From: a virus
Virus record (IMG/VR): IMGVR_UViG_3300045988_126932
Coordinates: 23,140 to 87,139 of that record
Length of the DNA: 64,000 nt
Direction: 5' to 3' (one strand)
This document shows positions 1 to 64,000 of this stretch, piece by piece. The translations under genes and the position numbers were made by a program. Position 1 is the first letter of the stretch. The number at the start of each line of letters is the position of its first letter. The notes below the pieces were generated by a model. That model did no database searches, was not told the DNA's origin, and saw only the letters and a program-made list of their open reading frames with translations.

Positions 1-1030
1 AACTTACATTATGTAATGTGGCTCTTGTAGTTTCTGCACCATCAAGATCAACTGGATCAAATACTGCAACTGGATTAATTAGTCCTGTGCGAGATGTATT
101 CCATTCAATATCTCTGATCGTTGTTTCGTAGAGGTCATCGATCCACTTTAATGCCATCATATTTAATGGATGATGTCCTGTTGTTCCAAGTGATTTACCA
201 TACTGATAATCGTTATAAGTAAAAATCAAACCATCAACAGGATATTCATATGTCTCTGGATCAAATTTCTCAATATATTCTTCGACATTATCTCGATTAA
301 CAATCTGATGTTCTACAACGTCAAATCCCTGCTCTGCAAGATATTTAAAACTATCTGCAATACTTGGCATTTCTTCCTCAGATACGCCATCAATTTTGAC
401 TAACTCAAATGCTTTATAGGCGAGCTTTCTTTCCTTTGCTACATTCGCATCTAACTGTCTAATTGTGCCTGCTGCCAGATTTCTTGCGTTCTTGTATTTA
501 CCATGCAACGCTTCATTGATTTTCTGGAAGTTTTCATAACTGATAACTGATTCGCCACGTACCTCAATACTACGCTTGTCAGGAATCTCAAGAGGTAAAT
601 TGAAAATCATACGTGCCGTATGAGTCACATCTTCTCCAATTTCTCCATTTCCCCTTGTAATTGCTTGTTTTAAGCGTCCTTTTTCATACCTTAGTACCAC
701 CGTCAAACCGTCTTCCTTCCACGATAAAACACCAATTTTATCCGCAAGAAATTTTTTGACCTCATTGACATCCTTCGTCTTCTGAGCTGATAACATTGGG
801 CGTGTATGCTTTACTTTAGCCAGAGAATCAATTACAAATCCTTGAACGTGGTGGATGGGCGAATTATTCAAAACAACGCCAGAATCTCTCTCAAGTCGTT
901 CTAAAGCAGCGCATAAATCGTCAAATTCTTTATCTGAAATGATCGGATTATCCTCTGCGTAGTACGCATATGAAGCATCATTGATTCTGTCGATCAAGAC
1001 ATTCATTTCTTTCACATATTCAGTTTTCAT
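1..1030 (-). CDS. ligA: NAD+-dependent DNA ligase, N-terminal part; gene continues beyond the window start
   Basis: Manual minus-strand translation from the ATG at 1030 reads MKTEYVKEMNVLIDRINDASYAYYAEDNPIISDKEFDDL, then KVKHTRPMLSAQK and ELVKIDGVS. These match LigA domain Ia and the KxDG adenylation motif. The frame stays open to position 1 and an AAGGAA RBS lies upstream. The supplied ORF track omits it because it runs off the edge. Confidence 0.75.
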   Translation of the reverse strand, partial: MKTEYVKEMNVLIDRINDASYAYYAEDNPIISDKEFDDLCAALERLERDSGVVLNNSPIHHVQGFVIDSLAKVKHTRPMLSAQKTKDVNEVKKFLADKIGVLSWKEDGLTVVLRYEKGRLKQAITRGNGEIGEDVTHTARMIFNLPLEIPDKRSIEVRGESVISYENFQKINEALHGKYKNARNLAAGTIRQLDANVAKERKLAYKAFELVKIDGVSEEEMPSIADSFKYLAEQGFDVVEHQIVNRDNVEEYIEKFDPETYEYPVDGLIFTYNDYQYGKSLGTTGHHPLNMMALKWIDDLYETTIRDIEWNTSRTGLINPVAVFDPVDLDGAETTRATLHNVS

Positions 1031-1113
1031 AATTTTTGGATTTTCCTTTTCTTGCTTATATTGTTTAGTTAATTATTTTAATTTGTGTTTCTATGTCTTT
1101 CAGTAACTGCCAA

Positions 1114-1752
1114 TTACTTCACTACATATATTTTTCTGTGCTGTTGCACATTTATTGTTTCGGAATGTGTTGATTTGAACACGTCTACATGCATTCCTTT
1201 TATTTTGCCTCCACAATCTTCTGCCACAAAGATTGTATCACCGTATCCCTCAATCTTAACTCTTGTTCCATAAGGGATAATGTTTTTATCAACCGCAATC
1301 GTATGATACGGTCGAGCAAATCTATGCCCTGCATGATTCCAAGCAATCTTAGATCCATATCCTTCAGAACATTCATAACATGGACAATATGCCGTGATCA
1401 AAAATGTTCCAAGTGAACTCTTTTCAAGTTCTTGCTTTCGCTTCAACCGCTGTCGTTTAATTCGCAATCGTTTCTTTCGAAGTTTTTCTAATCGAATCTG
1501 TCTTGCTTTCTCCTCATCAGCTTGCTTACATTTCTGATAATGCTCATGAACGTCTTTTAATTCAACGCTTTGACTGATTGGATTGTTTGAAATCACATTG
1601 CCTTGCTTATTTTCTGCAACAGTTGTCTCTGTTGATAAGGTTGAAGTCTCCACCGAGGGTCGCTCCTCTGCTTTAACCGTGTGAGTCATAAAGCCCGAAC
1701 ACATTGCTAAAAAACTAAACGAGACAACTTTCATTAAAAATCTTTTTCTCAT
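1114..1752 (-). CDS. secreted 3D-domain protein (MltA-like cell-wall-binding/lytic domain)
   Basis: There is a signal peptide (MRKRFLMKVVSFSFLAMCSG) and a C-terminal 3D-domain motif (TAYCPCYECSEGYG...IAVD...IPYGT...AEDCGGKIKG..VDVF). The start is set at the second ATG, after an AAGGAGA RBS; the first ATG is immediately followed by TGA. Confidence 0.6.
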   Translation of the reverse strand: MRKRFLMKVVSFSFLAMCSGFMTHTVKAEERPSVETSTLSTETTVAENKQGNVISNNPISQSVELKDVHEHYQKCKQADEEKARQIRLEKLRKKRLRIKRQRLKRKQELEKSSLGTFLITAYCPCYECSEGYGSKIAWNHAGHRFARPYHTIAVDKNIIPYGTRVKIEGYGDTIFVAEDCGGKIKGMHVDVFKSTHSETINVQQHRKIYVVK

Positions 1753-1772
1753 TTTCACATCTCCTTTCCTTA

Positions 1773-1832
1773 GCATATTGGTATCTTATCATACTTCTTG
1801 CACCCTGTCAATAGGTGCAAAGAATAAAGTTA
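1773..1832 (-). promoter_or_regulatory. conserved promoter/operator element, copy A (TTGACA -35 inside the palindrome TTGCACC-N9-GGTGCAA; -10 TAAGAT)
   Basis: The minus strand reads AAAAATTAACTTTATTCTTTGCACCTATTGACAGGGTGCAAGAAGTATGATAAGAT, followed by the AAGGAGA RBS of the 3D-domain gene. It is almost identical to copy B. Confidence 0.55.
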
Positions 1833-4103
1833 ATTTTTTAGGCTTAACCAAGTGCGCCTCTTATTATGATTTGTTACGATACATCTCTTGAACGCTTCTG
1901 GTTCTGCAAGGAGCGCAAATCTTTTCTTAGCTCGTGTTAGCATCGTATATAACATACAGTTATCAAGCAATTTGTAATGTGTGTTGTCAATAATACCAAT
2001 CACAGTTTGTGCAGCTGATCCTTGAAGTTTATGCGTGGTTAATGCATATGCCAATTGAAGTTGTCCTAACTGAGCGAAAGAATATTCAATCATCTTCTCT
2101 TCAATATTTGCGTTCATAGATACCAAGCATATTTCTTTTTCTTTATCAATTGCTGTAATATATCCAATATCACCATTGAATACATCTCGCTCGTAATCAT
2201 TTGAAGTCTGTAATACCTTATCTCCTAAATAGTATTTACGATCTTTGAATTCGACAAATGGTTTATTATTACCAGCAAATAATTCTTTCTGCACTGCTTT
2301 ATTCAATTCATCTGTACTGTTCGTGCAATTGCTTCTTCGTGGGGAAATAATCACAACATTATCAAGTCCTTCCTCTTTAACAGATTTAATATACTGCTTT
2401 ACTGCCATGTTAAATAACGATTCTCTATTCTTCCTGAACAAATAAAACATATCATTTAGTTCACCATGAACAATTTTTAATTGTGGACTATCCAATGGGT
2501 TAATTCCTCTACGAATCTTTCTTGCATCCGTTAAAATACCAGATTTTTCTGCTTGCCTCATCGGTTTGGTGAGCTGAACGCTATTCAAACCTTTCTTTTT
2601 TAACAGATCAGAGAAAATATTACCAAATCCAATCGGTGGCAACTGCATATAATCACCACAAAAAATTAATCGTGTTCCTGGTCGAATTGCCAATAAAAAA
2701 TTATAGAAAAGGCTCGCATTTGTCATACTACTTTCATCCATGATCACAACATCAGCAGGTAATGGGTTATCTTGGTTGTAGCAAAAACTATCAATACCTT
2801 CTGCCACAAGTAATCTATGAATAGTCCGTGAGTCCAAACCTGTTGCTTCTTTAATTCGCTGGGATGCTTTTGCAGATAATGCACACGCAACAATGCTATT
2901 ATTTCTTTTTTGGTAGCATTTTATAATTGGTTTCAGAATTGTTGTTTTACCAGTCCCAGCTTCTCCAGAAATAAACACAACTTGACAATTTAATGCTTTG
3001 TTAACTCCTGTAATTTGCTCTTCTGAAAACATAAACCCTTCTTCATCTTCAACCTCAGAAATCGTCTGACTAATCTCATTATCTGTTATTGGTTCGTAAT
3101 CTGTCGTGTTTCCAAATGAATATTTCTCCATATCTTTAATTAATTCGTAAATATCCATTTCAATTTTATGATACGATTTCAGACCAATTTTATCTCCAGA
3201 TGTATATAAATAATTTGGTAATTTTTTATCTGATTCTTCATCAAGCCATTCGTCAAACATAGGTAAACATTCAGACGCTGCATTACTAATATCGCTTCTT
3301 AAATTTTTGATATATACATATGTATGTCCATCATTATCACCAACTTGATGCAAGTCGTAGGAAATAAATGCATTTAACCGTTGATTTGAGCATCGCAATT
3401 CTGGTTTTAATTTGAGTGCAATATCATCAACTCGTTTAAACCCCATGCCCTTTACTCTAGTGAGTATATATGGATTTTGTTCAATCTGTTTTTTTAAAAC
3501 ACTTGGATTAGGTTCAGATTTCAACAATCTTTCAATCGTTGGTAATGTAACTCCGTATGGTTGTAACATTACAACAATATCAGAAATCACATAATTTTTA
3601 ATAATTTTATCTCTAAGTTTCTTCCAAGTCTTATCTCCCAATCCTTTGATTTCTGAATGGTCAATCATTTCTAACTGACCATTCATTACATCTTCAACAA
3701 CATTAGGGTATTTCGCAATTAACTGATCTGCGATCGTTGCATTCGTCTGTGTTTTTAAAAATACCTTTTGGGCTTCAAAAGTTTTAGGAACTTCAGCAAC
3801 TATAGAAAGTGGTTTATATTGGTATTCATTGTATTTCTTAGAATATGTCATATTAGCTTTAACTTTATATTTCGTTCCTAAATACAACTCCTGCATGTTA
3901 CCAACCAATTTGCCACATTTATTCATTTTTTTATCGGATAAGTCATCAAAATCATTATTGTTATATGGTTTGCATTCTGGCAAATCTTCTGCTGTACAGA
4001 ATGTGTAAATCCCAAATAAAGATTCTTCATTATAATAAATCTGATATAATGGGACAATCTCAAACTCATATTCTTTTGTACTATCCACCACTTTAGGCGA
4101 CAA
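1830..4103 (-). CDS. RecD2-like SF1 DNA helicase
   Basis: Walker A motif GEAGTGKTT, a Walker B-like DESSM and an SF1 C-terminal domain (LTTHKLQGS) are present. The called start is a TTG that overlaps the Pol III stop, so translational coupling is possible. The exact start is uncertain. Confidence 0.7.
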   Translation of the reverse strand: MSPKVVDSTKEYEFEIVPLYQIYYNEESLFGIYTFCTAEDLPECKPYNNNDFDDLSDKKMNKCGKLVGNMQELYLGTKYKVKANMTYSKKYNEYQYKPLSIVAEVPKTFEAQKVFLKTQTNATIADQLIAKYPNVVEDVMNGQLEMIDHSEIKGLGDKTWKKLRDKIIKNYVISDIVVMLQPYGVTLPTIERLLKSEPNPSVLKKQIEQNPYILTRVKGMGFKRVDDIALKLKPELRCSNQRLNAFISYDLHQVGDNDGHTYVYIKNLRSDISNAASECLPMFDEWLDEESDKKLPNYLYTSGDKIGLKSYHKIEMDIYELIKDMEKYSFGNTTDYEPITDNEISQTISEVEDEEGFMFSEEQITGVNKALNCQVVFISGEAGTGKTTILKPIIKCYQKRNNSIVACALSAKASQRIKEATGLDSRTIHRLLVAEGIDSFCYNQDNPLPADVVIMDESSMTNASLFYNFLLAIRPGTRLIFCGDYMQLPPIGFGNIFSDLLKKKGLNSVQLTKPMRQAEKSGILTDARKIRRGINPLDSPQLKIVHGELNDMFYLFRKNRESLFNMAVKQYIKSVKEEGLDNVVIISPRRSNCTNSTDELNKAVQKELFAGNNKPFVEFKDRKYYLGDKVLQTSNDYERDVFNGDIGYITAIDKEKEICLVSMNANIEEKMIEYSFAQLGQLQLAYALTTHKLQGSAAQTVIGIIDNTHYKLLDNCMLYTMLTRAKKRFALLAEPEAFKRCIVTNHNKRRTWLSLKN

Positions 4104-7100
4104 CCCCCTTCACTTTCTTAATATCTTCTAGCCATTGTTTATATGGTTTAATTTTCTTTGCGATAACCTTCTCGTCTGAATCTTTTCTGCATAACATCGC
4201 AATCTGATTTCCTTTGGCAATCATATCTTCATATTCTTTTAATTGCGAATGCCAGACGATTGCCTCAGTCAATCCAAAACTAGAATATAAATTCACATAT
4301 GCAAATGTCTTTTTATTTTTGTCTTTCTTTTTATCAACTTTAGCGATCACTGCAACCACAGTGCAATCATCTCCATTTTCAACATCTTGAAATTGTTTTG
4401 ACATATACTTGTATGCCTGATCAAATGGGTTATCGTTGATAAAGATTTGCAATGCTTCAAATTCCCAAAAATCTTCATTTTCAAGATATTTTTGATTCTG
4501 TGCGATAAATTTCTGAAATCGTTCTTTTTCCTTATCTTTGTACAATTCATACTTTTTATCGTTATAAGCTTTCAATATTGCATCTTTGTCGTAATCATAT
4601 TTCTTCTCACCTATACGGTAATCTTCAGCGTCAATATCCCATTTAATAAGTAATTGTTTGTAACTCGGTGCTTTTGCAACTGGCTTGAATGTTGTTGGCT
4701 GATACATAGATTTCAAATACTGAATTAAAGTTTTACGTTTATTCTTTGTTGGAATTGCACCTGCTTTGATCAACTGAATAACCTGTGATTTACTTGGACT
4801 AATACGTTTGCAAAAGTTTTCAAATCCTATGAATTTACCATTTTTATCACGGTCTTCAAGAATTACCTTTGCAATTTTTTCTCCAATACCACTGATAGCC
4901 GATAATCCAAACAATATATACACATCATCAATACTGAAATTCATCATTGATTTATTTAAGTTTGGTGGTAACACTTGAATCTTAAACGCCTTGGCATCAA
5001 GAATATATTTATTTACCATTCCTGCCTTATCTTTATTGCGATTCAATAAAGCTTTAAAGAAACATAATGCGTAATGCTTCTTTAAAAACGCTGTTTGTAA
5101 GCATAATACAGCGTAGGAGTACGCATGCGATTTGTTGAATAAGTATCCCCCTTTTTGGGATAGCGTCTCGCTAATCTGTTTTGCAATTTCTTCGGGGTAA
5201 CCATTCTCAATAATCTCATAATACAGCTTCTTAGATTCAGACTTCACAAGTTCGATATTCTTTTTACCAATCGCCTTACGGAATAAATCGGCTCCTCCAT
5301 AACTTCGACCACCAAATTTACGCACAATATCAAGTAATTGCTCTTGATAAATCATACATCCATACGTTTCCTTTAAGATCGGCTCCATATCTGGATGGAT
5401 ATATGTAATTTTCTCTGGGTGATGTTTATATTCAATGAATTCTTCCAAGACGTCCATTGCATCTGGTCTATACAATGCCAATACGGCAGCTAATTCTTCC
5501 ATATTTGATACCTGTAACCTAACCAGCAAGTCCTTCATACCAGCACTTTCGACCTGAAAAACACCATTCGTCATTGCACTACGCAATAATTCATATGATC
5601 CTTTATCCATTTCAAACTTTGGATTATTAATATTTACATCAAACTCAGTTAACCCTGCGTCAATTTCGGCTTCTTTTACAGTGTTTAATGTAGCAACACC
5701 CAAAATATCAAATTTGATAATCCCAATCTCTTCAACGATACGTTTATCTACTTGAATGACGTGTTCGCCATCAGTTCCAAGTTTCATTGCCATATAATCG
5801 CTAATATCTGTATCAACAATTCCTACACCACCTGCATGAGAAGATACTGTTTTGACTCTGCCTGCAAGATGTGATGCAACATCAAAAAGTTCTTCATATC
5901 TTGGGTTTTCTGCTAAATCTCTGTTATTCCACAAAGATTCTTCAATTGTGTCATATACGAATTTTTTACTTAATTTGTCCATCTCGTGATAATTGAACCC
6001 TAAGACCTTACCAACATCTTTGATTGCCACAATTGGAGTAATAAAACTGAAATTGATAATCTGGCATACTCTGTTTTCGCCATACTTATCGATCAAATAT
6101 TGGATAATCTCATCTCGTGTACCAACATCTGTATCTGTATCTGGCATTGAAATTCGCTCTGGATTTAAAAATCTTTCAAAAATCAGTCCATATTTGATAG
6201 GATCTAAGTCTGTAATTGTAATCGTGTAACACACCAAACTACCTGCACAACTACCTCGACCAGCACCAATTGGAATACCATTTTCTCTTGCAAAATTGAT
6301 AAAATCCCAAACAATCAAGAAGTATCCATCGAATCCCATTGAATGAATAATATCTAACTCATAATCAATTCTTTCTTTTCTGAGTTTCTGCTCATCTTCT
6401 GGTAATTTATCGAATCCTCGTTTTACCCACCCTGTATCAATCAGATACTTTAAATAAGAATAATTATCTTCAAATCCTTCTGGTAATGGGAAAGATGGTA
6501 ACTGAGGTGCTTGAAATGGCATGTGAATTTCATCAATTAAATCTGCAATCCTATCAGTTTCTTCAAGCCCTTTAGTCACTGCGTCTTCTCCAATTTGGCT
6601 ATCCATAATTGCATGAATTTCATCATCACATTGTAAATAACATCCTTCATAAATTTCCGCTGCGGTTTCAGTATCGTGAGCAAGCTTTACATGCCAGTTC
6701 TGATAATACAGGTCTTCTTTTCTAGCAGCATGACTATCAGTTGTGATAATGTATGGCGTCTTCGTGTCTTTGGAAAGCTGTATGATTTTCTGATTATATA
6801 CCACTTGATCCTGATGTGAATGTGACTGCATTTCTAAATAAAAATATGGAAAAATCTCTTTGTATTCACGAACATATTCAATACATTTCTGATAATCTGG
6901 CTCTCTGGCAAGTTTAGATGCCAAACAAGCACTACTCACAACCAGATCCTTAGCATATGGTTTCAACGCATTCAGATCAATTCGTGGCTTGTAGTAAAAT
7001 CCATGAAAATTTGAATCAGTTACCAATTGATTAATTGCTTTTCTACCATTCTCATTCTTTGCCAATACAATTAAATGGAAATATTTGCTATCCTTATTCT

Positions 7101-7326
7101 GTTCTGTCATATCAAAGCATTCATAAAATTCAACTCCAAAAATCAATTTAACACTTGGATATTTCTCATGAAGCTTATCATAATAGCACCAACTATACTC
7201 ATTGCCATGTTCTGTGATAGCCAGTGCTTTTAGTCCTATCTCTTCTGCTCTTTGTAAGTTTTCTTCAGGTAATGCATATCCATCTAATAATGAATAATGC
7301 GAATGTGTATGTAATGAACTGCTCAC
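4093..7326 (-). CDS. dnaE: DNA polymerase III alpha subunit (DnaE-type, PHP domain)
   Basis: The protein is 1077 aa and opens with a PHP-domain N-terminus (HTHSHYSLLDGY, ITEHGN). Its length and internal motifs fit Pol III alpha. The start is a GTG preceded by a GAGGTGA RBS. Confidence 0.85.
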   Translation of the reverse strand: MSSSLHTHSHYSLLDGYALPEENLQRAEEIGLKALAITEHGNEYSWCYYDKLHEKYPSVKLIFGVEFYECFDMTEQNKDSKYFHLIVLAKNENGRKAINQLVTDSNFHGFYYKPRIDLNALKPYAKDLVVSSACLASKLAREPDYQKCIEYVREYKEIFPYFYLEMQSHSHQDQVVYNQKIIQLSKDTKTPYIITTDSHAARKEDLYYQNWHVKLAHDTETAAEIYEGCYLQCDDEIHAIMDSQIGEDAVTKGLEETDRIADLIDEIHMPFQAPQLPSFPLPEGFEDNYSYLKYLIDTGWVKRGFDKLPEDEQKLRKERIDYELDIIHSMGFDGYFLIVWDFINFARENGIPIGAGRGSCAGSLVCYTITITDLDPIKYGLIFERFLNPERISMPDTDTDVGTRDEIIQYLIDKYGENRVCQIINFSFITPIVAIKDVGKVLGFNYHEMDKLSKKFVYDTIEESLWNNRDLAENPRYEELFDVASHLAGRVKTVSSHAGGVGIVDTDISDYMAMKLGTDGEHVIQVDKRIVEEIGIIKFDILGVATLNTVKEAEIDAGLTEFDVNINNPKFEMDKGSYELLRSAMTNGVFQVESAGMKDLLVRLQVSNMEELAAVLALYRPDAMDVLEEFIEYKHHPEKITYIHPDMEPILKETYGCMIYQEQLLDIVRKFGGRSYGGADLFRKAIGKKNIELVKSESKKLYYEIIENGYPEEIAKQISETLSQKGGYLFNKSHAYSYAVLCLQTAFLKKHYALCFFKALLNRNKDKAGMVNKYILDAKAFKIQVLPPNLNKSMMNFSIDDVYILFGLSAISGIGEKIAKVILEDRDKNGKFIGFENFCKRISPSKSQVIQLIKAGAIPTKNKRKTLIQYLKSMYQPTTFKPVAKAPSYKQLLIKWDIDAEDYRIGEKKYDYDKDAILKAYNDKKYELYKDKEKERFQKFIAQNQKYLENEDFWEFEALQIFINDNPFDQAYKYMSKQFQDVENGDDCTVVAVIAKVDKKKDKNKKTFAYVNLYSSFGLTEAIVWHSQLKEYEDMIAKGNQIAMLCRKDSDEKVIAKKIKPYKQWLEDIKKVKGVVA

Positions 7327-7337
7327 TAACTTTCACC

Positions 7338-9086
7338 TCAATCCCAAATATCTTCGTCTAATTCTTCATCTGCTGTAATGCTCAGAACATTAAGATCATC
7401 AACTGCAATTTGATATTGTCTAATACCATTAAAAATATTAGTTTGCGCAGTTCCTACTAATTCAAATGTAACTGTACCTTCGTCAGAGAAATCGTTCATA
7501 ATCCAATCATAGATTTTATTCTTCTCATCGCACTTGAACATCACGCATGGAATATCATTAATTTTAAATTGGATTGTGTCCATTTTCTTACCAACAACAT
7601 TAATCTCTTCCTTATTTAATGTAATATTCTTAACAGCGATCATCGGATCATCAATACCCTGCCCACGAATATCATCTAACTTAGACATTTCCTGTAGTAA
7701 CGCAAAGTCTAATCTGTAAGCATCTACGATGAAATCAACTCTATAAGTTGCATCATATTCAACATCTTTCAGTCTGTCGTTTAATTCTGTGATTGCTTCA
7801 GAGATATTATCTGTCGAACATCCAAATGCATTGGCGTGACCTTTTGCCCATAAAAATGAATTTGTCTCGGATATTACATCTTTCAAACTATCAATTGGGC
7901 TATGGTCTACATTCCTTGCACTACCACTCATTTCTACTAATCCTGTTTCTGGGTTAGTATGCTTTCGTAATAATAAGCATGGTCTGTTCATATCTTCAGC
8001 GATCTTGATAGCAACCAATCCTGTTAAACTGCTATCTAATGTTTCTGTAACATCAAGAATAGTAATCTTGCTATCTTTATCTTTTTCAGCCTCTTTCATA
8101 ATAATTGGAACCATCTTTTTCTTTTGACGATCCTGTTTGCCTTTGGCATTTTTGCATAATCGAGCAGCACGATCGTAAATGTTCTCTTTGATTACTTCCG
8201 CAGGATTGTTTTTTGTTGCTCTTTTCTTATAATCAAATACCTCATAGTCTTCGATAAATGCTCTAAAAACCAATTCTTTATCTTTCAAAGAACCAAATCG
8301 CACCATACCATTGATAATTGGAACGATATACCACTGAATATTATGAATATTAACAATACTGTGCATTGAATAATCTTGTGCATTGATCAGCGCTTTGAAG
8401 CATTCATTCTGAATATTCTGTATTCCTTTATTGACTAAACGACGTGTTTCAAAGGATCTCATATCCATCACATCACCAATATTGGCTAATGCACATAAAT
8501 CTAAATAATCATCTGCATAATTAATCCATAATTCATCATCCATTGCCTGTAAAAATCTATAGACAATCCCAGCCCCACATAAGTCTTTATTTCTATATCG
8601 TGGACTACACTGATTATTTACAATTACAACTTCCTCTGGCATTATTTCTTCAGATTCTTCTTTTTCATGGTGATCAAGAATTACAATCTGTACGCCACGG
8701 TCTACAAGTTCTGTACATTGTGCTACATCATTGGTGCCTGCATCTGGAATTATTAGAAGTTTCACGTCTTCAGGTATAGTAATATCTTCACTTAATCCAT
8801 GAGCTTTTGCTTTTTTATGTAATAAGTAACAAATGTTACTCTTACCATCATAAAGTTCATTATTAATACGATTTAAGTACATGTATGCCATTGAAGCTGA
8901 GCAAAATCCGTCTACGTCCTCGTCAATTAAAATACCGATTTTATGTCCATTTTCAAGTGCAAAAGTCGTTGTATTTACTGCGTTTTTGATACCATCTAAA
9001 TCGGCATAATCTTGAATTACGCTATCATCGAGGTTCAAATACGTTTTATAATCATCAATCCCTCTATTTCTTAAAATTTCTGGCAC
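7338..9086 (-). CDS. DHH-family phosphoesterase (RecJ-like)
   Basis: DHH motifs are present: IDEDVDGFCSAS, DAGTND and ILDHHE. The start is a GTG with a distant SD, so it is uncertain. Confidence 0.65.
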   Translation of the reverse strand: MPEILRNRGIDDYKTYLNLDDSVIQDYADLDGIKNAVNTTTFALENGHKIGILIDEDVDGFCSASMAYMYLNRINNELYDGKSNICYLLHKKAKAHGLSEDITIPEDVKLLIIPDAGTNDVAQCTELVDRGVQIVILDHHEKEESEEIMPEEVVIVNNQCSPRYRNKDLCGAGIVYRFLQAMDDELWINYADDYLDLCALANIGDVMDMRSFETRRLVNKGIQNIQNECFKALINAQDYSMHSIVNIHNIQWYIVPIINGMVRFGSLKDKELVFRAFIEDYEVFDYKKRATKNNPAEVIKENIYDRAARLCKNAKGKQDRQKKKMVPIIMKEAEKDKDSKITILDVTETLDSSLTGLVAIKIAEDMNRPCLLLRKHTNPETGLVEMSGSARNVDHSPIDSLKDVISETNSFLWAKGHANAFGCSTDNISEAITELNDRLKDVEYDATYRVDFIVDAYRLDFALLQEMSKLDDIRGQGIDDPMIAVKNITLNKEEINVVGKKMDTIQFKINDIPCVMFKCDEKNKIYDWIMNDFSDEGTVTFELVGTAQTNIFNGIRQYQIAVDDLNVLSITADEELDEDIWD

Positions 9087-9153
9087 AACATTAGAGGTAT
9101 CATTTGTGCCTCCTTCATATAATTTGTATTTTATATGTATAACCTTCCTGTTC

Positions 9154-10182
9154 TTATTTAAGTGTATACAAATAGTTGTTTAACAATAATTCCCATTTTT
9201 TAGGATCATCAGTAGGTGATTCTTTTTCATCAAGGATTCCTTCTTCTGAGTTATCCATAATGTATGAAATCGGAACTCCATCAATAAAACGATCGCCAAG
9301 CGTTTGAATCTCTTCTAACTCAACATCTTTGTCAAAAATAAATACTACTTCAACTCCGAGTCTTGTTAACATGTCAATTTGCTGTCTTGAAACTTGCTTG
9401 CCGCCAGTCGCCACAACATTTTGATATCCATATGACCATAGCTGCATGACAGCTTTTTCTGCTTCAGCAACATATACTCTTCCAGCCCTTTCTATATAAG
9501 GTAGAGTTTTATTCAATCCGTATAAGATTCTTTGTCTAGCGCATGGCTCAATATATAAATATTTCAAATCATGTTTATCTAACTCTTTCTTGAACAATCG
9601 TCCTTTAACACCTACCAAATCACCAATTTCAGAAAAAATAGGTATTGTAATTCTGTTTGTATCTTCGTCATAGCCAATATTAAATTCTTTCTGTGTTAAA
9701 TAAGTAATATGATCTTCATAAAACAGATCATTAACATAGTCCCTATAATAAGAAAGAATTCGTTTTGAAATTGGTTTGACTGGTTTATCTTCTTCGGTTT
9801 CTATATTTTCTTTCATATCATGAATCAATTGAGTGATCTGCAAACTTTCTGGCAGTTGCTCATTAAAATCATGATAATAATCTATGCCGATCAAATTGGC
9901 TAAATATTTTAAACCGTCTGGGAAAGACAGACTTTTTGTAAAGCATACCAAGTCAATTAAATCTGTCTGTCTTTCTTTTGCTGTCATTTTTCTTGTATAA
10001 TTTGTGCAATTTAGGTTTTCGTTGTTATATGTAATAACTGCGGATTCATTATCCCCATCTTTATTTGCGCAGCTCCAATATCCAGACGAATGATATTTAA
10101 TATGATGACAGCCTATATCTTTCAGAATATTTTCTACATAATTATTGTCGTATATATATTCTTTTAGCTGTGCTACATCCAT
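9154..10182 (-). CDS. DnaG-like DNA primase (zinc-binding N-terminus plus TOPRIM)
   Basis: A Cys/His cluster lies near the N-terminus, and the TOPRIM domain carries acidic motifs (VYVAEAEKAVM...VVFIFDKD). The ATG sits 3 nt after the helicase stop, so the two genes are probably coupled. Confidence 0.7.
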   Translation of the reverse strand: MDVAQLKEYIYDNNYVENILKDIGCHHIKYHSSGYWSCANKDGDNESAVITYNNENLNCTNYTRKMTAKERQTDLIDLVCFTKSLSFPDGLKYLANLIGIDYYHDFNEQLPESLQITQLIHDMKENIETEEDKPVKPISKRILSYYRDYVNDLFYEDHITYLTQKEFNIGYDEDTNRITIPIFSEIGDLVGVKGRLFKKELDKHDLKYLYIEPCARQRILYGLNKTLPYIERAGRVYVAEAEKAVMQLWSYGYQNVVATGGKQVSRQQIDMLTRLGVEVVFIFDKDVELEEIQTLGDRFIDGVPISYIMDNSEEGILDEKESPTDDPKKWELLLNNYLYTLK

Positions 10183-10185
10183 AAC

Positions 10186-11739
10186 CTACGCTCCGTTTTT
10201 CTCTCGTTTTATGACATATCCTATTTCGTCCCAAGTATTTAAATCCAAATTGATTTCAAAAATTGGAATAACATTCTTGTTACCGCCTCGGTTTTTATCA
10301 ACCTTAATACAGAAATATGTCTTGTCCTTTTTTAGATCGTGTGCCTGTGGCTCTCCCCAATCACTAATTGATATATACTGATATTTGTAATATTCGTCAG
10401 GATGTAATCTTTTACCAAGCATTAAGATGTCAGCAACGTGCTTAATCTGTTTTGCATTGGCAATATTATTACTACTTAGCTGGAATATATCTGTATACAC
10501 CGTATCATCAGTTAACTGGAATACAGAAAAGCAAAACATATGGATCTCTTTCATAAGTTCTTTAATTTTTGTGGCTGTCTGTTTCACTGTTTGCCAATCA
10601 TCAATACGATAACCTTTTAATGTGTCATAACCACAATATTTCACATCATATAACATACGATGTTTTCTAAATTCAAACTCTAATGCCGAATCTGAGTAAT
10701 CAGAGCCAACATCTTTGAAATATAATTTTCCTTGACGTTTCTGATCTACCCATTTTGCAACTTGCATAACTTTCTGAAACTCATCTGACGTAGTGGCTAC
10801 TCTATGTTTGTATTCCTCTTCTGTTTCAATAAAGTCTCCATTTTCATTTGTTTTTCTTTCAATCACATTGCCATTGTTATCTCTGTAAATACCAAGAACT
10901 ATTTCTTCTTCTGGCTTTTCAATATCAATCCCATGAAGCTCTTTGAAGCATTTGTTGTTGATTACTGTAACGACTAAACAATTTCGTAAATCGTCTTCAT
11001 CCATCTCATTACTGAGTAATAAAAATTTCTCGTCCATTGCCAATACGATATATGCAATCAACAACATCATATTTCTTGATTTTCCTTCATTACTTAAGAA
11101 TCCATTAAAAATTACCTTTCCAAGGCGACATCCTCTAAACATCTTATTGAGAATCGCCCAAGGTAACGGAATCCCTAAATCTGGTTTTGATAAAAATGAT
11201 TCAACCTGTGATTCAACACCACTATTCAATAAGACAGAATCTTCGCCTGCGCTAATCACAGTGTTAATTTTGTCTGCCTGAGATCGAATCACTCTATAAA
11301 TATCTTTTGCTTCCCATTTTTCAAATAACCTATGGTTTAAAATTCGTTGAACAGGATATCCATTTCTGTCATATTCTCTTACAAGAGAGTATTTCTTAAC
11401 GAGATTATAATATTTTTTAAAATCATCACAATCTGCAACCTGCATCCATGATGAAATTGTCTTCCACCCTTTGTATCTTTTGTATGTCCTAAGTCTTTCA
11501 TCTGATTGACTCATGAACATATTTACCTTGTCTTCCTCAATCGTCTGAGTAAATGTTTTGTACATAATCTCAAACATATCATAGAAGAATTTACATGCCT
11601 CATCACTGAAATCATACTGGCTTCTCATATATCCACCATAAGAAACATATAAATCTGGTTGTTTATACAAAGCACCGATAAACATCATTTCACTCTGAAT
11701 GTTAGTTACACTTTTACGTTCTACTGTTTCTTCTGTCAA
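10186..11739 (-). CDS. DnaB-like replicative helicase
   Basis: The N-terminal IQSEMMFIGAL resembles the DnaB N-terminus. There is a Walker A-like SNEGKSRNMMLL in a RecA-like C-terminal domain. Confidence 0.55.
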   Translation of the reverse strand: MTEETVERKSVTNIQSEMMFIGALYKQPDLYVSYGGYMRSQYDFSDEACKFFYDMFEIMYKTFTQTIEEDKVNMFMSQSDERLRTYKRYKGWKTISSWMQVADCDDFKKYYNLVKKYSLVREYDRNGYPVQRILNHRLFEKWEAKDIYRVIRSQADKINTVISAGEDSVLLNSGVESQVESFLSKPDLGIPLPWAILNKMFRGCRLGKVIFNGFLSNEGKSRNMMLLIAYIVLAMDEKFLLLSNEMDEDDLRNCLVVTVINNKCFKELHGIDIEKPEEEIVLGIYRDNNGNVIERKTNENGDFIETEEEYKHRVATTSDEFQKVMQVAKWVDQKRQGKLYFKDVGSDYSDSALEFEFRKHRMLYDVKYCGYDTLKGYRIDDWQTVKQTATKIKELMKEIHMFCFSVFQLTDDTVYTDIFQLSSNNIANAKQIKHVADILMLGKRLHPDEYYKYQYISISDWGEPQAHDLKKDKTYFCIKVDKNRGGNKNVIPIFEINLDLNTWDEIGYVIKREKNGA

Positions 11740-12431
11740 TCAAGTCCCTCACCAAAAATATCACTTAAAATATCATCCATGTTATCGTCTTGTGTGGCTG
11801 TTACTACAGTTTTTTGAGTTGTGATATTATTTGTTTCAACAAAAGATTTTGCAAATTTTTCATTATTCTTTTTGTCTACTTCATTTAATTTCTGTTTCTC
11901 TTTCCATCGTAAATAACTATCATACTTTCCTACTAAAACTGCCAAATCATAATTAACCTGGTGCGTTGGATTATCTTCATCCATCGTTCCTTTTTGTATC
12001 AAAAATGTTCGATTTTTCTTAAGATATTTCATTTGACGCTTCCACATATCTAAAAGATCACTTGGTGGAATTGGTTTCGCCAGACCACGATATGTACCTT
12101 TATAAATACTTTTCAATTTTGTAAAAACATATGCTGGTACAGAACCAATGTAGTTATAATTATCAAGAATAAACCGATATACTTTGTCTTCTAACAATCT
12201 TGGTTCAAGTAACACTCGTGCTTTCTGATTATATTCATCAATCTTAGACAATGCAGATAACCATTTGTCATGTTTAGTATTTTTGGATAATAATTTTGCT
12301 TCACACATTTTGCGGAAACATTCTTTGTGATAATAACTATTGTCATATTTAACAATCTCTTGCACTTTATCTAAATCAAGTTCAATTACTTCTTTACAAT
12401 AAGCGCATTTTACTGTTAAAACATCTGCCAT
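11736..12431 (-). CDS. zinc-finger protein, unknown function
   Basis: An N-terminal CxxC...HxxC motif (CAYCKEV...YHKECF) is present. The stop overlaps the next gene start. Confidence 0.4.
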   Translation of the reverse strand: MADVLTVKCAYCKEVIELDLDKVQEIVKYDNSYYHKECFRKMCEAKLLSKNTKHDKWLSALSKIDEYNQKARVLLEPRLLEDKVYRFILDNYNYIGSVPAYVFTKLKSIYKGTYRGLAKPIPPSDLLDMWKRQMKYLKKNRTFLIQKGTMDEDNPTHQVNYDLAVLVGKYDSYLRWKEKQKLNEVDKKNNEKFAKSFVETNNITTQKTVVTATQDDNMDDILSDIFGEGLD

Positions 12432-12510
12432 GCTACAGTTACTCCTCGTCCAATATCAAAGGATTAGGTAGCCAAAATGGCTACCACATAAACCCTTTTG
12501 TAATTTCACC

Positions 12511-13725
12511 TTATCCTTCCTGATCTTCTTTGATTTTTTTCACTAAGATTTCTTCAATCTTCTTTAGCTGATCAAGATCATTAAGACGACTAAAGGCGGT
12601 AGGTAATCCTTCTTTGGCGAGCTTATCTTTCATTTCCTGTCGTTTTGGAGGAGCTAATTTTTTGATTCTGTCAGAAATTCGTTTTTTTACATCCTGAACA
12701 GAATCTTTTTTACTAGATGATTCACTGGATGACACACCAGATTCTTCTTTTTCTGCTTCCTCTTCGGAAACTGGCTTACCTGCTTCTCCAAGAATTTCTC
12801 TCTTATAGATTTTCTGTTCAACATCTACTGCTTTTGTAAGAGCATTACCAAGTGTAAACTCTTTGTTTCCAACAGAATTATCAATAACTTTCTGCCAAGC
12901 TAACATCTGTGGATCTTCTACAATCTCGTTCTTTTTATATGTATGTGTTCTATCTTTCACTATCTGAGCACAAACCATGTCAGTTTCACTATCAACGAAT
13001 GTACGAATTACTGTTTTTGCGTTATAATCCATACCTTTAAATCCGTCAATAATCTTACGACCTGTCGTAACAGTTTCTCTTTTACCATCAATCATCTTAG
13101 ATTCTGTTTCATCTTTTTCTCTTGCTGTTACAACACAATGTGCTCCAGAAGCTAATAAATCAAGAATTAAATCCTGACCTTTAAAGTTTACAGTCTGGTA
13201 ATCTTTTAATTCCATACCTGCACCTTCAATCTTGACAAGTCTGGCTTCACCTGTCATATTTGCAGCATCCGCTTTTACACGATTTCTTTTCTTAGAGAAC
13301 TCAATTAATCCCTGTTTTGTAGTCAGATTTAAGATTGTTGATCCATCTACAACAATTGCGTCAGCTCTAAATGGAAGACCATCTGCGTCTAAAACTACAT
13401 CATCAGTTTCTTCTCCATCGTCATCAAGCTCGTAGAAGTCACCGTTTGTTTTAACTGTATCAATATAATGTCTTACTTCTCCTAAACTCTGAGTGTAAAC
13501 AATGTAAATGTTTTCGAGATTTACACCATTTTCCTCTAATTCTGGTAAATAATCATCAATACTTCCTGATTCAGAGTCTAAATATAAGACTCTGAAAGGT
13601 TTCCCATCTGGGCGTTTAAAATACGCTAACTGCATTGCCAGTGTACTTTTACCAGTAAAAGGTTCTCCATAAATAATAGTCATCAATTTACTCTGTGTTT
13701 TTGCTGCTTTTCTTGCTTTTGCCAA
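12511..13725 (-). CDS. Sak4-like / RecA-family recombination ATPase
   Basis: The Walker A motif GEPFTGKST is present. The protein is about 400 aa with an acidic, Ser-rich C-terminal region, which is typical of phage Sak4-like proteins. Confidence 0.55.
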   Translation of the reverse strand: MAKARKAAKTQSKLMTIIYGEPFTGKSTLAMQLAYFKRPDGKPFRVLYLDSESGSIDDYLPELEENGVNLENIYIVYTQSLGEVRHYIDTVKTNGDFYELDDDGEETDDVVLDADGLPFRADAIVVDGSTILNLTTKQGLIEFSKKRNRVKADAANMTGEARLVKIEGAGMELKDYQTVNFKGQDLILDLLASGAHCVVTAREKDETESKMIDGKRETVTTGRKIIDGFKGMDYNAKTVIRTFVDSETDMVCAQIVKDRTHTYKKNEIVEDPQMLAWQKVIDNSVGNKEFTLGNALTKAVDVEQKIYKREILGEAGKPVSEEEAEKEESGVSSSESSSKKDSVQDVKKRISDRIKKLAPPKRQEMKDKLAKEGLPTAFSRLNDLDQLKKIEEILVKKIKEDQEG

Positions 13726-13789
13726 ATGTAAAACTCCTTTATGTATATATTGTTTTGTTATTTATTTGTGAAATGATTTAGAATTGTTC

Positions 13790-14911
13790 TTACCAAACAT
13801 CGCCTTCAGTATCATCTGAAGAATCATCAAAACCAGATCCCCATTCATCATCTGTAGAAGAGCTACTTGCCTGTTCGTCATCAGACTCACCGAAATCACT
13901 TCTTGCTGCTTCTGCCTTTTTAATAGCTTCAATCGCTGCATCAATTGCTTCTCTGGTGTATGTTTCTGCATCAATACTATCTTTGCTTGCGCCAGTGATA
14001 ATAAGTTCTTTTCTTGCAGAATCTACGACTCTCTTTGTAGGATCTGCTTCTCCCCATCCATCATCTTCTACTTCAACTTCTTCTGTCTGAATTTCTGTCT
14101 TAATATGTCCCCAAACTTCAATAGATGAATATGACTTAACATTCTTCTTAAAAGTTTTTGCTAATTTCTTATTTGTCATATAGAATTCAGCATCATCAAC
14201 AGATGAATAACCAATAATCTTTCCATAAACGATAAAACGTCCTGTTGGCACATCATCTTCTTTTTCCTGTTCAATATTTGTAAAAACCATTGTCTGTTTA
14301 AAATCAGATCTTACTTTATGCTCCTCATCATCAAGATCAATTTCTTTACTTGTTAAACTAATCTGTGTTGGAGACATTCTTGACCACTGGCGTTTAGTTC
14401 CGTTTTCCCCAGTAAAACTTCCATATTCAATATCTCCTTTAATGAATACACTCTGGTTATCTGCCATGTGTTCTGAAGCATATTTTGTTAAATCAAATGG
14501 ATCTAATACCAGTTTTTTGTTAACGACCTGTCCTTTATCATTAGTCTCTTTCTCAAGACCAACCCTTGAACCAATTAATGACCAATCATCTCCAAGCCCA
14601 AGCTCCTTAACAGATTTAAAACGGTCAGCCCAAGGAATATCCTTAGTTTTGTATGTAGTTTTTTTACCGTTCTTTTCTCTTTTAAGGAAATAAACTTTTG
14701 GTTTTTCAAATGCCTGGATTTTACATCTAACTTTTACGTCAGGTTCTACCTTAACTCCGAAAGATAACGTTCGTTTATCTTTGCCTTTCTGCGTTTTACC
14801 TTCCTTATAAAAGTCGTCTTTTGCACAATCAGTGATTAATCCTTCTAACTGAAATGTACCTTTAGTTTCTGGTAAGTTGAAAAGTCTTTTAGATTTTGTG
14901 TTTTCTGCCAA
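13790..14911 (-). CDS. putative ssDNA-binding protein with acidic C-terminal tail
   Basis: The C-terminus is very acidic (SDDEQASSSSTDDEWGSGFDDSSDDTEGDVW) and the protein sits inside the replication module. No confident OB-fold motif was identified. Confidence 0.35.
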   Translation of the reverse strand: MAENTKSKRLFNLPETKGTFQLEGLITDCAKDDFYKEGKTQKGKDKRTLSFGVKVEPDVKVRCKIQAFEKPKVYFLKREKNGKKTTYKTKDIPWADRFKSVKELGLGDDWSLIGSRVGLEKETNDKGQVVNKKLVLDPFDLTKYASEHMADNQSVFIKGDIEYGSFTGENGTKRQWSRMSPTQISLTSKEIDLDDEEHKVRSDFKQTMVFTNIEQEKEDDVPTGRFIVYGKIIGYSSVDDAEFYMTNKKLAKTFKKNVKSYSSIEVWGHIKTEIQTEEVEVEDDGWGEADPTKRVVDSARKELIITGASKDSIDAETYTREAIDAAIEAIKKAEAARSDFGESDDEQASSSSTDDEWGSGFDDSSDDTEGDVW

Positions 14912-14974
14912 ATAAATTTACCTCTTTCTGTTATTAAATTTGTTTAGTTAGTTTTTAGTTTGTAAATAAGTCAT

Positions 14975-15010
14975 CAATTTATATCCACTGTCAACTCTGC
15001 CAAAGTCAAC
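14975..15010 (-). promoter_or_regulatory. candidate sigma-A-type promoter upstream of the SSB-like gene (GTTGAC N9 GTTGAC direct repeat, TTGACT/TTGACA -35, TG-extended GATATAAAT -10)
   Basis: Minus-strand sequence CCTGTTGACTTTGGCAGAGTTGACAGTGGATATAAATTGATG lies in a 209-bp intergenic region. Confidence 0.35.
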
Positions 15011-15120
15011 AGGAACAAAAAATAATTTTATCTGATCGGCTTATATTGTTATAATCGTTCTATTACGTTTATAACAAACGCGTCAAAAAAATAATAAAAG
15101 TTGTTTGCGTTATTCAACTT

Positions 15121-15663
15121 TTATAATCTGGAAAATGTTGTTGATCGCATTTTTTTAATCTTTTGTTGTATCGCTTGAAATGATGTACCAAACATTTTTG
15201 CAATTTCTTGATATGTATAACCTTTTGATTTTAAATCAACAATCATTCTGTCCTTATTATTTAGTGTGTAACATTTATCTTGAAAATTCAACTTGAAAAT
15301 AATATTTTTTTCAAAATTTTCTTCATCCTTTAAAAGAAATGAATTTTCATTTTTGTCTTCATCCCAATCATCTAACATATGATTATATGAAATAGTATTC
15401 ATATCACCTTTTCTTCTCTGCCGAAATCTATATTTATTATATACCATTATCTCATTTTGTATACATAAATATGCATATGTCGAAAATGATTTAGATCGTG
15501 TTTCATCATAATCAATTGCTGCCTTACACAACCCAATAGCAGCGAATCCATAATAGTCATCAAAATCTTGTCTGCGGATACCAAATTTCCGCATAGCAGA
15601 GTAAATCAAATTATGATTTTGTTCTACTAATTTTCTTTGTTCGTCATTTAATTTCAACGACAT
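15121..15663 (-). CDS. sigma-70 family RNA polymerase sigma factor (phage-encoded)
   Basis: A region-2-like segment (NHNLIYSAMRKF...FAAIGLCKAAIDYD) is followed by a C-terminal region-4 HTH (GYTYQEIAKMFGTSFQAIQQKIKKM). It is paralogous to the ORF at 22035..22568. Confidence 0.65.
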   Translation of the reverse strand: MSLKLNDEQRKLVEQNHNLIYSAMRKFGIRRQDFDDYYGFAAIGLCKAAIDYDETRSKSFSTYAYLCIQNEIMVYNKYRFRQRRKGDMNTISYNHMLDDWDEDKNENSFLLKDEENFEKNIIFKLNFQDKCYTLNNKDRMIVDLKSKGYTYQEIAKMFGTSFQAIQQKIKKMRSTTFSRL

Positions 15664-15693
15664 TTACTCCTTTATTTACTTGTTTTTATGTAA

Positions 15694-15930
15694 TTATCCC
15701 TTGCAAAAAGGCACCCATTGTTTAGGCGGAAATTCGTTCAATCTCCAATAACCAGGATGACTATAGGTAATAGAACATATTTGCCTAGTCCCGCCATCTA
15801 GTAATTCTAAAAACGGACATGTGATATTACAACCACAACTATCTTCGTTAATAGTACAAATATCTTGAATTGTTTTTAGTGCAGCAGCCACTGCTTCTTC
15901 TGTGTACTCTCCATAATTTTTCTCAAACAT
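15694..15930 (-). CDS. small Cys-rich protein (possible zinc-binding regulator)
   Basis: Cysteine motifs DSCGCNITCPF and C...C are present. The start is reassigned to an internal ATG that follows an AGGAGGTG RBS. It is paralogous to the next gene. Confidence 0.45.
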   Translation of the reverse strand: MFEKNYGEYTEEAVAAALKTIQDICTINEDSCGCNITCPFLELLDGGTRQICSITYSHPGYWRLNEFPPKQWVPFCKG

Positions 15931-15941
15931 ATAAACACCTC

Positions 15942-16166
15942 CTACTTTCCAAATGCTCGCCATACAGTATCTGGATCATCATCAATCTCCCAAATACAAG
16001 GATCAGAATCTCTAATCGTGCAACTTGGCGCCCTCCCTGTCATTGTACATAATGGGCATTTTTCGCAATCTTCATCATTGCCATGAAGATAATACTCACA
16101 TGTATCCTGAATTACATGCAATGCATTTAAAATTTCTTCAGATGTATGTAATTTACTTTTTTCCAT
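15942..16166 (-). CDS. small Cys-rich protein, paralog of 15694..15930
   Basis: The motif ALHVIQDTCEYY...DEDCEKCPLC matches the paralog. The start is set at an ATG after AAGGAGAAA. Confidence 0.45.
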   Translation of the reverse strand: MEKSKLHTSEEILNALHVIQDTCEYYLHGNDEDCEKCPLCTMTGRAPSCTIRDSDPCIWEIDDDPDTVWRAFGK

Positions 16167-16632
16167 TATATTTCTCCTTAATTGTATCAATTGCAAACTG
16201 CAACGCCTCATCTTGAATTGTTGTATAATCATTTACGGAAATCATATCATTTAATACATGGATGTACTGTGCCGCATTGATTTTAGTAGATAGTAGCTTT
16301 TCGGAATCTCGATTCTCTATGTCGTTCACAGTCAATGTATCGCACGCATTAATACACGAATTCACCAATTCGTTCCATAGCGAAAAAACAAAATATCTCG
16401 CTGCAATCGGCTGACATTTCAGTTCATCAACTAGTGGTTTAGTCAATTGAAACGCATCAAGTAAACTACATATATTATAATATTTTCGAAGTATATGATC
16501 TTGCTTATTTGATCCAACCTCATCCATTGGAACTACTAAACTATCTCTTAATTCTTCTAACTGCCCGTATGTAAATACTTTATTATTTTCTTTTTTCACT
16601 CTGTCTTTCCCATTCCTTTCTCCAATAATCAT
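16153..16632 (-). CDS. hypothetical protein
   Basis: This ORF tiles the minus strand. The track start at 16650 is a TTG; the first ATG is at 16632. Confidence 0.4.
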   Translation of the reverse strand: MIIGERNGKDRVKKENNKVFTYGQLEELRDSLVVPMDEVGSNKQDHILRKYYNICSLLDAFQLTKPLVDELKCQPIAARYFVFSLWNELVNSCINACDTLTVNDIENRDSEKLLSTKINAAQYIHVLNDMISVNDYTTIQDEALQFAIDTIKEKYNGKK

Positions 16633-17224
16633 CTTCTTTGATATTGCCAAGTTTCACATATTGATCTGGTTTAATTTCTCCTAAATCAATCATATCAGAA
16701 CCATAAACAGATAACATCTGCCACGCCAAATCTTCATCATTATAAATGATCAAATATACGTCTTCGTCATCATCAACCAATTGTACAACATCATATTCGA
16801 ATTCATTTTCTCTGCCAGTTGACTGACAAATAGTATCTTCTTTTACTTGACACCCATACATAGCACTATGGTCTGCTGGTTCACATCTTGGGAATAATAA
16901 CCATCCTTTACCGATGTATGTCCCAGTAATCCACTTATTAGTATCATAATTCTGTGCCTTGCAGTACATACCACAATTTTGATAGGTTTGATTCATTGCT
17001 AAATTCCCCTTTCGCTCTTTTGTAATCCGATATACTCTGTCCATAGCTTCCATATTATGATCATGTACCTCTGGAATAAAAATTTCCTTTCCACAAATCT
17101 TACAAATACCATATGTCTCTGCAAACGAAATTCTTTCACCTATCATTGGAACAATTGTAAACCTTGTTTCAAGTTCATAATCAACCAGCTTTCGACAATA
17201 TGCGCACAAAAGTTTCTTCTCCAT
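16583..17224 (-). CDS. hypothetical protein with N-terminal zinc ribbon
   Basis: A CAYCRKL...CKICGKEIF motif is present and the C-terminal half is acidic. Confidence 0.4.
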   Translation of the reverse strand: MEKKLLCAYCRKLVDYELETRFTIVPMIGERISFAETYGICKICGKEIFIPEVHDHNMEAMDRVYRITKERKGNLAMNQTYQNCGMYCKAQNYDTNKWITGTYIGKGWLLFPRCEPADHSAMYGCQVKEDTICQSTGRENEFEYDVVQLVDDDEDVYLIIYNDEDLAWQMLSVYGSDMIDLGEIKPDQYVKLGNIKEDDYWRKEWERQSEKRK

Positions 17225-17229
17225 CTACA

Positions 17230-17637
17230 TTACTCTCCTAACTCAATACCGCAAATTTCTTTTGCCAGTTCTCGTACTGCAACACGACTTACCCAATCTG
17301 TCTGCCAACCATTTATATGTGGTGATGACCAATCTGTGAGATCATTGTCATACATAAATTTCAGCAAATCTTCTAAGGTATGAATGTCTTTTTTAACCTC
17401 ATTTACCTTGCCATAAAACTCTCGTTTTAGAACCGCTTTTATTTCTGATTCAGTGCGATATATCTCTTCTAAAAGAACCATATATAAACCATGCGTTATA
17501 CTGTCTTGTATCATTATATATATTAGATCGCCAAGACATTTAATCTCCGTAATGATTCCAGACTTAACAGTATATGGTTCATCGTACCAAGCAAAATACA
17601 CTTCGTCTCCAACTTTGAAATCGCCCATCTTTATCAC
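17230..17637 (-). CDS. hypothetical protein
   Basis: 135-aa ORF in the minus-strand array. Confidence 0.4.
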   Translation of the reverse strand: MIKMGDFKVGDEVYFAWYDEPYTVKSGIITEIKCLGDLIYIMIQDSITHGLYMVLLEEIYRTESEIKAVLKREFYGKVNEVKKDIHTLEDLLKFMYDNDLTDWSSPHINGWQTDWVSRVAVRELAKEICGIELGE

Positions 17638-17643
17638 CTCTTT

Positions 17644-17847
17644 CTAACACCAAGCCCATAGAATTAGCTCAATTAAGAATACTACATGTAACATAATCCA
17701 GAAAAGAAATACCGCATGGACAGGTGAATCCCAATTGTCCGAGTCATCACGACCAGTAATTATGAACCAAACCCAAGCAACTACATACAACAATACGCAC
17801 ACAGCAATTGAAAATATTCTGATTGTTAATTTAACATTATCTATCAT
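17644..17847 (-). CDS. small membrane protein (2 TM helices)
   Basis: Two hydrophobic segments are present: IAVCVLLYVVAWVWFII and VFLFWIMLHVVFLIELILWAW. Confidence 0.35.
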   Translation of the reverse strand: MIDNVKLTIRIFSIAVCVLLYVVAWVWFIITGRDDSDNWDSPVHAVFLFWIMLHVVFLIELILWAWC

Positions 17848-17856
17848 TGCATCTTA

Positions 17857-18396
17857 CTATTCATTGACTTCAACTAGCTCTAATTTGTCTTTATTTTTAA
17901 CAAAATCCAACATGACTTCTTCTTGTATATCTTCATATAATTTGTCATAGTATGTTTTCTTTAATTTAAAAAATGCTACTTTCAAATCTTCACAATAAAA
18001 CCTACCTCTTTGCCCATTTTTAATTTGCCGATAAGGATTTTCAGGGTGCTCATACACAACAGAAATTGTTCCATCTCCATCATATGTAGTCTCCATCGAA
18101 ATACTACCATTCTTAAGAGCATGATACATAACCTGATTATCTTCAATAAAACCATATGTATGCCAATCATAATCATCAGGAATAACAGGTGGTTCAATAA
18201 CATCAAAATATTTTTCTAATTCATCTCCTGACATCACGCCAAGATGTACTCCATTCGCACCAAATCTAAAATTGATAACATTTTCATCTGTATCAATCTT
18301 AACAATCTCGCATACCTCGCCAAGATTATCGAAGCATCCCATTGGTTTCTTTAATTTAATCTTATGATATGTTGTTAATTCATTAATATTAATCAT
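17857..18396 (-). CDS. hypothetical protein
   Basis: 179-aa ORF. The ATGA overlaps the downstream gene. Confidence 0.4.
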   Translation of the reverse strand: MININELTTYHKIKLKKPMGCFDNLGEVCEIVKIDTDENVINFRFGANGVHLGVMSGDELEKYFDVIEPPVIPDDYDWHTYGFIEDNQVMYHALKNGSISMETTYDGDGTISVVYEHPENPYRQIKNGQRGRFYCEDLKVAFFKLKKTYYDKLYEDIQEEVMLDFVKNKDKLELVEVNE

Positions 18397-19496
18397 GCTG
18401 CCACCTTACCTTTCTTGCTAAAATGTTCATTCCATGCATCGACCGCTTCTTGCTGATCGGCAGTTAGAGGATCATTGAATCTTTGCAGCGCTTGTACGAT
18501 TCGTCCATTTTGTATTTCAATCGTCACTAACGATTTTTCTGGTTCTTTTACTCTTCTCAAGAACATAATATGGCATTCGCCATCAATGACTCGATCTATG
18601 TAACTTGCCACACAATTATTTTGCTGCACCGCTTCGTCTTTAATGTCTTGAGTGGAATCTGGATAAAAAAATCTCAGTCCTTTATATGTAAATTCGTATT
18701 CTTTATTAATACGGTTCTTAAAGACTTCTTCCGAAAATTCTTTTTGCAATCTTTTGTAATTTCTTGTGACAATATCCATTGTTGTTTTGAAATGTCTTGG
18801 ATATCTATCAAATTTATGACTGATTGCGTCCATCATACGGGCATAATCACGCAATTCTCCGAGTAACCAATTTATACTATTGGTAGCAGCTTCAAATGTA
18901 ATTATTCTATCTATATAAACAAACACATCTGCAAGATTATAGCCATAATCCTGATTTAAAGCCTCCAAAATTTTCGTAAAACGATATCTATGATTATCCT
19001 CGAAGAAATTTATTAAATATTCTTTAGTTAATGTCATATACTCTGTCTGTAAAATCGTTTGTACATAATCTGGATACATCTTATAAAAATCAACAAAATC
19101 ATTACTTAACAATCGTCTATTCTTCACACCAAGACAATAATTCCTCAACCATTTTGGTACTTCATTAATTGAATATTTAAAATCTTCTGTGACTTGTTTG
19201 TGTGTAAATCCTATGGCAAAGAACTGCTCACATACCGAATATTTACTTGCATATTTAAACAATGTTCCTAAATTATAATCAATGAAGCCCCATGTAGTTC
19301 TTCCCATTTCACAATTTTTTCGCCAATTTACATATTTTAAAAACTCCGCATAATGTGGATCGGACACAAATAATTTATCCAATTCATCAGCTGAATGTCC
19401 AGACAGAATATTATTTAAAGCTTTCACTTTCTTACCACTTTTGCCATAACAATCACCATTTGATAAATCATATTTGCAAGTTTTACCATCATCCAA
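18393..19496 (-). CDS. hypothetical protein (367 aa)
   Basis: Long ORF. The called start is a TTG with no nearby SD. The SD AAAGGAG sits 7 nt before an in-frame ATT, 33 nt upstream, so the true start is uncertain. Confidence 0.4.
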   Translation of the reverse strand: MDDGKTCKYDLSNGDCYGKSGKKVKALNNILSGHSADELDKLFVSDPHYAEFLKYVNWRKNCEMGRTTWGFIDYNLGTLFKYASKYSVCEQFFAIGFTHKQVTEDFKYSINEVPKWLRNYCLGVKNRRLLSNDFVDFYKMYPDYVQTILQTEYMTLTKEYLINFFEDNHRYRFTKILEALNQDYGYNLADVFVYIDRIITFEAATNSINWLLGELRDYARMMDAISHKFDRYPRHFKTTMDIVTRNYKRLQKEFSEEVFKNRINKEYEFTYKGLRFFYPDSTQDIKDEAVQQNNCVASYIDRVIDGECHIMFLRRVKEPEKSLVTIEIQNGRIVQALQRFNDPLTADQQEAVDAWNEHFSKKGKVAA

Positions 19497-19588
19497 ATGG
19501 AAAATAATAAACTTACCTTGTTTTTCTGCTGTGATAATGTTTCAACTCCTTTCATTTTGCCTCAAATTCCTATTTTATATCATTGCAT

Positions 19589-20062
19589 TTACACCCATGC
19601 TCGAATACTACTATGATTCATCCTGAGATAAAAGTCATATATATATGTACATAATTTTTTCTCATCGTCAAATATCTTGTCAGACATTTGCACCCACCAA
19701 GCATGCAATCTTTTCTTTTCTGTATTCAAAATCAGTACAGGAATATGACGTTCATATGCAATTGCAATCTCCATAGATGTACCAATGCTCTTCGGATCAT
19801 TCGCATTTACCACAACAAGATCACTATTTCTAACAAAATTTGTATCAAATCTCATTACTTCTTTTTCTGTATCATGTAACTCTGTTTGAAAATTGTAATA
19901 ATCAACGGGGTTAATAATGTTGACTTCTTTCATATTAACATTAAGTATTCTACGCATAGCAATAATTTGATTGCAAATTCTTTCTCTCCAAGTATTCTGC
20001 TCTTCAAATGATAAATCCTGCATACCGCCTGCAAGATAAATCTGAAATACATTATTTTGCAT
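19589..20062 (-). CDS. nucleoside 2-deoxyribosyltransferase-like (Rcl/DNPH1-like) protein
   Basis: The N-terminal IYLAGGM motif and DLVVVNANDPKSIGTSMEIAIAYERHIPVL match NDT-family signatures. A strong GGAGGAG RBS is present. Confidence 0.5.
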   Translation of the reverse strand: MQNNVFQIYLAGGMQDLSFEEQNTWRERICNQIIAMRRILNVNMKEVNIINPVDYYNFQTELHDTEKEVMRFDTNFVRNSDLVVVNANDPKSIGTSMEIAIAYERHIPVLILNTEKKRLHAWWVQMSDKIFDDEKKLCTYIYDFYLRMNHSSIRAWV

Positions 20063-20390
20063 TTAATTTCTCCTCCACTTTCTTTGTTAAATAATCCAAA
20101 ATATCTTTATCTGTTTTAAATGCCTGAGTATCTTTCATAATCCTCTCAGCACTTAGAATACATTGATTCATCTTTTTAAAATTATCCACTGTAATATGTG
20201 AGAAGAATCTGGAATCTTCTTCGACAGAGGCAGGATTCTCACCTATCTTTGTATAATGAAATTCTTCACAGATCAGTAGCATATCTTTACTACTTGGAAA
20301 TCCACCCATTCTAAATGAAAAATTAACTACATGTTGAATTACTTTTGGATTACATTTACTCTGCCAAAAATCTCCAATATGTACATCCAT
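20052..20390 (-). CDS. hypothetical protein
   Basis: 112-aa ORF. Confidence 0.4.
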   Translation of the reverse strand: MDVHIGDFWQSKCNPKVIQHVVNFSFRMGGFPSSKDMLLICEEFHYTKIGENPASVEEDSRFFSHITVDNFKKMNQCILSAERIMKDTQAFKTDKDILDYLTKKVEEKLNAK

Positions 20391-20932
20391 TATTTTCTTT
20401 CTCCTTTCATAACATAGGACTCAATCAATCCTTTCTTTAGTCGGTCATTCATATCCTGAATGGCTTCATCGATTGTTTTAAATTTACATGAACAAATATG
20501 CTCTTTGGTCAAATTAACAAATGAATATGTGCCATCTGACTTGTTCCTAAAAATAACAACCACTGATTCTTCTCCATCTGGTTTCTTAACAATAAATCTG
20601 AGCGCACCTTTTTGTGTTTCCTTTTTATTTTCAAGTAAAATAGTATAATTGATTTTTAACCAGCTACCATTTGCCCATACTTGTTTAATTTTTTCTTCAG
20701 CATTTTGAAGTACACAATGTCTATAATCAATACTCTCGATATTATAGACAAGTGATTCAATGGCTTCTTTATCATTTTTTATTGTAATTTGACCATGCGT
20801 TCCATTTCTTCCATCTGCAATCGCATCAATAAATTCTTCTACAGTATATTCTTTATCAAGCACAACATCATATTTAGTATATTTATCGTTATCAGAACGT
20901 GGGCGTTTTATTAATTTAAACATCCCTATCAC
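20390..20932 (-). CDS. hypothetical protein
   Basis: 180-aa ORF overlapping the HigA-like gene by 17 nt. Confidence 0.4.
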   Translation of the reverse strand: MIGMFKLIKRPRSDNDKYTKYDVVLDKEYTVEEFIDAIADGRNGTHGQITIKNDKEAIESLVYNIESIDYRHCVLQNAEEKIKQVWANGSWLKINYTILLENKKETQKGALRFIVKKPDGEESVVVIFRNKSDGTYSFVNLTKEHICSCKFKTIDEAIQDMNDRLKKGLIESYVMKGERK

Positions 20933-21185
20933 CTACTTTCTTATCAAATGTTTCTTGCAAATTTAACCAGAACTGCCCATCATCAGCAAACCCATAATGG
21001 TCTGCCATTGTTTTCGCAAATTCTTTTGTAACACTTTGTGATCCGTCAATCAACCCTTGAACATAATCAACATCCATGCCAATTTTACTCGCAAGCTGAT
21101 AAGGAGTCATCCTGCAAGATTCAACAAATTCTTCTAAGCATTCGCCAGGATGAAAAGCAATTTCGTCTCCAATCTTTACATACAT
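20916..21185 (-). CDS. HigA-like HTH (XRE-family) antitoxin-type DNA-binding protein
   Basis: The motif HPGECLEEF...QLASKIGMDVDYVQGLIDG...FWLNLQETFD is a HigA/VapI-type HTH signature. Confidence 0.6.
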   Translation of the reverse strand: MYVKIGDEIAFHPGECLEEFVESCRMTPYQLASKIGMDVDYVQGLIDGSQSVTKEFAKTMADHYGFADDGQFWLNLQETFDKKVGDRDV

Positions 21186-21187
21186 TT

Positions 21188-22021
21188 TTACACCATTCCT
21201 CTCACAATTCGTTCATTTGTTGTCATCAAGAAGTTATTGATACGATCCCAGTCTGGTTCGTCTGGCAAATCAGTATTCATATAATCATAATCAAATTGAT
21301 AAAGTAATCCTTCAATAAAAACATCGTATGACTGATTTGGGAAATATTCTGTATGCTCATTGTGTTTGCTAAATCTATATGTTTTATGCGTACTATTATA
21401 TCCTTCTTTGATCTTTACAAGATCTTTTCCTATGTCATCCATAGATCCTAACATTGTTCCGTTATGCAATAATTCAATGCCCTGTAACAATAATCGAACT
21501 GCGTGCATCATTGATTTATTAGCGTATCGTTCCGCCTTTTGCTTTTCTTTCTCTGAATCTTTATTTTTATAATACTTAAAACTCGTTCGAGTCAGGCAAT
21601 CACATATATATCCTTTATATGCATGATAAACTCTCTTAGATAAGAACATGTCTCTATTTTTGATCAACTCCATACCAATATCGGATACATACAAATAGCG
21701 GTCTGGTGCAAAGTATAGCAACTCTAAAAATGTAGGATTGCCCTTGGCAAGCATATTGATCATCTTAATATGCGAATGTAACACGGTATCAATGTCTTTA
21801 TGATCATCGGTCTTCTCAAGATTGTTCTGATTATTATTCAACAAAATCTCTCTTTTATCACTAAGAAAAACACCACGTAAATCAATGTCAGAATCCTCTG
21901 TGTTTGTTCCGTAGGCATAACTCCCACCTAACGTGAGAAAAGCGATTTTGTGCGGATAATCTCGCAAAAAGTCATACTCTGTAGACGAGTTTATGTAATC
22001 CTTTACTTCTTCAATTGTCAT
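21188..22021 (-). CDS. nucleotidyltransferase (Pol-beta superfamily) domain protein
   Basis: The GS...DxD motif is present (LTLGGSYAYGTNTEDSDIDLRGVF). The start is set at an ATG after AGAGGTGA, which avoids a 77-nt overlap with the sigma gene. Confidence 0.55.
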   Translation of the reverse strand: MTIEEVKDYINSSTEYDFLRDYPHKIAFLTLGGSYAYGTNTEDSDIDLRGVFLSDKREILLNNNQNNLEKTDDHKDIDTVLHSHIKMINMLAKGNPTFLELLYFAPDRYLYVSDIGMELIKNRDMFLSKRVYHAYKGYICDCLTRTSFKYYKNKDSEKEKQKAERYANKSMMHAVRLLLQGIELLHNGTMLGSMDDIGKDLVKIKEGYNSTHKTYRFSKHNEHTEYFPNQSYDVFIEGLLYQFDYDYMNTDLPDEPDWDRINNFLMTTNERIVRGMV

Positions 22022-22034
22022 GGTCTCACCTCTT

Positions 22035-22568
22035 TTATCCACATAATGCTTTCTTAAACTGTACAATATTTTGACTAACCCACTGATGAGTGATTCCAAG
22101 CTGACTTGCAATTTGTCTTTGTGTTAAACCTTTCTGCTTTAACGTGATAATCTTTTTATTTCTCGGTGCCAATTTATCAAACTCATTTTGAAAATGTACC
22201 TTTGTAAGCACCTCATCCTCTACATTATCTTTACTCATCAGTGTTGTTCCGATTGTAATATCATCTTCTGGTTCGTATCCTGCCAATGGCGTATCTAACG
22301 ATTCAGCATTCCTATTCATTTTTTCTGTTAGTCTGTGCCATTTTGTATAATATTGATTCACTTCTGAACGTAATACCCAGAAGAGATATGTACCAAAAGT
22401 TCCTTTTGACTCATCCCATTTTAATGCTGCCTTGCAGATTGCCATACGACCAAGATCCATATATGTATCAAAATCTTTAAATTTTGTAAAATACTTTTCA
22501 TGTAAATGCCAAATCAAAGAATAATTATCTTCAATCAGCTTTCGCTGTTCATCATTTAGTTTCTCCAC
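22035..22568 (-). CDS. sigma-70 family sigma factor, second paralog
   Basis: Its N-terminus MEKLNDEQRKLIEDNYSLIW parallels 15121..15663, and it has a C-terminal HTH (GLTQRQIASQLGITHQWVSQNI). Confidence 0.6.
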   Translation of the reverse strand: MEKLNDEQRKLIEDNYSLIWHLHEKYFTKFKDFDTYMDLGRMAICKAALKWDESKGTFGTYLFWVLRSEVNQYYTKWHRLTEKMNRNAESLDTPLAGYEPEDDITIGTTLMSKDNVEDEVLTKVHFQNEFDKLAPRNKKIITLKQKGLTQRQIASQLGITHQWVSQNIVQFKKALCG

Positions 22569-23304
22569 ATTTCTTAGCCTCCTGTTCTTTAATAAAGTTG
22601 TTGATTTTTTCTCTATAGTCTAATGCTAAATAATACTTGCGTTGTCTCATTGGCTCCCACCAATTTTTTACATATTTTAAATTTGAAACATTTTTTTCTA
22701 TACGATTACGAATATCATATGTTAATGTTCCTAATGATGTCATTCTGTATAAATCTAATGTAGAATAAACTAATTGTAAATCAGGGAGATCTGGAGTATT
22801 AAAAAAACGATAGAGCCTACTACTGTTTTTATACTCAAGGACTGATTGATCATAAATTTCATTTGCAATATTAGTCATTATCTTGTGAATTCTTTGCAAA
22901 TCTACACGCACCCACTCAGAAACCATTTCTTTTGTTTGATTGTAATATGTTTTATCTAAATATGTGCTGTTCGAATACAGTTTATATACTTCACAATCAT
23001 TAGAAATATCTATTTGTGTATTATCGATATGAAACTTTGTGCCATCCTTTAATTTTATTTCTTTGCAAGATAATATCATTGGAGACACTTCTCTCAACTC
23101 TTCAATTTTTACATAATCTTTATTTTTGCAAGAAGAAAATTGAGTGCTTACAACGTACTCCTTATAATCAAAGTCGAACAACATACGATCTATCTCTTTA
23201 TTGCTTACAATAGAAGTAATTTTTGTTGATTCATCTCCGATACAAGCCCCTGTAGCAATGTCAAACTTTCGATTTTTATATAGTTCTACGTTAATGCCCT
23301 TCAC
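22552..23304 (-). CDS. hypothetical protein
   Basis: 250-aa ORF. Confidence 0.4.
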   Translation of the reverse strand: MKGINVELYKNRKFDIATGACIGDESTKITSIVSNKEIDRMLFDFDYKEYVVSTQFSSCKNKDYVKIEELREVSPMILSCKEIKLKDGTKFHIDNTQIDISNDCEVYKLYSNSTYLDKTYYNQTKEMVSEWVRVDLQRIHKIMTNIANEIYDQSVLEYKNSSRLYRFFNTPDLPDLQLVYSTLDLYRMTSLGTLTYDIRNRIEKNVSNLKYVKNWWEPMRQRKYYLALDYREKINNFIKEQEAKKCGETK

Positions 23305-23311
23305 CGTTATC

Positions 23312-24265
23312 TCACACTCCTAATACATATTTCTTACTCCTGAACCCAGCTGCATTTGGATGACCGCCACCACCATATTCCACAGCAAGCTCATACACAT
23401 TTACTTTATCCTGTTCTGCGGATCGTAACTGATATTCCCACATACTTCCATTGAATGAAAAACCGATGAACATATCATATTTAGAAGCATCAATAGATTC
23501 AAAGAAATCAGAATTGATTAACGCTCTGTTGATTGCATAAACTTTATGTCCTTCAAATGTAGTTTCAAAACCATATGCTCTAAGGTACTGTTTTGCTTCT
23601 GCTGCTAAATACTCAATAATTGATAAGCCATCTGTTATCATATCACCAATAATTTTTGCTGCTTCATAAATTCCTTGATCTTCATTTAACGTGTTTAGCA
23701 ATGGACTTAACGCATCAAAATCATACGATTCAAATGCATAGTGAAATGCTTTTATGAATTGTTTTGACGTTGCACCAAAATAAAATGTATCCCACATGGC
23801 TGTATATTCTGCCAGTTTTGGATAATCTTCTTTATATTTATATATATTGAGTAATCTTTTTACATTTTTCTCGTCCGTCCTCTCAATTTGCTCCCAATCT
23901 TCGTCACACATATATTTAAAATATAACCATGTCAAATTCGCTCCTGAGATACCTGCTCCAGTGATCCGAATACCTTTTACATCGCACTTAAAATCTTTAT
24001 ACGTTTCAATCGTAGATTGATGATGGTCGATCCAGAATACATTCTTTGTGATACTAAGCAACTGCCACATTTCTTCTGGCTCAATACTGTAGTCTACAAT
24101 AAATACAAATTCATCCTGTTCAATGTCATGAAACGGGAATTTCATACCGTAATTAATTTTTCGGAAGTCCTCTGGTTCAAATGCTAAACCTCGCTGTTCA
24201 CAAGCTTTTCTGACGTAGAATCCAGACACGATTCCGTCTTGATCAACATGATAAAAACACTTCAT
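23312..24265 (-). CDS. DHH/DHHA1 phosphoesterase, NrnA-like (nanoRNase / pAp phosphatase family)
   Basis: DHH motifs are present: YHVDQDGIVSG, IVDYS and WIDHHQS. There is a GGGH motif near the C-terminus (GGGGHPNAAG). At 317 aa the size fits NrnA. Confidence 0.6.
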   Translation of the reverse strand: MKCFYHVDQDGIVSGFYVRKACEQRGLAFEPEDFRKINYGMKFPFHDIEQDEFVFIVDYSIEPEEMWQLLSITKNVFWIDHHQSTIETYKDFKCDVKGIRITGAGISGANLTWLYFKYMCDEDWEQIERTDEKNVKRLLNIYKYKEDYPKLAEYTAMWDTFYFGATSKQFIKAFHYAFESYDFDALSPLLNTLNEDQGIYEAAKIIGDMITDGLSIIEYLAAEAKQYLRAYGFETTFEGHKVYAINRALINSDFFESIDASKYDMFIGFSFNGSMWEYQLRSAEQDKVNVYELAVEYGGGGHPNAAGFRSKKYVLGV

Positions 24266-24549
24266 TATTTTTCCTCCTTTATCTGCTCACCTTTATTAAT
24301 TGACTCAACATATATTTCCCAGTCATCTGCATATACATCTTCCGCAAGAGGTATCCAAACTTCTGCGTTTTCTTTATCAAATAAAAAAATAATTGAATCT
24401 GGCTTATATTCACCCATATCATTACACTCAAAATAAACATTAGTTAATTCTGACGAATAAATTTTCAAATACTTTTCCTTTCCCCAAATGCCTCTTCTTA
24501 TAGTCGTTTTGTCTTTTTTTATTGCAGTCATTGCTTTTATAAAATTCAA
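24265..24549 (-). CDS. DUF2829-like small phage protein
   Basis: The N-terminus MNFIKAMTAIKKDKTTIRRGIWG fits the DUF2829 pattern. Confidence 0.4.
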   Translation of the reverse strand: MNFIKAMTAIKKDKTTIRRGIWGKEKYLKIYSSELTNVYFECNDMGEYKPDSIIFLFDKENAEVWIPLAEDVYADDWEIYVESINKGEQIKEEK

Positions 24550-24557
24550 TTAATTAC

Positions 24558-24869
24558 TCACCTCTTCCTTTTACTGTTAAAATCCCATCCTTGCTCAACC
24601 CAATCATTTGCGAAAATATCCTCTTGTGTAGGCAACCATCCCAATGTTATAACTCCATTTTGGTCTCTACATAAGAGTGGTTTCATTTTATATTTTTTAT
24701 CAAATGGAATAATCTCATTTAATTCTTCTTCGCACATCATAAACACATAATCATAAGTTGTTCGTGTCTTCTTCCACGAACTACGACGATACAATTGTCT
24801 TGGATTAATTTCCATATTTTGCATCATCATTTCAAACGACATTCCTTGTTTCTTTTTTGCCATTGGCAT
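24558..24869 (-). CDS. hypothetical protein
   Basis: 103-aa ORF. Confidence 0.4.
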   Translation of the reverse strand: MPMAKKKQGMSFEMMMQNMEINPRQLYRRSSWKKTRTTYDYVFMMCEEELNEIIPFDKKYKMKPLLCRDQNGVITLGWLPTQEDIFANDWVEQGWDFNSKRKR

Positions 24870-25174
24870 TATTTCTCCTTTACAATCTTAACTTTATAAC
24901 CAAGTTCCTTTTCAATTTCTGCAACCGTCATTTCTTTTGGCGGTGATAAACTCATATTTAAACTATCAATATCAGATTCCATATTCCAAACGCTTCTGTA
25001 GATCAATCGTCCCGTCAAAATACAAATTGCTTTCTTAACTTCGTCTGCCGTCGGTGGATAATGATCTAATGATGAAATAATATGTTTGTAATTTTCTTCA
25101 TTCAATAAAACACGTTTAGAATCGAGGGATGTATTCTCTTCTTCCCGTGATTCAATATATAAGAAGTTGTTCAT
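24869..25174 (-). CDS. hypothetical protein
   Basis: 101-aa ORF. Its ATG overlaps the TAA of an upstream small ORF (TAATG). Confidence 0.4.
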   Translation of the reverse strand: MNNFLYIESREEENTSLDSKRVLLNEENYKHIISSLDHYPPTADEVKKAICILTGRLIYRSVWNMESDIDSLNMSLSPPKEMTVAEIEKELGYKVKIVKEK

Positions 25175-25341
25175 TATATCTCTCCTTTCTCAATTTCTTC
25201 TTTAATAATTCTATATGCAAGAGCCTCATCAGACTCTTTGTCATTAATCCCATTTCTTTCTAACAGCCTGTCCAATTCACTGGGACTCAGCCGATCAAAG
25301 AATCGTTTTATTTCCTGTTTACGTTGCTGTCTTGATTTCAT
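25174..25341 (-). CDS. small hypothetical protein (55 aa)
   Basis: Manual translation gives MKSRQQRKQEIKRFFDRLSPSELDRLLERNG..., ending in a TAATG overlap with the next gene. It is not in the track because it is under 60 aa. Confidence 0.3.
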   Translation of the reverse strand: MKSRQQRKQEIKRFFDRLSPSELDRLLERNGINDKESDEALAYRIIKEEIEKGEI

Positions 25342-25614
25342 TTTTTTGTTTAAATTCCTTTAGTTCTGTTATTTGTTATAGTTACCAAACATTACATGAA
25401 ACATAGAAAAATACCATATAGTTTTGTACCTATGTTATTTTTAATAGTTGTCAAACCCCCAAATAACATAAATCCGACAAAATAACATAGATTTTAGTGA
25501 GTGCTATAACAAATCTCACTTTTGACGTACTCAAAAACTATTTGAGCAGAATATTTTTATATTCCCAAAACACACCAAATATTTTAAAATTTTTATTTTG
25601 TTTCTTAGCCATAT
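25342..25614. repeat. noncoding region rich in ATAACA/TGTTAT repeats, including the direct repeat AAATAACATA x2
   Basis: At least seven copies of ATAACA or TGTTAT lie within about 250 bp between two minus-strand genes. Confidence 0.5.
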
Positions 25615-25800
25615 CTACTTCACTACCTTACCATCTGGCATTATAAATTCCCAATACCCATCACTATTTTCAACTTCTTTTGGTTCTTCTTTATATATTT
25701 TCTCCATTAACTTCCGACCTCGCTCAATATCTTCTTTTGTCCAATTTTCTACTTCGTCAATCAAACCTTGCAAAAACTTCAATGATTCTTGTTTACTCAT
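25615..25800 (-). CDS. hypothetical small protein
   Basis: 61-aa ORF. Confidence 0.35.
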   Translation of the reverse strand: MSKQESLKFLQGLIDEVENWTKEDIERGRKLMEKIYKEEPKEVENSDGYWEFIMPDGKVVK

Positions 25801-25805
25801 GAGTC

Positions 25806-26087
25806 TTATTCCTCACATTTTCTACCATATAGTAAGAATCCAATATCTCGTATTCTACCTATCTTACGATCATCCTTGTTTTCAAAAAATTCTAAAGAGT
25901 AAATATCACGATTAGAGGTATTTACTGGTTTGTCAAATTTAACGGTCATATATCTATACCCATATCTGCGACCAATCTCATCTGTTCCGATGCGAGTAAT
26001 TGTACCTTTGTCGTTATTTCTAACCAAACCTCCTTTAGCCGCTGGCTTCATTCTATAAATATAAACTCTATCTCCGACCTTTAGCAT
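25806..26087 (-). CDS. hypothetical protein
   Basis: 93-aa ORF. Confidence 0.4.
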   Translation of the reverse strand: MLKVGDRVYIYRMKPAAKGGLVRNNDKGTITRIGTDEIGRRYGYRYMTVKFDKPVNTSNRDIYSLEFFENKDDRKIGRIRDIGFLLYGRKCEE

Positions 26088-26408
26088 TTACTTACCTTTC
26101 ATTTCTTCATAAAGCTCTCTAAATTTTCTAAAATCATCTGCACTGCCACCATTATCTGGATGACTTTTCTTCATTGCATACTTCACTGCGTCCTTAACAT
26201 CTGAACGAGTTTCTTCCTTATTATATGTATCATGTTCTTTGTTGTTAGCATCAGCCATAAACGACATCTTATCTAAGATCAGATTTACATTTGTCTGCCT
26301 CAGGCGATCCATCTTTCTTTCATGTCTTAGAAATACGATCGCCCCAACGATACAAAACCCAATGGCATAGCCAATGGCAAACTCAATATTGACTTCCATG
26401 TTAATCAT
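26088..26408 (-). CDS. membrane-anchored J-domain-like protein
   Basis: An N-terminal TM helix (IGYAIGFCIVGAIVFL) is followed by a C-terminal HPD motif (AMKKSHPDNGGSADDFRKFRELYEEM). Confidence 0.45.
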   Translation of the reverse strand: MINMEVNIEFAIGYAIGFCIVGAIVFLRHERKMDRLRQTNVNLILDKMSFMADANNKEHDTYNKEETRSDVKDAVKYAMKKSHPDNGGSADDFRKFRELYEEMKGK

Positions 26409-26628
26409 CCTCCCTTTACATAAAACTCAGATTTTACGTTCTATATCTTTTTTCGCAACCACATTTTTTACAACGATAAACCTTTTGCCTACCTTTAGTT
26501 GTAATAATGTCGTACCATTTACCATAAGATTCTTCTTCGTAGCGGGTATCAAATATTAACTCCCAATCATGCTTACAAAAACAAGATCTTATATACCAAA
26601 TTAATCTTCTCATTTAATACCTTGCACC

Positions 26629-26937
26629 TCATTTTTTACTCAATAAGTCTTTCACAATTTCTTTATCTTCATCTTTAACCTTTTTTGATTTTGTTGTTGC
26701 CATAAACTCTAACCACTCTTTTCTCATTTTCTTTTCGTCATCATTTAGGTGTTCGATAACAATTAATTGCTTAGAATTAAGTTTGTCGTAACTAGAAATA
26801 TAGTTATTCCATCCGTCTATCCAAAACAACTTGTTTGAGATAACTAATGCATATCCCATCAATGTTTCTCCATTTACCATTCTTGATCTAAAACACAGAT
26901 TTCCATTTTCAATGGGATTATTTCTCATATCTTTCAT
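26629..26937 (-). CDS. hypothetical protein
   Basis: 102-aa ORF. Confidence 0.4.
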   Translation of the reverse strand: MKDMRNNPIENGNLCFRSRMVNGETLMGYALVISNKLFWIDGWNNYISSYDKLNSKQLIVIEHLNDDEKKMRKEWLEFMATTKSKKVKDEDKEIVKDLLSKK

Positions 26938-27116
26938 TTTTCATCACCCTCTTCTGGTCTTAACATAATGCCAAGACCTGTGCACATACCCGTAAGTTTC
27001 TTATCCATTGCCTTAATTCTTTTGTAATTGTAATAGGTCATATATGGTACTCCAATTCCAATTGCTACGATTACCATAAACGCCAATACCCAAATTATGT
27101 AAAACAAAACGTCCAT
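26934..27116 (-). CDS. small membrane protein
   Basis: A hydrophobic segment IIWVLAFMVIVAIGIGV is present. Confidence 0.35.
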   Translation of the reverse strand: MDVLFYIIWVLAFMVIVAIGIGVPYMTYYNYKRIKAMDKKLTGMCTGLGIMLRPEEGDEK

Positions 27117-27143
27117 TTTATCTTTCTCCTTTTCTATCTACTA

Positions 27144-27464
27144 CTATCGCCTGAAATCGAACCACCATACTGTGTAAAAATTCTTTTGAAAATATGTATC
27201 GTCTCCATCATCAAGCTCTTCAAAATATTTTCTGCCTCGTTCCTTAACATCGTCTTCATTGAAATAACTATATGCCCATGCAGGAATTGTGTAAGATTCC
27301 TTATCTTCTAAGCAGAGATTTAACAAATCTTTGATCATCATCTGCAATTCTTCTTCATCATATCCCTGCGTCATTACATCAAAATATGGGATATATGCCA
27401 TATATGGAACTGAGTCATTTTCATCTTTCAGAACTACGACAGGGAATGTTAGATTATAATTCAT
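27144..27464 (-). CDS. hypothetical protein
   Basis: 106-aa ORF. Confidence 0.4.
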   Translation of the reverse strand: MNYNLTFPVVVLKDENDSVPYMAYIPYFDVMTQGYDEEELQMMIKDLLNLCLEDKESYTIPAWAYSYFNEDDVKERGRKYFEELDDGDDTYFQKNFYTVWWFDFRR

Positions 27465-27468
27465 GTTT

Positions 27469-27690
27469 TTAATCCTCTTTTTTACTGGGCTTCTTATGTT
27501 TCTTTTTGTATGGTGTACAATAATCGGATGAGACCCATCGCCAACAATTTTTTCTATAAATTAAGAAATCTGCATAATGTTCGAATTCGTAACCTTTCGT
27601 ATATTTATCTGAGCATACCCCATACACTTTGTATGGCTTACCTTTGTATAAAACTTTCATACTATTCATCCACCTCACAATCAACATCAA
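27469..27690 (-). CDS. hypothetical protein
   Basis: 73-aa basic protein. Confidence 0.35.
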   Translation of the reverse strand: MMLIVRWMNSMKVLYKGKPYKVYGVCSDKYTKGYEFEHYADFLIYRKNCWRWVSSDYCTPYKKKHKKPSKKED

Positions 27691-28195
27691 ATAGATATTT
27701 TATGATGCGTTTTGCTCCAACCTTGTTGGCGGCATCCTCAGCGATTTCTTTAGAAGAAAAATATACCTCATTTAGGCGTCTAAGTTGTACGGCAGGGATT
27801 TTTGCCAAATCATCCTCAGTCACATCATATCCAATATAATAATGAAAATTCGCTCCATCCCATTCTTCTTGATCAGGATCATTATGTTCATCAGCATATA
27901 TTTGCAATTCAACCCTAACCTTCTGCTTTTCAATAGCAAACTCTGTATCCTTTTCAGTCTTAAATACATTACCTAAAGCTAATCTTCTAAAATCTGATGC
28001 TCTACCTTGCCATTTTGCCATACAGATATGCCCATCATCAGTGATGAAATAATACGTATCCCCATTCTTTAAACCACATGAATTAGCTTTTTCTTCTTTT
28101 TCTGATCTTTCACAAAATTGCTCAAATAATGATTTGAATAAATTCTGTTGTGCTTCAGATAATTTTGAAATATCAATTGTCTTTTCTGTACCCAT
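27662..28195 (-). CDS. hypothetical protein, tandem paralog A
   Basis: It shares TIDISxLxEAxQxLxKxLF, LGNVFKT and RIIKY motifs with 28212..28724. Confidence 0.45.
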   Translation of the reverse strand: MGTEKTIDISKLSEAQQNLFKSLFEQFCERSEKEEKANSCGLKNGDTYYFITDDGHICMAKWQGRASDFRRLALGNVFKTEKDTEFAIEKQKVRVELQIYADEHNDPDQEEWDGANFHYYIGYDVTEDDLAKIPAVQLRRLNEVYFSSKEIAEDAANKVGAKRIIKYLFDVDCEVDE

Positions 28196-28211
28196 TTTCT
28201 TTCACCTCACT

Positions 28212-36221: not shown

Positions 36222-36779
36222 TTATTCATTAATTACTTCAATTTGACACATTTTCATTGCTTCGAGTGCGTTCTTGTGACTCTCTGGTGTTACGCCTGCG
36301 CAGCACGATGCATCTACAGTAATCTTTGCCTCTGGTAATACCGATTTAATTAACATCGCATTTGAAATAACACAAATATCGGTACATAATCCAACTAATG
36401 TAATTTCAAGATCTGAAGCATATTTGTATTCTCTCCTAAAATGATCTGCTAATCTAAATGAACCAAATGTAGGTTTATTAAAATACCTTCTTACACTGTC
36501 AAATCCTCTTTCTTCAATAACTTTCAAAATATCTTTATTGATATACCATCCATCTTCAAGAAAAATACAATGTTTTACTGGTAGTTTTATTCCCTCTTGT
36601 GTATCTAAATAATCTTCATCATGTGTGTCTTTTGTTACATACAAATCTCCATCTTCATCAAAATTACGAATTTTCTCAACTACTTTAGGTACGATTTCTT
36701 GTGCCTCTTTCGTTCCTAAACTCCCATCAATAAAGTCATTCTGCATATCAATGACAACTAAAATTTTATTATTATCCAT
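36222..36779 (-). CDS. pncA: nicotinamidase (PncA, isochorismatase family)
   Basis: The N-terminal VIDMQNDF, a metal-site-like KDTHDED and KHC, and a catalytic Cys (GLCTDICV) together match PncA. Confidence 0.65.
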   Translation of the reverse strand: MDNNKILVVIDMQNDFIDGSLGTKEAQEIVPKVVEKIRNFDEDGDLYVTKDTHDEDYLDTQEGIKLPVKHCIFLEDGWYINKDILKVIEERGFDSVRRYFNKPTFGSFRLADHFRREYKYASDLEITLVGLCTDICVISNAMLIKSVLPEAKITVDASCCAGVTPESHKNALEAMKMCQIEVINE

Positions 36780-36855
36780 TTTCTAATTCTCTTTCCTTTA
36801 AATTACTGTTTTATGTAACACCCACCCGTCAAATATGACGAGTAGGCATATCATC

Positions 36856-37245
36856 TTAATCTTCGAAAGAATCAATCATTGCACGTAATTCCGCTTCTGA
36901 CATCTTCTCAATAGCCTCATCCTGTTTCTTGGAAAGAGCATCAATATACTTTTTCTGTGTCCGTTTCTTATCAATACGTTCCTTCTCGGCAAGTTTCTCT
37001 TTACGTTTTGTTGTAAAGATGTATCTTACAATACCAATCGCAGCCGTTAATTTTGGATCAACATTTGCATCATCCAACAGGCTTTCTTCTGAAGATTTAA
37101 CTTCCTGATCTTTCAGATTTTTATAAACCACGTCTAAATCTTTATCAGATAAATCCCATAAATCTTCTACGGATAATTCTCCCTTTGTTGATGGGAATCT
37201 CAATTTGCTTCTTGTTGCCATTTCGAATAACTTTTCTGTTGTCAT
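36856..37245 (-). CDS. hypothetical protein
   Basis: 129-aa ORF. Confidence 0.4.
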   Translation of the reverse strand: MTTEKLFEMATRSKLRFPSTKGELSVEDLWDLSDKDLDVVYKNLKDQEVKSSEESLLDDANVDPKLTAAIGIVRYIFTTKRKEKLAEKERIDKKRTQKKYIDALSKKQDEAIEKMSEAELRAMIDSFED

Positions 37246-37265
37246 AATTTAATCTCCTTTTTATG

Positions 37266-39335
37266 TTAAAATTTAATTTTAAGAACTCTTTCTGTTGCAC
37301 CCTTGACTTTGACGATCACATCATCTCGTTTTGTAGAACTGAAACCAATTCCTGATAACTGGTTCGGATCATCTGCGACATGCATCTTACTTCCTAAAGC
37401 CTCGAATACTCTCTTGTGCTGTACTAATTCCTGTTTCAAAAATTCATTAAAGAATCCATTTGGTGTATCTTCATTTACGCATCCGTTTAACATAAACAGA
37501 TAATGTTTGTGTCCAATACCTGTCTGTTCGTCCCAATAGTTAGGTGAATAACACATTACTGTGACTGGCACAAACTGATTTGTATTGATTCCCCAGATTT
37601 CTCTTGAAGATGTTGTTGATGGAAGTTTCTCTTTGATTGTGAATACTCCATCTTTTAATGTAACTGTAGCCACTGGCACGTTCTGCCCCTGTCTTAAATG
37701 CTGATCATATTCAAATTCGTAAATCTGACCATCAAATTCAATCTCGGCTGTAAATCCAGATGTACCATTGTTATGGCAATAATTGTGTACGAAAAAATCA
37801 TAATCTCCATCAACCATTTTAGATTTATCTGCCCATGTAATATTTTCTACGGCAGGTTTACCTTTTTCTGGATTAATTACATCAACATCAAGTCTGCCTT
37901 GTGTCACGTGATCAACCATATGGCTAAAGAAAATATGCTGGCAAGGTGTTTTACAATGTGCGTCAAAGTCATCTCTGTTCCAATCTTTTCCTGCGTTCCA
38001 CTGGATTGAGAATCTTAAGACTCCATCGACAGCTCCGCCTGCGTTCTTAACTCTTTCTTTCATTTCACTGTCTGTCATATTTCCTGAGTATGCCCAGCTG
38101 AAAGGATTACTCCACTTCATCATATTCTTAGCATCTTTATTTACAGGTGCGATCAGTGAAACCATGTTCTTTTTATGACGATTTTCAAACAAGACTTCTA
38201 ATTCTTTTGCGGTTGGAAGAACATCTGATACAAATTTCTCTGCACTGATCTCTTCTACTTTAGAGAATTTCTTAGGATTTACAGCGACTTCCTTACTCAT
38301 CTCATCAAAAATATCTAAACCGCCCTGGATACGTGGTGCTGCATCACGATTACAAAACAGAATATTGTTTACTGTAATATCGTCAAGTCTTGCAAATCTA
38401 CGCTGCAATGAATCCATATATCCTAAATCGGTTACAGTTTTCTTTGCATCTTCAAGCATTTTCTTTGTAAAGATTGCTTTAGGTCGTTTGTAATTCGCAG
38501 GAGCTACAACATTTTCATAAGCTTTTACTGCATTATCTAAATCCATACCTTCGCTGATATTCACAAGTAATGTACCGATACTATGGTTTCTAATACGACC
38601 AATTACATCTCCGATCGTCATGGCTTTTGTCCATGTGTATGCATCTTTTTCTTCATCTGACAAACCGTTGTATTCTCGCTGATATTTTCTAAAATCTTTT
38701 AATACTCTTTCCCATTCCTGTCCTCTATAAAGAGTATTTGAAGCGATCAATTCTAATACCGTATCAACAGCTTCTTCTGTGATTTCATCAAGCGATCTTT
38801 TGAACACGTTCTTTCGATCTCTAACTTTTGCTTTTACTGTAGGAATATCGGATTTTCTTTCTAGTAATCTCTCTGGAATCGGTGTATACATATGAGTCCA
38901 TTTGATAATCTGCTTATCTTCTGTATACTCATTTGTACTTTTTACTCCAACTGTATTTGTAAAATGTCTCCAAATATCTTTGATTGGCTTTGATTCTACA
39001 TATGTTCGTAAAGCATCAACTACTGGCTGAAATACGACATCATCAGTGTCGATTTCCCAGATCGTATGAATCTTACCGTCAACAATTGCCACAGCTCCAC
39101 CGATTGTTTTAATAAAGTTTCGGCAATGACCACAGTCATATTCTCGTCGTTTACGATACATTTTGTTTGTTCCTTCAGGGAAACTGCTCAAATATACTTC
39201 CCAAAGCTCATCTTTATCAATATCAGTTTCATACAATGTAGAATTGTTTTTCTCTACATAGTCGAGCATTTTATTTAAACGCTCTGACAATTTGTTTAAA
39301 AAATTGCTCCAGTTTTCATTCATTGGTGTGCACAT
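37266..39335 (-). CDS. large hypothetical protein (689 aa)
   Basis: Long uninterrupted ORF with no recognisable motif. Confidence 0.45.
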   Translation of the reverse strand: MCTPMNENWSNFLNKLSERLNKMLDYVEKNNSTLYETDIDKDELWEVYLSSFPEGTNKMYRKRREYDCGHCRNFIKTIGGAVAIVDGKIHTIWEIDTDDVVFQPVVDALRTYVESKPIKDIWRHFTNTVGVKSTNEYTEDKQIIKWTHMYTPIPERLLERKSDIPTVKAKVRDRKNVFKRSLDEITEEAVDTVLELIASNTLYRGQEWERVLKDFRKYQREYNGLSDEEKDAYTWTKAMTIGDVIGRIRNHSIGTLLVNISEGMDLDNAVKAYENVVAPANYKRPKAIFTKKMLEDAKKTVTDLGYMDSLQRRFARLDDITVNNILFCNRDAAPRIQGGLDIFDEMSKEVAVNPKKFSKVEEISAEKFVSDVLPTAKELEVLFENRHKKNMVSLIAPVNKDAKNMMKWSNPFSWAYSGNMTDSEMKERVKNAGGAVDGVLRFSIQWNAGKDWNRDDFDAHCKTPCQHIFFSHMVDHVTQGRLDVDVINPEKGKPAVENITWADKSKMVDGDYDFFVHNYCHNNGTSGFTAEIEFDGQIYEFEYDQHLRQGQNVPVATVTLKDGVFTIKEKLPSTTSSREIWGINTNQFVPVTVMCYSPNYWDEQTGIGHKHYLFMLNGCVNEDTPNGFFNEFLKQELVQHKRVFEALGSKMHVADDPNQLSGIGFSSTKRDDVIVKVKGATERVLKIKF

Positions 39336-39356
39336 AATTTATCTCCTTTTTATGTA

Positions 39357-40676
39357 TTATTTAATTGCTACAAAAATTTCATCGTTCTTGTTACCATTCA
39401 CATAAATTTCTTTACCCTTAAGTTCTGGAAAATATTTCTTGGCAAGTTTTTTGAATTCATTAACATATTTCATATCACAGTTTTTGTAAATCAGTTTACC
39501 AGCAACAGAACCACCTGAAAGCAAACCTATTCTTCTTAAGAACTTCGCATGAGATAACCCTTCCCGATTCTCTTCTCTCTTCTTGTCTTTCTCCAGAATC
39601 TTTTCTAACTTACATAAATTCTCTGTTACCTCAATACAGCTGCTTGGATATTTCACATATTTGTTTGTCCAAAAGTCAACTGCATCATGAGCACCTGCGT
39701 TGCCGCAAAGGTATTTTAATACGCAGGTTTTGAAGCCATTTTCTCTGTCATACACATCATTTCCTTCTACATACGCAACAGTTTCTGCTCCACTAACCCA
39801 TAAGATTTTAACCATTCCATGATAATGTTTTACTTTAAACATTGGCTTACCATCTTTTTCAATCTGCTTACCGTTGTTATCTAACATTGGTTCCTTCACA
39901 GTAATTTCTTTGTCAACATAAATCGGTTTCTTGATCATTTCTTTTAAATTCTTTGTATACATTTCTTTCTCCTCTTCGTTTCCTGTAAGTTCACTCATGA
40001 TTTCATCCAATTTTTCTGACGCAAATGTTAAAGTTGCACTCATTTCACCATTCCAATCAATATGTGTTGGTGCATAAGGACTCAACCCACGGTCGTCATG
40101 TATCATCCATGATTTCCCTGTGGCTGAAAGCTCACCAACCTCATTCTTTATTGGTTCTGACGTTGCAGTAATTGATTTTTGCTGATAGTGTGACAGAGCA
40201 GACACTCTTCTTTCTGAAAGTGGCGGTAAGGTTAATGTATCAACCTGTATTTTGTCGGCTGAAATCGTACCTGTCTGAATCTCAATATCTTTATTCATTG
40301 TTCCACGAATAAGCACAACCTGTAGTTCATCTGAAGTTCGAACAACACAATTAATATACCTATATAAATCACCATCAAACCACATCTTATTATTACTATT
40401 TATTTTCGTATATATTAAACGATGTAACCCCGTAGCTGTTGGATCAATGGCTTTATCATCTTCCCCAAATACACTACATACAGGCAAAAGTTTTTGAAAG
40501 CTCGATCCTCTACTTCTGTTATATTCGACACTTACTACCTTGAAAAGTACATTATCAACATCGGAAAATACTTGTATATAATCTCCAATGCTCAAACGAA
40601 TTTCATCATCACTATCAAGTCTCTTCCTGTGTCTGCCTTTAGTCTGCACCCAAACGCCCGTTTTGTTTTCTTCCAT
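39357..40676 (-). CDS. hypothetical protein (439 aa)
   Basis: Long ORF. Confidence 0.45.
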   Translation of the reverse strand: MEENKTGVWVQTKGRHRKRLDSDDEIRLSIGDYIQVFSDVDNVLFKVVSVEYNRSRGSSFQKLLPVCSVFGEDDKAIDPTATGLHRLIYTKINSNNKMWFDGDLYRYINCVVRTSDELQVVLIRGTMNKDIEIQTGTISADKIQVDTLTLPPLSERRVSALSHYQQKSITATSEPIKNEVGELSATGKSWMIHDDRGLSPYAPTHIDWNGEMSATLTFASEKLDEIMSELTGNEEEKEMYTKNLKEMIKKPIYVDKEITVKEPMLDNNGKQIEKDGKPMFKVKHYHGMVKILWVSGAETVAYVEGNDVYDRENGFKTCVLKYLCGNAGAHDAVDFWTNKYVKYPSSCIEVTENLCKLEKILEKDKKREENREGLSHAKFLRRIGLLSGGSVAGKLIYKNCDMKYVNEFKKLAKKYFPELKGKEIYVNGNKNDEIFVAIK

Positions 40677-40691
40677 ATAATTCTCCTTCTT

Positions 40692-41147
40692 TTAATTTTT
40701 CAATTCACAAGGTATTTTGACATTAAACGTATCTTCACGCTTGTATTTTCCTATCAAAATGGTAATAGCGATATCTTGATCTAATGTATCGACAAACGAA
40801 TATATTCCATTTCGTTTTCTTTCAATACCAAACGAATCATATATACGCAATATCCACCTTTCTTTATCAAGCAAAGCTGAAACACTAAACATACAAATAT
40901 TATCCAAATGTTTTTCATCGCAGATTGTATAACGAACTCTTGGCATTAACTCTCTTGTATGTAATCGTAGATCACCTACATCTTCATTAATCACTACATA
41001 TGTTTTTTCTTTTCCATTTTGCTTATTTAATACTTTAATGCAGTCTCCTGAGTGTGGACTATATTCTATTTCATCTGGTTCAAAATATCTTTGTTCTAAT
41101 TTTCCAAACTTTTGTATGTAAATGTCCATATTTCTCCTTTCTAACAT
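40692..41147 (-). CDS. hypothetical protein
   Basis: 151-aa ORF. An imperfect TTGCACA..TGTGCGA palindrome lies in its upstream region at 41166-41188. Confidence 0.4.
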   Translation of the reverse strand: MLERRNMDIYIQKFGKLEQRYFEPDEIEYSPHSGDCIKVLNKQNGKEKTYVVINEDVGDLRLHTRELMPRVRYTICDEKHLDNICMFSVSALLDKERWILRIYDSFGIERKRNGIYSFVDTLDQDIAITILIGKYKREDTFNVKIPCELKN

Positions 41148-41212
41148 AATATTTACATTTTAATTTTGCACAAATGCCTGTGCGAGTCATCATATATAAT
41201 AAGGAAGAAACT

Positions 41213-41863
41213 CTACCCAATTATATTCTGGATCAGCTCATAATACTTTGTCCTGCCGACATACGACTTATGTTCTGCATCTTTTAATTCTTTCTTCAAA
41301 GTACATATATCTTTCTGATTATCCATGCAATTCTGCATCACTTCTATGTATCGAATACAATTCTTGATCTTTCTGTGTAATTCTTGTAAGGTTTTAAGAT
41401 ACCCAACAATCACTGCACGTTTCGCAGCATCAATCTTTTTAAACTCAATCGCATGAAGAATATCACTTCTGGCAGAATCGGCATATGATAATGCCTGCTC
41501 TAATTCAAACTTCTTTTCTCCTAATTGATCTGAGTCATATGCTAAAAGTCCTACTATAGCTCTTTCCTCAGTCTCTATGTTGTCGATCAATGTATTATCA
41601 CATTCCCAATCCATAAAGCAATTTCCATTACCTTTACGCATTATTTCACTAGATTCCATAGGTTTTCCAACTTTACCTAGCTCAATTTCTCTGGCATAAA
41701 ATCCGTCTTTCATCCACGTATATTTATGCTTCAAACCTAAAATGTGCTTTGCTTGCTTGGAGGTAAACTGAGTAGCTTCAGACTTACGATTATCACGAAC
41801 GTATTTATTTCTTGCATGATCTCTTTTCACATAGAACTCTTCATTCGTAATTATGTATTTCAT
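41213..41863 (-). CDS. hypothetical protein
   Basis: 216-aa ORF. Confidence 0.4.
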   Translation of the reverse strand: MKYIITNEEFYVKRDHARNKYVRDNRKSEATQFTSKQAKHILGLKHKYTWMKDGFYAREIELGKVGKPMESSEIMRKGNGNCFMDWECDNTLIDNIETEERAIVGLLAYDSDQLGEKKFELEQALSYADSARSDILHAIEFKKIDAAKRAVIVGYLKTLQELHRKIKNCIRYIEVMQNCMDNQKDICTLKKELKDAEHKSYVGRTKYYELIQNIIG

Positions 41864-42055
41864 ACATCACTCCTATATTTAGTTGTATTTTTTGGAAAAA
41901 ATTTCATGTTGACGAACATGTTTAGAATTGTTATAATGATTTTAAGGATATTATTATCCTTTCAGATTAAACAATTCTAAATATCAAATTCGATTTTCTA
42001 TCGTGCTGCCAACACGGTAGATTCAAAAAATCTTTTTTTGTTATCTATGATTTGT

Positions 42056-42421
42056 TTAGTTGAAATTTTTAGTTTGTGTGAAAGTAGAAGTTTTACCAAA
42101 GACTTCTGCTTTCTTTTTTATTGTCTGTATTTTTATGCCAACATTGTATCTCTCTTTGTATGTAAATTGCAGGCATTTGATTATGTCAAATATGTCGTCC
42201 TGCCTAATATGAGAGAACAAATTCTCATCTTGAATAAATTCGATCCAATGATATGAAAGATCTTTATCTTTGCCATAGATCTTCATCTTTCTATCATCTG
42301 CTCGAATCTTATATTCGCTCAGAAACCACGATGACATTTCTGATGAGTGTAAATCAAGTACATCAATATGCATTTGATTTGATTGATTCGCTGCTAACAT
42401 TTCTAATATTTGATTGTCCAT
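42056..42421 (-). CDS. hypothetical protein
   Basis: 121-aa ORF. Confidence 0.4.
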   Translation of the reverse strand: MDNQILEMLAANQSNQMHIDVLDLHSSEMSSWFLSEYKIRADDRKMKIYGKDKDLSYHWIEFIQDENLFSHIRQDDIFDIIKCLQFTYKERYNVGIKIQTIKKKAEVFGKTSTFTQTKNFN

Positions 42422-42435
42422 ACATATACCTTCCT

Positions 42436-43464
42436 TTATTCTGCCATTATTTGATGTGCACGATAATTCTTATAGTCCTCGTCTTTATATAGGTAACCAA
42501 TACTTTTACCGATTACCGTTTGACGATCGCTAAATTGTTTCTTTTTTATTCTATATGATATATAATAATTATAATAAAAATCAATTGCAATATCACTAAA
42601 TTGACGTGCGATTACAGATCGTGCGATTCCTTCTTTTGATTTAATATAATATAAATCTGCAATTGCCTTGATATCCATTTTAGATTTTAAATATTGTATA
42701 AAACCAGAATTAATAACATCAATGGTTGTCAATTTCTCATAAGATAAAGTGTTACCAGTTAATTCTAATTGAGACTGCACATTATTATAGATCCTCTTTT
42801 GCTCTGCTTGATATTCTTCTATATTATTACATTTTTTTCGTGGTATTAATACAAAATCATCATATATATTCGTATCTCCCATTTTCAATTTATATTCATT
42901 CAATGTCTCGATAAAATCTTTGGAGACTGGTTTCCCAAGAATTGTTAAATCATTTTGATTAATATCTGAGAATTTTAGATTTCTTAACTCCTTTCCATTT
43001 ATCCCATTATATAAACTCACAATGTGAAATCTAGTATTCAATTTGGTATCGGCTGATGCATTGCACGACATCAGATTCGAAATAAACGCATTTATTTTAT
43101 CTGGTGTAACATAATTAACATTAACTCTATTTGAAAAATATATATCAACTGCTAATTGCAAGTTTATAAATTTATCATTAACAAATGGATTATATTTAAT
43201 GTAATTTTGTTCATATGCATAAGTATATAGTTTAACGAGCTGGTCATATCTTTTTTTAATAGAATTCATACTTTTGGTTTTTTTACCTCTAGTATCTGAT
43301 AATATAGCCTCTTGGATTGTACCTGGTGCATACGTTAACCCAGATTCATTGTCGTCCGCAATATCAGAATCTAACAACCAATTCCATGTTGGGCGACGTG
43401 ATTCTGATACGTGAGAATCTATATAATTTTGTATCAATTCTTTATTATTCATAATATTCTCCAT
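42436..43464 (-). CDS. hypothetical protein, possibly a divergent tyrosine-recombinase-like protein
   Basis: The segment LYNGINGKELRNLKFSDINQNDLTILGKPVSKDFIETLNEY resembles the box-I region of integrases. No clear HxxR/Y box II is visible. Confidence 0.3.
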   Translation of the reverse strand: MENIMNNKELIQNYIDSHVSESRRPTWNWLLDSDIADDNESGLTYAPGTIQEAILSDTRGKKTKSMNSIKKRYDQLVKLYTYAYEQNYIKYNPFVNDKFINLQLAVDIYFSNRVNVNYVTPDKINAFISNLMSCNASADTKLNTRFHIVSLYNGINGKELRNLKFSDINQNDLTILGKPVSKDFIETLNEYKLKMGDTNIYDDFVLIPRKKCNNIEEYQAEQKRIYNNVQSQLELTGNTLSYEKLTTIDVINSGFIQYLKSKMDIKAIADLYYIKSKEGIARSVIARQFSDIAIDFYYNYYISYRIKKKQFSDRQTVIGKSIGYLYKDEDYKNYRAHQIMAE

Positions 43465-43466
43465 TT

Positions 43467-43916
43467 CTAGGATGCCATTGCATTCATGTACGATAACATG
43501 CCGTTTTGTATTAAAATGCCATGTCCTATTTTTAACATTAAAGATAGATCAGATATTCTTCCCCAATACTCTAAAAGATTATTCTTTGGAATTGTTCTTC
43601 CTTGCTCTAAATACACCTGTGATACCATTTTTAATCCATTACTGGTATTTGGATAAATGGTTACATGTGTCGGTATCCAGTTCCTTAATTTTTTTGTAAT
43701 TGGATACACGTTAATCTCTGTGCTCGTATTATTACAAATATTATTAGAATATACGATGACTGGTCTTTTCCCATGCAAGATATGACTACCTTCAATTTTC
43801 GGCAAATCTGCAAAATATATTCCCCAAACTTGAGGATTTTGATATTTGCCATATACATATTCTTTTCTTTTTCTGTTATCGTTTCCTTTTCTTTCTTTGT
43901 TAGTATATCCGTTCAT
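43467..43916 (-). CDS. PemK/MazF-like toxin-fold protein
   Basis: The pattern GIYFADLPKIEGSHILHGKRPVIVYSNN...VYPITKK...PTHVTIYP...SQVYLEQGRTI resembles PemK/MazF. The start is set at an ATG after a GAGGGA RBS; the track start at 43976 lacks an SD. Confidence 0.4.
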   Translation of the reverse strand: MNGYTNKERKGNDNRKRKEYVYGKYQNPQVWGIYFADLPKIEGSHILHGKRPVIVYSNNICNNTSTEINVYPITKKLRNWIPTHVTIYPNTSNGLKMVSQVYLEQGRTIPKNNLLEYWGRISDLSLMLKIGHGILIQNGMLSYMNAMAS

Positions 43917-43966
43917 TTTTACGTCCCTCAACTTTCCCCAGTTGCATTTTTTGTTTTCATGAATTA

Positions 43967-44026
43967 AATATACCATACTTTTTGCACCCTGTCAATAGGT
44001 GCAAGAAAGAAAGTTAATTTTTGTTG
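43967..44026 (-). promoter_or_regulatory. conserved promoter/operator element, copy B (TTGACA -35 inside the palindrome; -10 TATATT)
   Basis: The minus strand reads AAAAATTAACTTTCTTTCTTGCACCTATTGACAGGGTGCAAAAAGTATGGTATATT, upstream of the MazF-like gene. Confidence 0.55.
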
Positions 44027-44076
44027 TGAACAAAGAATCTCTACATTTCTTATTATAATGCTACCATAGAACAAAA

Positions 44077-44397
44077 TCAAGATGTTTTTCGAACAGATGT
44101 TCTCTTTTTGTTCGAACACTTTACTTTGTGCTTACTTGGAAGGGGGAAATACTGTCTAACTTTATGAGGCTTATCCAGTTTCCATTTCTTTTCTTCAAAA
44201 TCATAGTCACAAAAATCAAGCACTTCGTCCACACATCCATCATTATATTTGTAATCCACAATAACAGGATATGTTTTATACCTCATGTAACGTGATGCAT
44301 TATCTGGTTTTAATGGTGGAATCTCTGCTGAAATCCACATAAGATTCTGGTTTGCTTTCTTTTCTTCCTTATTTTGTCTAATCGTATTTATCTTCAT
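44077..44397 (-). CDS. hypothetical basic protein
   Basis: 106-aa ORF. Confidence 0.4.
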   Translation of the reverse strand: MKINTIRQNKEEKKANQNLMWISAEIPPLKPDNASRYMRYKTYPVIVDYKYNDGCVDEVLDFCDYDFEEKKWKLDKPHKVRQYFPLPSKHKVKCSNKKRTSVRKTS

Positions 44398-44408
44398 ACA
44401 AAATTCTC

Positions 44409-45155
44409 CTATAAAATCCTAATAATTTGTTCGTAAATTGCAATCGCATTATCTCCTGGAAAGTTCTGGTTCACATGCATATGCCCAAAGAACCATTTTT
44501 GATAAATCACTTTGTCTTTTATTTGCTGTAAATAATCCGTTAACTTGTCAGATTTGTACACTCCTGATCCTTGATCCATTTGTCTTAAAACAGATGTGTA
44601 TGGACTATGTGCAATAACGTAATCTACTTGGAAGTCATTTTTCTCTAAATTCATCACACCTTCTGCCATCTCTTTATCAGATGGCAATTCTTCTTTCCAC
44701 CAGCTCACATGATTAATCCTAAACATTTTGTCATAATCTCTGTACCATTCATTAATTCTTGGATCGTCTGGCTCTAAAATTCCATCTTGCACATCATGGG
44801 AACTGGCACCGCCAAATGTAAAGAATTTCTTTCCTTGAATTTCAAACACCTGTCCACGCATAAGATGAAATACAGAGTCTTTGATCTTGTGAATCTTTCC
44901 GCCACACCATTTCTCTACAGGATATTGATATAAGCGGTCGTAATTTTCATGATTCCCACATACAAACAATGTAGTAAATGGCTTGTTATCTAACCATTCC
45001 AGATTATATCGTTCTTCTTTTGTGTCATGCCACAGTCCAAAATCTCCGCAGATAATCACATAATCATCTTTGGTTAACTCAACTCCCTCTTGGAAAGAAC
45101 GACTGTTTAATCGAGTCATCCAATCCCCATGTGTATCTCCTGTTACAAATATCAT
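44409..45155 (-). CDS. calcineurin-like metallophosphoesterase (lambda-PPase-like)
   Basis: The motifs GDTHGD, GDFGLW and GNHEN are present. The ATGA overlaps the integrase gene. Confidence 0.75.
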   Translation of the reverse strand: MIFVTGDTHGDWMTRLNSRSFQEGVELTKDDYVIICGDFGLWHDTKEERYNLEWLDNKPFTTLFVCGNHENYDRLYQYPVEKWCGGKIHKIKDSVFHLMRGQVFEIQGKKFFTFGGASSHDVQDGILEPDDPRINEWYRDYDKMFRINHVSWWKEELPSDKEMAEGVMNLEKNDFQVDYVIAHSPYTSVLRQMDQGSGVYKSDKLTDYLQQIKDKVIYQKWFFGHMHVNQNFPGDNAIAIYEQIIRIL

Positions 45156-46102
45156 ACAATGACTCCTTCCAATAACTCTTCTAATGCCTGCATATTATCT
45201 TCATGTACTCTATCATCTTGATCTGCATCATCTTTGCCAGTCTTATAAGCAAACTTGATAATCTCCATAACTCTATCATAACTCACATTAACAACATTTT
45301 CCTTCAATCCGTTAAAAGCCCCACTGATAATTTCCTTGTATGTCTGCGCAATATCATCAAACAATACATGAGTTTCTTCCTCTGTGATTGTTGCATACAG
45401 AAATGTCATTGCAGGGCTACTATGATTCAATAATCTCATAAGTGTATACAATACGTTCTGATCATCTTTATGATCGACAAGTGTCCAATACACAAAGTTC
45501 TTTCGTAATGTATGCGTACCAATATTGTCCTCAATTCCAACTGCTTTAGCACCTTTTTTAACAAAATCCAAAGCATTTGCTTCAGTCATGTGTCCTGATC
45601 CAGACTTACATGTTCCAAAAACATAATCATCCATTGGCACTTCGCCATCAATCTTGACATCATATTTAGTTCCTGCAACAGCTTCAAAGAAAATATCCAC
45701 TGCTTCAGTTACCAAATCGTTAAAGTATACAGTTCTGAATTTCTTTGTTTTCTTTTCCTGCTTACGAGTCTTATCGTCTAATAAATCGCCCCATTTGAGT
45801 CTGACGATATCAGAGATACGATATGCTGTATTGTTTCCAACTGCAACCAAAAGATTGTTTCTGGCAGCTACATATCGTTTGTACTCTGTGTACGATTTAT
45901 CAATCTGGTCTCTAAAATATGCATTAAAGGCTGCAAATTTTTCTTTGTTCTTAATTGGATACACTAAAGATGATACGCCTTTTTGTTTATTAGATCGAGT
46001 CCATTTAGGATTTCCGTCCTTACGTCTTTTGATCTTTGCTTCAGGTTCTTCTGCGTTATTATTGTTTGCTGTTTTAATAACTTCAAACTGTGTTGCTGCC
46101 AT
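45152..46102 (-). CDS. tyrosine site-specific recombinase / phage integrase
   Basis: Box I (YRISDIVRLKWGDL), box II (HTLRKNF) and LNHSSPAMTFLYA, which carries the catalytic Tyr, are all present. Confidence 0.75.
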   Translation of the reverse strand: MAATQFEVIKTANNNNAEEPEAKIKRRKDGNPKWTRSNKQKGVSSLVYPIKNKEKFAAFNAYFRDQIDKSYTEYKRYVAARNNLLVAVGNNTAYRISDIVRLKWGDLLDDKTRKQEKKTKKFRTVYFNDLVTEAVDIFFEAVAGTKYDVKIDGEVPMDDYVFGTCKSGSGHMTEANALDFVKKGAKAVGIEDNIGTHTLRKNFVYWTLVDHKDDQNVLYTLMRLLNHSSPAMTFLYATITEEETHVLFDDIAQTYKEIISGAFNGLKENVVNVSYDRVMEIIKFAYKTGKDDADQDDRVHEDNMQALEELLEGVIV

Positions 46103-46128
46103 GATAATCTCTCCTCTCTTAATTATTC

Positions 46129-46461
46129 TTACACTCTCTTAATTACTTTTTCTATTTCCTGTGCCAACAGAAAATCATTTATTGCATTTTCATCGTCAGT
46201 AATCAATGTATATTTCCATACTGGGGAACCATGATATGATATATCTTCAACCTTAAATAATGCTCTTTTACCAGTGTTATTTTCTCTATGATCTGACTCC
46301 AATAACTCTGTATGAATTCCCCAACTATCATATAGATGTCCATCGTATAGTATTTGAGCCGCAGCTATTAATATATTATATTTACTCACATCAACCTCTG
46401 TATTCACTGTTCCGTATAATTTCATTGTTCCAATCTCCTCTCTAATTATTGCACTGTTCAC
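46129..46461 (-). CDS. hypothetical protein
   Basis: 110-aa ORF. Confidence 0.4.
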   Translation of the reverse strand: MNSAIIREEIGTMKLYGTVNTEVDVSKYNILIAAAQILYDGHLYDSWGIHTELLESDHRENNTGKRALFKVEDISYHGSPVWKYTLITDDENAINDFLLAQEIEKVIKRV

Positions 46462-46526
46462 GTACTTCTGGTCTAATTTCTACTTCGATTAATTCCATAA
46501 TTCTTACTCCTATTCTCTAAATTTAG

Positions 46527-46554
46527 GCAAAATAAAAAGAAGCCATAAGCTTCT
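46527..46554 (-). terminator. rho-independent terminator
   Basis: The minus-strand hairpin AGAAGC-TTATG-GCTTCT is followed by TTTTTATTTT. It lies downstream of 46579..47043. Confidence 0.5.
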
Positions 46555-46578
46555 CAATCTCATTCTGTTATTCAATTT

Positions 46579-47043
46579 CTACAATGGTCTAATAATATCA
46601 GGATTCATGATCAGAATACTATCACAATCCCAACCGTAAAGCTCATAATATAACTCATAATCACCTTTGGATAAATTAAGCTTAATTGCATCAACTCCAT
46701 CTTCGACCATCTTCTCAAAATCTGGCACAACGCCCATTGTATCAAATAAATATTCTGGGAGATATCCCGATAGATCTTGCGTTGGAACCTGCTTTAAATC
46801 GGCTTTCGCTGTCCATTCAACAATATTTGCCGAATCATCCAATGTAAATTTAAAGTTTTTGTCTAGTTTATCAATTCTAAAATCATTATCAATACACCAT
46901 TTCTCCCACGGCTGATCCGCCTTTATATCCGATACCCATAAACCTCCAAATGGTTTGTTAATCATGTTTCTGTTCACAATTGACATAAACAACTCTTTCT
47001 CAAACTTATCACTTCCGTAGTGAATATAAATATTTTCTGACAT
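46579..47043 (-). CDS. hypothetical protein
   Basis: 154-aa ORF. Confidence 0.4.
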   Translation of the reverse strand: MSENIYIHYGSDKFEKELFMSIVNRNMINKPFGGLWVSDIKADQPWEKWCIDNDFRIDKLDKNFKFTLDDSANIVEWTAKADLKQVPTQDLSGYLPEYLFDTMGVVPDFEKMVEDGVDAIKLNLSKGDYELYYELYGWDCDSILIMNPDIIRPL

Positions 47044-47064
47044 TTTTCCATCCTTTCGTCAAAC

Positions 47065-47787
47065 TTATCCTGTCATCTGCTTCTCAAAAAGCTGTCTTTC
47101 TAACGCATCGAAATCATAGTTACGATCACACTCTAAGTGTGGAAGGTTTGTTACCTTGGACTTTTGTTTAGCGTTCTTCTTAGCCTGATTACGTTCCCAG
47201 TTTCGTACTGCTGCCTTCCAGTCTTGCATTTTGCTATTGCCCATCATCCAGTCTTTGGCTGTGTAATAATCCACAAACTCTTCTGGATCAATTCCATTGT
47301 GTCTCTGCTGGCAATATCTGGAGACTTGCTCGCAATCAGGCGGTGTGAATCGCTTTATATTATTATTATTATATTTATTATTATTCTTTACTTTCTTTTT
47401 ATGTGTCGCTTCTGCGTCGTTTTGGTGTCGTTTCTGTGTAGCTTGTTCGTCTACAAAACCTTGATAAACACTGTAATTTACTATAGTTATGACCGTCTTT
47501 TTAGTGTCGCTTTTTACATGTATGATACTGTCGTTTTCCAGTGTCTTTAAAAATTTGATAACCTTTGAATTACTCCACCCCCATCGATCACACAATCTTC
47601 TGATTGAAGTAACCATCGATCCTCGCTCGACTGTTTCTAAGTTTCCATCAACATACTTAGGTTGATCATTATAACCTGCGAGAATAAGTAAGTCAATCAT
47701 TGCTTGTCCTCTGGCAAATGGTTTGTCTTCCCATAGCCAATGATCTGTAATTTTCCGATGGAGTTTAATCCATCCTGTGTTACTCAT
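47065..47787 (-). CDS. DnaD-like / phage replisome organizer protein
   Basis: The N-terminus WIKLHRKITDHWLWEDKPF...AMIDLLILA resembles a replisome-organizer N-terminal domain. The C-terminal FVDYYTAKDWMMG...DWKAAVRNWERN resembles the DnaD C-terminal motif. Confidence 0.55.
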   Translation of the reverse strand: MSNTGWIKLHRKITDHWLWEDKPFARGQAMIDLLILAGYNDQPKYVDGNLETVERGSMVTSIRRLCDRWGWSNSKVIKFLKTLENDSIIHVKSDTKKTVITIVNYSVYQGFVDEQATQKRHQNDAEATHKKKVKNNNKYNNNNIKRFTPPDCEQVSRYCQQRHNGIDPEEFVDYYTAKDWMMGNSKMQDWKAAVRNWERNQAKKNAKQKSKVTNLPHLECDRNYDFDALERQLFEKQMTG

Positions 47788-47827
47788 GGCATCACTCCCC
47801 TCTATATATGGAGATAAAATTCTCCTT

Positions 47828-48073
47828 TCACTGTTTTAAATGCTTACCTGTTAATTCATCAATTGCATAATGTGTCATAAATTCATCATAACTCATTATA
47901 CGTTTACCACAGTCACAGCATGTCATACATTTATTATATGTACAGTATTCAATAATTTCTTCATCTTGAAAATGTCCATCAAAACTATATATATCGGTTC
48001 CAGTAGCTTTAAACCTAACAGCCATTCCACGATCACTTCCGCAGTGCGGACATTTTGTTATTGGTTTTCTCAT
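47828..48073 (-). CDS. zinc-ribbon protein
   Basis: Two Cys clusters are present: CPHCGS...C and CMTCCDCGK. Confidence 0.4.
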   Translation of the reverse strand: MRKPITKCPHCGSDRGMAVRFKATGTDIYSFDGHFQDEEIIEYCTYNKCMTCCDCGKRIMSYDEFMTHYAIDELTGKHLKQ

Positions 48074-48456
48074 TTAGCACCTTCTTCTAATTCTATCTCT
48101 TTAATTTCATTCTGTTTAATCCAACGATCAGAAATTTCCGCTAACATATTAATATACGAGATAGGGAAATTTCCATTATAAATTTCTTTTCGTTCCTTAT
48201 AAAATTTCAACAACTTATCATCGCTCCAGCTTTTGAACTGATTACTCACGATATTTTCTTTCTTCATATTTTCATGTTCTCGAATCCATCGCTTGCCGAT
48301 TTCTTCCAAGACTATATATTGTTCTAAAAAAGTTCTATCGTCTCTTATTCCATGTGATCTTACCTGAATGTCTAACTTTCCCTGCTCCAACAGTTCATCA
48401 TCTGTATATTCAAACGTACATTTGTGATCATTCAAATCCACCATTCGTACCACCAC
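48070..48456 (-). CDS. hypothetical protein
   Basis: 128-aa ORF. Confidence 0.4.
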   Translation of the reverse strand: MVVRMVDLNDHKCTFEYTDDELLEQGKLDIQVRSHGIRDDRTFLEQYIVLEEIGKRWIREHENMKKENIVSNQFKSWSDDKLLKFYKERKEIYNGNFPISYINMLAEISDRWIKQNEIKEIELEEGAK

Positions 48457-48472
48457 CTATCAAATTTTCGTT

Positions 48473-49201
48473 TTATTCTTCATCAAGTTCCATATGATTT
48501 ACATCAACAGGATTCTCTAATTTTAAAATATCTTCTTTCTGTTCTACAAGAGCCTGTTGAGCTATTGCATTAATTTTATTCTGTGCAAAAGCCTCGATTT
48601 CTCCTTTAGCTTCTGTAATTGTTTTGTCTATCTGATTTTGGAATTGATCAAAGATAAATTTTGAACTAGATTCCATACCTTGAGTCACGTTGGCAAGTCT
48701 TCTTAGAATCATTTCTCGATCACCTTTTCCAATAGATTTCTTCGTAGTAAAAAGCTCCTTGACTTCATCATAAAATTCTTTTGCATTGCTCATACGCTCG
48801 TTCATAGACTCTTTAAATTCATTTGTTATCTGCTGTCTTTTATTGATAAAATCCGCTTCGTTAATACGTCCTTTACCACGTAAATATTTAATAGTACATG
48901 GAGTACCTGTTCCAACGTTCATAGAAGTAATTAATTCCGCAAATTGTGATTGCGACATTTCTACTTCCAGAATCTCATCTTCTCCAACATACCAATCATC
49001 ATTGAGCCCCCTTGTAACCACACCTTCCCTTAATACCATATGGATTGTATCGTTATGCTGAATGCTACTGCCAAATAAATTGCTATGCCCGCCATGAGTA
49101 CGATTGAATGATAACATTCCAAATGATGGGTGTTTATATGATGTCCCAAGAGCATCTTCTGATATTATATAATCTCCTTCTTTCCTAGCATTTTCTCTCA
49201 T
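48473..49201 (-). CDS. hypothetical protein
   Basis: 242-aa ORF. Confidence 0.4.
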   Translation of the reverse strand: MRENARKEGDYIISEDALGTSYKHPSFGMLSFNRTHGGHSNLFGSSIQHNDTIHMVLREGVVTRGLNDDWYVGEDEILEVEMSQSQFAELITSMNVGTGTPCTIKYLRGKGRINEADFINKRQQITNEFKESMNERMSNAKEFYDEVKELFTTKKSIGKGDREMILRRLANVTQGMESSSKFIFDQFQNQIDKTITEAKGEIEAFAQNKINAIAQQALVEQKEDILKLENPVDVNHMELDEE

Positions 49202-49225
49202 TTATCCAACTTCCTTTCCATTTGC

Positions 49226-49609
49226 TTATTTATTTGCCCAGTTAACTTGAATATCATATTCATCACATAATTCTCTGAATATTTCCGTTGTTACTAAGAA
49301 TTTTCCTTGACAAAAATTGTTAGCTACAAGTCCTAAGTTACTTTTGTATCCATCGACGAAAATATCCGATAGAGAACCATCATAATCTATAATACAATCT
49401 TCTTCAACCATTTGTAGAAACTCTTTTCCACTGAATAGATCATAAATATTATAGGTACAATGCATATCTTTTATCATATCATCTGTTAAAACACCATGAT
49501 ATAACCTTCTTAAATCTTCAAGCTGCCATACCCTATGCATCATTCCATCTTTACCATAAGCAAAATCTATATCTCCTTTTGATATAAATTTCTTTTCTTT
49601 ATCTTTCAC
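49226..49609 (-). CDS. hypothetical protein
   Basis: 127-aa ORF. Confidence 0.4.
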   Translation of the reverse strand: MKDKEKKFISKGDIDFAYGKDGMMHRVWQLEDLRRLYHGVLTDDMIKDMHCTYNIYDLFSGKEFLQMVEEDCIIDYDGSLSDIFVDGYKSNLGLVANNFCQGKFLVTTEIFRELCDEYDIQVNWANK

Positions 49610-49693
49610 CTACTCTCATTCCTTTCTATATTTTTAAAGCATACCATTACAAAAAATGATATGCTTTAACTTGTTCTATCTTATTAAGTTGCT

Positions 49694-50479
49694 CTAAAAT
49701 TCATCCCATTCTTCGTCAATTACTAACCCAAATGCAGGATGATATTCTGCGTCACAAACTACATGATCTTTATACATTCTATATCCTTTTTCAAGAACAT
49801 ATTTTACAGGGAACGGACATTCAAACATATCCAAATCTCCATCTTTAATTGCTTCGTCTAACTTACATTCTGGAATTGCAAGGATAGAATGTCCACAATC
49901 AGCAAAATAATAATTGAATTCTTTTAATTCCTCTGGAAGTCCTTTATAATTATCTTTCTTTACTCCGTGAAGATCTTCTACACTTCTACGAATTGTATTT
50001 GTTTCTACTTTTTCTTCTGTCGGCTGATCATCTTTGTCATCAAAAACTGACCATGCCAATGTTCTGCAAAAATCCCCTGACCAGTTTGAGATTATGGTAC
50101 AAAATGGCGTTGGAATATCTACAATGAATGGCAGTTCTGGGTGATATTCACCCAAGGATTTTCCAAACAAATCTTTGTACGCACACTCTATTGATCTCAT
50201 TGCAAGGGATAATCCGCTTCTATCTTTGCATCCTACTGTTGTCAGCAATACAATATTTTCGCCTTCAGCTTCTAATATAACTTCTGCACAATAGAAAGCT
50301 CCATCCGCAGTAATGTGCAATTTAGTTCCATCCATAAACGGTACTGTGTAATTAGATGATACATTCCTATCAAATTCAATAAGCTCTCTCATTCTAGTTC
50401 TTATTTCACTACTGATTTCCTCTGAATAAGATTTTCTCATATGCCCTGTCAACAGAGTATAATGATTAATATATTCCAT
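49694..50479 (-). CDS. hypothetical protein
   Basis: 261-aa ORF. Confidence 0.4.
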   Translation of the reverse strand: MEYINHYTLLTGHMRKSYSEEISSEIRTRMRELIEFDRNVSSNYTVPFMDGTKLHITADGAFYCAEVILEAEGENIVLLTTVGCKDRSGLSLAMRSIECAYKDLFGKSLGEYHPELPFIVDIPTPFCTIISNWSGDFCRTLAWSVFDDKDDQPTEEKVETNTIRRSVEDLHGVKKDNYKGLPEELKEFNYYFADCGHSILAIPECKLDEAIKDGDLDMFECPFPVKYVLEKGYRMYKDHVVCDAEYHPAFGLVIDEEWDEF

Positions 50480-51492
50480 TACTTGTCCACCTTAACCCTT
50501 CTCATTTCTCTGACTTCTTTTTTATACTGTTCGATAGCATCAAGTGCATTTTCAGTATAACAAAAATCATACTTTTTCGCAAAGTTATTTACAGACCTGT
50601 AATTGGCTATAGGTACTTCCACACACCCTTTATCCCGACTATACCGATTATTCATAATTTTCCTTGCAGCATTGTAAATTTCATTACTCCTTGCGCTCCA
50701 ACGCAATGTTAGAACTTTATCTTCTGAATCGTAATTAATCCAACGAGTGTTTTCTTTTTTATAATTTCCACTGATTGCCATTTCTGTAATTTCACTATCA
50801 TGAATACAAATTGCAAACCCATTCTGCAATAAGCCATGTCCAATTTCTGCTACTCTATCAGCATAATTTCCGCTTTTCTCGGTCAGACAACGACACCAAC
50901 AACAATCATCTTCATTCCATCTATAATCTTTTGATTTAACCAAATTGATGAAGTCCTGATCTTTCAGATAAAACAGGCATATTTTATCAAGTTTTTTAAC
51001 AATTTCCACAACACCTTCATGTTCTAATCTTTCTGGTGCCACAGCATCAATACTAATGATTCTTTCTCGACGTTCTTTCTCCCTCTTAGTTCGTTTATAT
51101 TTTCGCAGAAAATCTTGTTTACTAATAAATCGGTCTAAGTCTAACCAAAAAGAAGCTGTCGTTTCATTCTCAATAATAGATTGTGCCGTTCTGTCGTTTT
51201 CAAACTCATTGTAAAAACCCAATCGAATGGTATTACCCCATGCTACTTGTTTTTCCGTTCCTGTTAGGTTTGGGAATCCGTATTCTTCTGATAGTTCTTT
51301 AGACTTTTTGTTTTCTTCTGCAATTTTTCTTTCTTTTTCTTCTTTTGCACATTTCGGACATAAATGAGAAAAAGCATAGTCAGCTTTTCTCTGTCTTTCA
51401 CTCATTTTTCCAATCACATTTACTACGCCATCATGCCCACAAGCGTAAGTACCTTCATATTTAGCCATACTTACCACTTTCCTTTCTATCAA
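50479..51492 (-). CDS. hypothetical protein
   Basis: 337-aa ORF with a CPKC motif. Confidence 0.4.
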   Translation of the reverse strand: MIERKVVSMAKYEGTYACGHDGVVNVIGKMSERQRKADYAFSHLCPKCAKEEKERKIAEENKKSKELSEEYGFPNLTGTEKQVAWGNTIRLGFYNEFENDRTAQSIIENETTASFWLDLDRFISKQDFLRKYKRTKREKERRERIISIDAVAPERLEHEGVVEIVKKLDKICLFYLKDQDFINLVKSKDYRWNEDDCCWCRCLTEKSGNYADRVAEIGHGLLQNGFAICIHDSEITEMAISGNYKKENTRWINYDSEDKVLTLRWSARSNEIYNAARKIMNNRYSRDKGCVEVPIANYRSVNNFAKKYDFCYTENALDAIEQYKKEVREMRRVKVDK

Positions 51493-51992
51493 AGTTTCAT
51501 TTTATCTATATGATCATCACATTCCCATACCGCTTCATAGCAGACATCTAACATATCTCTTACGATTTGTTTCCTCTGACTTAACTTTTCTTCTTTTTTT
51601 TCAATATCCTCTTTCTCACGCAATAAATGCATATATTTTTGATACGGCATGTTTGTATCTGCTAGTTTTTCTTCTATAGCGATCCTTTCATTAATTACTT
51701 TTCTTAATTTATTACATAATTCCTTATGCTTATCTTTGATCGCTTTAATGACTGCATATTCATACATTCTTTGATATTTAGACTCAAATTTTCCATCTTT
51801 GAATTCATAACGATCCTCAACCTTGCAGGCATCTAAAATCTTATCTCCGTTTTCTCTGCACTCATTTAACAATTCCATTAAAGCCTCTTCGTTGTCAAAT
51901 GTCGCATAACCAATTCCATCTTCTTTTGTTTCGTAAACACACATATATGGTTTTTCTGGTGTATATGCCTTAGATTTTTCCATTTTAATCAC
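51489..51992 (-). CDS. hypothetical protein
   Basis: 167-aa ORF. Confidence 0.4.
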   Translation of the reverse strand: MIKMEKSKAYTPEKPYMCVYETKEDGIGYATFDNEEALMELLNECRENGDKILDACKVEDRYEFKDGKFESKYQRMYEYAVIKAIKDKHKELCNKLRKVINERIAIEEKLADTNMPYQKYMHLLREKEDIEKKEEKLSQRKQIVRDMLDVCYEAVWECDDHIDKMKL

Positions 51993-52007
51993 TCCTTTTT
52001 AATTACT

Positions 52008-52364
52008 TTATTCTTTACAAGCTACAATGCAAGTTAGCTCTTTAAAGAACGGTTGATCTTTAATCTGATTTAATAAATAATATACATCACAATTGATCAT
52101 ATCTTTTTCGGATTTATCTATACTATATATTATTAAATATTCCAGTTTGTCACTCCAATTTTCAACAATTCCTAAATATTTTTCCATTTCCTCTTTAATA
52201 CTCTGCGAATCATCTAAAATAAAATTATCACATCTTGAAAACAGACTGCGAGAAATGTTTTCATCTTCAAATATGATTACAAAGCATTTTTCTGATCGAG
52301 AACTATCAATAAAATCACTGAGAAATTTAGATTTTCCATTGCCCTTCAATGTTAATATTTCCAT
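52008..52364 (-). CDS. hypothetical protein
   Basis: 118-aa ORF. Confidence 0.4.
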   Translation of the reverse strand: MEILTLKGNGKSKFLSDFIDSSRSEKCFVIIFEDENISRSLFSRCDNFILDDSQSIKEEMEKYLGIVENWSDKLEYLIIYSIDKSEKDMINCDVYYLLNQIKDQPFFKELTCIVACKE

Positions 52365-52370
52365 TTTACA

Positions 52371-52607
52371 TCATTCCTTTTCAAAATATCTTTTCGCTAT
52401 TTCTTCAAAAAATTGTTGTTCCACTGCGATTACAAGCCCTGAGAATTGCAAAGTGTCTTCTGAATAAAGTTCATTTTTCCACTTTCTCGCATATTCTCTA
52501 AAGCTTTCACAGGTTTTTCCAACTTCTTTAGCCCTAACATATTTTTCCCAAATAGATTTTAAGTCGCTATCACTCATATCTTTAAAAATCTTAATCATTT
52601 CCATCAC
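52371..52607 (-). CDS. hypothetical protein
   Basis: 78-aa ORF. Confidence 0.35.
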   Translation of the reverse strand: MMEMIKIFKDMSDSDLKSIWEKYVRAKEVGKTCESFREYARKWKNELYSEDTLQFSGLVIAVEQQFFEEIAKRYFEKE

Positions 52608-52615
52608 CTCAATTT

Positions 52616-53200
52616 CTAAATTCTAATACCATGCTCTGCCTCATATCTACACCAGCAATCAATATATCTATCTTCATCATTAACATCTAAATACTGTTCG
52701 TATTTATCCATGAGTGGATACATTTCATCGTAACAAACACCTTCGTTAATAAAGCTCCAAATATCCATATAAATCGTATTATATAATTCTTCTGGAATAT
52801 AATCATACACATCTGCACAGATGATTTCCACCTTATCACTCAATGGCAACTGACTTGCTACCAAATCAATAACTTCCTGATTCTTTTCCACTACAATGAT
52901 TTTATCTACCATTGGATCATCTTGAATCGCAAGTAGAATCAAACCAATTCCAAGTCCACCAATAAAAACTTTCCCGTGAGCGTTTGTTACAAAATCTTCA
53001 TTAGTTCTTTTTTCCATTGGTGTATTAGACATTAAGACACTTCCTCTATGTTCTAATCTCACATAATCTCCTGGTGCAATTCCATGACACATGGCGTATC
53101 CATCCTGGTTGCTTATTGTAAAATGAGACAATTTAAAATCTCCAATCTGTCTATCTTTTAAAATTTTGCTCATATCTTCATACATATATCTATCTTCCAT
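52616..53200 (-). CDS. putative class-I SAM-dependent methyltransferase-like protein
   Basis: A Rossmann-like motif KVFIGGLGIGL is followed by VVEKN and ICADV. Identity is not secure. Confidence 0.35.
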   Translation of the reverse strand: MEDRYMYEDMSKILKDRQIGDFKLSHFTISNQDGYAMCHGIAPGDYVRLEHRGSVLMSNTPMEKRTNEDFVTNAHGKVFIGGLGIGLILLAIQDDPMVDKIIVVEKNQEVIDLVASQLPLSDKVEIICADVYDYIPEELYNTIYMDIWSFINEGVCYDEMYPLMDKYEQYLDVNDEDRYIDCWCRYEAEHGIRI

Positions 53201-53237
53201 TTACTCTCACTCCTTCTGATCAAATATTTGTTTCATT

Positions 53238-53507
53238 TCAATATCCCATATTGGTTTCTTTTGTAATCTTTGCTGCTACAGAATCTAATATCTCATATTT
53301 TTCAATAATATTAGATACTTCTTCTTTTGTTAGGAGTCTCCATTCATCAGTTCCATTCTTTTTAAATTCTAGTGTATGAGAGCCACGATCTACCCATACA
53401 GGAATTCCAAATGTTACTCCAACATATTTATCCATTAAAGCTAAACATTTATCAACTAATTTCCTATATTCTTTAGCTTCTTCTTTTCTCTTTTCTAATT
53501 TATCCAT
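53238..53507 (-). CDS. hypothetical protein
   Basis: 89-aa ORF. Confidence 0.4.
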   Translation of the reverse strand: MDKLEKRKEEAKEYRKLVDKCLALMDKYVGVTFGIPVWVDRGSHTLEFKKNGTDEWRLLTKEEVSNIIEKYEILDSVAAKITKETNMGY

Positions 53508-53554
53508 CCGAGACAGCTCCTTTTCTGTTTTGTTTCATAATTATATCACACTCC

Positions 53555-54649
53555 TTATTCTTCTGAAATAATTTCCACCGCAGCTTCGTAAAATCTGTTG
53601 TATAAAGTTGCATTTGTTTTAATAAGCTGAGATTTAGACAGTCCATGAGCATATTCATCCCAGTTAACGCCATTCTCTGTCATCTTATTATAGATTTTCC
53701 GATAAACAGAAGTTCCACCTTTAGATTTATTTCCAATGTGATTAGCATAATTGGTAATCTTAATCTTCATTTCATCCCAATCAGGCTGTGCGTTCTCTTT
53801 TCGGAACTGTCGCAGAAGTTTTTCCAATGAATTAACCAATAGGTCAGGATATTTGTCATAGCAAAGATCAATCGTTGGTACATTACCTCTTTCCCCGATA
53901 TTATACTTCTCTTTGTATTCTTTTCGATCCTGCTCCCACACAATTCCATATGTGTTGGTAAGATACCTATATGTCTCTTTAAGAATATCTCTTGTAGTAG
54001 TTCCTAACTCATCAGATTCTTTCAAAATATCATTGATGATTGAATACACGTTGGATTTCCATTCATTAAGTTTGTATTCTGCAATAGCATTTTCCGTATC
54101 CACAACTGGAATATCTTTCGTAGGCTTGCCAATCTGCTTATACAGTTCTTTCCGCTCCGCTTTCATTTCTTTAACAATGTCTGCTAACTGATTGAAACCT
54201 TTAATAGTGATGTTATACAGACGTTCATTGTTTCTTTCCATCTGCTTCATAAGTTCTGTCTGCTCTGTAAGAAACCGTTCTACTGTTGTCACAGGAGTTC
54301 CTGTTCTTAAATTTCCATGACGATACACTCCAATCACGTCCCAAACCCAATCCATGAAGGCGTTTGCCTTTGGCTGTCTGCTCCATCTACAAATTTCCAT
54401 CACGCCACGTTCATTATAGAGTGTAGTGTCATACTTCTTGTTATCAGTAGCCCCCAGTTTGAGGGTAACTGAATATTTATCCAGTCTATCTCTATATCTA
54501 TTGTGCAAATTATCAATTGCTTTCTGTGGATCTCCATATTCCAGTGCCTCTCCGATCTGCTTTCTTGTCATCCAAATATCGTCCTCAGCACTATAAAAAT
54601 CACACGCTATATCATTAAAATTTTCCGTTTTTACTAACTGTAGGTTCAT
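53555..54649 (-). CDS. Bro-N domain antirepressor-like protein
   Basis: The N-terminal domain has a Bro-N pattern (FNDIACDFYSAEDDIWMTRKQIGEALEY...RGVMEICRWSRQPKANAFMDWVWDVI). Confidence 0.5.
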   Translation of the reverse strand: MNLQLVKTENFNDIACDFYSAEDDIWMTRKQIGEALEYGDPQKAIDNLHNRYRDRLDKYSVTLKLGATDNKKYDTTLYNERGVMEICRWSRQPKANAFMDWVWDVIGVYRHGNLRTGTPVTTVERFLTEQTELMKQMERNNERLYNITIKGFNQLADIVKEMKAERKELYKQIGKPTKDIPVVDTENAIAEYKLNEWKSNVYSIINDILKESDELGTTTRDILKETYRYLTNTYGIVWEQDRKEYKEKYNIGERGNVPTIDLCYDKYPDLLVNSLEKLLRQFRKENAQPDWDEMKIKITNYANHIGNKSKGGTSVYRKIYNKMTENGVNWDEYAHGLSKSQLIKTNATLYNRFYEAAVEIISEE

Positions 54650-54882
54650 TCTTCATCTTCCTTTCTAAACTGTCTTATTTTTCTCTACACTCATTATTTT
54701 TGTATAACTGTATTCCGTAAACCAATAGGAATAAAATCAACATTTAATTCCAACTATTAGTGTGCCAATCCTAATAGAAACCTATTCTATTCCTATTAGT
54801 TCTCTATGTAATTAACACCTTACCTATTAACAATTCTATGCTTAGTTAATCATTAATTTGTGTATAATAAATTTGACAAAGA

Positions 54883-54960
54883 ACCGACCTGCCAAATCGG
54901 TTCCTGCCAAATATTTCCGTAAAACAAAAAGAACCTTCCACTCGGTTCTTTGCCAAAATT
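54883..54960. repeat. tandem hairpins with a GCCAAA repeat (AGAACCGA..TCGGTTC and AAAGAACC..GGTTCTTT)
   Basis: Two adjacent inverted repeats share a GAACC/GGTTC core. TGCCAAA occurs three times. Confidence 0.5.
54921..54951 (-). terminator. rho-independent terminator
   Basis: The minus-strand hairpin AAAGAACC-GAGTGGAA-GGTTCTTT is followed by TTGTTTT. It lies downstream of 54972..55217. Confidence 0.5.
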
Positions 54961-54971
54961 ATTATATGGAA

Positions 54972-55217
54972 TTAAATCAGCTGATAAATAAGCATTCCGA
55001 AAGCTACGATAACCCATAATGTCGTAATTACTTTCATAGGCTTCATAATAGCTTCTAATATTTCCTCTAATACGTCTATATATTTGCTTAAATATACCTT
55101 ATTATGTTCACGATTAATTTTTCTTAGCGATAACCAAGCTAGGAAAACAATCACATATAACACAAAAGATATTCCGCAGAACTGTTCAAAGAAATGAACA
55201 ACCTGTTCTAATTCCAT
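54972..55217 (-). CDS. small membrane protein (2 TM)
   Basis: Hydrophobic segments ISFVLYVIVFLAWL and ITTLWVIVAFGMLIY are present. Confidence 0.4.
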   Translation of the reverse strand: MELEQVVHFFEQFCGISFVLYVIVFLAWLSLRKINREHNKVYLSKYIDVLEEILEAIMKPMKVITTLWVIVAFGMLIYQLI

Positions 55218-56560
55218 ACTTCATCATCCTCATCTTCATTATCATATAAATTTTCCACTGGTGCTGTCTGTTGGAACATATCTGTTGGAGATAGGTTTCT
55301 AGCTTCACACATTGCACAAAAGACTTTCAGTACCTTATCCCATTCATGTTCTTGAATCCACTGTAGAAATGGTTTCTTTCCACGTTTCTTAACATCAATC
55401 TGATATTTATACTGTAAGTTCTTATACAGCTCGTTCCACATCACAGAAAACTGTGTTCCTGTTACCGCAGCCAATTTCCTAATACCAGCGTTCATCTTAT
55501 TGCGATCATCCCATGTCAAAATTTCCGCTGCTAATAACTTATTGTCATTCTGTAACTTCTGATTCTCTTCTTTGAGTTCTTTGTTTTGTGTTCGCAGATC
55601 GGTTACCATAGCAAGCTTGACGTCCTCAGAGAATGACGGGAAGTAGTGTTCAATGAACTGTGATTCTTTTCCAAAGTCAACTGCACCACCTGTCTTACGG
55701 ATGTTTCTAAGGTACTCTTTAATCTGTTTCTTCATCTGTTTTGCAATCGGTTTGCGTGACTGCATACATACTTCATAGAGTCCATCTTCTGTCAGAAACC
55801 AAAATGGATTAATAGTCTTTCCCGTAGAATCAATCTGACCTAAATTTGACCCGCTAACATTATTAGCGGTTAAGATTTTGGTCTTATATTTTTCTTCTGA
55901 ATCAATCGCCTGTAACATTTTATCCGTTCTATAACTTCCATCAGGACGTTTACTATAATCAATCCATTCTGCAACATCTCTTGCTAAGAACAACGGATCT
56001 TCAATGCTTCTATACAGATCAATTCTTCTGCCTAAAATTTCCGTTGTGTCAACAAGCTGCACACCTGCCTCTACCTGTTCTTGTTCTCTTCGTTCTTCCA
56101 TCGTGATGTAGTCATTAATAAAAACATAATGTCTTACGTTCTCAGCAAGGCTTGAAGTTTCCATCAGTAGTGAAAGTCGGATTAAACATTTAAGAGTAAA
56201 CACCTTAGCACCTTTATAGCCGAATGAGATATTTAATCCGTTCGGATACGTTACCATGATTCTTCCCTTCTGTTTTTCCGTTGCTGCGTCCTGACCATCA
56301 ATGATCTCCTGCACTGTCTTAACTTCCATTCCATCTTCCAAAAACTCTTTACGATACTTCGTACACAGCCTCTTGACTTCATCAACATCTCCATCAAAGA
56401 ATCGTGCTACCTGTTCCGTAGTAATATAATCTCGTCCAGGAAGCCACGGGATCGGTTTGATTGTTACTTGTTTCAAAAGCTCTGTGTTCTGCACCAGCTC
56501 GTCTCTCTTTGCTTTATCCAAAATTGGATCGCAAGGGATTTCCATTTCGTTTAGATTCAT
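55208..56560 (-). CDS. phage antirepressor-like protein (ORF6N / KilA-C type)
   Basis: The segment LFLARDVAEWIDY and the C-terminal region are consistent with a KilA-C domain. The start is set at an ATG after AAAGGTGGAATTAATT; the track start is a GTG. Confidence 0.4.
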   Translation of the reverse strand: MNLNEMEIPCDPILDKAKRDELVQNTELLKQVTIKPIPWLPGRDYITTEQVARFFDGDVDEVKRLCTKYRKEFLEDGMEVKTVQEIIDGQDAATEKQKGRIMVTYPNGLNISFGYKGAKVFTLKCLIRLSLLMETSSLAENVRHYVFINDYITMEERREQEQVEAGVQLVDTTEILGRRIDLYRSIEDPLFLARDVAEWIDYSKRPDGSYRTDKMLQAIDSEEKYKTKILTANNVSGSNLGQIDSTGKTINPFWFLTEDGLYEVCMQSRKPIAKQMKKQIKEYLRNIRKTGGAVDFGKESQFIEHYFPSFSEDVKLAMVTDLRTQNKELKEENQKLQNDNKLLAAEILTWDDRNKMNAGIRKLAAVTGTQFSVMWNELYKNLQYKYQIDVKKRGKKPFLQWIQEHEWDKVLKVFCAMCEARNLSPTDMFQQTAPVENLYDNEDEDDEVWN

Positions 56561-56652
56561 AATTAATTCCACCTTTCTTATGTAAAATTTGTATTAAAAA
56601 AAGACACTCTGGAATTTTCCATTGTGTCCTAGTTACCTATATTAATTTGTAT

Positions 56653-57192
56653 TCACTCTAATTCTAGTTCATCAATTTCTGGCGTATCGGAATGATCCAT
56701 TTCCCTTAGTTCTTCGATACTTGTTCCAAGCAAAGTAAGAGCCGACTTAAATCGTTTAGGATCAATGTATCCTGTAGGTCTATGCCAAAAATTTTTAGCA
56801 AAATTGGGATCTTCTTTTTCCAATTCATATGCTATGTGATCGGCTTTATCATACAATAGCCTTGCTCGTGTTGGCAGTTTCATCGGTTCATATCCTCTAC
56901 TCTGCTGTCTGTAATCTTCTATTATGTTATCCCAACTAAGATCATCAGGGATCTTTTCTATTATATACACTTCCTGTAAAGCTTCCTCTGGTACATCAGG
57001 ATAATGAATTAGAGCATACCTCTCTTTTCCATTCTTAACATATTTATATACTTCATGTTCAAGATCTGGAAGTGCTACATATTCTAATCCGTTTTTCTTT
57101 AGTCCATCTACCCAGTTTATTTCTGTAAATGTCTGAACCCATACATCTTTCCCATAATGCTTGAATTTATTCATATTCATAACTCCTTCCAT
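56653..57192 (-). CDS. hypothetical protein
   Basis: 179-aa ORF. Confidence 0.4.
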   Translation of the reverse strand: MEGVMNMNKFKHYGKDVWVQTFTEINWVDGLKKNGLEYVALPDLEHEVYKYVKNGKERYALIHYPDVPEEALQEVYIIEKIPDDLSWDNIIEDYRQQSRGYEPMKLPTRARLLYDKADHIAYELEKEDPNFAKNFWHRPTGYIDPKRFKSALTLLGTSIEELREMDHSDTPEIDELELE

Positions 57193-57505
57193 ATATAATC
57201 TACTTTATCAAATAATATTTTCCATTCTATCTTCCATTCCAAAGATCGGAAAAGAACTTATAAATCCCATACAAAATAGCAACAAATGCTATAACCATTA
57301 AAATTCCATAACCGCCACCTAATATAGCTCCTAACATATATTCCAAAGTATCCTCTGGAATGATAAATACAATTATTAATAATAAAACCAACGGCATAAT
57401 TTACTCTCCTTTGCTCTGTTCTTTAAGTTTCTCTGATCATCTGGCACATCAACTAATATGTATATATTATCATCTTCTCTGACTGTAGTAAACAGTCCTT
57501 GAAAA

Positions 57506-57700
57506 TTACGCTTCGCTTTCCTCTACCTCACTTGCGAATAACTCATACTCATAGTCGTAACCACATCCATCACAAGGAATATCAATATCTCCTGTGTTGA
57601 TCTTTTCCGCTACAATATTTCTTGCCTCATCCTCTGTTTCTGCTTTAATTTCCACGGATCTCTTATATGTTTCTACAACATCTATTATGTATCTTTTCAT
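57506..57700 (-). CDS. hypothetical small protein
   Basis: 64-aa ORF. Confidence 0.35.
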   Translation of the reverse strand: MKRYIIDVVETYKRSVEIKAETEDEARNIVAEKINTGDIDIPCDGCGYDYEYELFASEVEESEA

Positions 57701-57718
57701 GTAAATTTTCCATCCTTC

Positions 57719-58060
57719 CTATTGTTTTTCTAGTGCTTCAATAAAAGTCTTATACATAAGAATATCTTGCTTAAGACAGTTCTCAAAGACCACTTTGCCT
57801 TTTTGATTAAGAAATAAATCAGAAGAAAGATTTTGTAATCGTATTTCATAATTTTTCTTTCGTCTATTTAATTTTTCCAACAATTCTTCTCGTGTTCCAC
57901 ATTGTCGGATGTCGGGACCTAAGCTACTATTTAATTCCATATCATTTCCATACCAATAGAAATTTCTTTTTGAGTCTGGGCTGCATACCAATTTACATAC
58001 TGCACCAAGACCATCTGGTTTGGTCGTTGTTCCATAATTTGATTCTACTAAAACTCTCAT
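57719..58060 (-). CDS. hypothetical protein
   Basis: The start is uncertain between 58072 and 58060. 58060 is chosen because it follows the recurring GGAAATAATT-ATG context. Confidence 0.4.
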   Translation of the reverse strand: MRVLVESNYGTTTKPDGLGAVCKLVCSPDSKRNFYWYGNDMELNSSLGPDIRQCGTREELLEKLNRRKKNYEIRLQNLSSDLFLNQKGKVVFENCLKQDILMYKTFIEALEKQ

Positions 58061-58099
58061 AATTATTTCCATCCTTCCTACGATAAAATTGACATTCTA

Positions 58100-58357
58100 T
58101 TAATTAATAGATCCATCTGCATTGACCAATCTATTTTCCATATCTGCGTTGTTATCTGCAATATTCTGCAATACATAAAATAGAGAATCATCCGCTTTAG
58201 ACAATTTTCCGATTGCCTTAGATAAATTTCCAATGCTTTCAGTTAACATTTTCATATCTTCTTTACAATCATCTACGAACGTGTCATAGTCCATTCCCAA
58301 AGACATATTGAATAAGATGTTTGCAATTCTTTTTACTTCATTATTTTCCATAACCAA
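58100..58357 (-). CDS. hypothetical protein
   Basis: 85-aa ORF. Confidence 0.4.
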   Translation of the reverse strand: MVMENNEVKRIANILFNMSLGMDYDTFVDDCKEDMKMLTESIGNLSKAIGKLSKADDSLFYVLQNIADNNADMENRLVNADGSIN

Positions 58358-58378
58358 TCACTCTCCTATCTAATTAAG

Positions 58379-58720
58379 TCATCGTTTATTCATGTATTTT
58401 TCTTCCAAAAACGCCTTATAATATTCAACTTCATCAAACCCATTATTTGCCATATCACACAGTGTTGAATAAATCATTTCTGCAAGTTCTTCTTTAGTAT
58501 ATGATTCATACACTTCATCAGATGTTAAATCTTCATCTTCGCTTCCAATAAAGTAAAACCAAAATTCTCCAATCTGGCAAGCAATACAATCATCATTTGA
58601 ATTATTGATGATTTCCACTGTTCCATCACACAATCCTTTAAAAATCATTTCTTTCAATGTCATAATATTTCCTCCATTCTTCTTAATTCCGATAATTTCT
58701 TGTTTTGTTTCTGTATTCAT
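58379..58720 (-). CDS. hypothetical protein
   Basis: 113-aa ORF. Confidence 0.4.
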   Translation of the reverse strand: MNTETKQEIIGIKKNGGNIMTLKEMIFKGLCDGTVEIINNSNDDCIACQIGEFWFYFIGSEDEDLTSDEVYESYTKEELAEMIYSTLCDMANNGFDEVEYYKAFLEEKYMNKR

Positions 58721-58738
58721 AATCTTACTCTCCTATTT

Positions 58739-59035
58739 TTAAATAAACTTTCTAAAATCATTGTGATAAATTCGATCGAGTTCTCTGTATAATGAACCGT
58801 CGGTAACATGAATATCATCCGTACTATCTACGATTTTTCCGTCTTTGTAAGTAGAACAAGTTACCAAATTAAACTCATCGGTTGCTCTGCAATAATCCAC
58901 ATCTTTGTGGATGTATAATATAAGATTGGCTTTTTCTCCAAAATAAAGAACTTTTAATTTTTCTTCTGCTTCTAATTTCTCACAACAATCAATAATACAA
59001 TCAATATCTGGTCTTTCTAATTCATAAATCATCAT
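58739..59035 (-). CDS. hypothetical protein
   Basis: The start is at the ATG after GGAGTGGAAATT. The track start is the GTG inside that RBS. Confidence 0.4.
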   Translation of the reverse strand: MMIYELERPDIDCIIDCCEKLEAEEKLKVLYFGEKANLILYIHKDVDYCRATDEFNLVTCSTYKDGKIVDSTDDIHVTDGSLYRELDRIYHNDFRKFI

Positions 59036-59070
59036 AATTTCCACTCCTATTCTGCGATAAAACTTTTCTT

Positions 59071-59346
59071 TTATGCTACTGCTTCAATCAATCGAATCAT
59101 TGATTCTTTATAGATAGATGTTCCATCCGTGTCCAATCGTTCAACACACTCAACTAATGACATAGGTTTGTTCTTTGGTAACTGCCATGAATACATACCA
59201 AGCCAATCTTGTAATAGATTTAACATTGAATAATTTCCAAACGGGCATCCTTTTGGTTTGAATTCAGTTAAGATTTCTTTTGCCCTACTTGTTAATGTTG
59301 CACGTACTGTTCCGCCTGATGTAACTACAATATAATTTTCTTTCAT
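59071..59346 (-). CDS. hypothetical protein
   Basis: The start is at the ATG after GGAGTGGAAATT. Confidence 0.4.
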   Translation of the reverse strand: MKENYIVVTSGGTVRATLTSRAKEILTEFKPKGCPFGNYSMLNLLQDWLGMYSWQLPKNKPMSLVECVERLDTDGTSIYKESMIRLIEAVA

Positions 59347-59376
59347 AATTTCCACTCCTATCTGTAATAAAACTTT

Positions 59377-59667
59377 CTATAAGGCTTTCAATTCTTCTTT
59401 TGTATATTTACTCCATTTTCCTGTCTGAACACCATTCATTCTTTCCTCAAAAGTTCTTTTTCTCATGCCATACTGTTTCGTTGCAACTCTATAAAAGTCA
59501 TAGACAAGATCTTTTTTGGTATCAACAATCATAAAATCATGTGGATTATTCGTATTATCAAGAATATATTGCATAAAATCTCTGAATGTGACAAAATCAT
59601 TTGTCGTACACCAACATATTGCTTTATCATTTTCCTTTGTTACAAATTTTACTGTCTGCATATTCAT
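59377..59667 (-). CDS. hypothetical protein
   Basis: 96-aa ORF preceded by an AGGAGAA RBS. Confidence 0.4.
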   Translation of the reverse strand: MNMQTVKFVTKENDKAICWCTTNDFVTFRDFMQYILDNTNNPHDFMIVDTKKDLVYDFYRVATKQYGMRKRTFEERMNGVQTGKWSKYTKEELKAL

Positions 59668-59679
59668 TTCTCCTAATCT

Positions 59680-59850
59680 TTAAAACATTAATCCACCTAA
59701 GTCTGCTTTTGCCTTATGATCTTTTGCTAACCAAAAATTTCCGTCAAGCTGCACAAGGTCATATTTCCGTTTCATTCTTTCCAGCTCTTTATCAGTTTTA
59801 CAAATATATGGATTAGATCCATCTTCAAATTTAATATGATTCCATGCCAT
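59680..59850 (-). CDS. small hypothetical protein (56 aa)
   Basis: Manual translation gives MAWNHIKFEDGSNPYICKTDKELERMKRKYDLVQLDGNFWLAKDHKAKADLGGLMF after a GAGGTGGAAATT RBS. It falls below the track's size cut-off. Confidence 0.35.
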   Translation of the reverse strand: MAWNHIKFEDGSNPYICKTDKELERMKRKYDLVQLDGNFWLAKDHKAKADLGGLMF

Positions 59851-59861
59851 AATTTCCACCT

Positions 59862-60299
59862 CTATTCTTCTATATCAAACCATTCAGGTTTTCCATCAAT
59901 ATAGCAACCACAATCCTCTGCCTCGAATTCTACTTCCTCAGGATTGAAGTCAATATTATCCATCACATAAGTTTTAATTTGTTCTTTTCTAAGATCAACA
60001 TTGTATTTTTCAGCTACAGCATCTAAAAAATCATCAATCTGATATGCGTCAGAACAATCCATGATACCGCTAATCGGGAACTCCTCTGCATAATATTTTC
60101 CATGAACCTCTACAATGTCACGCCATGTAAATTGATGTTCTTTGAATTCATTGATAATATCACTTGCAATCATTCCGACGATTGGTTGTTCTCCATATTT
60201 CTGTCGTTCTAACTCACAATCAACTAATTCCAAAACATCAATATCTAATCCGTTTTCTGTTTCTACAATTGCACTATAATAATCTCTATATTTGTTCAT
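59862..60299 (-). CDS. hypothetical protein
   Basis: The start is moved to an ATG after GAGGTGGAAATT. The terminator at 60323-60354 lies inside the track's longer N-terminal extension, which supports the shorter start. Confidence 0.4.
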   Translation of the reverse strand: MNKYRDYYSAIVETENGLDIDVLELVDCELERQKYGEQPIVGMIASDIINEFKEHQFTWRDIVEVHGKYYAEEFPISGIMDCSDAYQIDDFLDAVAEKYNVDLRKEQIKTYVMDNIDFNPEEVEFEAEDCGCYIDGKPEWFDIEE

Positions 60300-60322
60300 A
60301 ATTTCCACCTCATATCTTTCCA

Positions 60323-60354
60323 TTAAAAAAGGAAGATACATTTCTGCATCTTCC
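60323..60354 (-). terminator. rho-independent terminator
   Basis: The minus-strand hairpin GGAAGAT-GCAGAAATGT-ATCTTCC is followed by TTTTTT. Confidence 0.5.
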
Positions 60355-60386
60355 TAGATTACTTTGTTCTTGTATTAAATTTTCCG

Positions 60387-60719
60387 TTATTCTTTTTCCC
60401 CGATAAGCTGAATAATGCAACCAAAATCTCCAGCACGATATACTCTAATTTTGTCTGCCTTATAATCTGCCATCAATCCTACATCGTCATAGATTTTGAG
60501 CCATGCCCTGAATCCTGATGATGTTTCAAATTCCATCTCTAAGGTATAGTGATCTCCGATCTTTGCGTTCTCATCCACAATATAAGCATTATATCTTCCA
60601 TCACAACCAAAATTTAAGATATTCGCCTTCAATCCGTCTTTTGTTGTGCCTACAAAAATTAAAGCCGCAATATCACTATCTCCAATAAACTCTCTTTCGT
60701 ACTCTTTATATGATTTCAT
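60387..60719 (-). CDS. hypothetical protein
   Basis: The start is moved to an ATG after GGTGGAAATT, which removes the overlap with the upstream gene. Confidence 0.4.
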   Translation of the reverse strand: MKSYKEYEREFIGDSDIAALIFVGTTKDGLKANILNFGCDGRYNAYIVDENAKIGDHYTLEMEFETSSGFRAWLKIYDDVGLMADYKADKIRVYRAGDFGCIIQLIGEKE

Positions 60720-60732
60720 AATTTCCACCATC

Positions 60733-61431
60733 CTATCTTTCATAAGTAATCGCATTATCTACATCTTCTTTTCCAACAAGTTCAATTGCTTCTTTCTTTG
60801 TCATAAGTTCTCTTTCTCGAAAATCAAACTCTTCTGTTTCAAGCCACCTATCAGCATCTTCTTGATTCTCAAAAACGTATACAATATGATCCCATCTTCC
60901 GAAGTCAAATTTACTACTTACACCATAAATTTTTTCCATAACTTTACTTTCCTCCATATTCATATTTTCTAAATCCCAACGTTCTTTTAAAAGTTGGATT
61001 ACAAACTCAGGATATTCCATAAAGTAATACCATTCATAAGATTCTTCTATCTGATCTAGTTCTTCTCTAGTAAGATCTTCACAATATTCTTCATCATATC
61101 CGTTTTCGTCTGCCCACGTTTCAAAATCCATTGCCGTTTCCTGAAAAGCTTTGACCTTGTTACTAATCCGTTGCAAGTCGTTCTCTTCAATCGTGATTAA
61201 AGGTTTTCCATAATCATCGTAAAGATCTTCCCATAAGTCGTTGTTCCATTGTGACTTTGGCTCGTGTTGGATATAAATGTTTGTTAATCCATTTACATTC
61301 CAGCCCGTTGTAGCAACTAATTTTCCAGTTTCTTTCTCTACACCATAAAACATTCCAGGTTTTACACAAAATCCTCCGTATGAGGCGTGTCTAAAATGTT
61401 CAGGCAAGATCAATTCTTTAAACTCGTACAT
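60733..61431 (-). CDS. hypothetical acidic protein
   Basis: 232-aa ORF and the first gene downstream of the strong promoter at 61477-61505. Confidence 0.45.
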   Translation of the reverse strand: MYEFKELILPEHFRHASYGGFCVKPGMFYGVEKETGKLVATTGWNVNGLTNIYIQHEPKSQWNNDLWEDLYDDYGKPLITIEENDLQRISNKVKAFQETAMDFETWADENGYDEEYCEDLTREELDQIEESYEWYYFMEYPEFVIQLLKERWDLENMNMEESKVMEKIYGVSSKFDFGRWDHIVYVFENQEDADRWLETEEFDFRERELMTKKEAIELVGKEDVDNAITYER

Positions 61432-61476
61432 AATTTCCTTCTTTCTGCCTATTTAGGACTTTAAAATATTAACAGT

Positions 61477-61505
61477 TCTCTTATATTATACACGATAATT
61501 TCCAT
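61477..61505 (-). promoter_or_regulatory. strong sigma-A-like promoter (TTCACA N17 TG-extended TATAAT) with an inverted repeat CACGAT-N7-ATCGTG in the spacer
   Basis: The minus strand reads CTTCACACGATGGAAATTATCGTGTATAATAT. It directly abuts the 3' end of the tRNA-like element. Confidence 0.5.
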
Positions 61506-61512
61506 CGTGTGA

Positions 61513-61599
61513 AGTAGCGAGGTGGGAATTGAACCCACCGATAAAAGCACTCTTTTATCTATCATACGCCACCGTTTTTCCGTTCCAATACGTCACTAC
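61513..61599 (-). other. tRNA-like element: canonical T-arm and acceptor 3' end with a possible pairing 5' strand, and a non-canonical middle
   Basis: The minus strand has GGTGGGTTCAATTCCCACC-TCGCTAC at the 3' end and GTAGTGA 87 nt upstream, which can pair with TCGCTAC. No convincing D arm or anticodon arm is visible. The variable-arm-like hairpin ATAAAAG-AGTG-CTTTTAT is present. Confidence 0.3.
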
Positions 61600-61727
61600 C
61601 ATCAATCAGTAGTACAGTCATTCCGTTCATTTAAAGCAACTATTAGCTTCAATAGTCGGGTATTTCCGTTAAGGTGTAGTCTGCTTCATTACAGACAGTA
61701 AAAGCCTTTAATTGGCTATGTAATAAG

Positions 61728-61982
61728 CTATGCACGGCACATAGAGAAATTGAATAGATTAGCTGGATCTTCTTTTAAAATTTCCGTCATGCCGTCAATT
61801 GCTTCTTCTTGCGTTCTATACTTCCGAAAAATTCCGAACGTGTTCTTGAATAACAAGAAATATCTGTATCCAAACAAATCATCGTCAATTCCAGCGTTTG
61901 GCGGATTTTCCGTAAAGTATAACGTGTTATACTTGCGTTCTACGTGGCACACAAGTGCTGTCATTGTCGTTCTGCGACTCAT
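61728..61982 (-). CDS. hypothetical protein
   Basis: The start is at the ATG after GTAGGTGGAAAAA. The track start is a GTG. Confidence 0.4.
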   Translation of the reverse strand: MSRRTTMTALVCHVERKYNTLYFTENPPNAGIDDDLFGYRYFLLFKNTFGIFRKYRTQEEAIDGMTEILKEDPANLFNFSMCRA

Positions 61983-61998
61983 TTTTTCCACCTACTTT

Positions 61999-62283
61999 CT
62001 AATATACGTCACTTGTTATAATAACTTGCCGTGTTGCTTTCAACCTTGAATGATTTTTATATGTACTAAGGTTGTTTATTTCTTGTTCTGTATTAAAAGA
62101 AGGAATTATGTAATTTCTATCTGCTCTAAAGTAAACTGTTTTTTTACTTCCTTCTATAAACTTATCATTTTTATCGAATTCTTCTACCGTGATTCCTTGA
62201 TACGGCACTTTTTTATCGTACGCATCAAAGAAGGTGATATTATATTTTCCAACAATCTTTACATTATTCTTTAATTTTTGCAT
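61999..62283 (-). CDS. hypothetical protein
   Basis: The start is at the ATG after GTAGGTGGAAAGA. Confidence 0.4.
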   Translation of the reverse strand: MQKLKNNVKIVGKYNITFFDAYDKKVPYQGITVEEFDKNDKFIEGSKKTVYFRADRNYIIPSFNTEQEINNLSTYKNHSRLKATRQVIITSDVY

Positions 62284-62299
62284 TCTTTCCACCTACTTT

Positions 62300-62488
62300 C
62301 TACTGTTCTGTACATTTATAATAAACATCTACATTGTTCTTATCATCATGACTCCAACTAGATCCAACGTATTTTCCACTCATGCCGCAATCTTCAAGAT
62401 CGTACTCACAGCATAAGTCATTGTATTCATCGGGCGTATCACAAAAAATTTCTGTTCTTCCATCGGGATAAGTATTTTTTACGATCAT
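62300..62488 (-). CDS. hypothetical small protein
   Basis: The start is at the ATG after GGAAGGTGGAAATT. Confidence 0.35.
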   Translation of the reverse strand: MIVKNTYPDGRTEIFCDTPDEYNDLCCEYDLEDCGMSGKYVGSSWSHDDKNNVDVYYKCTEQ

Positions 62489-62639
62489 AATTTCCACCTT
62501 CCTTCTAAAACAGTCGTATCCATATTCCTAAGAAATGCAAGAAGTTTTCTTTTGCAAAATGTCTAGCTTCACTAACTGAATCAAACGTATAGAACAAAAT
62601 CTTTCCGTTACGATCTTTAAATTTAAACCTAATCATTTC

Positions 62640-62912
62640 TTATAATCTTTCCATCAGTTCTACCGCAAGGATATATGCTACATACTTCCACACGTTCACG
62701 TAGCCGTTTAGATCTTCCAACCTACATTGCATAGCCGTATGAATCATTCCATCGCAGAAGCCTTTACTTTTAAGTTCTGCGATAAGATCTTTCTTTGCGA
62801 TCGGTGGCAAGGCTGCGACTTTGATTTTTCCAATATCAAAAGTGTTACGTTCTTCCTTTTCCACTGTCTGAATCACTACCATGTTTGTTCTTGTCATCTT
62901 TAAAATTTCCAT
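62640..62912 (-). CDS. hypothetical protein
   Basis: 90-aa ORF. Confidence 0.4.
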   Translation of the reverse strand: MEILKMTRTNMVVIQTVEKEERNTFDIGKIKVAALPPIAKKDLIAELKSKGFCDGMIHTAMQCRLEDLNGYVNVWKYVAYILAVELMERL

Positions 62913-62930
62913 TCTATGTACCTTCCTTTA

Positions 62931-63236
62931 TTACAAATCATTTCTTAATGTTGTTAGGTTCCATTCAATAAATGATGGTTCGTCATTTACTTGTTCTATA
63001 CGTGCAAAGTTTCCATCATCGGATATATTGACAAATAATCCATAATCACTATAATCCTTTTCAGAAACACTCATATCAATTTCCAATTCTCTACATTCTA
63101 TGTTTAATTCATGCTGATATTGTTTTCTAATAAATGCAGCCGCTTCTTCTTCTGTACTAAAAACATAAAGCGGTGAATCACAATCAAAACTGTAATAAAC
63201 AGATACAAAGTATAAATCTTTGAAGTTCTTTTCCAT
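62931..63236 (-). CDS. hypothetical protein
   Basis: 101-aa ORF with an AAGGAGGAACGATAGA RBS. Confidence 0.4.
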   Translation of the reverse strand: MEKNFKDLYFVSVYYSFDCDSPLYVFSTEEEAAAFIRKQYQHELNIECRELEIDMSVSEKDYSDYGLFVNISDDGNFARIEQVNDEPSFIEWNLTTLRNDL

Positions 63237-63266
63237 TCTATCGTTCCTCCTTTTCTTTCTTATAAA

Positions 63267-63602
63267 TCATTCTGCGATATTTGTAATCACAATATAATTT
63301 CCATTTCCCTTAAGATATAACAATTCATACACCTCCCCATCGTATCCGCCATTATTTTGTTTATAGCCATCTAGCGTATTGTATTTTTCATAGTTAATAA
63401 TGTAATCACACATATCATATAAACCAGTTTCCATTGCTTCTTTATTTCTATATTCAATTTCATTCTTATCTTTATACTTATGACTATTTACATTGTCGTA
63501 GCTACATTTTACAAATGGCACATTAAGATATTTTGCAAGATCATTTTCAATTTCTTTTAGTTCTGCTTCATCTTTTTTCAATTCATATCTATTTCCAATC
63601 AT
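63267..63602 (-). CDS. hypothetical protein
   Basis: 111-aa ORF with an AGGAGGAACAATAGAT RBS. Confidence 0.4.
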   Translation of the reverse strand: MIGNRYELKKDEAELKEIENDLAKYLNVPFVKCSYDNVNSHKYKDKNEIEYRNKEAMETGLYDMCDYIINYEKYNTLDGYKQNNGGYDGEVYELLYLKGNGNYIVITNIAE

Positions 63603-63621
63603 ATCTATTGTTCCTCCTGGT

Positions 63622-64000
63622 TATCTTTTAGTTTCTTTATTTTTCCATTCTTTAGAACAACGAAACACAAAATAAAATGTCGTTCCGTAGTCCTCGATAG
63701 CATCTTCTGTTCTTGTTAATCCATAATTTCCAGCAACCTTGATGATATTTTTCACGACTTCCTTCCGTGTTTCAAAATAGTTTTCCAAAGTTGCTGGAAT
63801 ATCATATATTGCTAAGATAATTACTTGATATATATCACTGTAAAATCCATTAAGATCAAATTCTATCTTTTCAACTCTGCCAATTTGTAAGAGTTCTTGT
63901 TCTAGTTCTTGACATTTATCTAAAATTCCAAACTTCTTTGCGGTTCTTACTTCTCTTTCTTTTATGATCTTCCATCCTCCTATTCTATGCCGTTTCCAGT
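63622..64000 (-). CDS. hypothetical protein, C-terminal part; start lies beyond the window end
   Basis: The minus-strand frame is open from the window edge to the TAA at 63622 (...GILDKCQELEQELLQIGRVEKIEFDLNGFYSDIYQVIILAIYDIPATLENYFETRKEVVKNIIKVAGNYGLTRTEDAIEDYGTTFYFVFRCSKEWKNKETKR). The track omits it as edge-truncated. Confidence 0.35.

Follow-up and report, generated by a model that had tools for sequence, protein, structure and literature searches.

To our knowledge, repressors with an integrase fold were recognised only between 2021 and 2025, and solely in SPβ-like phages of Bacillus. In SPβ and phi3T, MrpR/YopR/SroF are integrase-fold repressors that act on an element repeated in many promoters (PMC10516654; bioRxiv 10.1101/2025.11.27.690993). 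Among the targets of MrpR are the yopM promoter, which belongs to the MrpR operon itself, and the promoter of yorM, a gene with a cell-wall domain directly after the polymerase (PMC10516654). SroF, as a monomer, recognises an asymmetric box of 26 bp (bioRxiv 10.1101/2025.11.27.690993). The authors of the MrpR study suspected that recombinases have been recruited in this way more widely (PMC10516654). Outside phages, TnsF of Tn6022 is an inactivated tyrosine recombinase that serves as a DNA target selector (PMC10293859). In phi3T, lysogeny is favoured by the RNase activity of the host MazF, which is released by a MazE-binding phage protein and inhibited by AimX and YosL (PMC10769878).

Here, we analysed a stretch of 64,000 nucleotides of a viral genome (in the following, the window) that contains an operon combining a MazF/PemK-like gene with a gene for a recombinase-like protein. 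The initial annotation had suggested that this module is novel. In principle it is not, as integrase-fold multi-promoter repressors are already known in SPβ and phi3T (PMC10516654; bioRxiv 10.1101/2025.11.27.690993) and MazF has already been linked to lysis-lysogeny in SPβ/phi3T-type phages (PMC10769878). With modest confidence, we read the module as an MrpR/SroF-like integrase-fold repressor operon, with a co-transcribed phage MazF, of a distantly SPβ-like gut phage of ~160 kb. This would place the same repressor logic in a family that is unrecognisable by sequence and would extend the MrpR/SroF type to uncultured gut phages.

A three-gene operon with a MazF/PemK protein

A three-gene operon on the minus strand was confirmed at 42056..43916. 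In the direction of transcription, its genes code for a 149-aa MazF/PemK protein (43467..43916), assigned by profile and structure matches, for a 338-aa orphan protein, p338 (42436..43452), which is a putative repressor with a predicted integrase fold, and for a 121-aa protein, p121 (42056..42421). The first two genes are separated by 14 nt, p338 has its own ribosome-binding site, and the MazF-p338 spacing is close or overlapping in every lineage. Three genes upstream, on the same strand, lies a tyrosine recombinase of 316 aa (45152..46102; PF00589, E 1.3e-13), which is intact, having kept R, HxxR, H and Y, and is 70-95% conserved between lineages. In the case of p121, the predicted structure consists of an N-terminal helix followed by seven beta strands. 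None of the three operon proteins matched the PADLOC defence-system profiles (E <= 0.1) or NCBIfam, and at the DNA level the region had no match among 50,697 phage records.

The start of the 149-aa frame is the ATG at 43916, which is preceded by a GAGGGA ribosome-binding site. A longer reading of 169 aa was rejected: its start would fall within the -10 box, and its ATG switches frame with an A4/A5 length polymorphism among strains that are 98-100% identical. The MazF fold put forward by the initial annotation was borne out by Pfam PF02452 (PemK_toxin; 57.2 bits against a cut-off of 23.1, E 2.3e-15), which matched over the whole domain at residues 51-143 of the 169-aa reading, by PHROG 1936 ('MazF-like growth inhibitor', E 3.7e-15) and by the solved MazF structures 4hke, 4mdx and 4mzm (E 3e-10 to 2e-8, the best over 113 residues). 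The PemK/MazF-like motif is likewise present, apart from its 'GSE', which is really 'GSH' (EGSHILHGKRPVIV). Arg51 and Thr74 align to the catalytic R25 and T48 of B. subtilis MazF; across the family here the Arg is invariant and the second position is Thr, or Ser in lineage L005. The protein bears a conserved basic N-terminal extension of ~30 aa, and its dN/dS of 0.07-0.09 indicates strong purifying selection. As judged by these alignments, the 149-aa protein is a member of the MazF fold with intact catalytic residues; it is probably catalytically competent, with a predicted RNase activity. It resembles the solo phage MazF genes of PHROG 1936 (Lactobacillus phage Lpa804 gp074, NatCom gut phages) in being phage-borne without MazE, but these show just 33-44% identity to it, and it differs from them by its N-terminal extension and by its place in a fixed cassette of operator, MazF and p338.

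Like the MazEF/PemIK (Kis-Kid) systems, the locus combines a MazF/PemK-fold toxin with catalytic Arg and Thr, a palindromic promoter operator and a tight operon. It differs from them in that there is no AbrB-type or RHH antitoxin of the MazE/PemI kind, in that the neighbour lies downstream and is an integrase-like protein of 338 aa, and in that the operator is common to unrelated genes. The earlier statement that a small antitoxin gene is missing holds insofar as no MazE, PemI, RHH or AbrB-like gene was found, but small flanking genes do exist, coding for 106 aa upstream of MazF and for p121 (121 aa) downstream of p338. Directly upstream of MazF there is no MazE/PemI-type gene; this interval consists of 160 nt of promoters, with no conserved small ORF. 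The 106-aa gene has no family match and is absent from the L005 lineage. Neither the small ORFs on the sense strand ahead of MazF nor those on the antisense strand are conserved, and they were discarded as antitoxin candidates. Scans of the module for Rfam families, tRNAs and tandem repeats gave no match, and thus no ToxI-like RNA antitoxin was found. No antitoxin-type fold or family was detectable in p338 or p121. The search for a YosL relative by hhalign of p121 against YosL was also negative.

The integrase-like protein p338

The second gene had been described as coding for a divergent recombinase-like protein of 342 aa. The likeness to recombinases was retained, but the length was probably overestimated: because all homologues begin with MNNKE at the fifth codon and a GGAG site precedes it, this codon is the likeliest start, giving 338 aa. 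The description of a box-I-like segment without an HxxR/Y box also proved correct. The segment (LYNGINGKELRNLKFSDI) aligns to box I of XerA and XerD, with Asn152 of the window protein in place of the catalytic Arg; this position is variable in relatives and never Arg. The Lys aligned to K172 of XerD is the only invariant catalytic-type residue in the p338 family, and neither an HxxR nor a Tyr box was alignable.

The integrase signal of p338 comes from PHROG 1, PHROG 216 and Pfam. SAM_5 of Pfam scored 18.4 bits, below its cut-off of 22.3, and PF00589 (tyrosine recombinase) did not match the window p338 and matched two of nine relatives at only E 0.015. Structural matches were found to integrase core-binding domains, to MrpR of SPβ and to SroF of phi3T, with the Tn1549 integrase as the best Foldseek match; because the model is poor (pLDDT 56), these fold matches hold at the domain level only. 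From the model, p338 is predicted to have an integrase fold made up of a core-binding domain and a degenerate catalytic domain. On the grounds of its sequence, it is a derivative of a tyrosine recombinase in which catalysis has apparently been lost.

With hhalign, the p338 family aligned to the window integrase, YopR and XerD just over the box-I stretch, and weakly. Sequence homology of p338 to SPβ YopR was not found (hhalign probability 0.3), and none to SroF was detectable. Neither a tblastn search of p338 against 50,697 phage records nor an exact-protein lookup of the 342-aa frame gave a match. The p338-type family was seen in ~50 viral contigs from the human gut, of up to 169 kb.

Operator, MazF and p338 are exchanged as one cassette

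The operon promoter P2 (43967..43995, minus strand) consists of TTGACA, a 17-nt spacer and a TG-extended TATATT. It matches 11 of the 12 consensus positions, and its -35 and -10 are invariant across six lineages. The palindromic operator that had been placed at this promoter is indeed there: TTGCACC-N9-GGTGCAA, with 7-bp arms, lies at 43982..44004 and is symmetrical about the G of the -35 TTGACA. In each of the six lineages the -35 is flanked by the arms of an inverted repeat (combined p ~1e-4 against shuffled flanks); the arms differ in each lineage, yet they are complementary and the axis always falls on this G. Further upstream, in the conserved backbone, promoter P1 (44052..44080, minus strand; TTGATT, 17 nt, TATAAT) reads into P2 and MazF and is invariant in the five aligned lineages.

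A LexA-box-like dyad, AGAACATCTGTTCG (44090..44103), lies 11 nt upstream of the -35 of P1 and is the sole GAAC-N4-GTTC in the 64 kb. It fits the CGAAC-N4-GTTCG-type dyad and resembles the Cheo box, the LexA box of Firmicutes. No lineage deviates in either half-site, not even L005, which lacks the overlapping 106-aa ORF. P1 may be under LexA control through this dyad. The sole Cheo-like box lies upstream of the operon. In MrpR/SroF-type phages, Sar is a small antirepressor near the repressor that is under LexA control and co-evolves with it. No Sar-like antirepressor gene that co-varies was found downstream of p338 here, p121 and a 216-aa gene being 92% and 99.5% identical, respectively, where p338 is 57% identical.

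Promoters with window-type arms fall into three classes per genome, and the two dyad promoters other than P2 lie 27 and 42 kb away from it. The one 42 kb downstream, a second copy of dyad operator and promoter (1798..1820), has ~50 nt in common with the P2 site and drives the gene of a secreted cell-wall peptidase with a signal peptide (1114..1776, minus strand). The other lies ~27 kb upstream, outside the window, and drives the gene of a 122-aa protein. Elsewhere in the window, TTGCACC half-sites are no more frequent than expected by chance and are located inside genes.

Six phage lineages were compared over ~20 kb taken from each ~160-kb relative, so that a further regulator that varies along with the operators may lie outside these segments. 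In the alignment of the window with lineage L052, identity was 40-83% inside 42430..44060, against 90-100% on both flanks, and dS was saturated (above 1) inside this interval, against 0.17 for p121. The P2 operator, MazF and p338, all within this minus-strand interval, have been exchanged as one anciently diverged cassette in a backbone of more than 90% identity. The initial annotation had counted three proteins to the module, but p121 lies outside this recombination unit.

The operators co-vary at three promoters. In the five genomes of the L052 lineage, with a backbone that is otherwise 90-100% identical to that of the window, CTTTAAnTGC...GCAnnTAAAG takes the place of the window-type arms at all three promoters. 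The L052-type operator is CTTTAAATGC-N9-GCATATAAAG, and at the peptidase promoter of this type an arm has a single base difference. Among the lineages, similarity between operators goes with similarity between p338 proteins: both members of the pair L004/L052, which share 73% of p338, have CTTTAnnTGC arms, the window and L001 share 66% and have TTGCACC and TTGmCAC, and in L005 and L009, where p338 is 33-49% shared with the others, the arms are unrelated. Apart from MazF and p338, the flank genes that diverge strongly between the window and L052 code for 439 aa (52%) and 185 aa (64%), and these do not track the operator type. The class-A 122-aa and ~290-aa variable genes do not follow the operator either.

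The co-variation of distant dyads points to a trans-acting, cassette-linked repressor and not to a hairpin. We regard it as highly improbable that the inverted repeats are cis-acting hairpins, in P1 RNA or in single-stranded DNA, unconnected with p338. Such a structure is predicted by RNA folding, the varying arms keep their complementarity, and a C-to-T change in strain L050 preserves a G-U pair, but the stability is no better than that of shuffles (z = -1.2), a T-run is absent after it, and arms of one lineage-specific type are found at three promoters that lie tens of kb from each other and change in concert, a concordance that a purely local structure would not need. The reading as an RNA hairpin or terminator was rejected on these grounds. 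A pairing of the 5' UTR with an upstream CUUUC stretch was also set aside, as it is not conserved in other lineages.

A predicted repressor circuit and its alternatives

The phage has genes for a helicase, a primase, a RecJ-like protein and a DnaE-type polymerase that are homologous to and collinear with yorI-J-K-L of SPβ (22-35% identity). The integrase lies upstream of the integrase-like repressor gene, as in yopP/yopR, and the yopM and yorM promoter positions of MrpR correspond to two of the three dyad promoters here. With MrpR/SroF, the module shares a protein of ~320-340 aa with core-binding and catalytic integrase-like architecture (for p338 a domain-level prediction) and lost catalytic residues; a gene position behind that of a true integrase, within an operon read in one direction, the phage being large and equipped with a replication module of the yorI-L type; an element that recurs in multiple promoters, among them those of its own operon and of a cell-wall gene that follows the polymerase; variants that are allelic and specific to a lineage; and a functional link to MazF, which for the module here is predicted. 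It differs in that p338 has no detectable sequence homology to these repressors, in that their box is asymmetric, 15-26 bp long and bound by a monomer, whereas here a short dyad lies on the -35, in that MazF is a host protein there but phage-encoded and co-transcribed here, and in that those are Bacillus phages and this is a phage of the gut. As in the arbitrium-MazEF circuit of phi3T, a MazF RNase would be coupled to a repressor (sro) operon and to the lysis-lysogeny outcome (PMC10769878), with the host MazF acting there and the phage's own MazF here. The arbitrium genes AimR/AimP were not detected; ten upstream ORFs have no Pfam match, and so no AimR was found.

In our proposal, p338 is probably the protein that binds the dyads and would act as a sequence-specific transcriptional repressor, like MrpR/YopR/SroF of SPβ-like Bacillus phages. 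Its site would be the lineage-specific dyad centred on the -35, present in a minimum of three strong promoters of the sigma-A type, i.e. those of its own operon, of the secreted cell-wall peptidase gene and of the 122-aa protein gene. Because MazF is the first gene of the p338-controlled operon, its dosage would follow p338 autoregulation; it would be set, too, by the backbone promoter P1 behind the LexA-box-like dyad. By analogy with phi3T, the phage MazF would most likely dampen lytic or host expression, or exclude competitors, while the repressor operon is on.

Lambdoid immunity regions comprise cI with OR/OL, with rexAB co-transcribed. The module is alike in that repressor and operators co-vary as a swappable cassette and an exclusion or toxin function is co-transcribed, and it differs in repressor fold, operator layout and toxin family.

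The repressor explanation overlaps with that of a reverse-order type II toxin-antitoxin (TA) pair, and both could hold together. Here, MazF would be the toxin and p338 a large DNA-binding antitoxin that autoregulates via the dyad, in the service of extrachromosomal-prophage addiction or abortive infection. Such roles, which the initial annotation had raised, are possible, while we consider the pairing itself rather doubtful. It would agree with the tight coupling (14 nt) or overlap of the two genes in all lineages, with a dyad operator over the promoter as in TA autoregulation, with the constant joint exchange of MazF and p338, with the faster evolution of p338, as is usual for antitoxins, and with the presence of RelE/HTH and Phd/YoeB pairs in related phages; a disputed precedent is MrpC, a non-MazE transcription factor acting on the solitary MazF-mx (PMC4803016). 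However, an antitoxin-type fold or family went undetected in p338 and p121, the operator serves two unrelated distant genes too, which is unusual for a TA autoregulator, and partnerless MazF-like genes are common among phages. Moreover, because MazF sits between operator and p338, its co-transfer may be mere hitch-hiking and is no proof of interaction. Only tentatively do we predict a dual-function p338, at once integrase-fold immunity repressor and cognate MazF antitoxin. If true, immunity determinant and TA pair would be combined in a single exchangeable cassette, release of MazF and derepression of the regulon would coincide once the repressor is lost or titrated, and heteroimmunity, exclusion and the lysis-lysogeny decision would be coupled.

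Because neither p338 nor the integrase was found when each was scanned against 185,579 species genomes, lysogeny of this phage is putative. This absence would suit an early host-takeover module of a strictly lytic phage, in which MazF would degrade host mRNA directly after infection and p338 would shut three early promoters, as would the near-consensus host-type promoters, the classification of phage MazF-like genes by PHROG as host takeover and the solo MazF genes of lytic Herelleviridae, e.g. Lpa804. We nevertheless deem it improbable, in view of the intact integrase, the Bro-N/ANT and P22-type antirepressor genes nearby, the conserved LexA-box-like dyad ahead of P1 and the allelic, anciently diverged repressor-operator cassettes, which are typical of temperate-phage immunity regions. 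The site-selection role considered initially fits poorly, and there is very little to be expected from p338 as an accessory factor of the neighbouring integrase (arm-binding, directionality or site selector) with the dyads as core-type recombination sites. The module does adjoin the integrase, the arrangement of a 7-11 bp arm, a 9 bp spacer and a second arm recalls recombinase core sites, and the dead tyrosine recombinase TnsF is a precedent as a target selector (PMC10293859). Yet at three dispersed genes the dyad axis always coincides precisely with the -35 of a consensus promoter whose -10 is correctly spaced; across ~50 contigs the sites are direct copies within a stable gene order, and no rearrangement was observed; and the integrase keeps 94% conservation in the comparison in which p338 and the sites are exchanged. 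Like p338, TnsF is a dead tyrosine-recombinase derivative co-opted for sequence-specific DNA binding, which in the case of p338 is predicted, but it forms part of a transposon targeting complex with zinc fingers and is no promoter-bound regulator.

If p338 is a repressor as proposed, the phage's own MazF within the repressor operon would make the link between MazF and lysogeny testable outside Bacillus, and the p338 alleles with their arms would be a ready-made orthogonal repressor-operator set. A natural experiment on a swap of specificity is at hand in two near-identical backbones, which carry different p338 alleles together with different arms at all three operators.

Layout of the MazF operon and its promoters

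All genes of the 64 kb window lie on the minus strand. The operon consists of the MazF-like gene (43467..43916, -), p338 (42436..43452, -) and p121 (42056..42421, -; 121 aa), separated by gaps of 14 nt and each with its own ribosome-binding site. In the case of p338, the conserved start is the fifth codon of the annotated 342-aa gene, which gives a protein of 338 aa. Upstream of the operon are a 106-aa ORF, a metallophosphoesterase gene and an intact tyrosine integrase gene. The metallophosphoesterase gene (44409-45155, -) is an indel: the window and the related lineages L001 and L009 have it between the integrase and the 106-aa ORF, and L004, L005 and L052 do not. Its product has a weak match to PDC-S10, a PADLOC candidate (E 7e-10).

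The 160 nt separating the 106-aa ORF from MazF contain two tandem promoters. P1 (44052-44080; TTGATT, 17 nt, TATAAT) is conserved and reads into the operon. P2 (TTGACA, 17 nt, TG-extended TATATT) directly serves the operon, matches 11 of 12 consensus positions and has its -35 box centred in a perfect inverted repeat, TTGCACC-N9-GGTGCAA; the operator-controlled promoter described in the initial annotation was thus recovered. The same applies to the length of MazF: because the start of a 169-aa reading would fall within the -10 box, and because an additional ATG in the 5' UTR is in or out of frame among near-identical strains according to an A4/A5 run, the 149-aa version is the correct one. This length polymorphism, just before the MazF start (43917-43925 and in relatives, strains 98-100% identical), alters both the RBS-to-ATG distance of MazF and the frame of the upstream ATG.

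A further dyad, AGAACATCTGTTCG, is located at 44090-44103, 11 nt upstream of the P1 -35 box. It holds the sole GAAC-N4-GTTC of the 64 kb and matches CGAAC-N4-GTTCG, the consensus of the Firmicute LexA (Cheo) box. A single occurrence is not statistically remarkable, as 37% of shuffles have one. Its two half-sites are the same in every lineage, including where the overlapping ORF is missing, and it is this conservation which suggests that P1 may be under LexA control. The window has a further perfect palindrome 6 nt upstream, TGTTCGAACA, with one-base variants in L001 (CGTTCGAACA) and L004 (GTTCGAACAA).

The MazF protein and the orphan p338

Regarding the first gene, the assignment to the MazF/PemK family was confirmed by matches to Pfam PemK_toxin (57.2 bits, cut-off 23.1), to PHROG 1936 'MazF-like growth inhibitor' (E 4e-15) and, over ~110 residues, to solved MazF and EndoA structures (E 3e-10 to 2e-8). 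In the alignment with the solved structures, Arg51 and Thr74 correspond to R25 and T48 of B. subtilis MazF, the latter having a role in RNase activity (PMC10769878). The family is small (14 clusters), and all its members begin with a conserved MNGYT and have a basic extension (~30 residues). Judged from the family matches, these two residues and a low dN/dS of 0.07-0.09, MazF is very probably an active endoribonuclease. A MazE-like gene, a conserved small ORF, a known RNA family and a tandem RNA repeat were all absent at the module, so that the proposed lack of an antitoxin holds as a MazF without MazE. Solo MazF-like genes are often carried by phages, lytic Herelleviridae of Lactobacillus and gut phages among them. 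The related lineages L004 (1031-1677 and 3732-4241) and L005 (308-954 and 2982-3491) have toxin-antitoxin pairs of the canonical RelE/HTH and Phd/YoeB types, located between Bro-N genes at 6-9 kb upstream of the integrase; these pairs are absent from the window lineage and L001.

The second gene product, p338, is an orphan, represented by 7 clusters in a set of 5.8 billion proteins. An exhaustive search with a profile through 1.84 billion representatives gave 5 matches, 2 of them full length, and no match was obtained in 185,579 species genomes; the protein is present at 47 IMG/VR loci, on contigs of at most 169 kb. Several weak but concordant signals relate it to the tyrosine recombinases: PHROG 1 'integrase' is matched by 3 of 9 family members (E 8e-10 for the window protein, 1e-14 for the best relative) and PHROG 216 by 2 of 9, Pfam Phage_int_SAM_5 and Phage_integrase both match below threshold, and the profile matches box I of XerA. 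In a weak hhalign alignment with E. coli XerD, R148 of XerD is matched by Asn152 and K172 by the invariant Lys174. The position of the box-I arginine varies within the family and is Arg in no member, and neither an HxxR nor a Tyr box was found in the family. The description of this neighbour as a divergent recombinase-like protein lacking a clear HxxR/Tyr box is therefore upheld.

Co-variation of the operator with p338 and exchange of the cassette

Six diverged lineages (window, L001, L004, L005, L009 and L052) retain the gene order MazF, p338, p121; the presence of the 106-aa and phosphoesterase genes varies among them. All six have an inverted repeat around the P2 -35 box, the axis always being the G of TTGACA, with differing arms: TTGCACC/GGTGCAA in the window, TTGACAC/GTGGCAA in L001, CTTTATCTGC/GAAGATAAGG in L004, CTTTAAATGC/GCATATAAAG in L052, AACTAAAC/GTTTAGTT in L005 and (A)TTACCAATC/GATTGGTAA(T) in L009. 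Counting perfect arms alone, the combined p against shuffled flanks is ~1e-4.

Genomes with the window-type element, ~45-50 nt long with the dyad, have it at three classes of promoter. Besides the one upstream of MazF, a ~50-nt copy of the MazF promoter/operator (1798-1820) drives the gene at 1114..1776 (-), whose 220-aa product is a cell-wall peptidase with a signal peptide and matches to L-alanyl-D-glutamate (M15-type) peptidase families. The class-A promoter, ~27 kb upstream of MazF and outside the window (e.g. 2075-2095 in the relative L068, also in L200), drives a gene for a 112-122-aa protein, followed by a variable ~290-aa gene. In the five genomes of the L052 lineage, L052-type arms replace the window type at all three promoters, the peptidase gene having CTTTAAATGC...GCACATAAAG and the 122-aa gene CTTTAAGTGC...GCAGTTAAAG, and no genome mixing both types was seen among ~45 contigs. 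Compensatory changes in the arms had prompted a reading of the repeat as a hairpin, which fails because the dyad recurs at three promoters and the arms switch together. Such identical lineage-specific arms at three promoters, unmixed within genomes, instead require a trans-acting factor of lineage-specific specificity.

The similarity of the operators tracks that of p338: arms are related between L004 and L052 (p338 73% identical) and between the window and L001 (66%); L005 and L009 show no relation to the remaining lineages in this comparison. The 439-aa gene and the class-A 122-aa and ~290-aa genes do not track operator type. From the ~20 kb compared per relative, p338 is put forward as the candidate protein binding the dyads. 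In one strain, L036 (IMGVR_UViG_3300045988_122050, ~9440-9480), a class-A promoter/operator (CATTGCACCCGTTGACAAGGTGCAA) stands in place of the MazF promoter, which shows recombination among dispersed operator-bearing promoters.

Most flanking genes of the window and L052 are 90-99.5% identical (integrase 94%, 106-aa gene 93%, p121 92%, 216-aa gene 99.5%), compared with 71% for MazF and 57% for p338; two further flanking genes, of 439 aa (52%) and 185 aa (64%), are also divergent. In the nucleotide alignment, the divergent block (~44060..42430) extends from just past the P1 -10 box to the p338 stop codon and contains the P2 operator, MazF and p338, with p121 outside. Its dS is saturated (>1), against 0.17 in p121. 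By these sequence comparisons, the variants of this cassette are old alleles that recombination has moved, as happens in the immunity regions of phages. With the operator on one side and p338 on the other, MazF may have been co-transferred by hitch-hiking. A 689-aa protein (37266-39335, -; DUF8224; PHROG 1735, E 7e-263) is 92-96% identical across lineages.

Relation to the SPβ and phi3T repressor systems

On the minus strand at 1830-13683, the window carries genes for a Sak4-like protein, a DnaB-like helicase, a primase, a RecJ-like exonuclease, a DnaE-type polymerase and an ExoV/Dda-like helicase. From Sak4-like protein to polymerase they are collinear with SPβ yorG-H-I-J-K-L, and four of the proteins are homologous to YorI, YorJ, YorK and YorL (22-35% identity). 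In the sro operon of SPβ, the integrase gene yopP lies ahead of yopQ and yopR, the latter encoding the integrase-fold repressor MrpR/YopR. This repressor has lost recombinase function and binds a repeated element, SPBRE, in about ten promoters, among them that of its own operon (yopM) and that of yorM, which encodes a protein with a cell-wall domain and immediately follows the polymerase gene (PMC10516654). In the window phage, places equivalent to these two are taken by two of the three dyad promoters, the peptidase gene being placed after the polymerase and helicase genes as the counterpart of yorM. At sequence level, p338 has no homology to YopR/MrpR.

In phi3T, lysogeny is promoted by host MazF RNase activity; MazF is released from MazE by a protein of the sro operon and is inhibited by AimX and YosL (PMC10769878). 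The integrase-fold repressor of phi3T, SroF, binds as a monomer that encircles its 26-bp box and is inactivated by the LexA-controlled antirepressor Sar, with which it co-evolves (bioRxiv 10.1101/2025.11.27.690993). The SroF box is asymmetric, whereas the window operator is a dyad. No Sar-like gene that co-varies was found, as neither p121 nor the 216-aa gene does so; likewise, neither arbitrium genes nor a YosL homologue were detected in the window phage. Given the yor collinearity, the matching promoter positions and the MazF link, the window phage looks like a distant SPβ-like relative carrying its own MazF directly before a repressor-like gene.

The module is thus best interpreted as a repressor cassette of the MrpR/SroF-like type, with a phage-encoded MazF as one of its genes. 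Regarding the initial annotation, its MazF without MazE, dead recombinase-like protein and operator promoter stand; the possibly novel module that it suggested is better read as a variant of a recently described kind than as a wholly new system. The most interesting point is the possible neutralisation of MazF by p338. Separately, an NAD+ salvage/synthesis cluster (33117-36779, -), comprising NAD synthase (33117-33887), NAMPT/NAPRTase (33905-35374), a 278-aa protein and a gene of the isochorismatase family (36222-36779), is reminiscent of NAD+ modules that have been reported for jumbo phages of the gut (PMC11662467).
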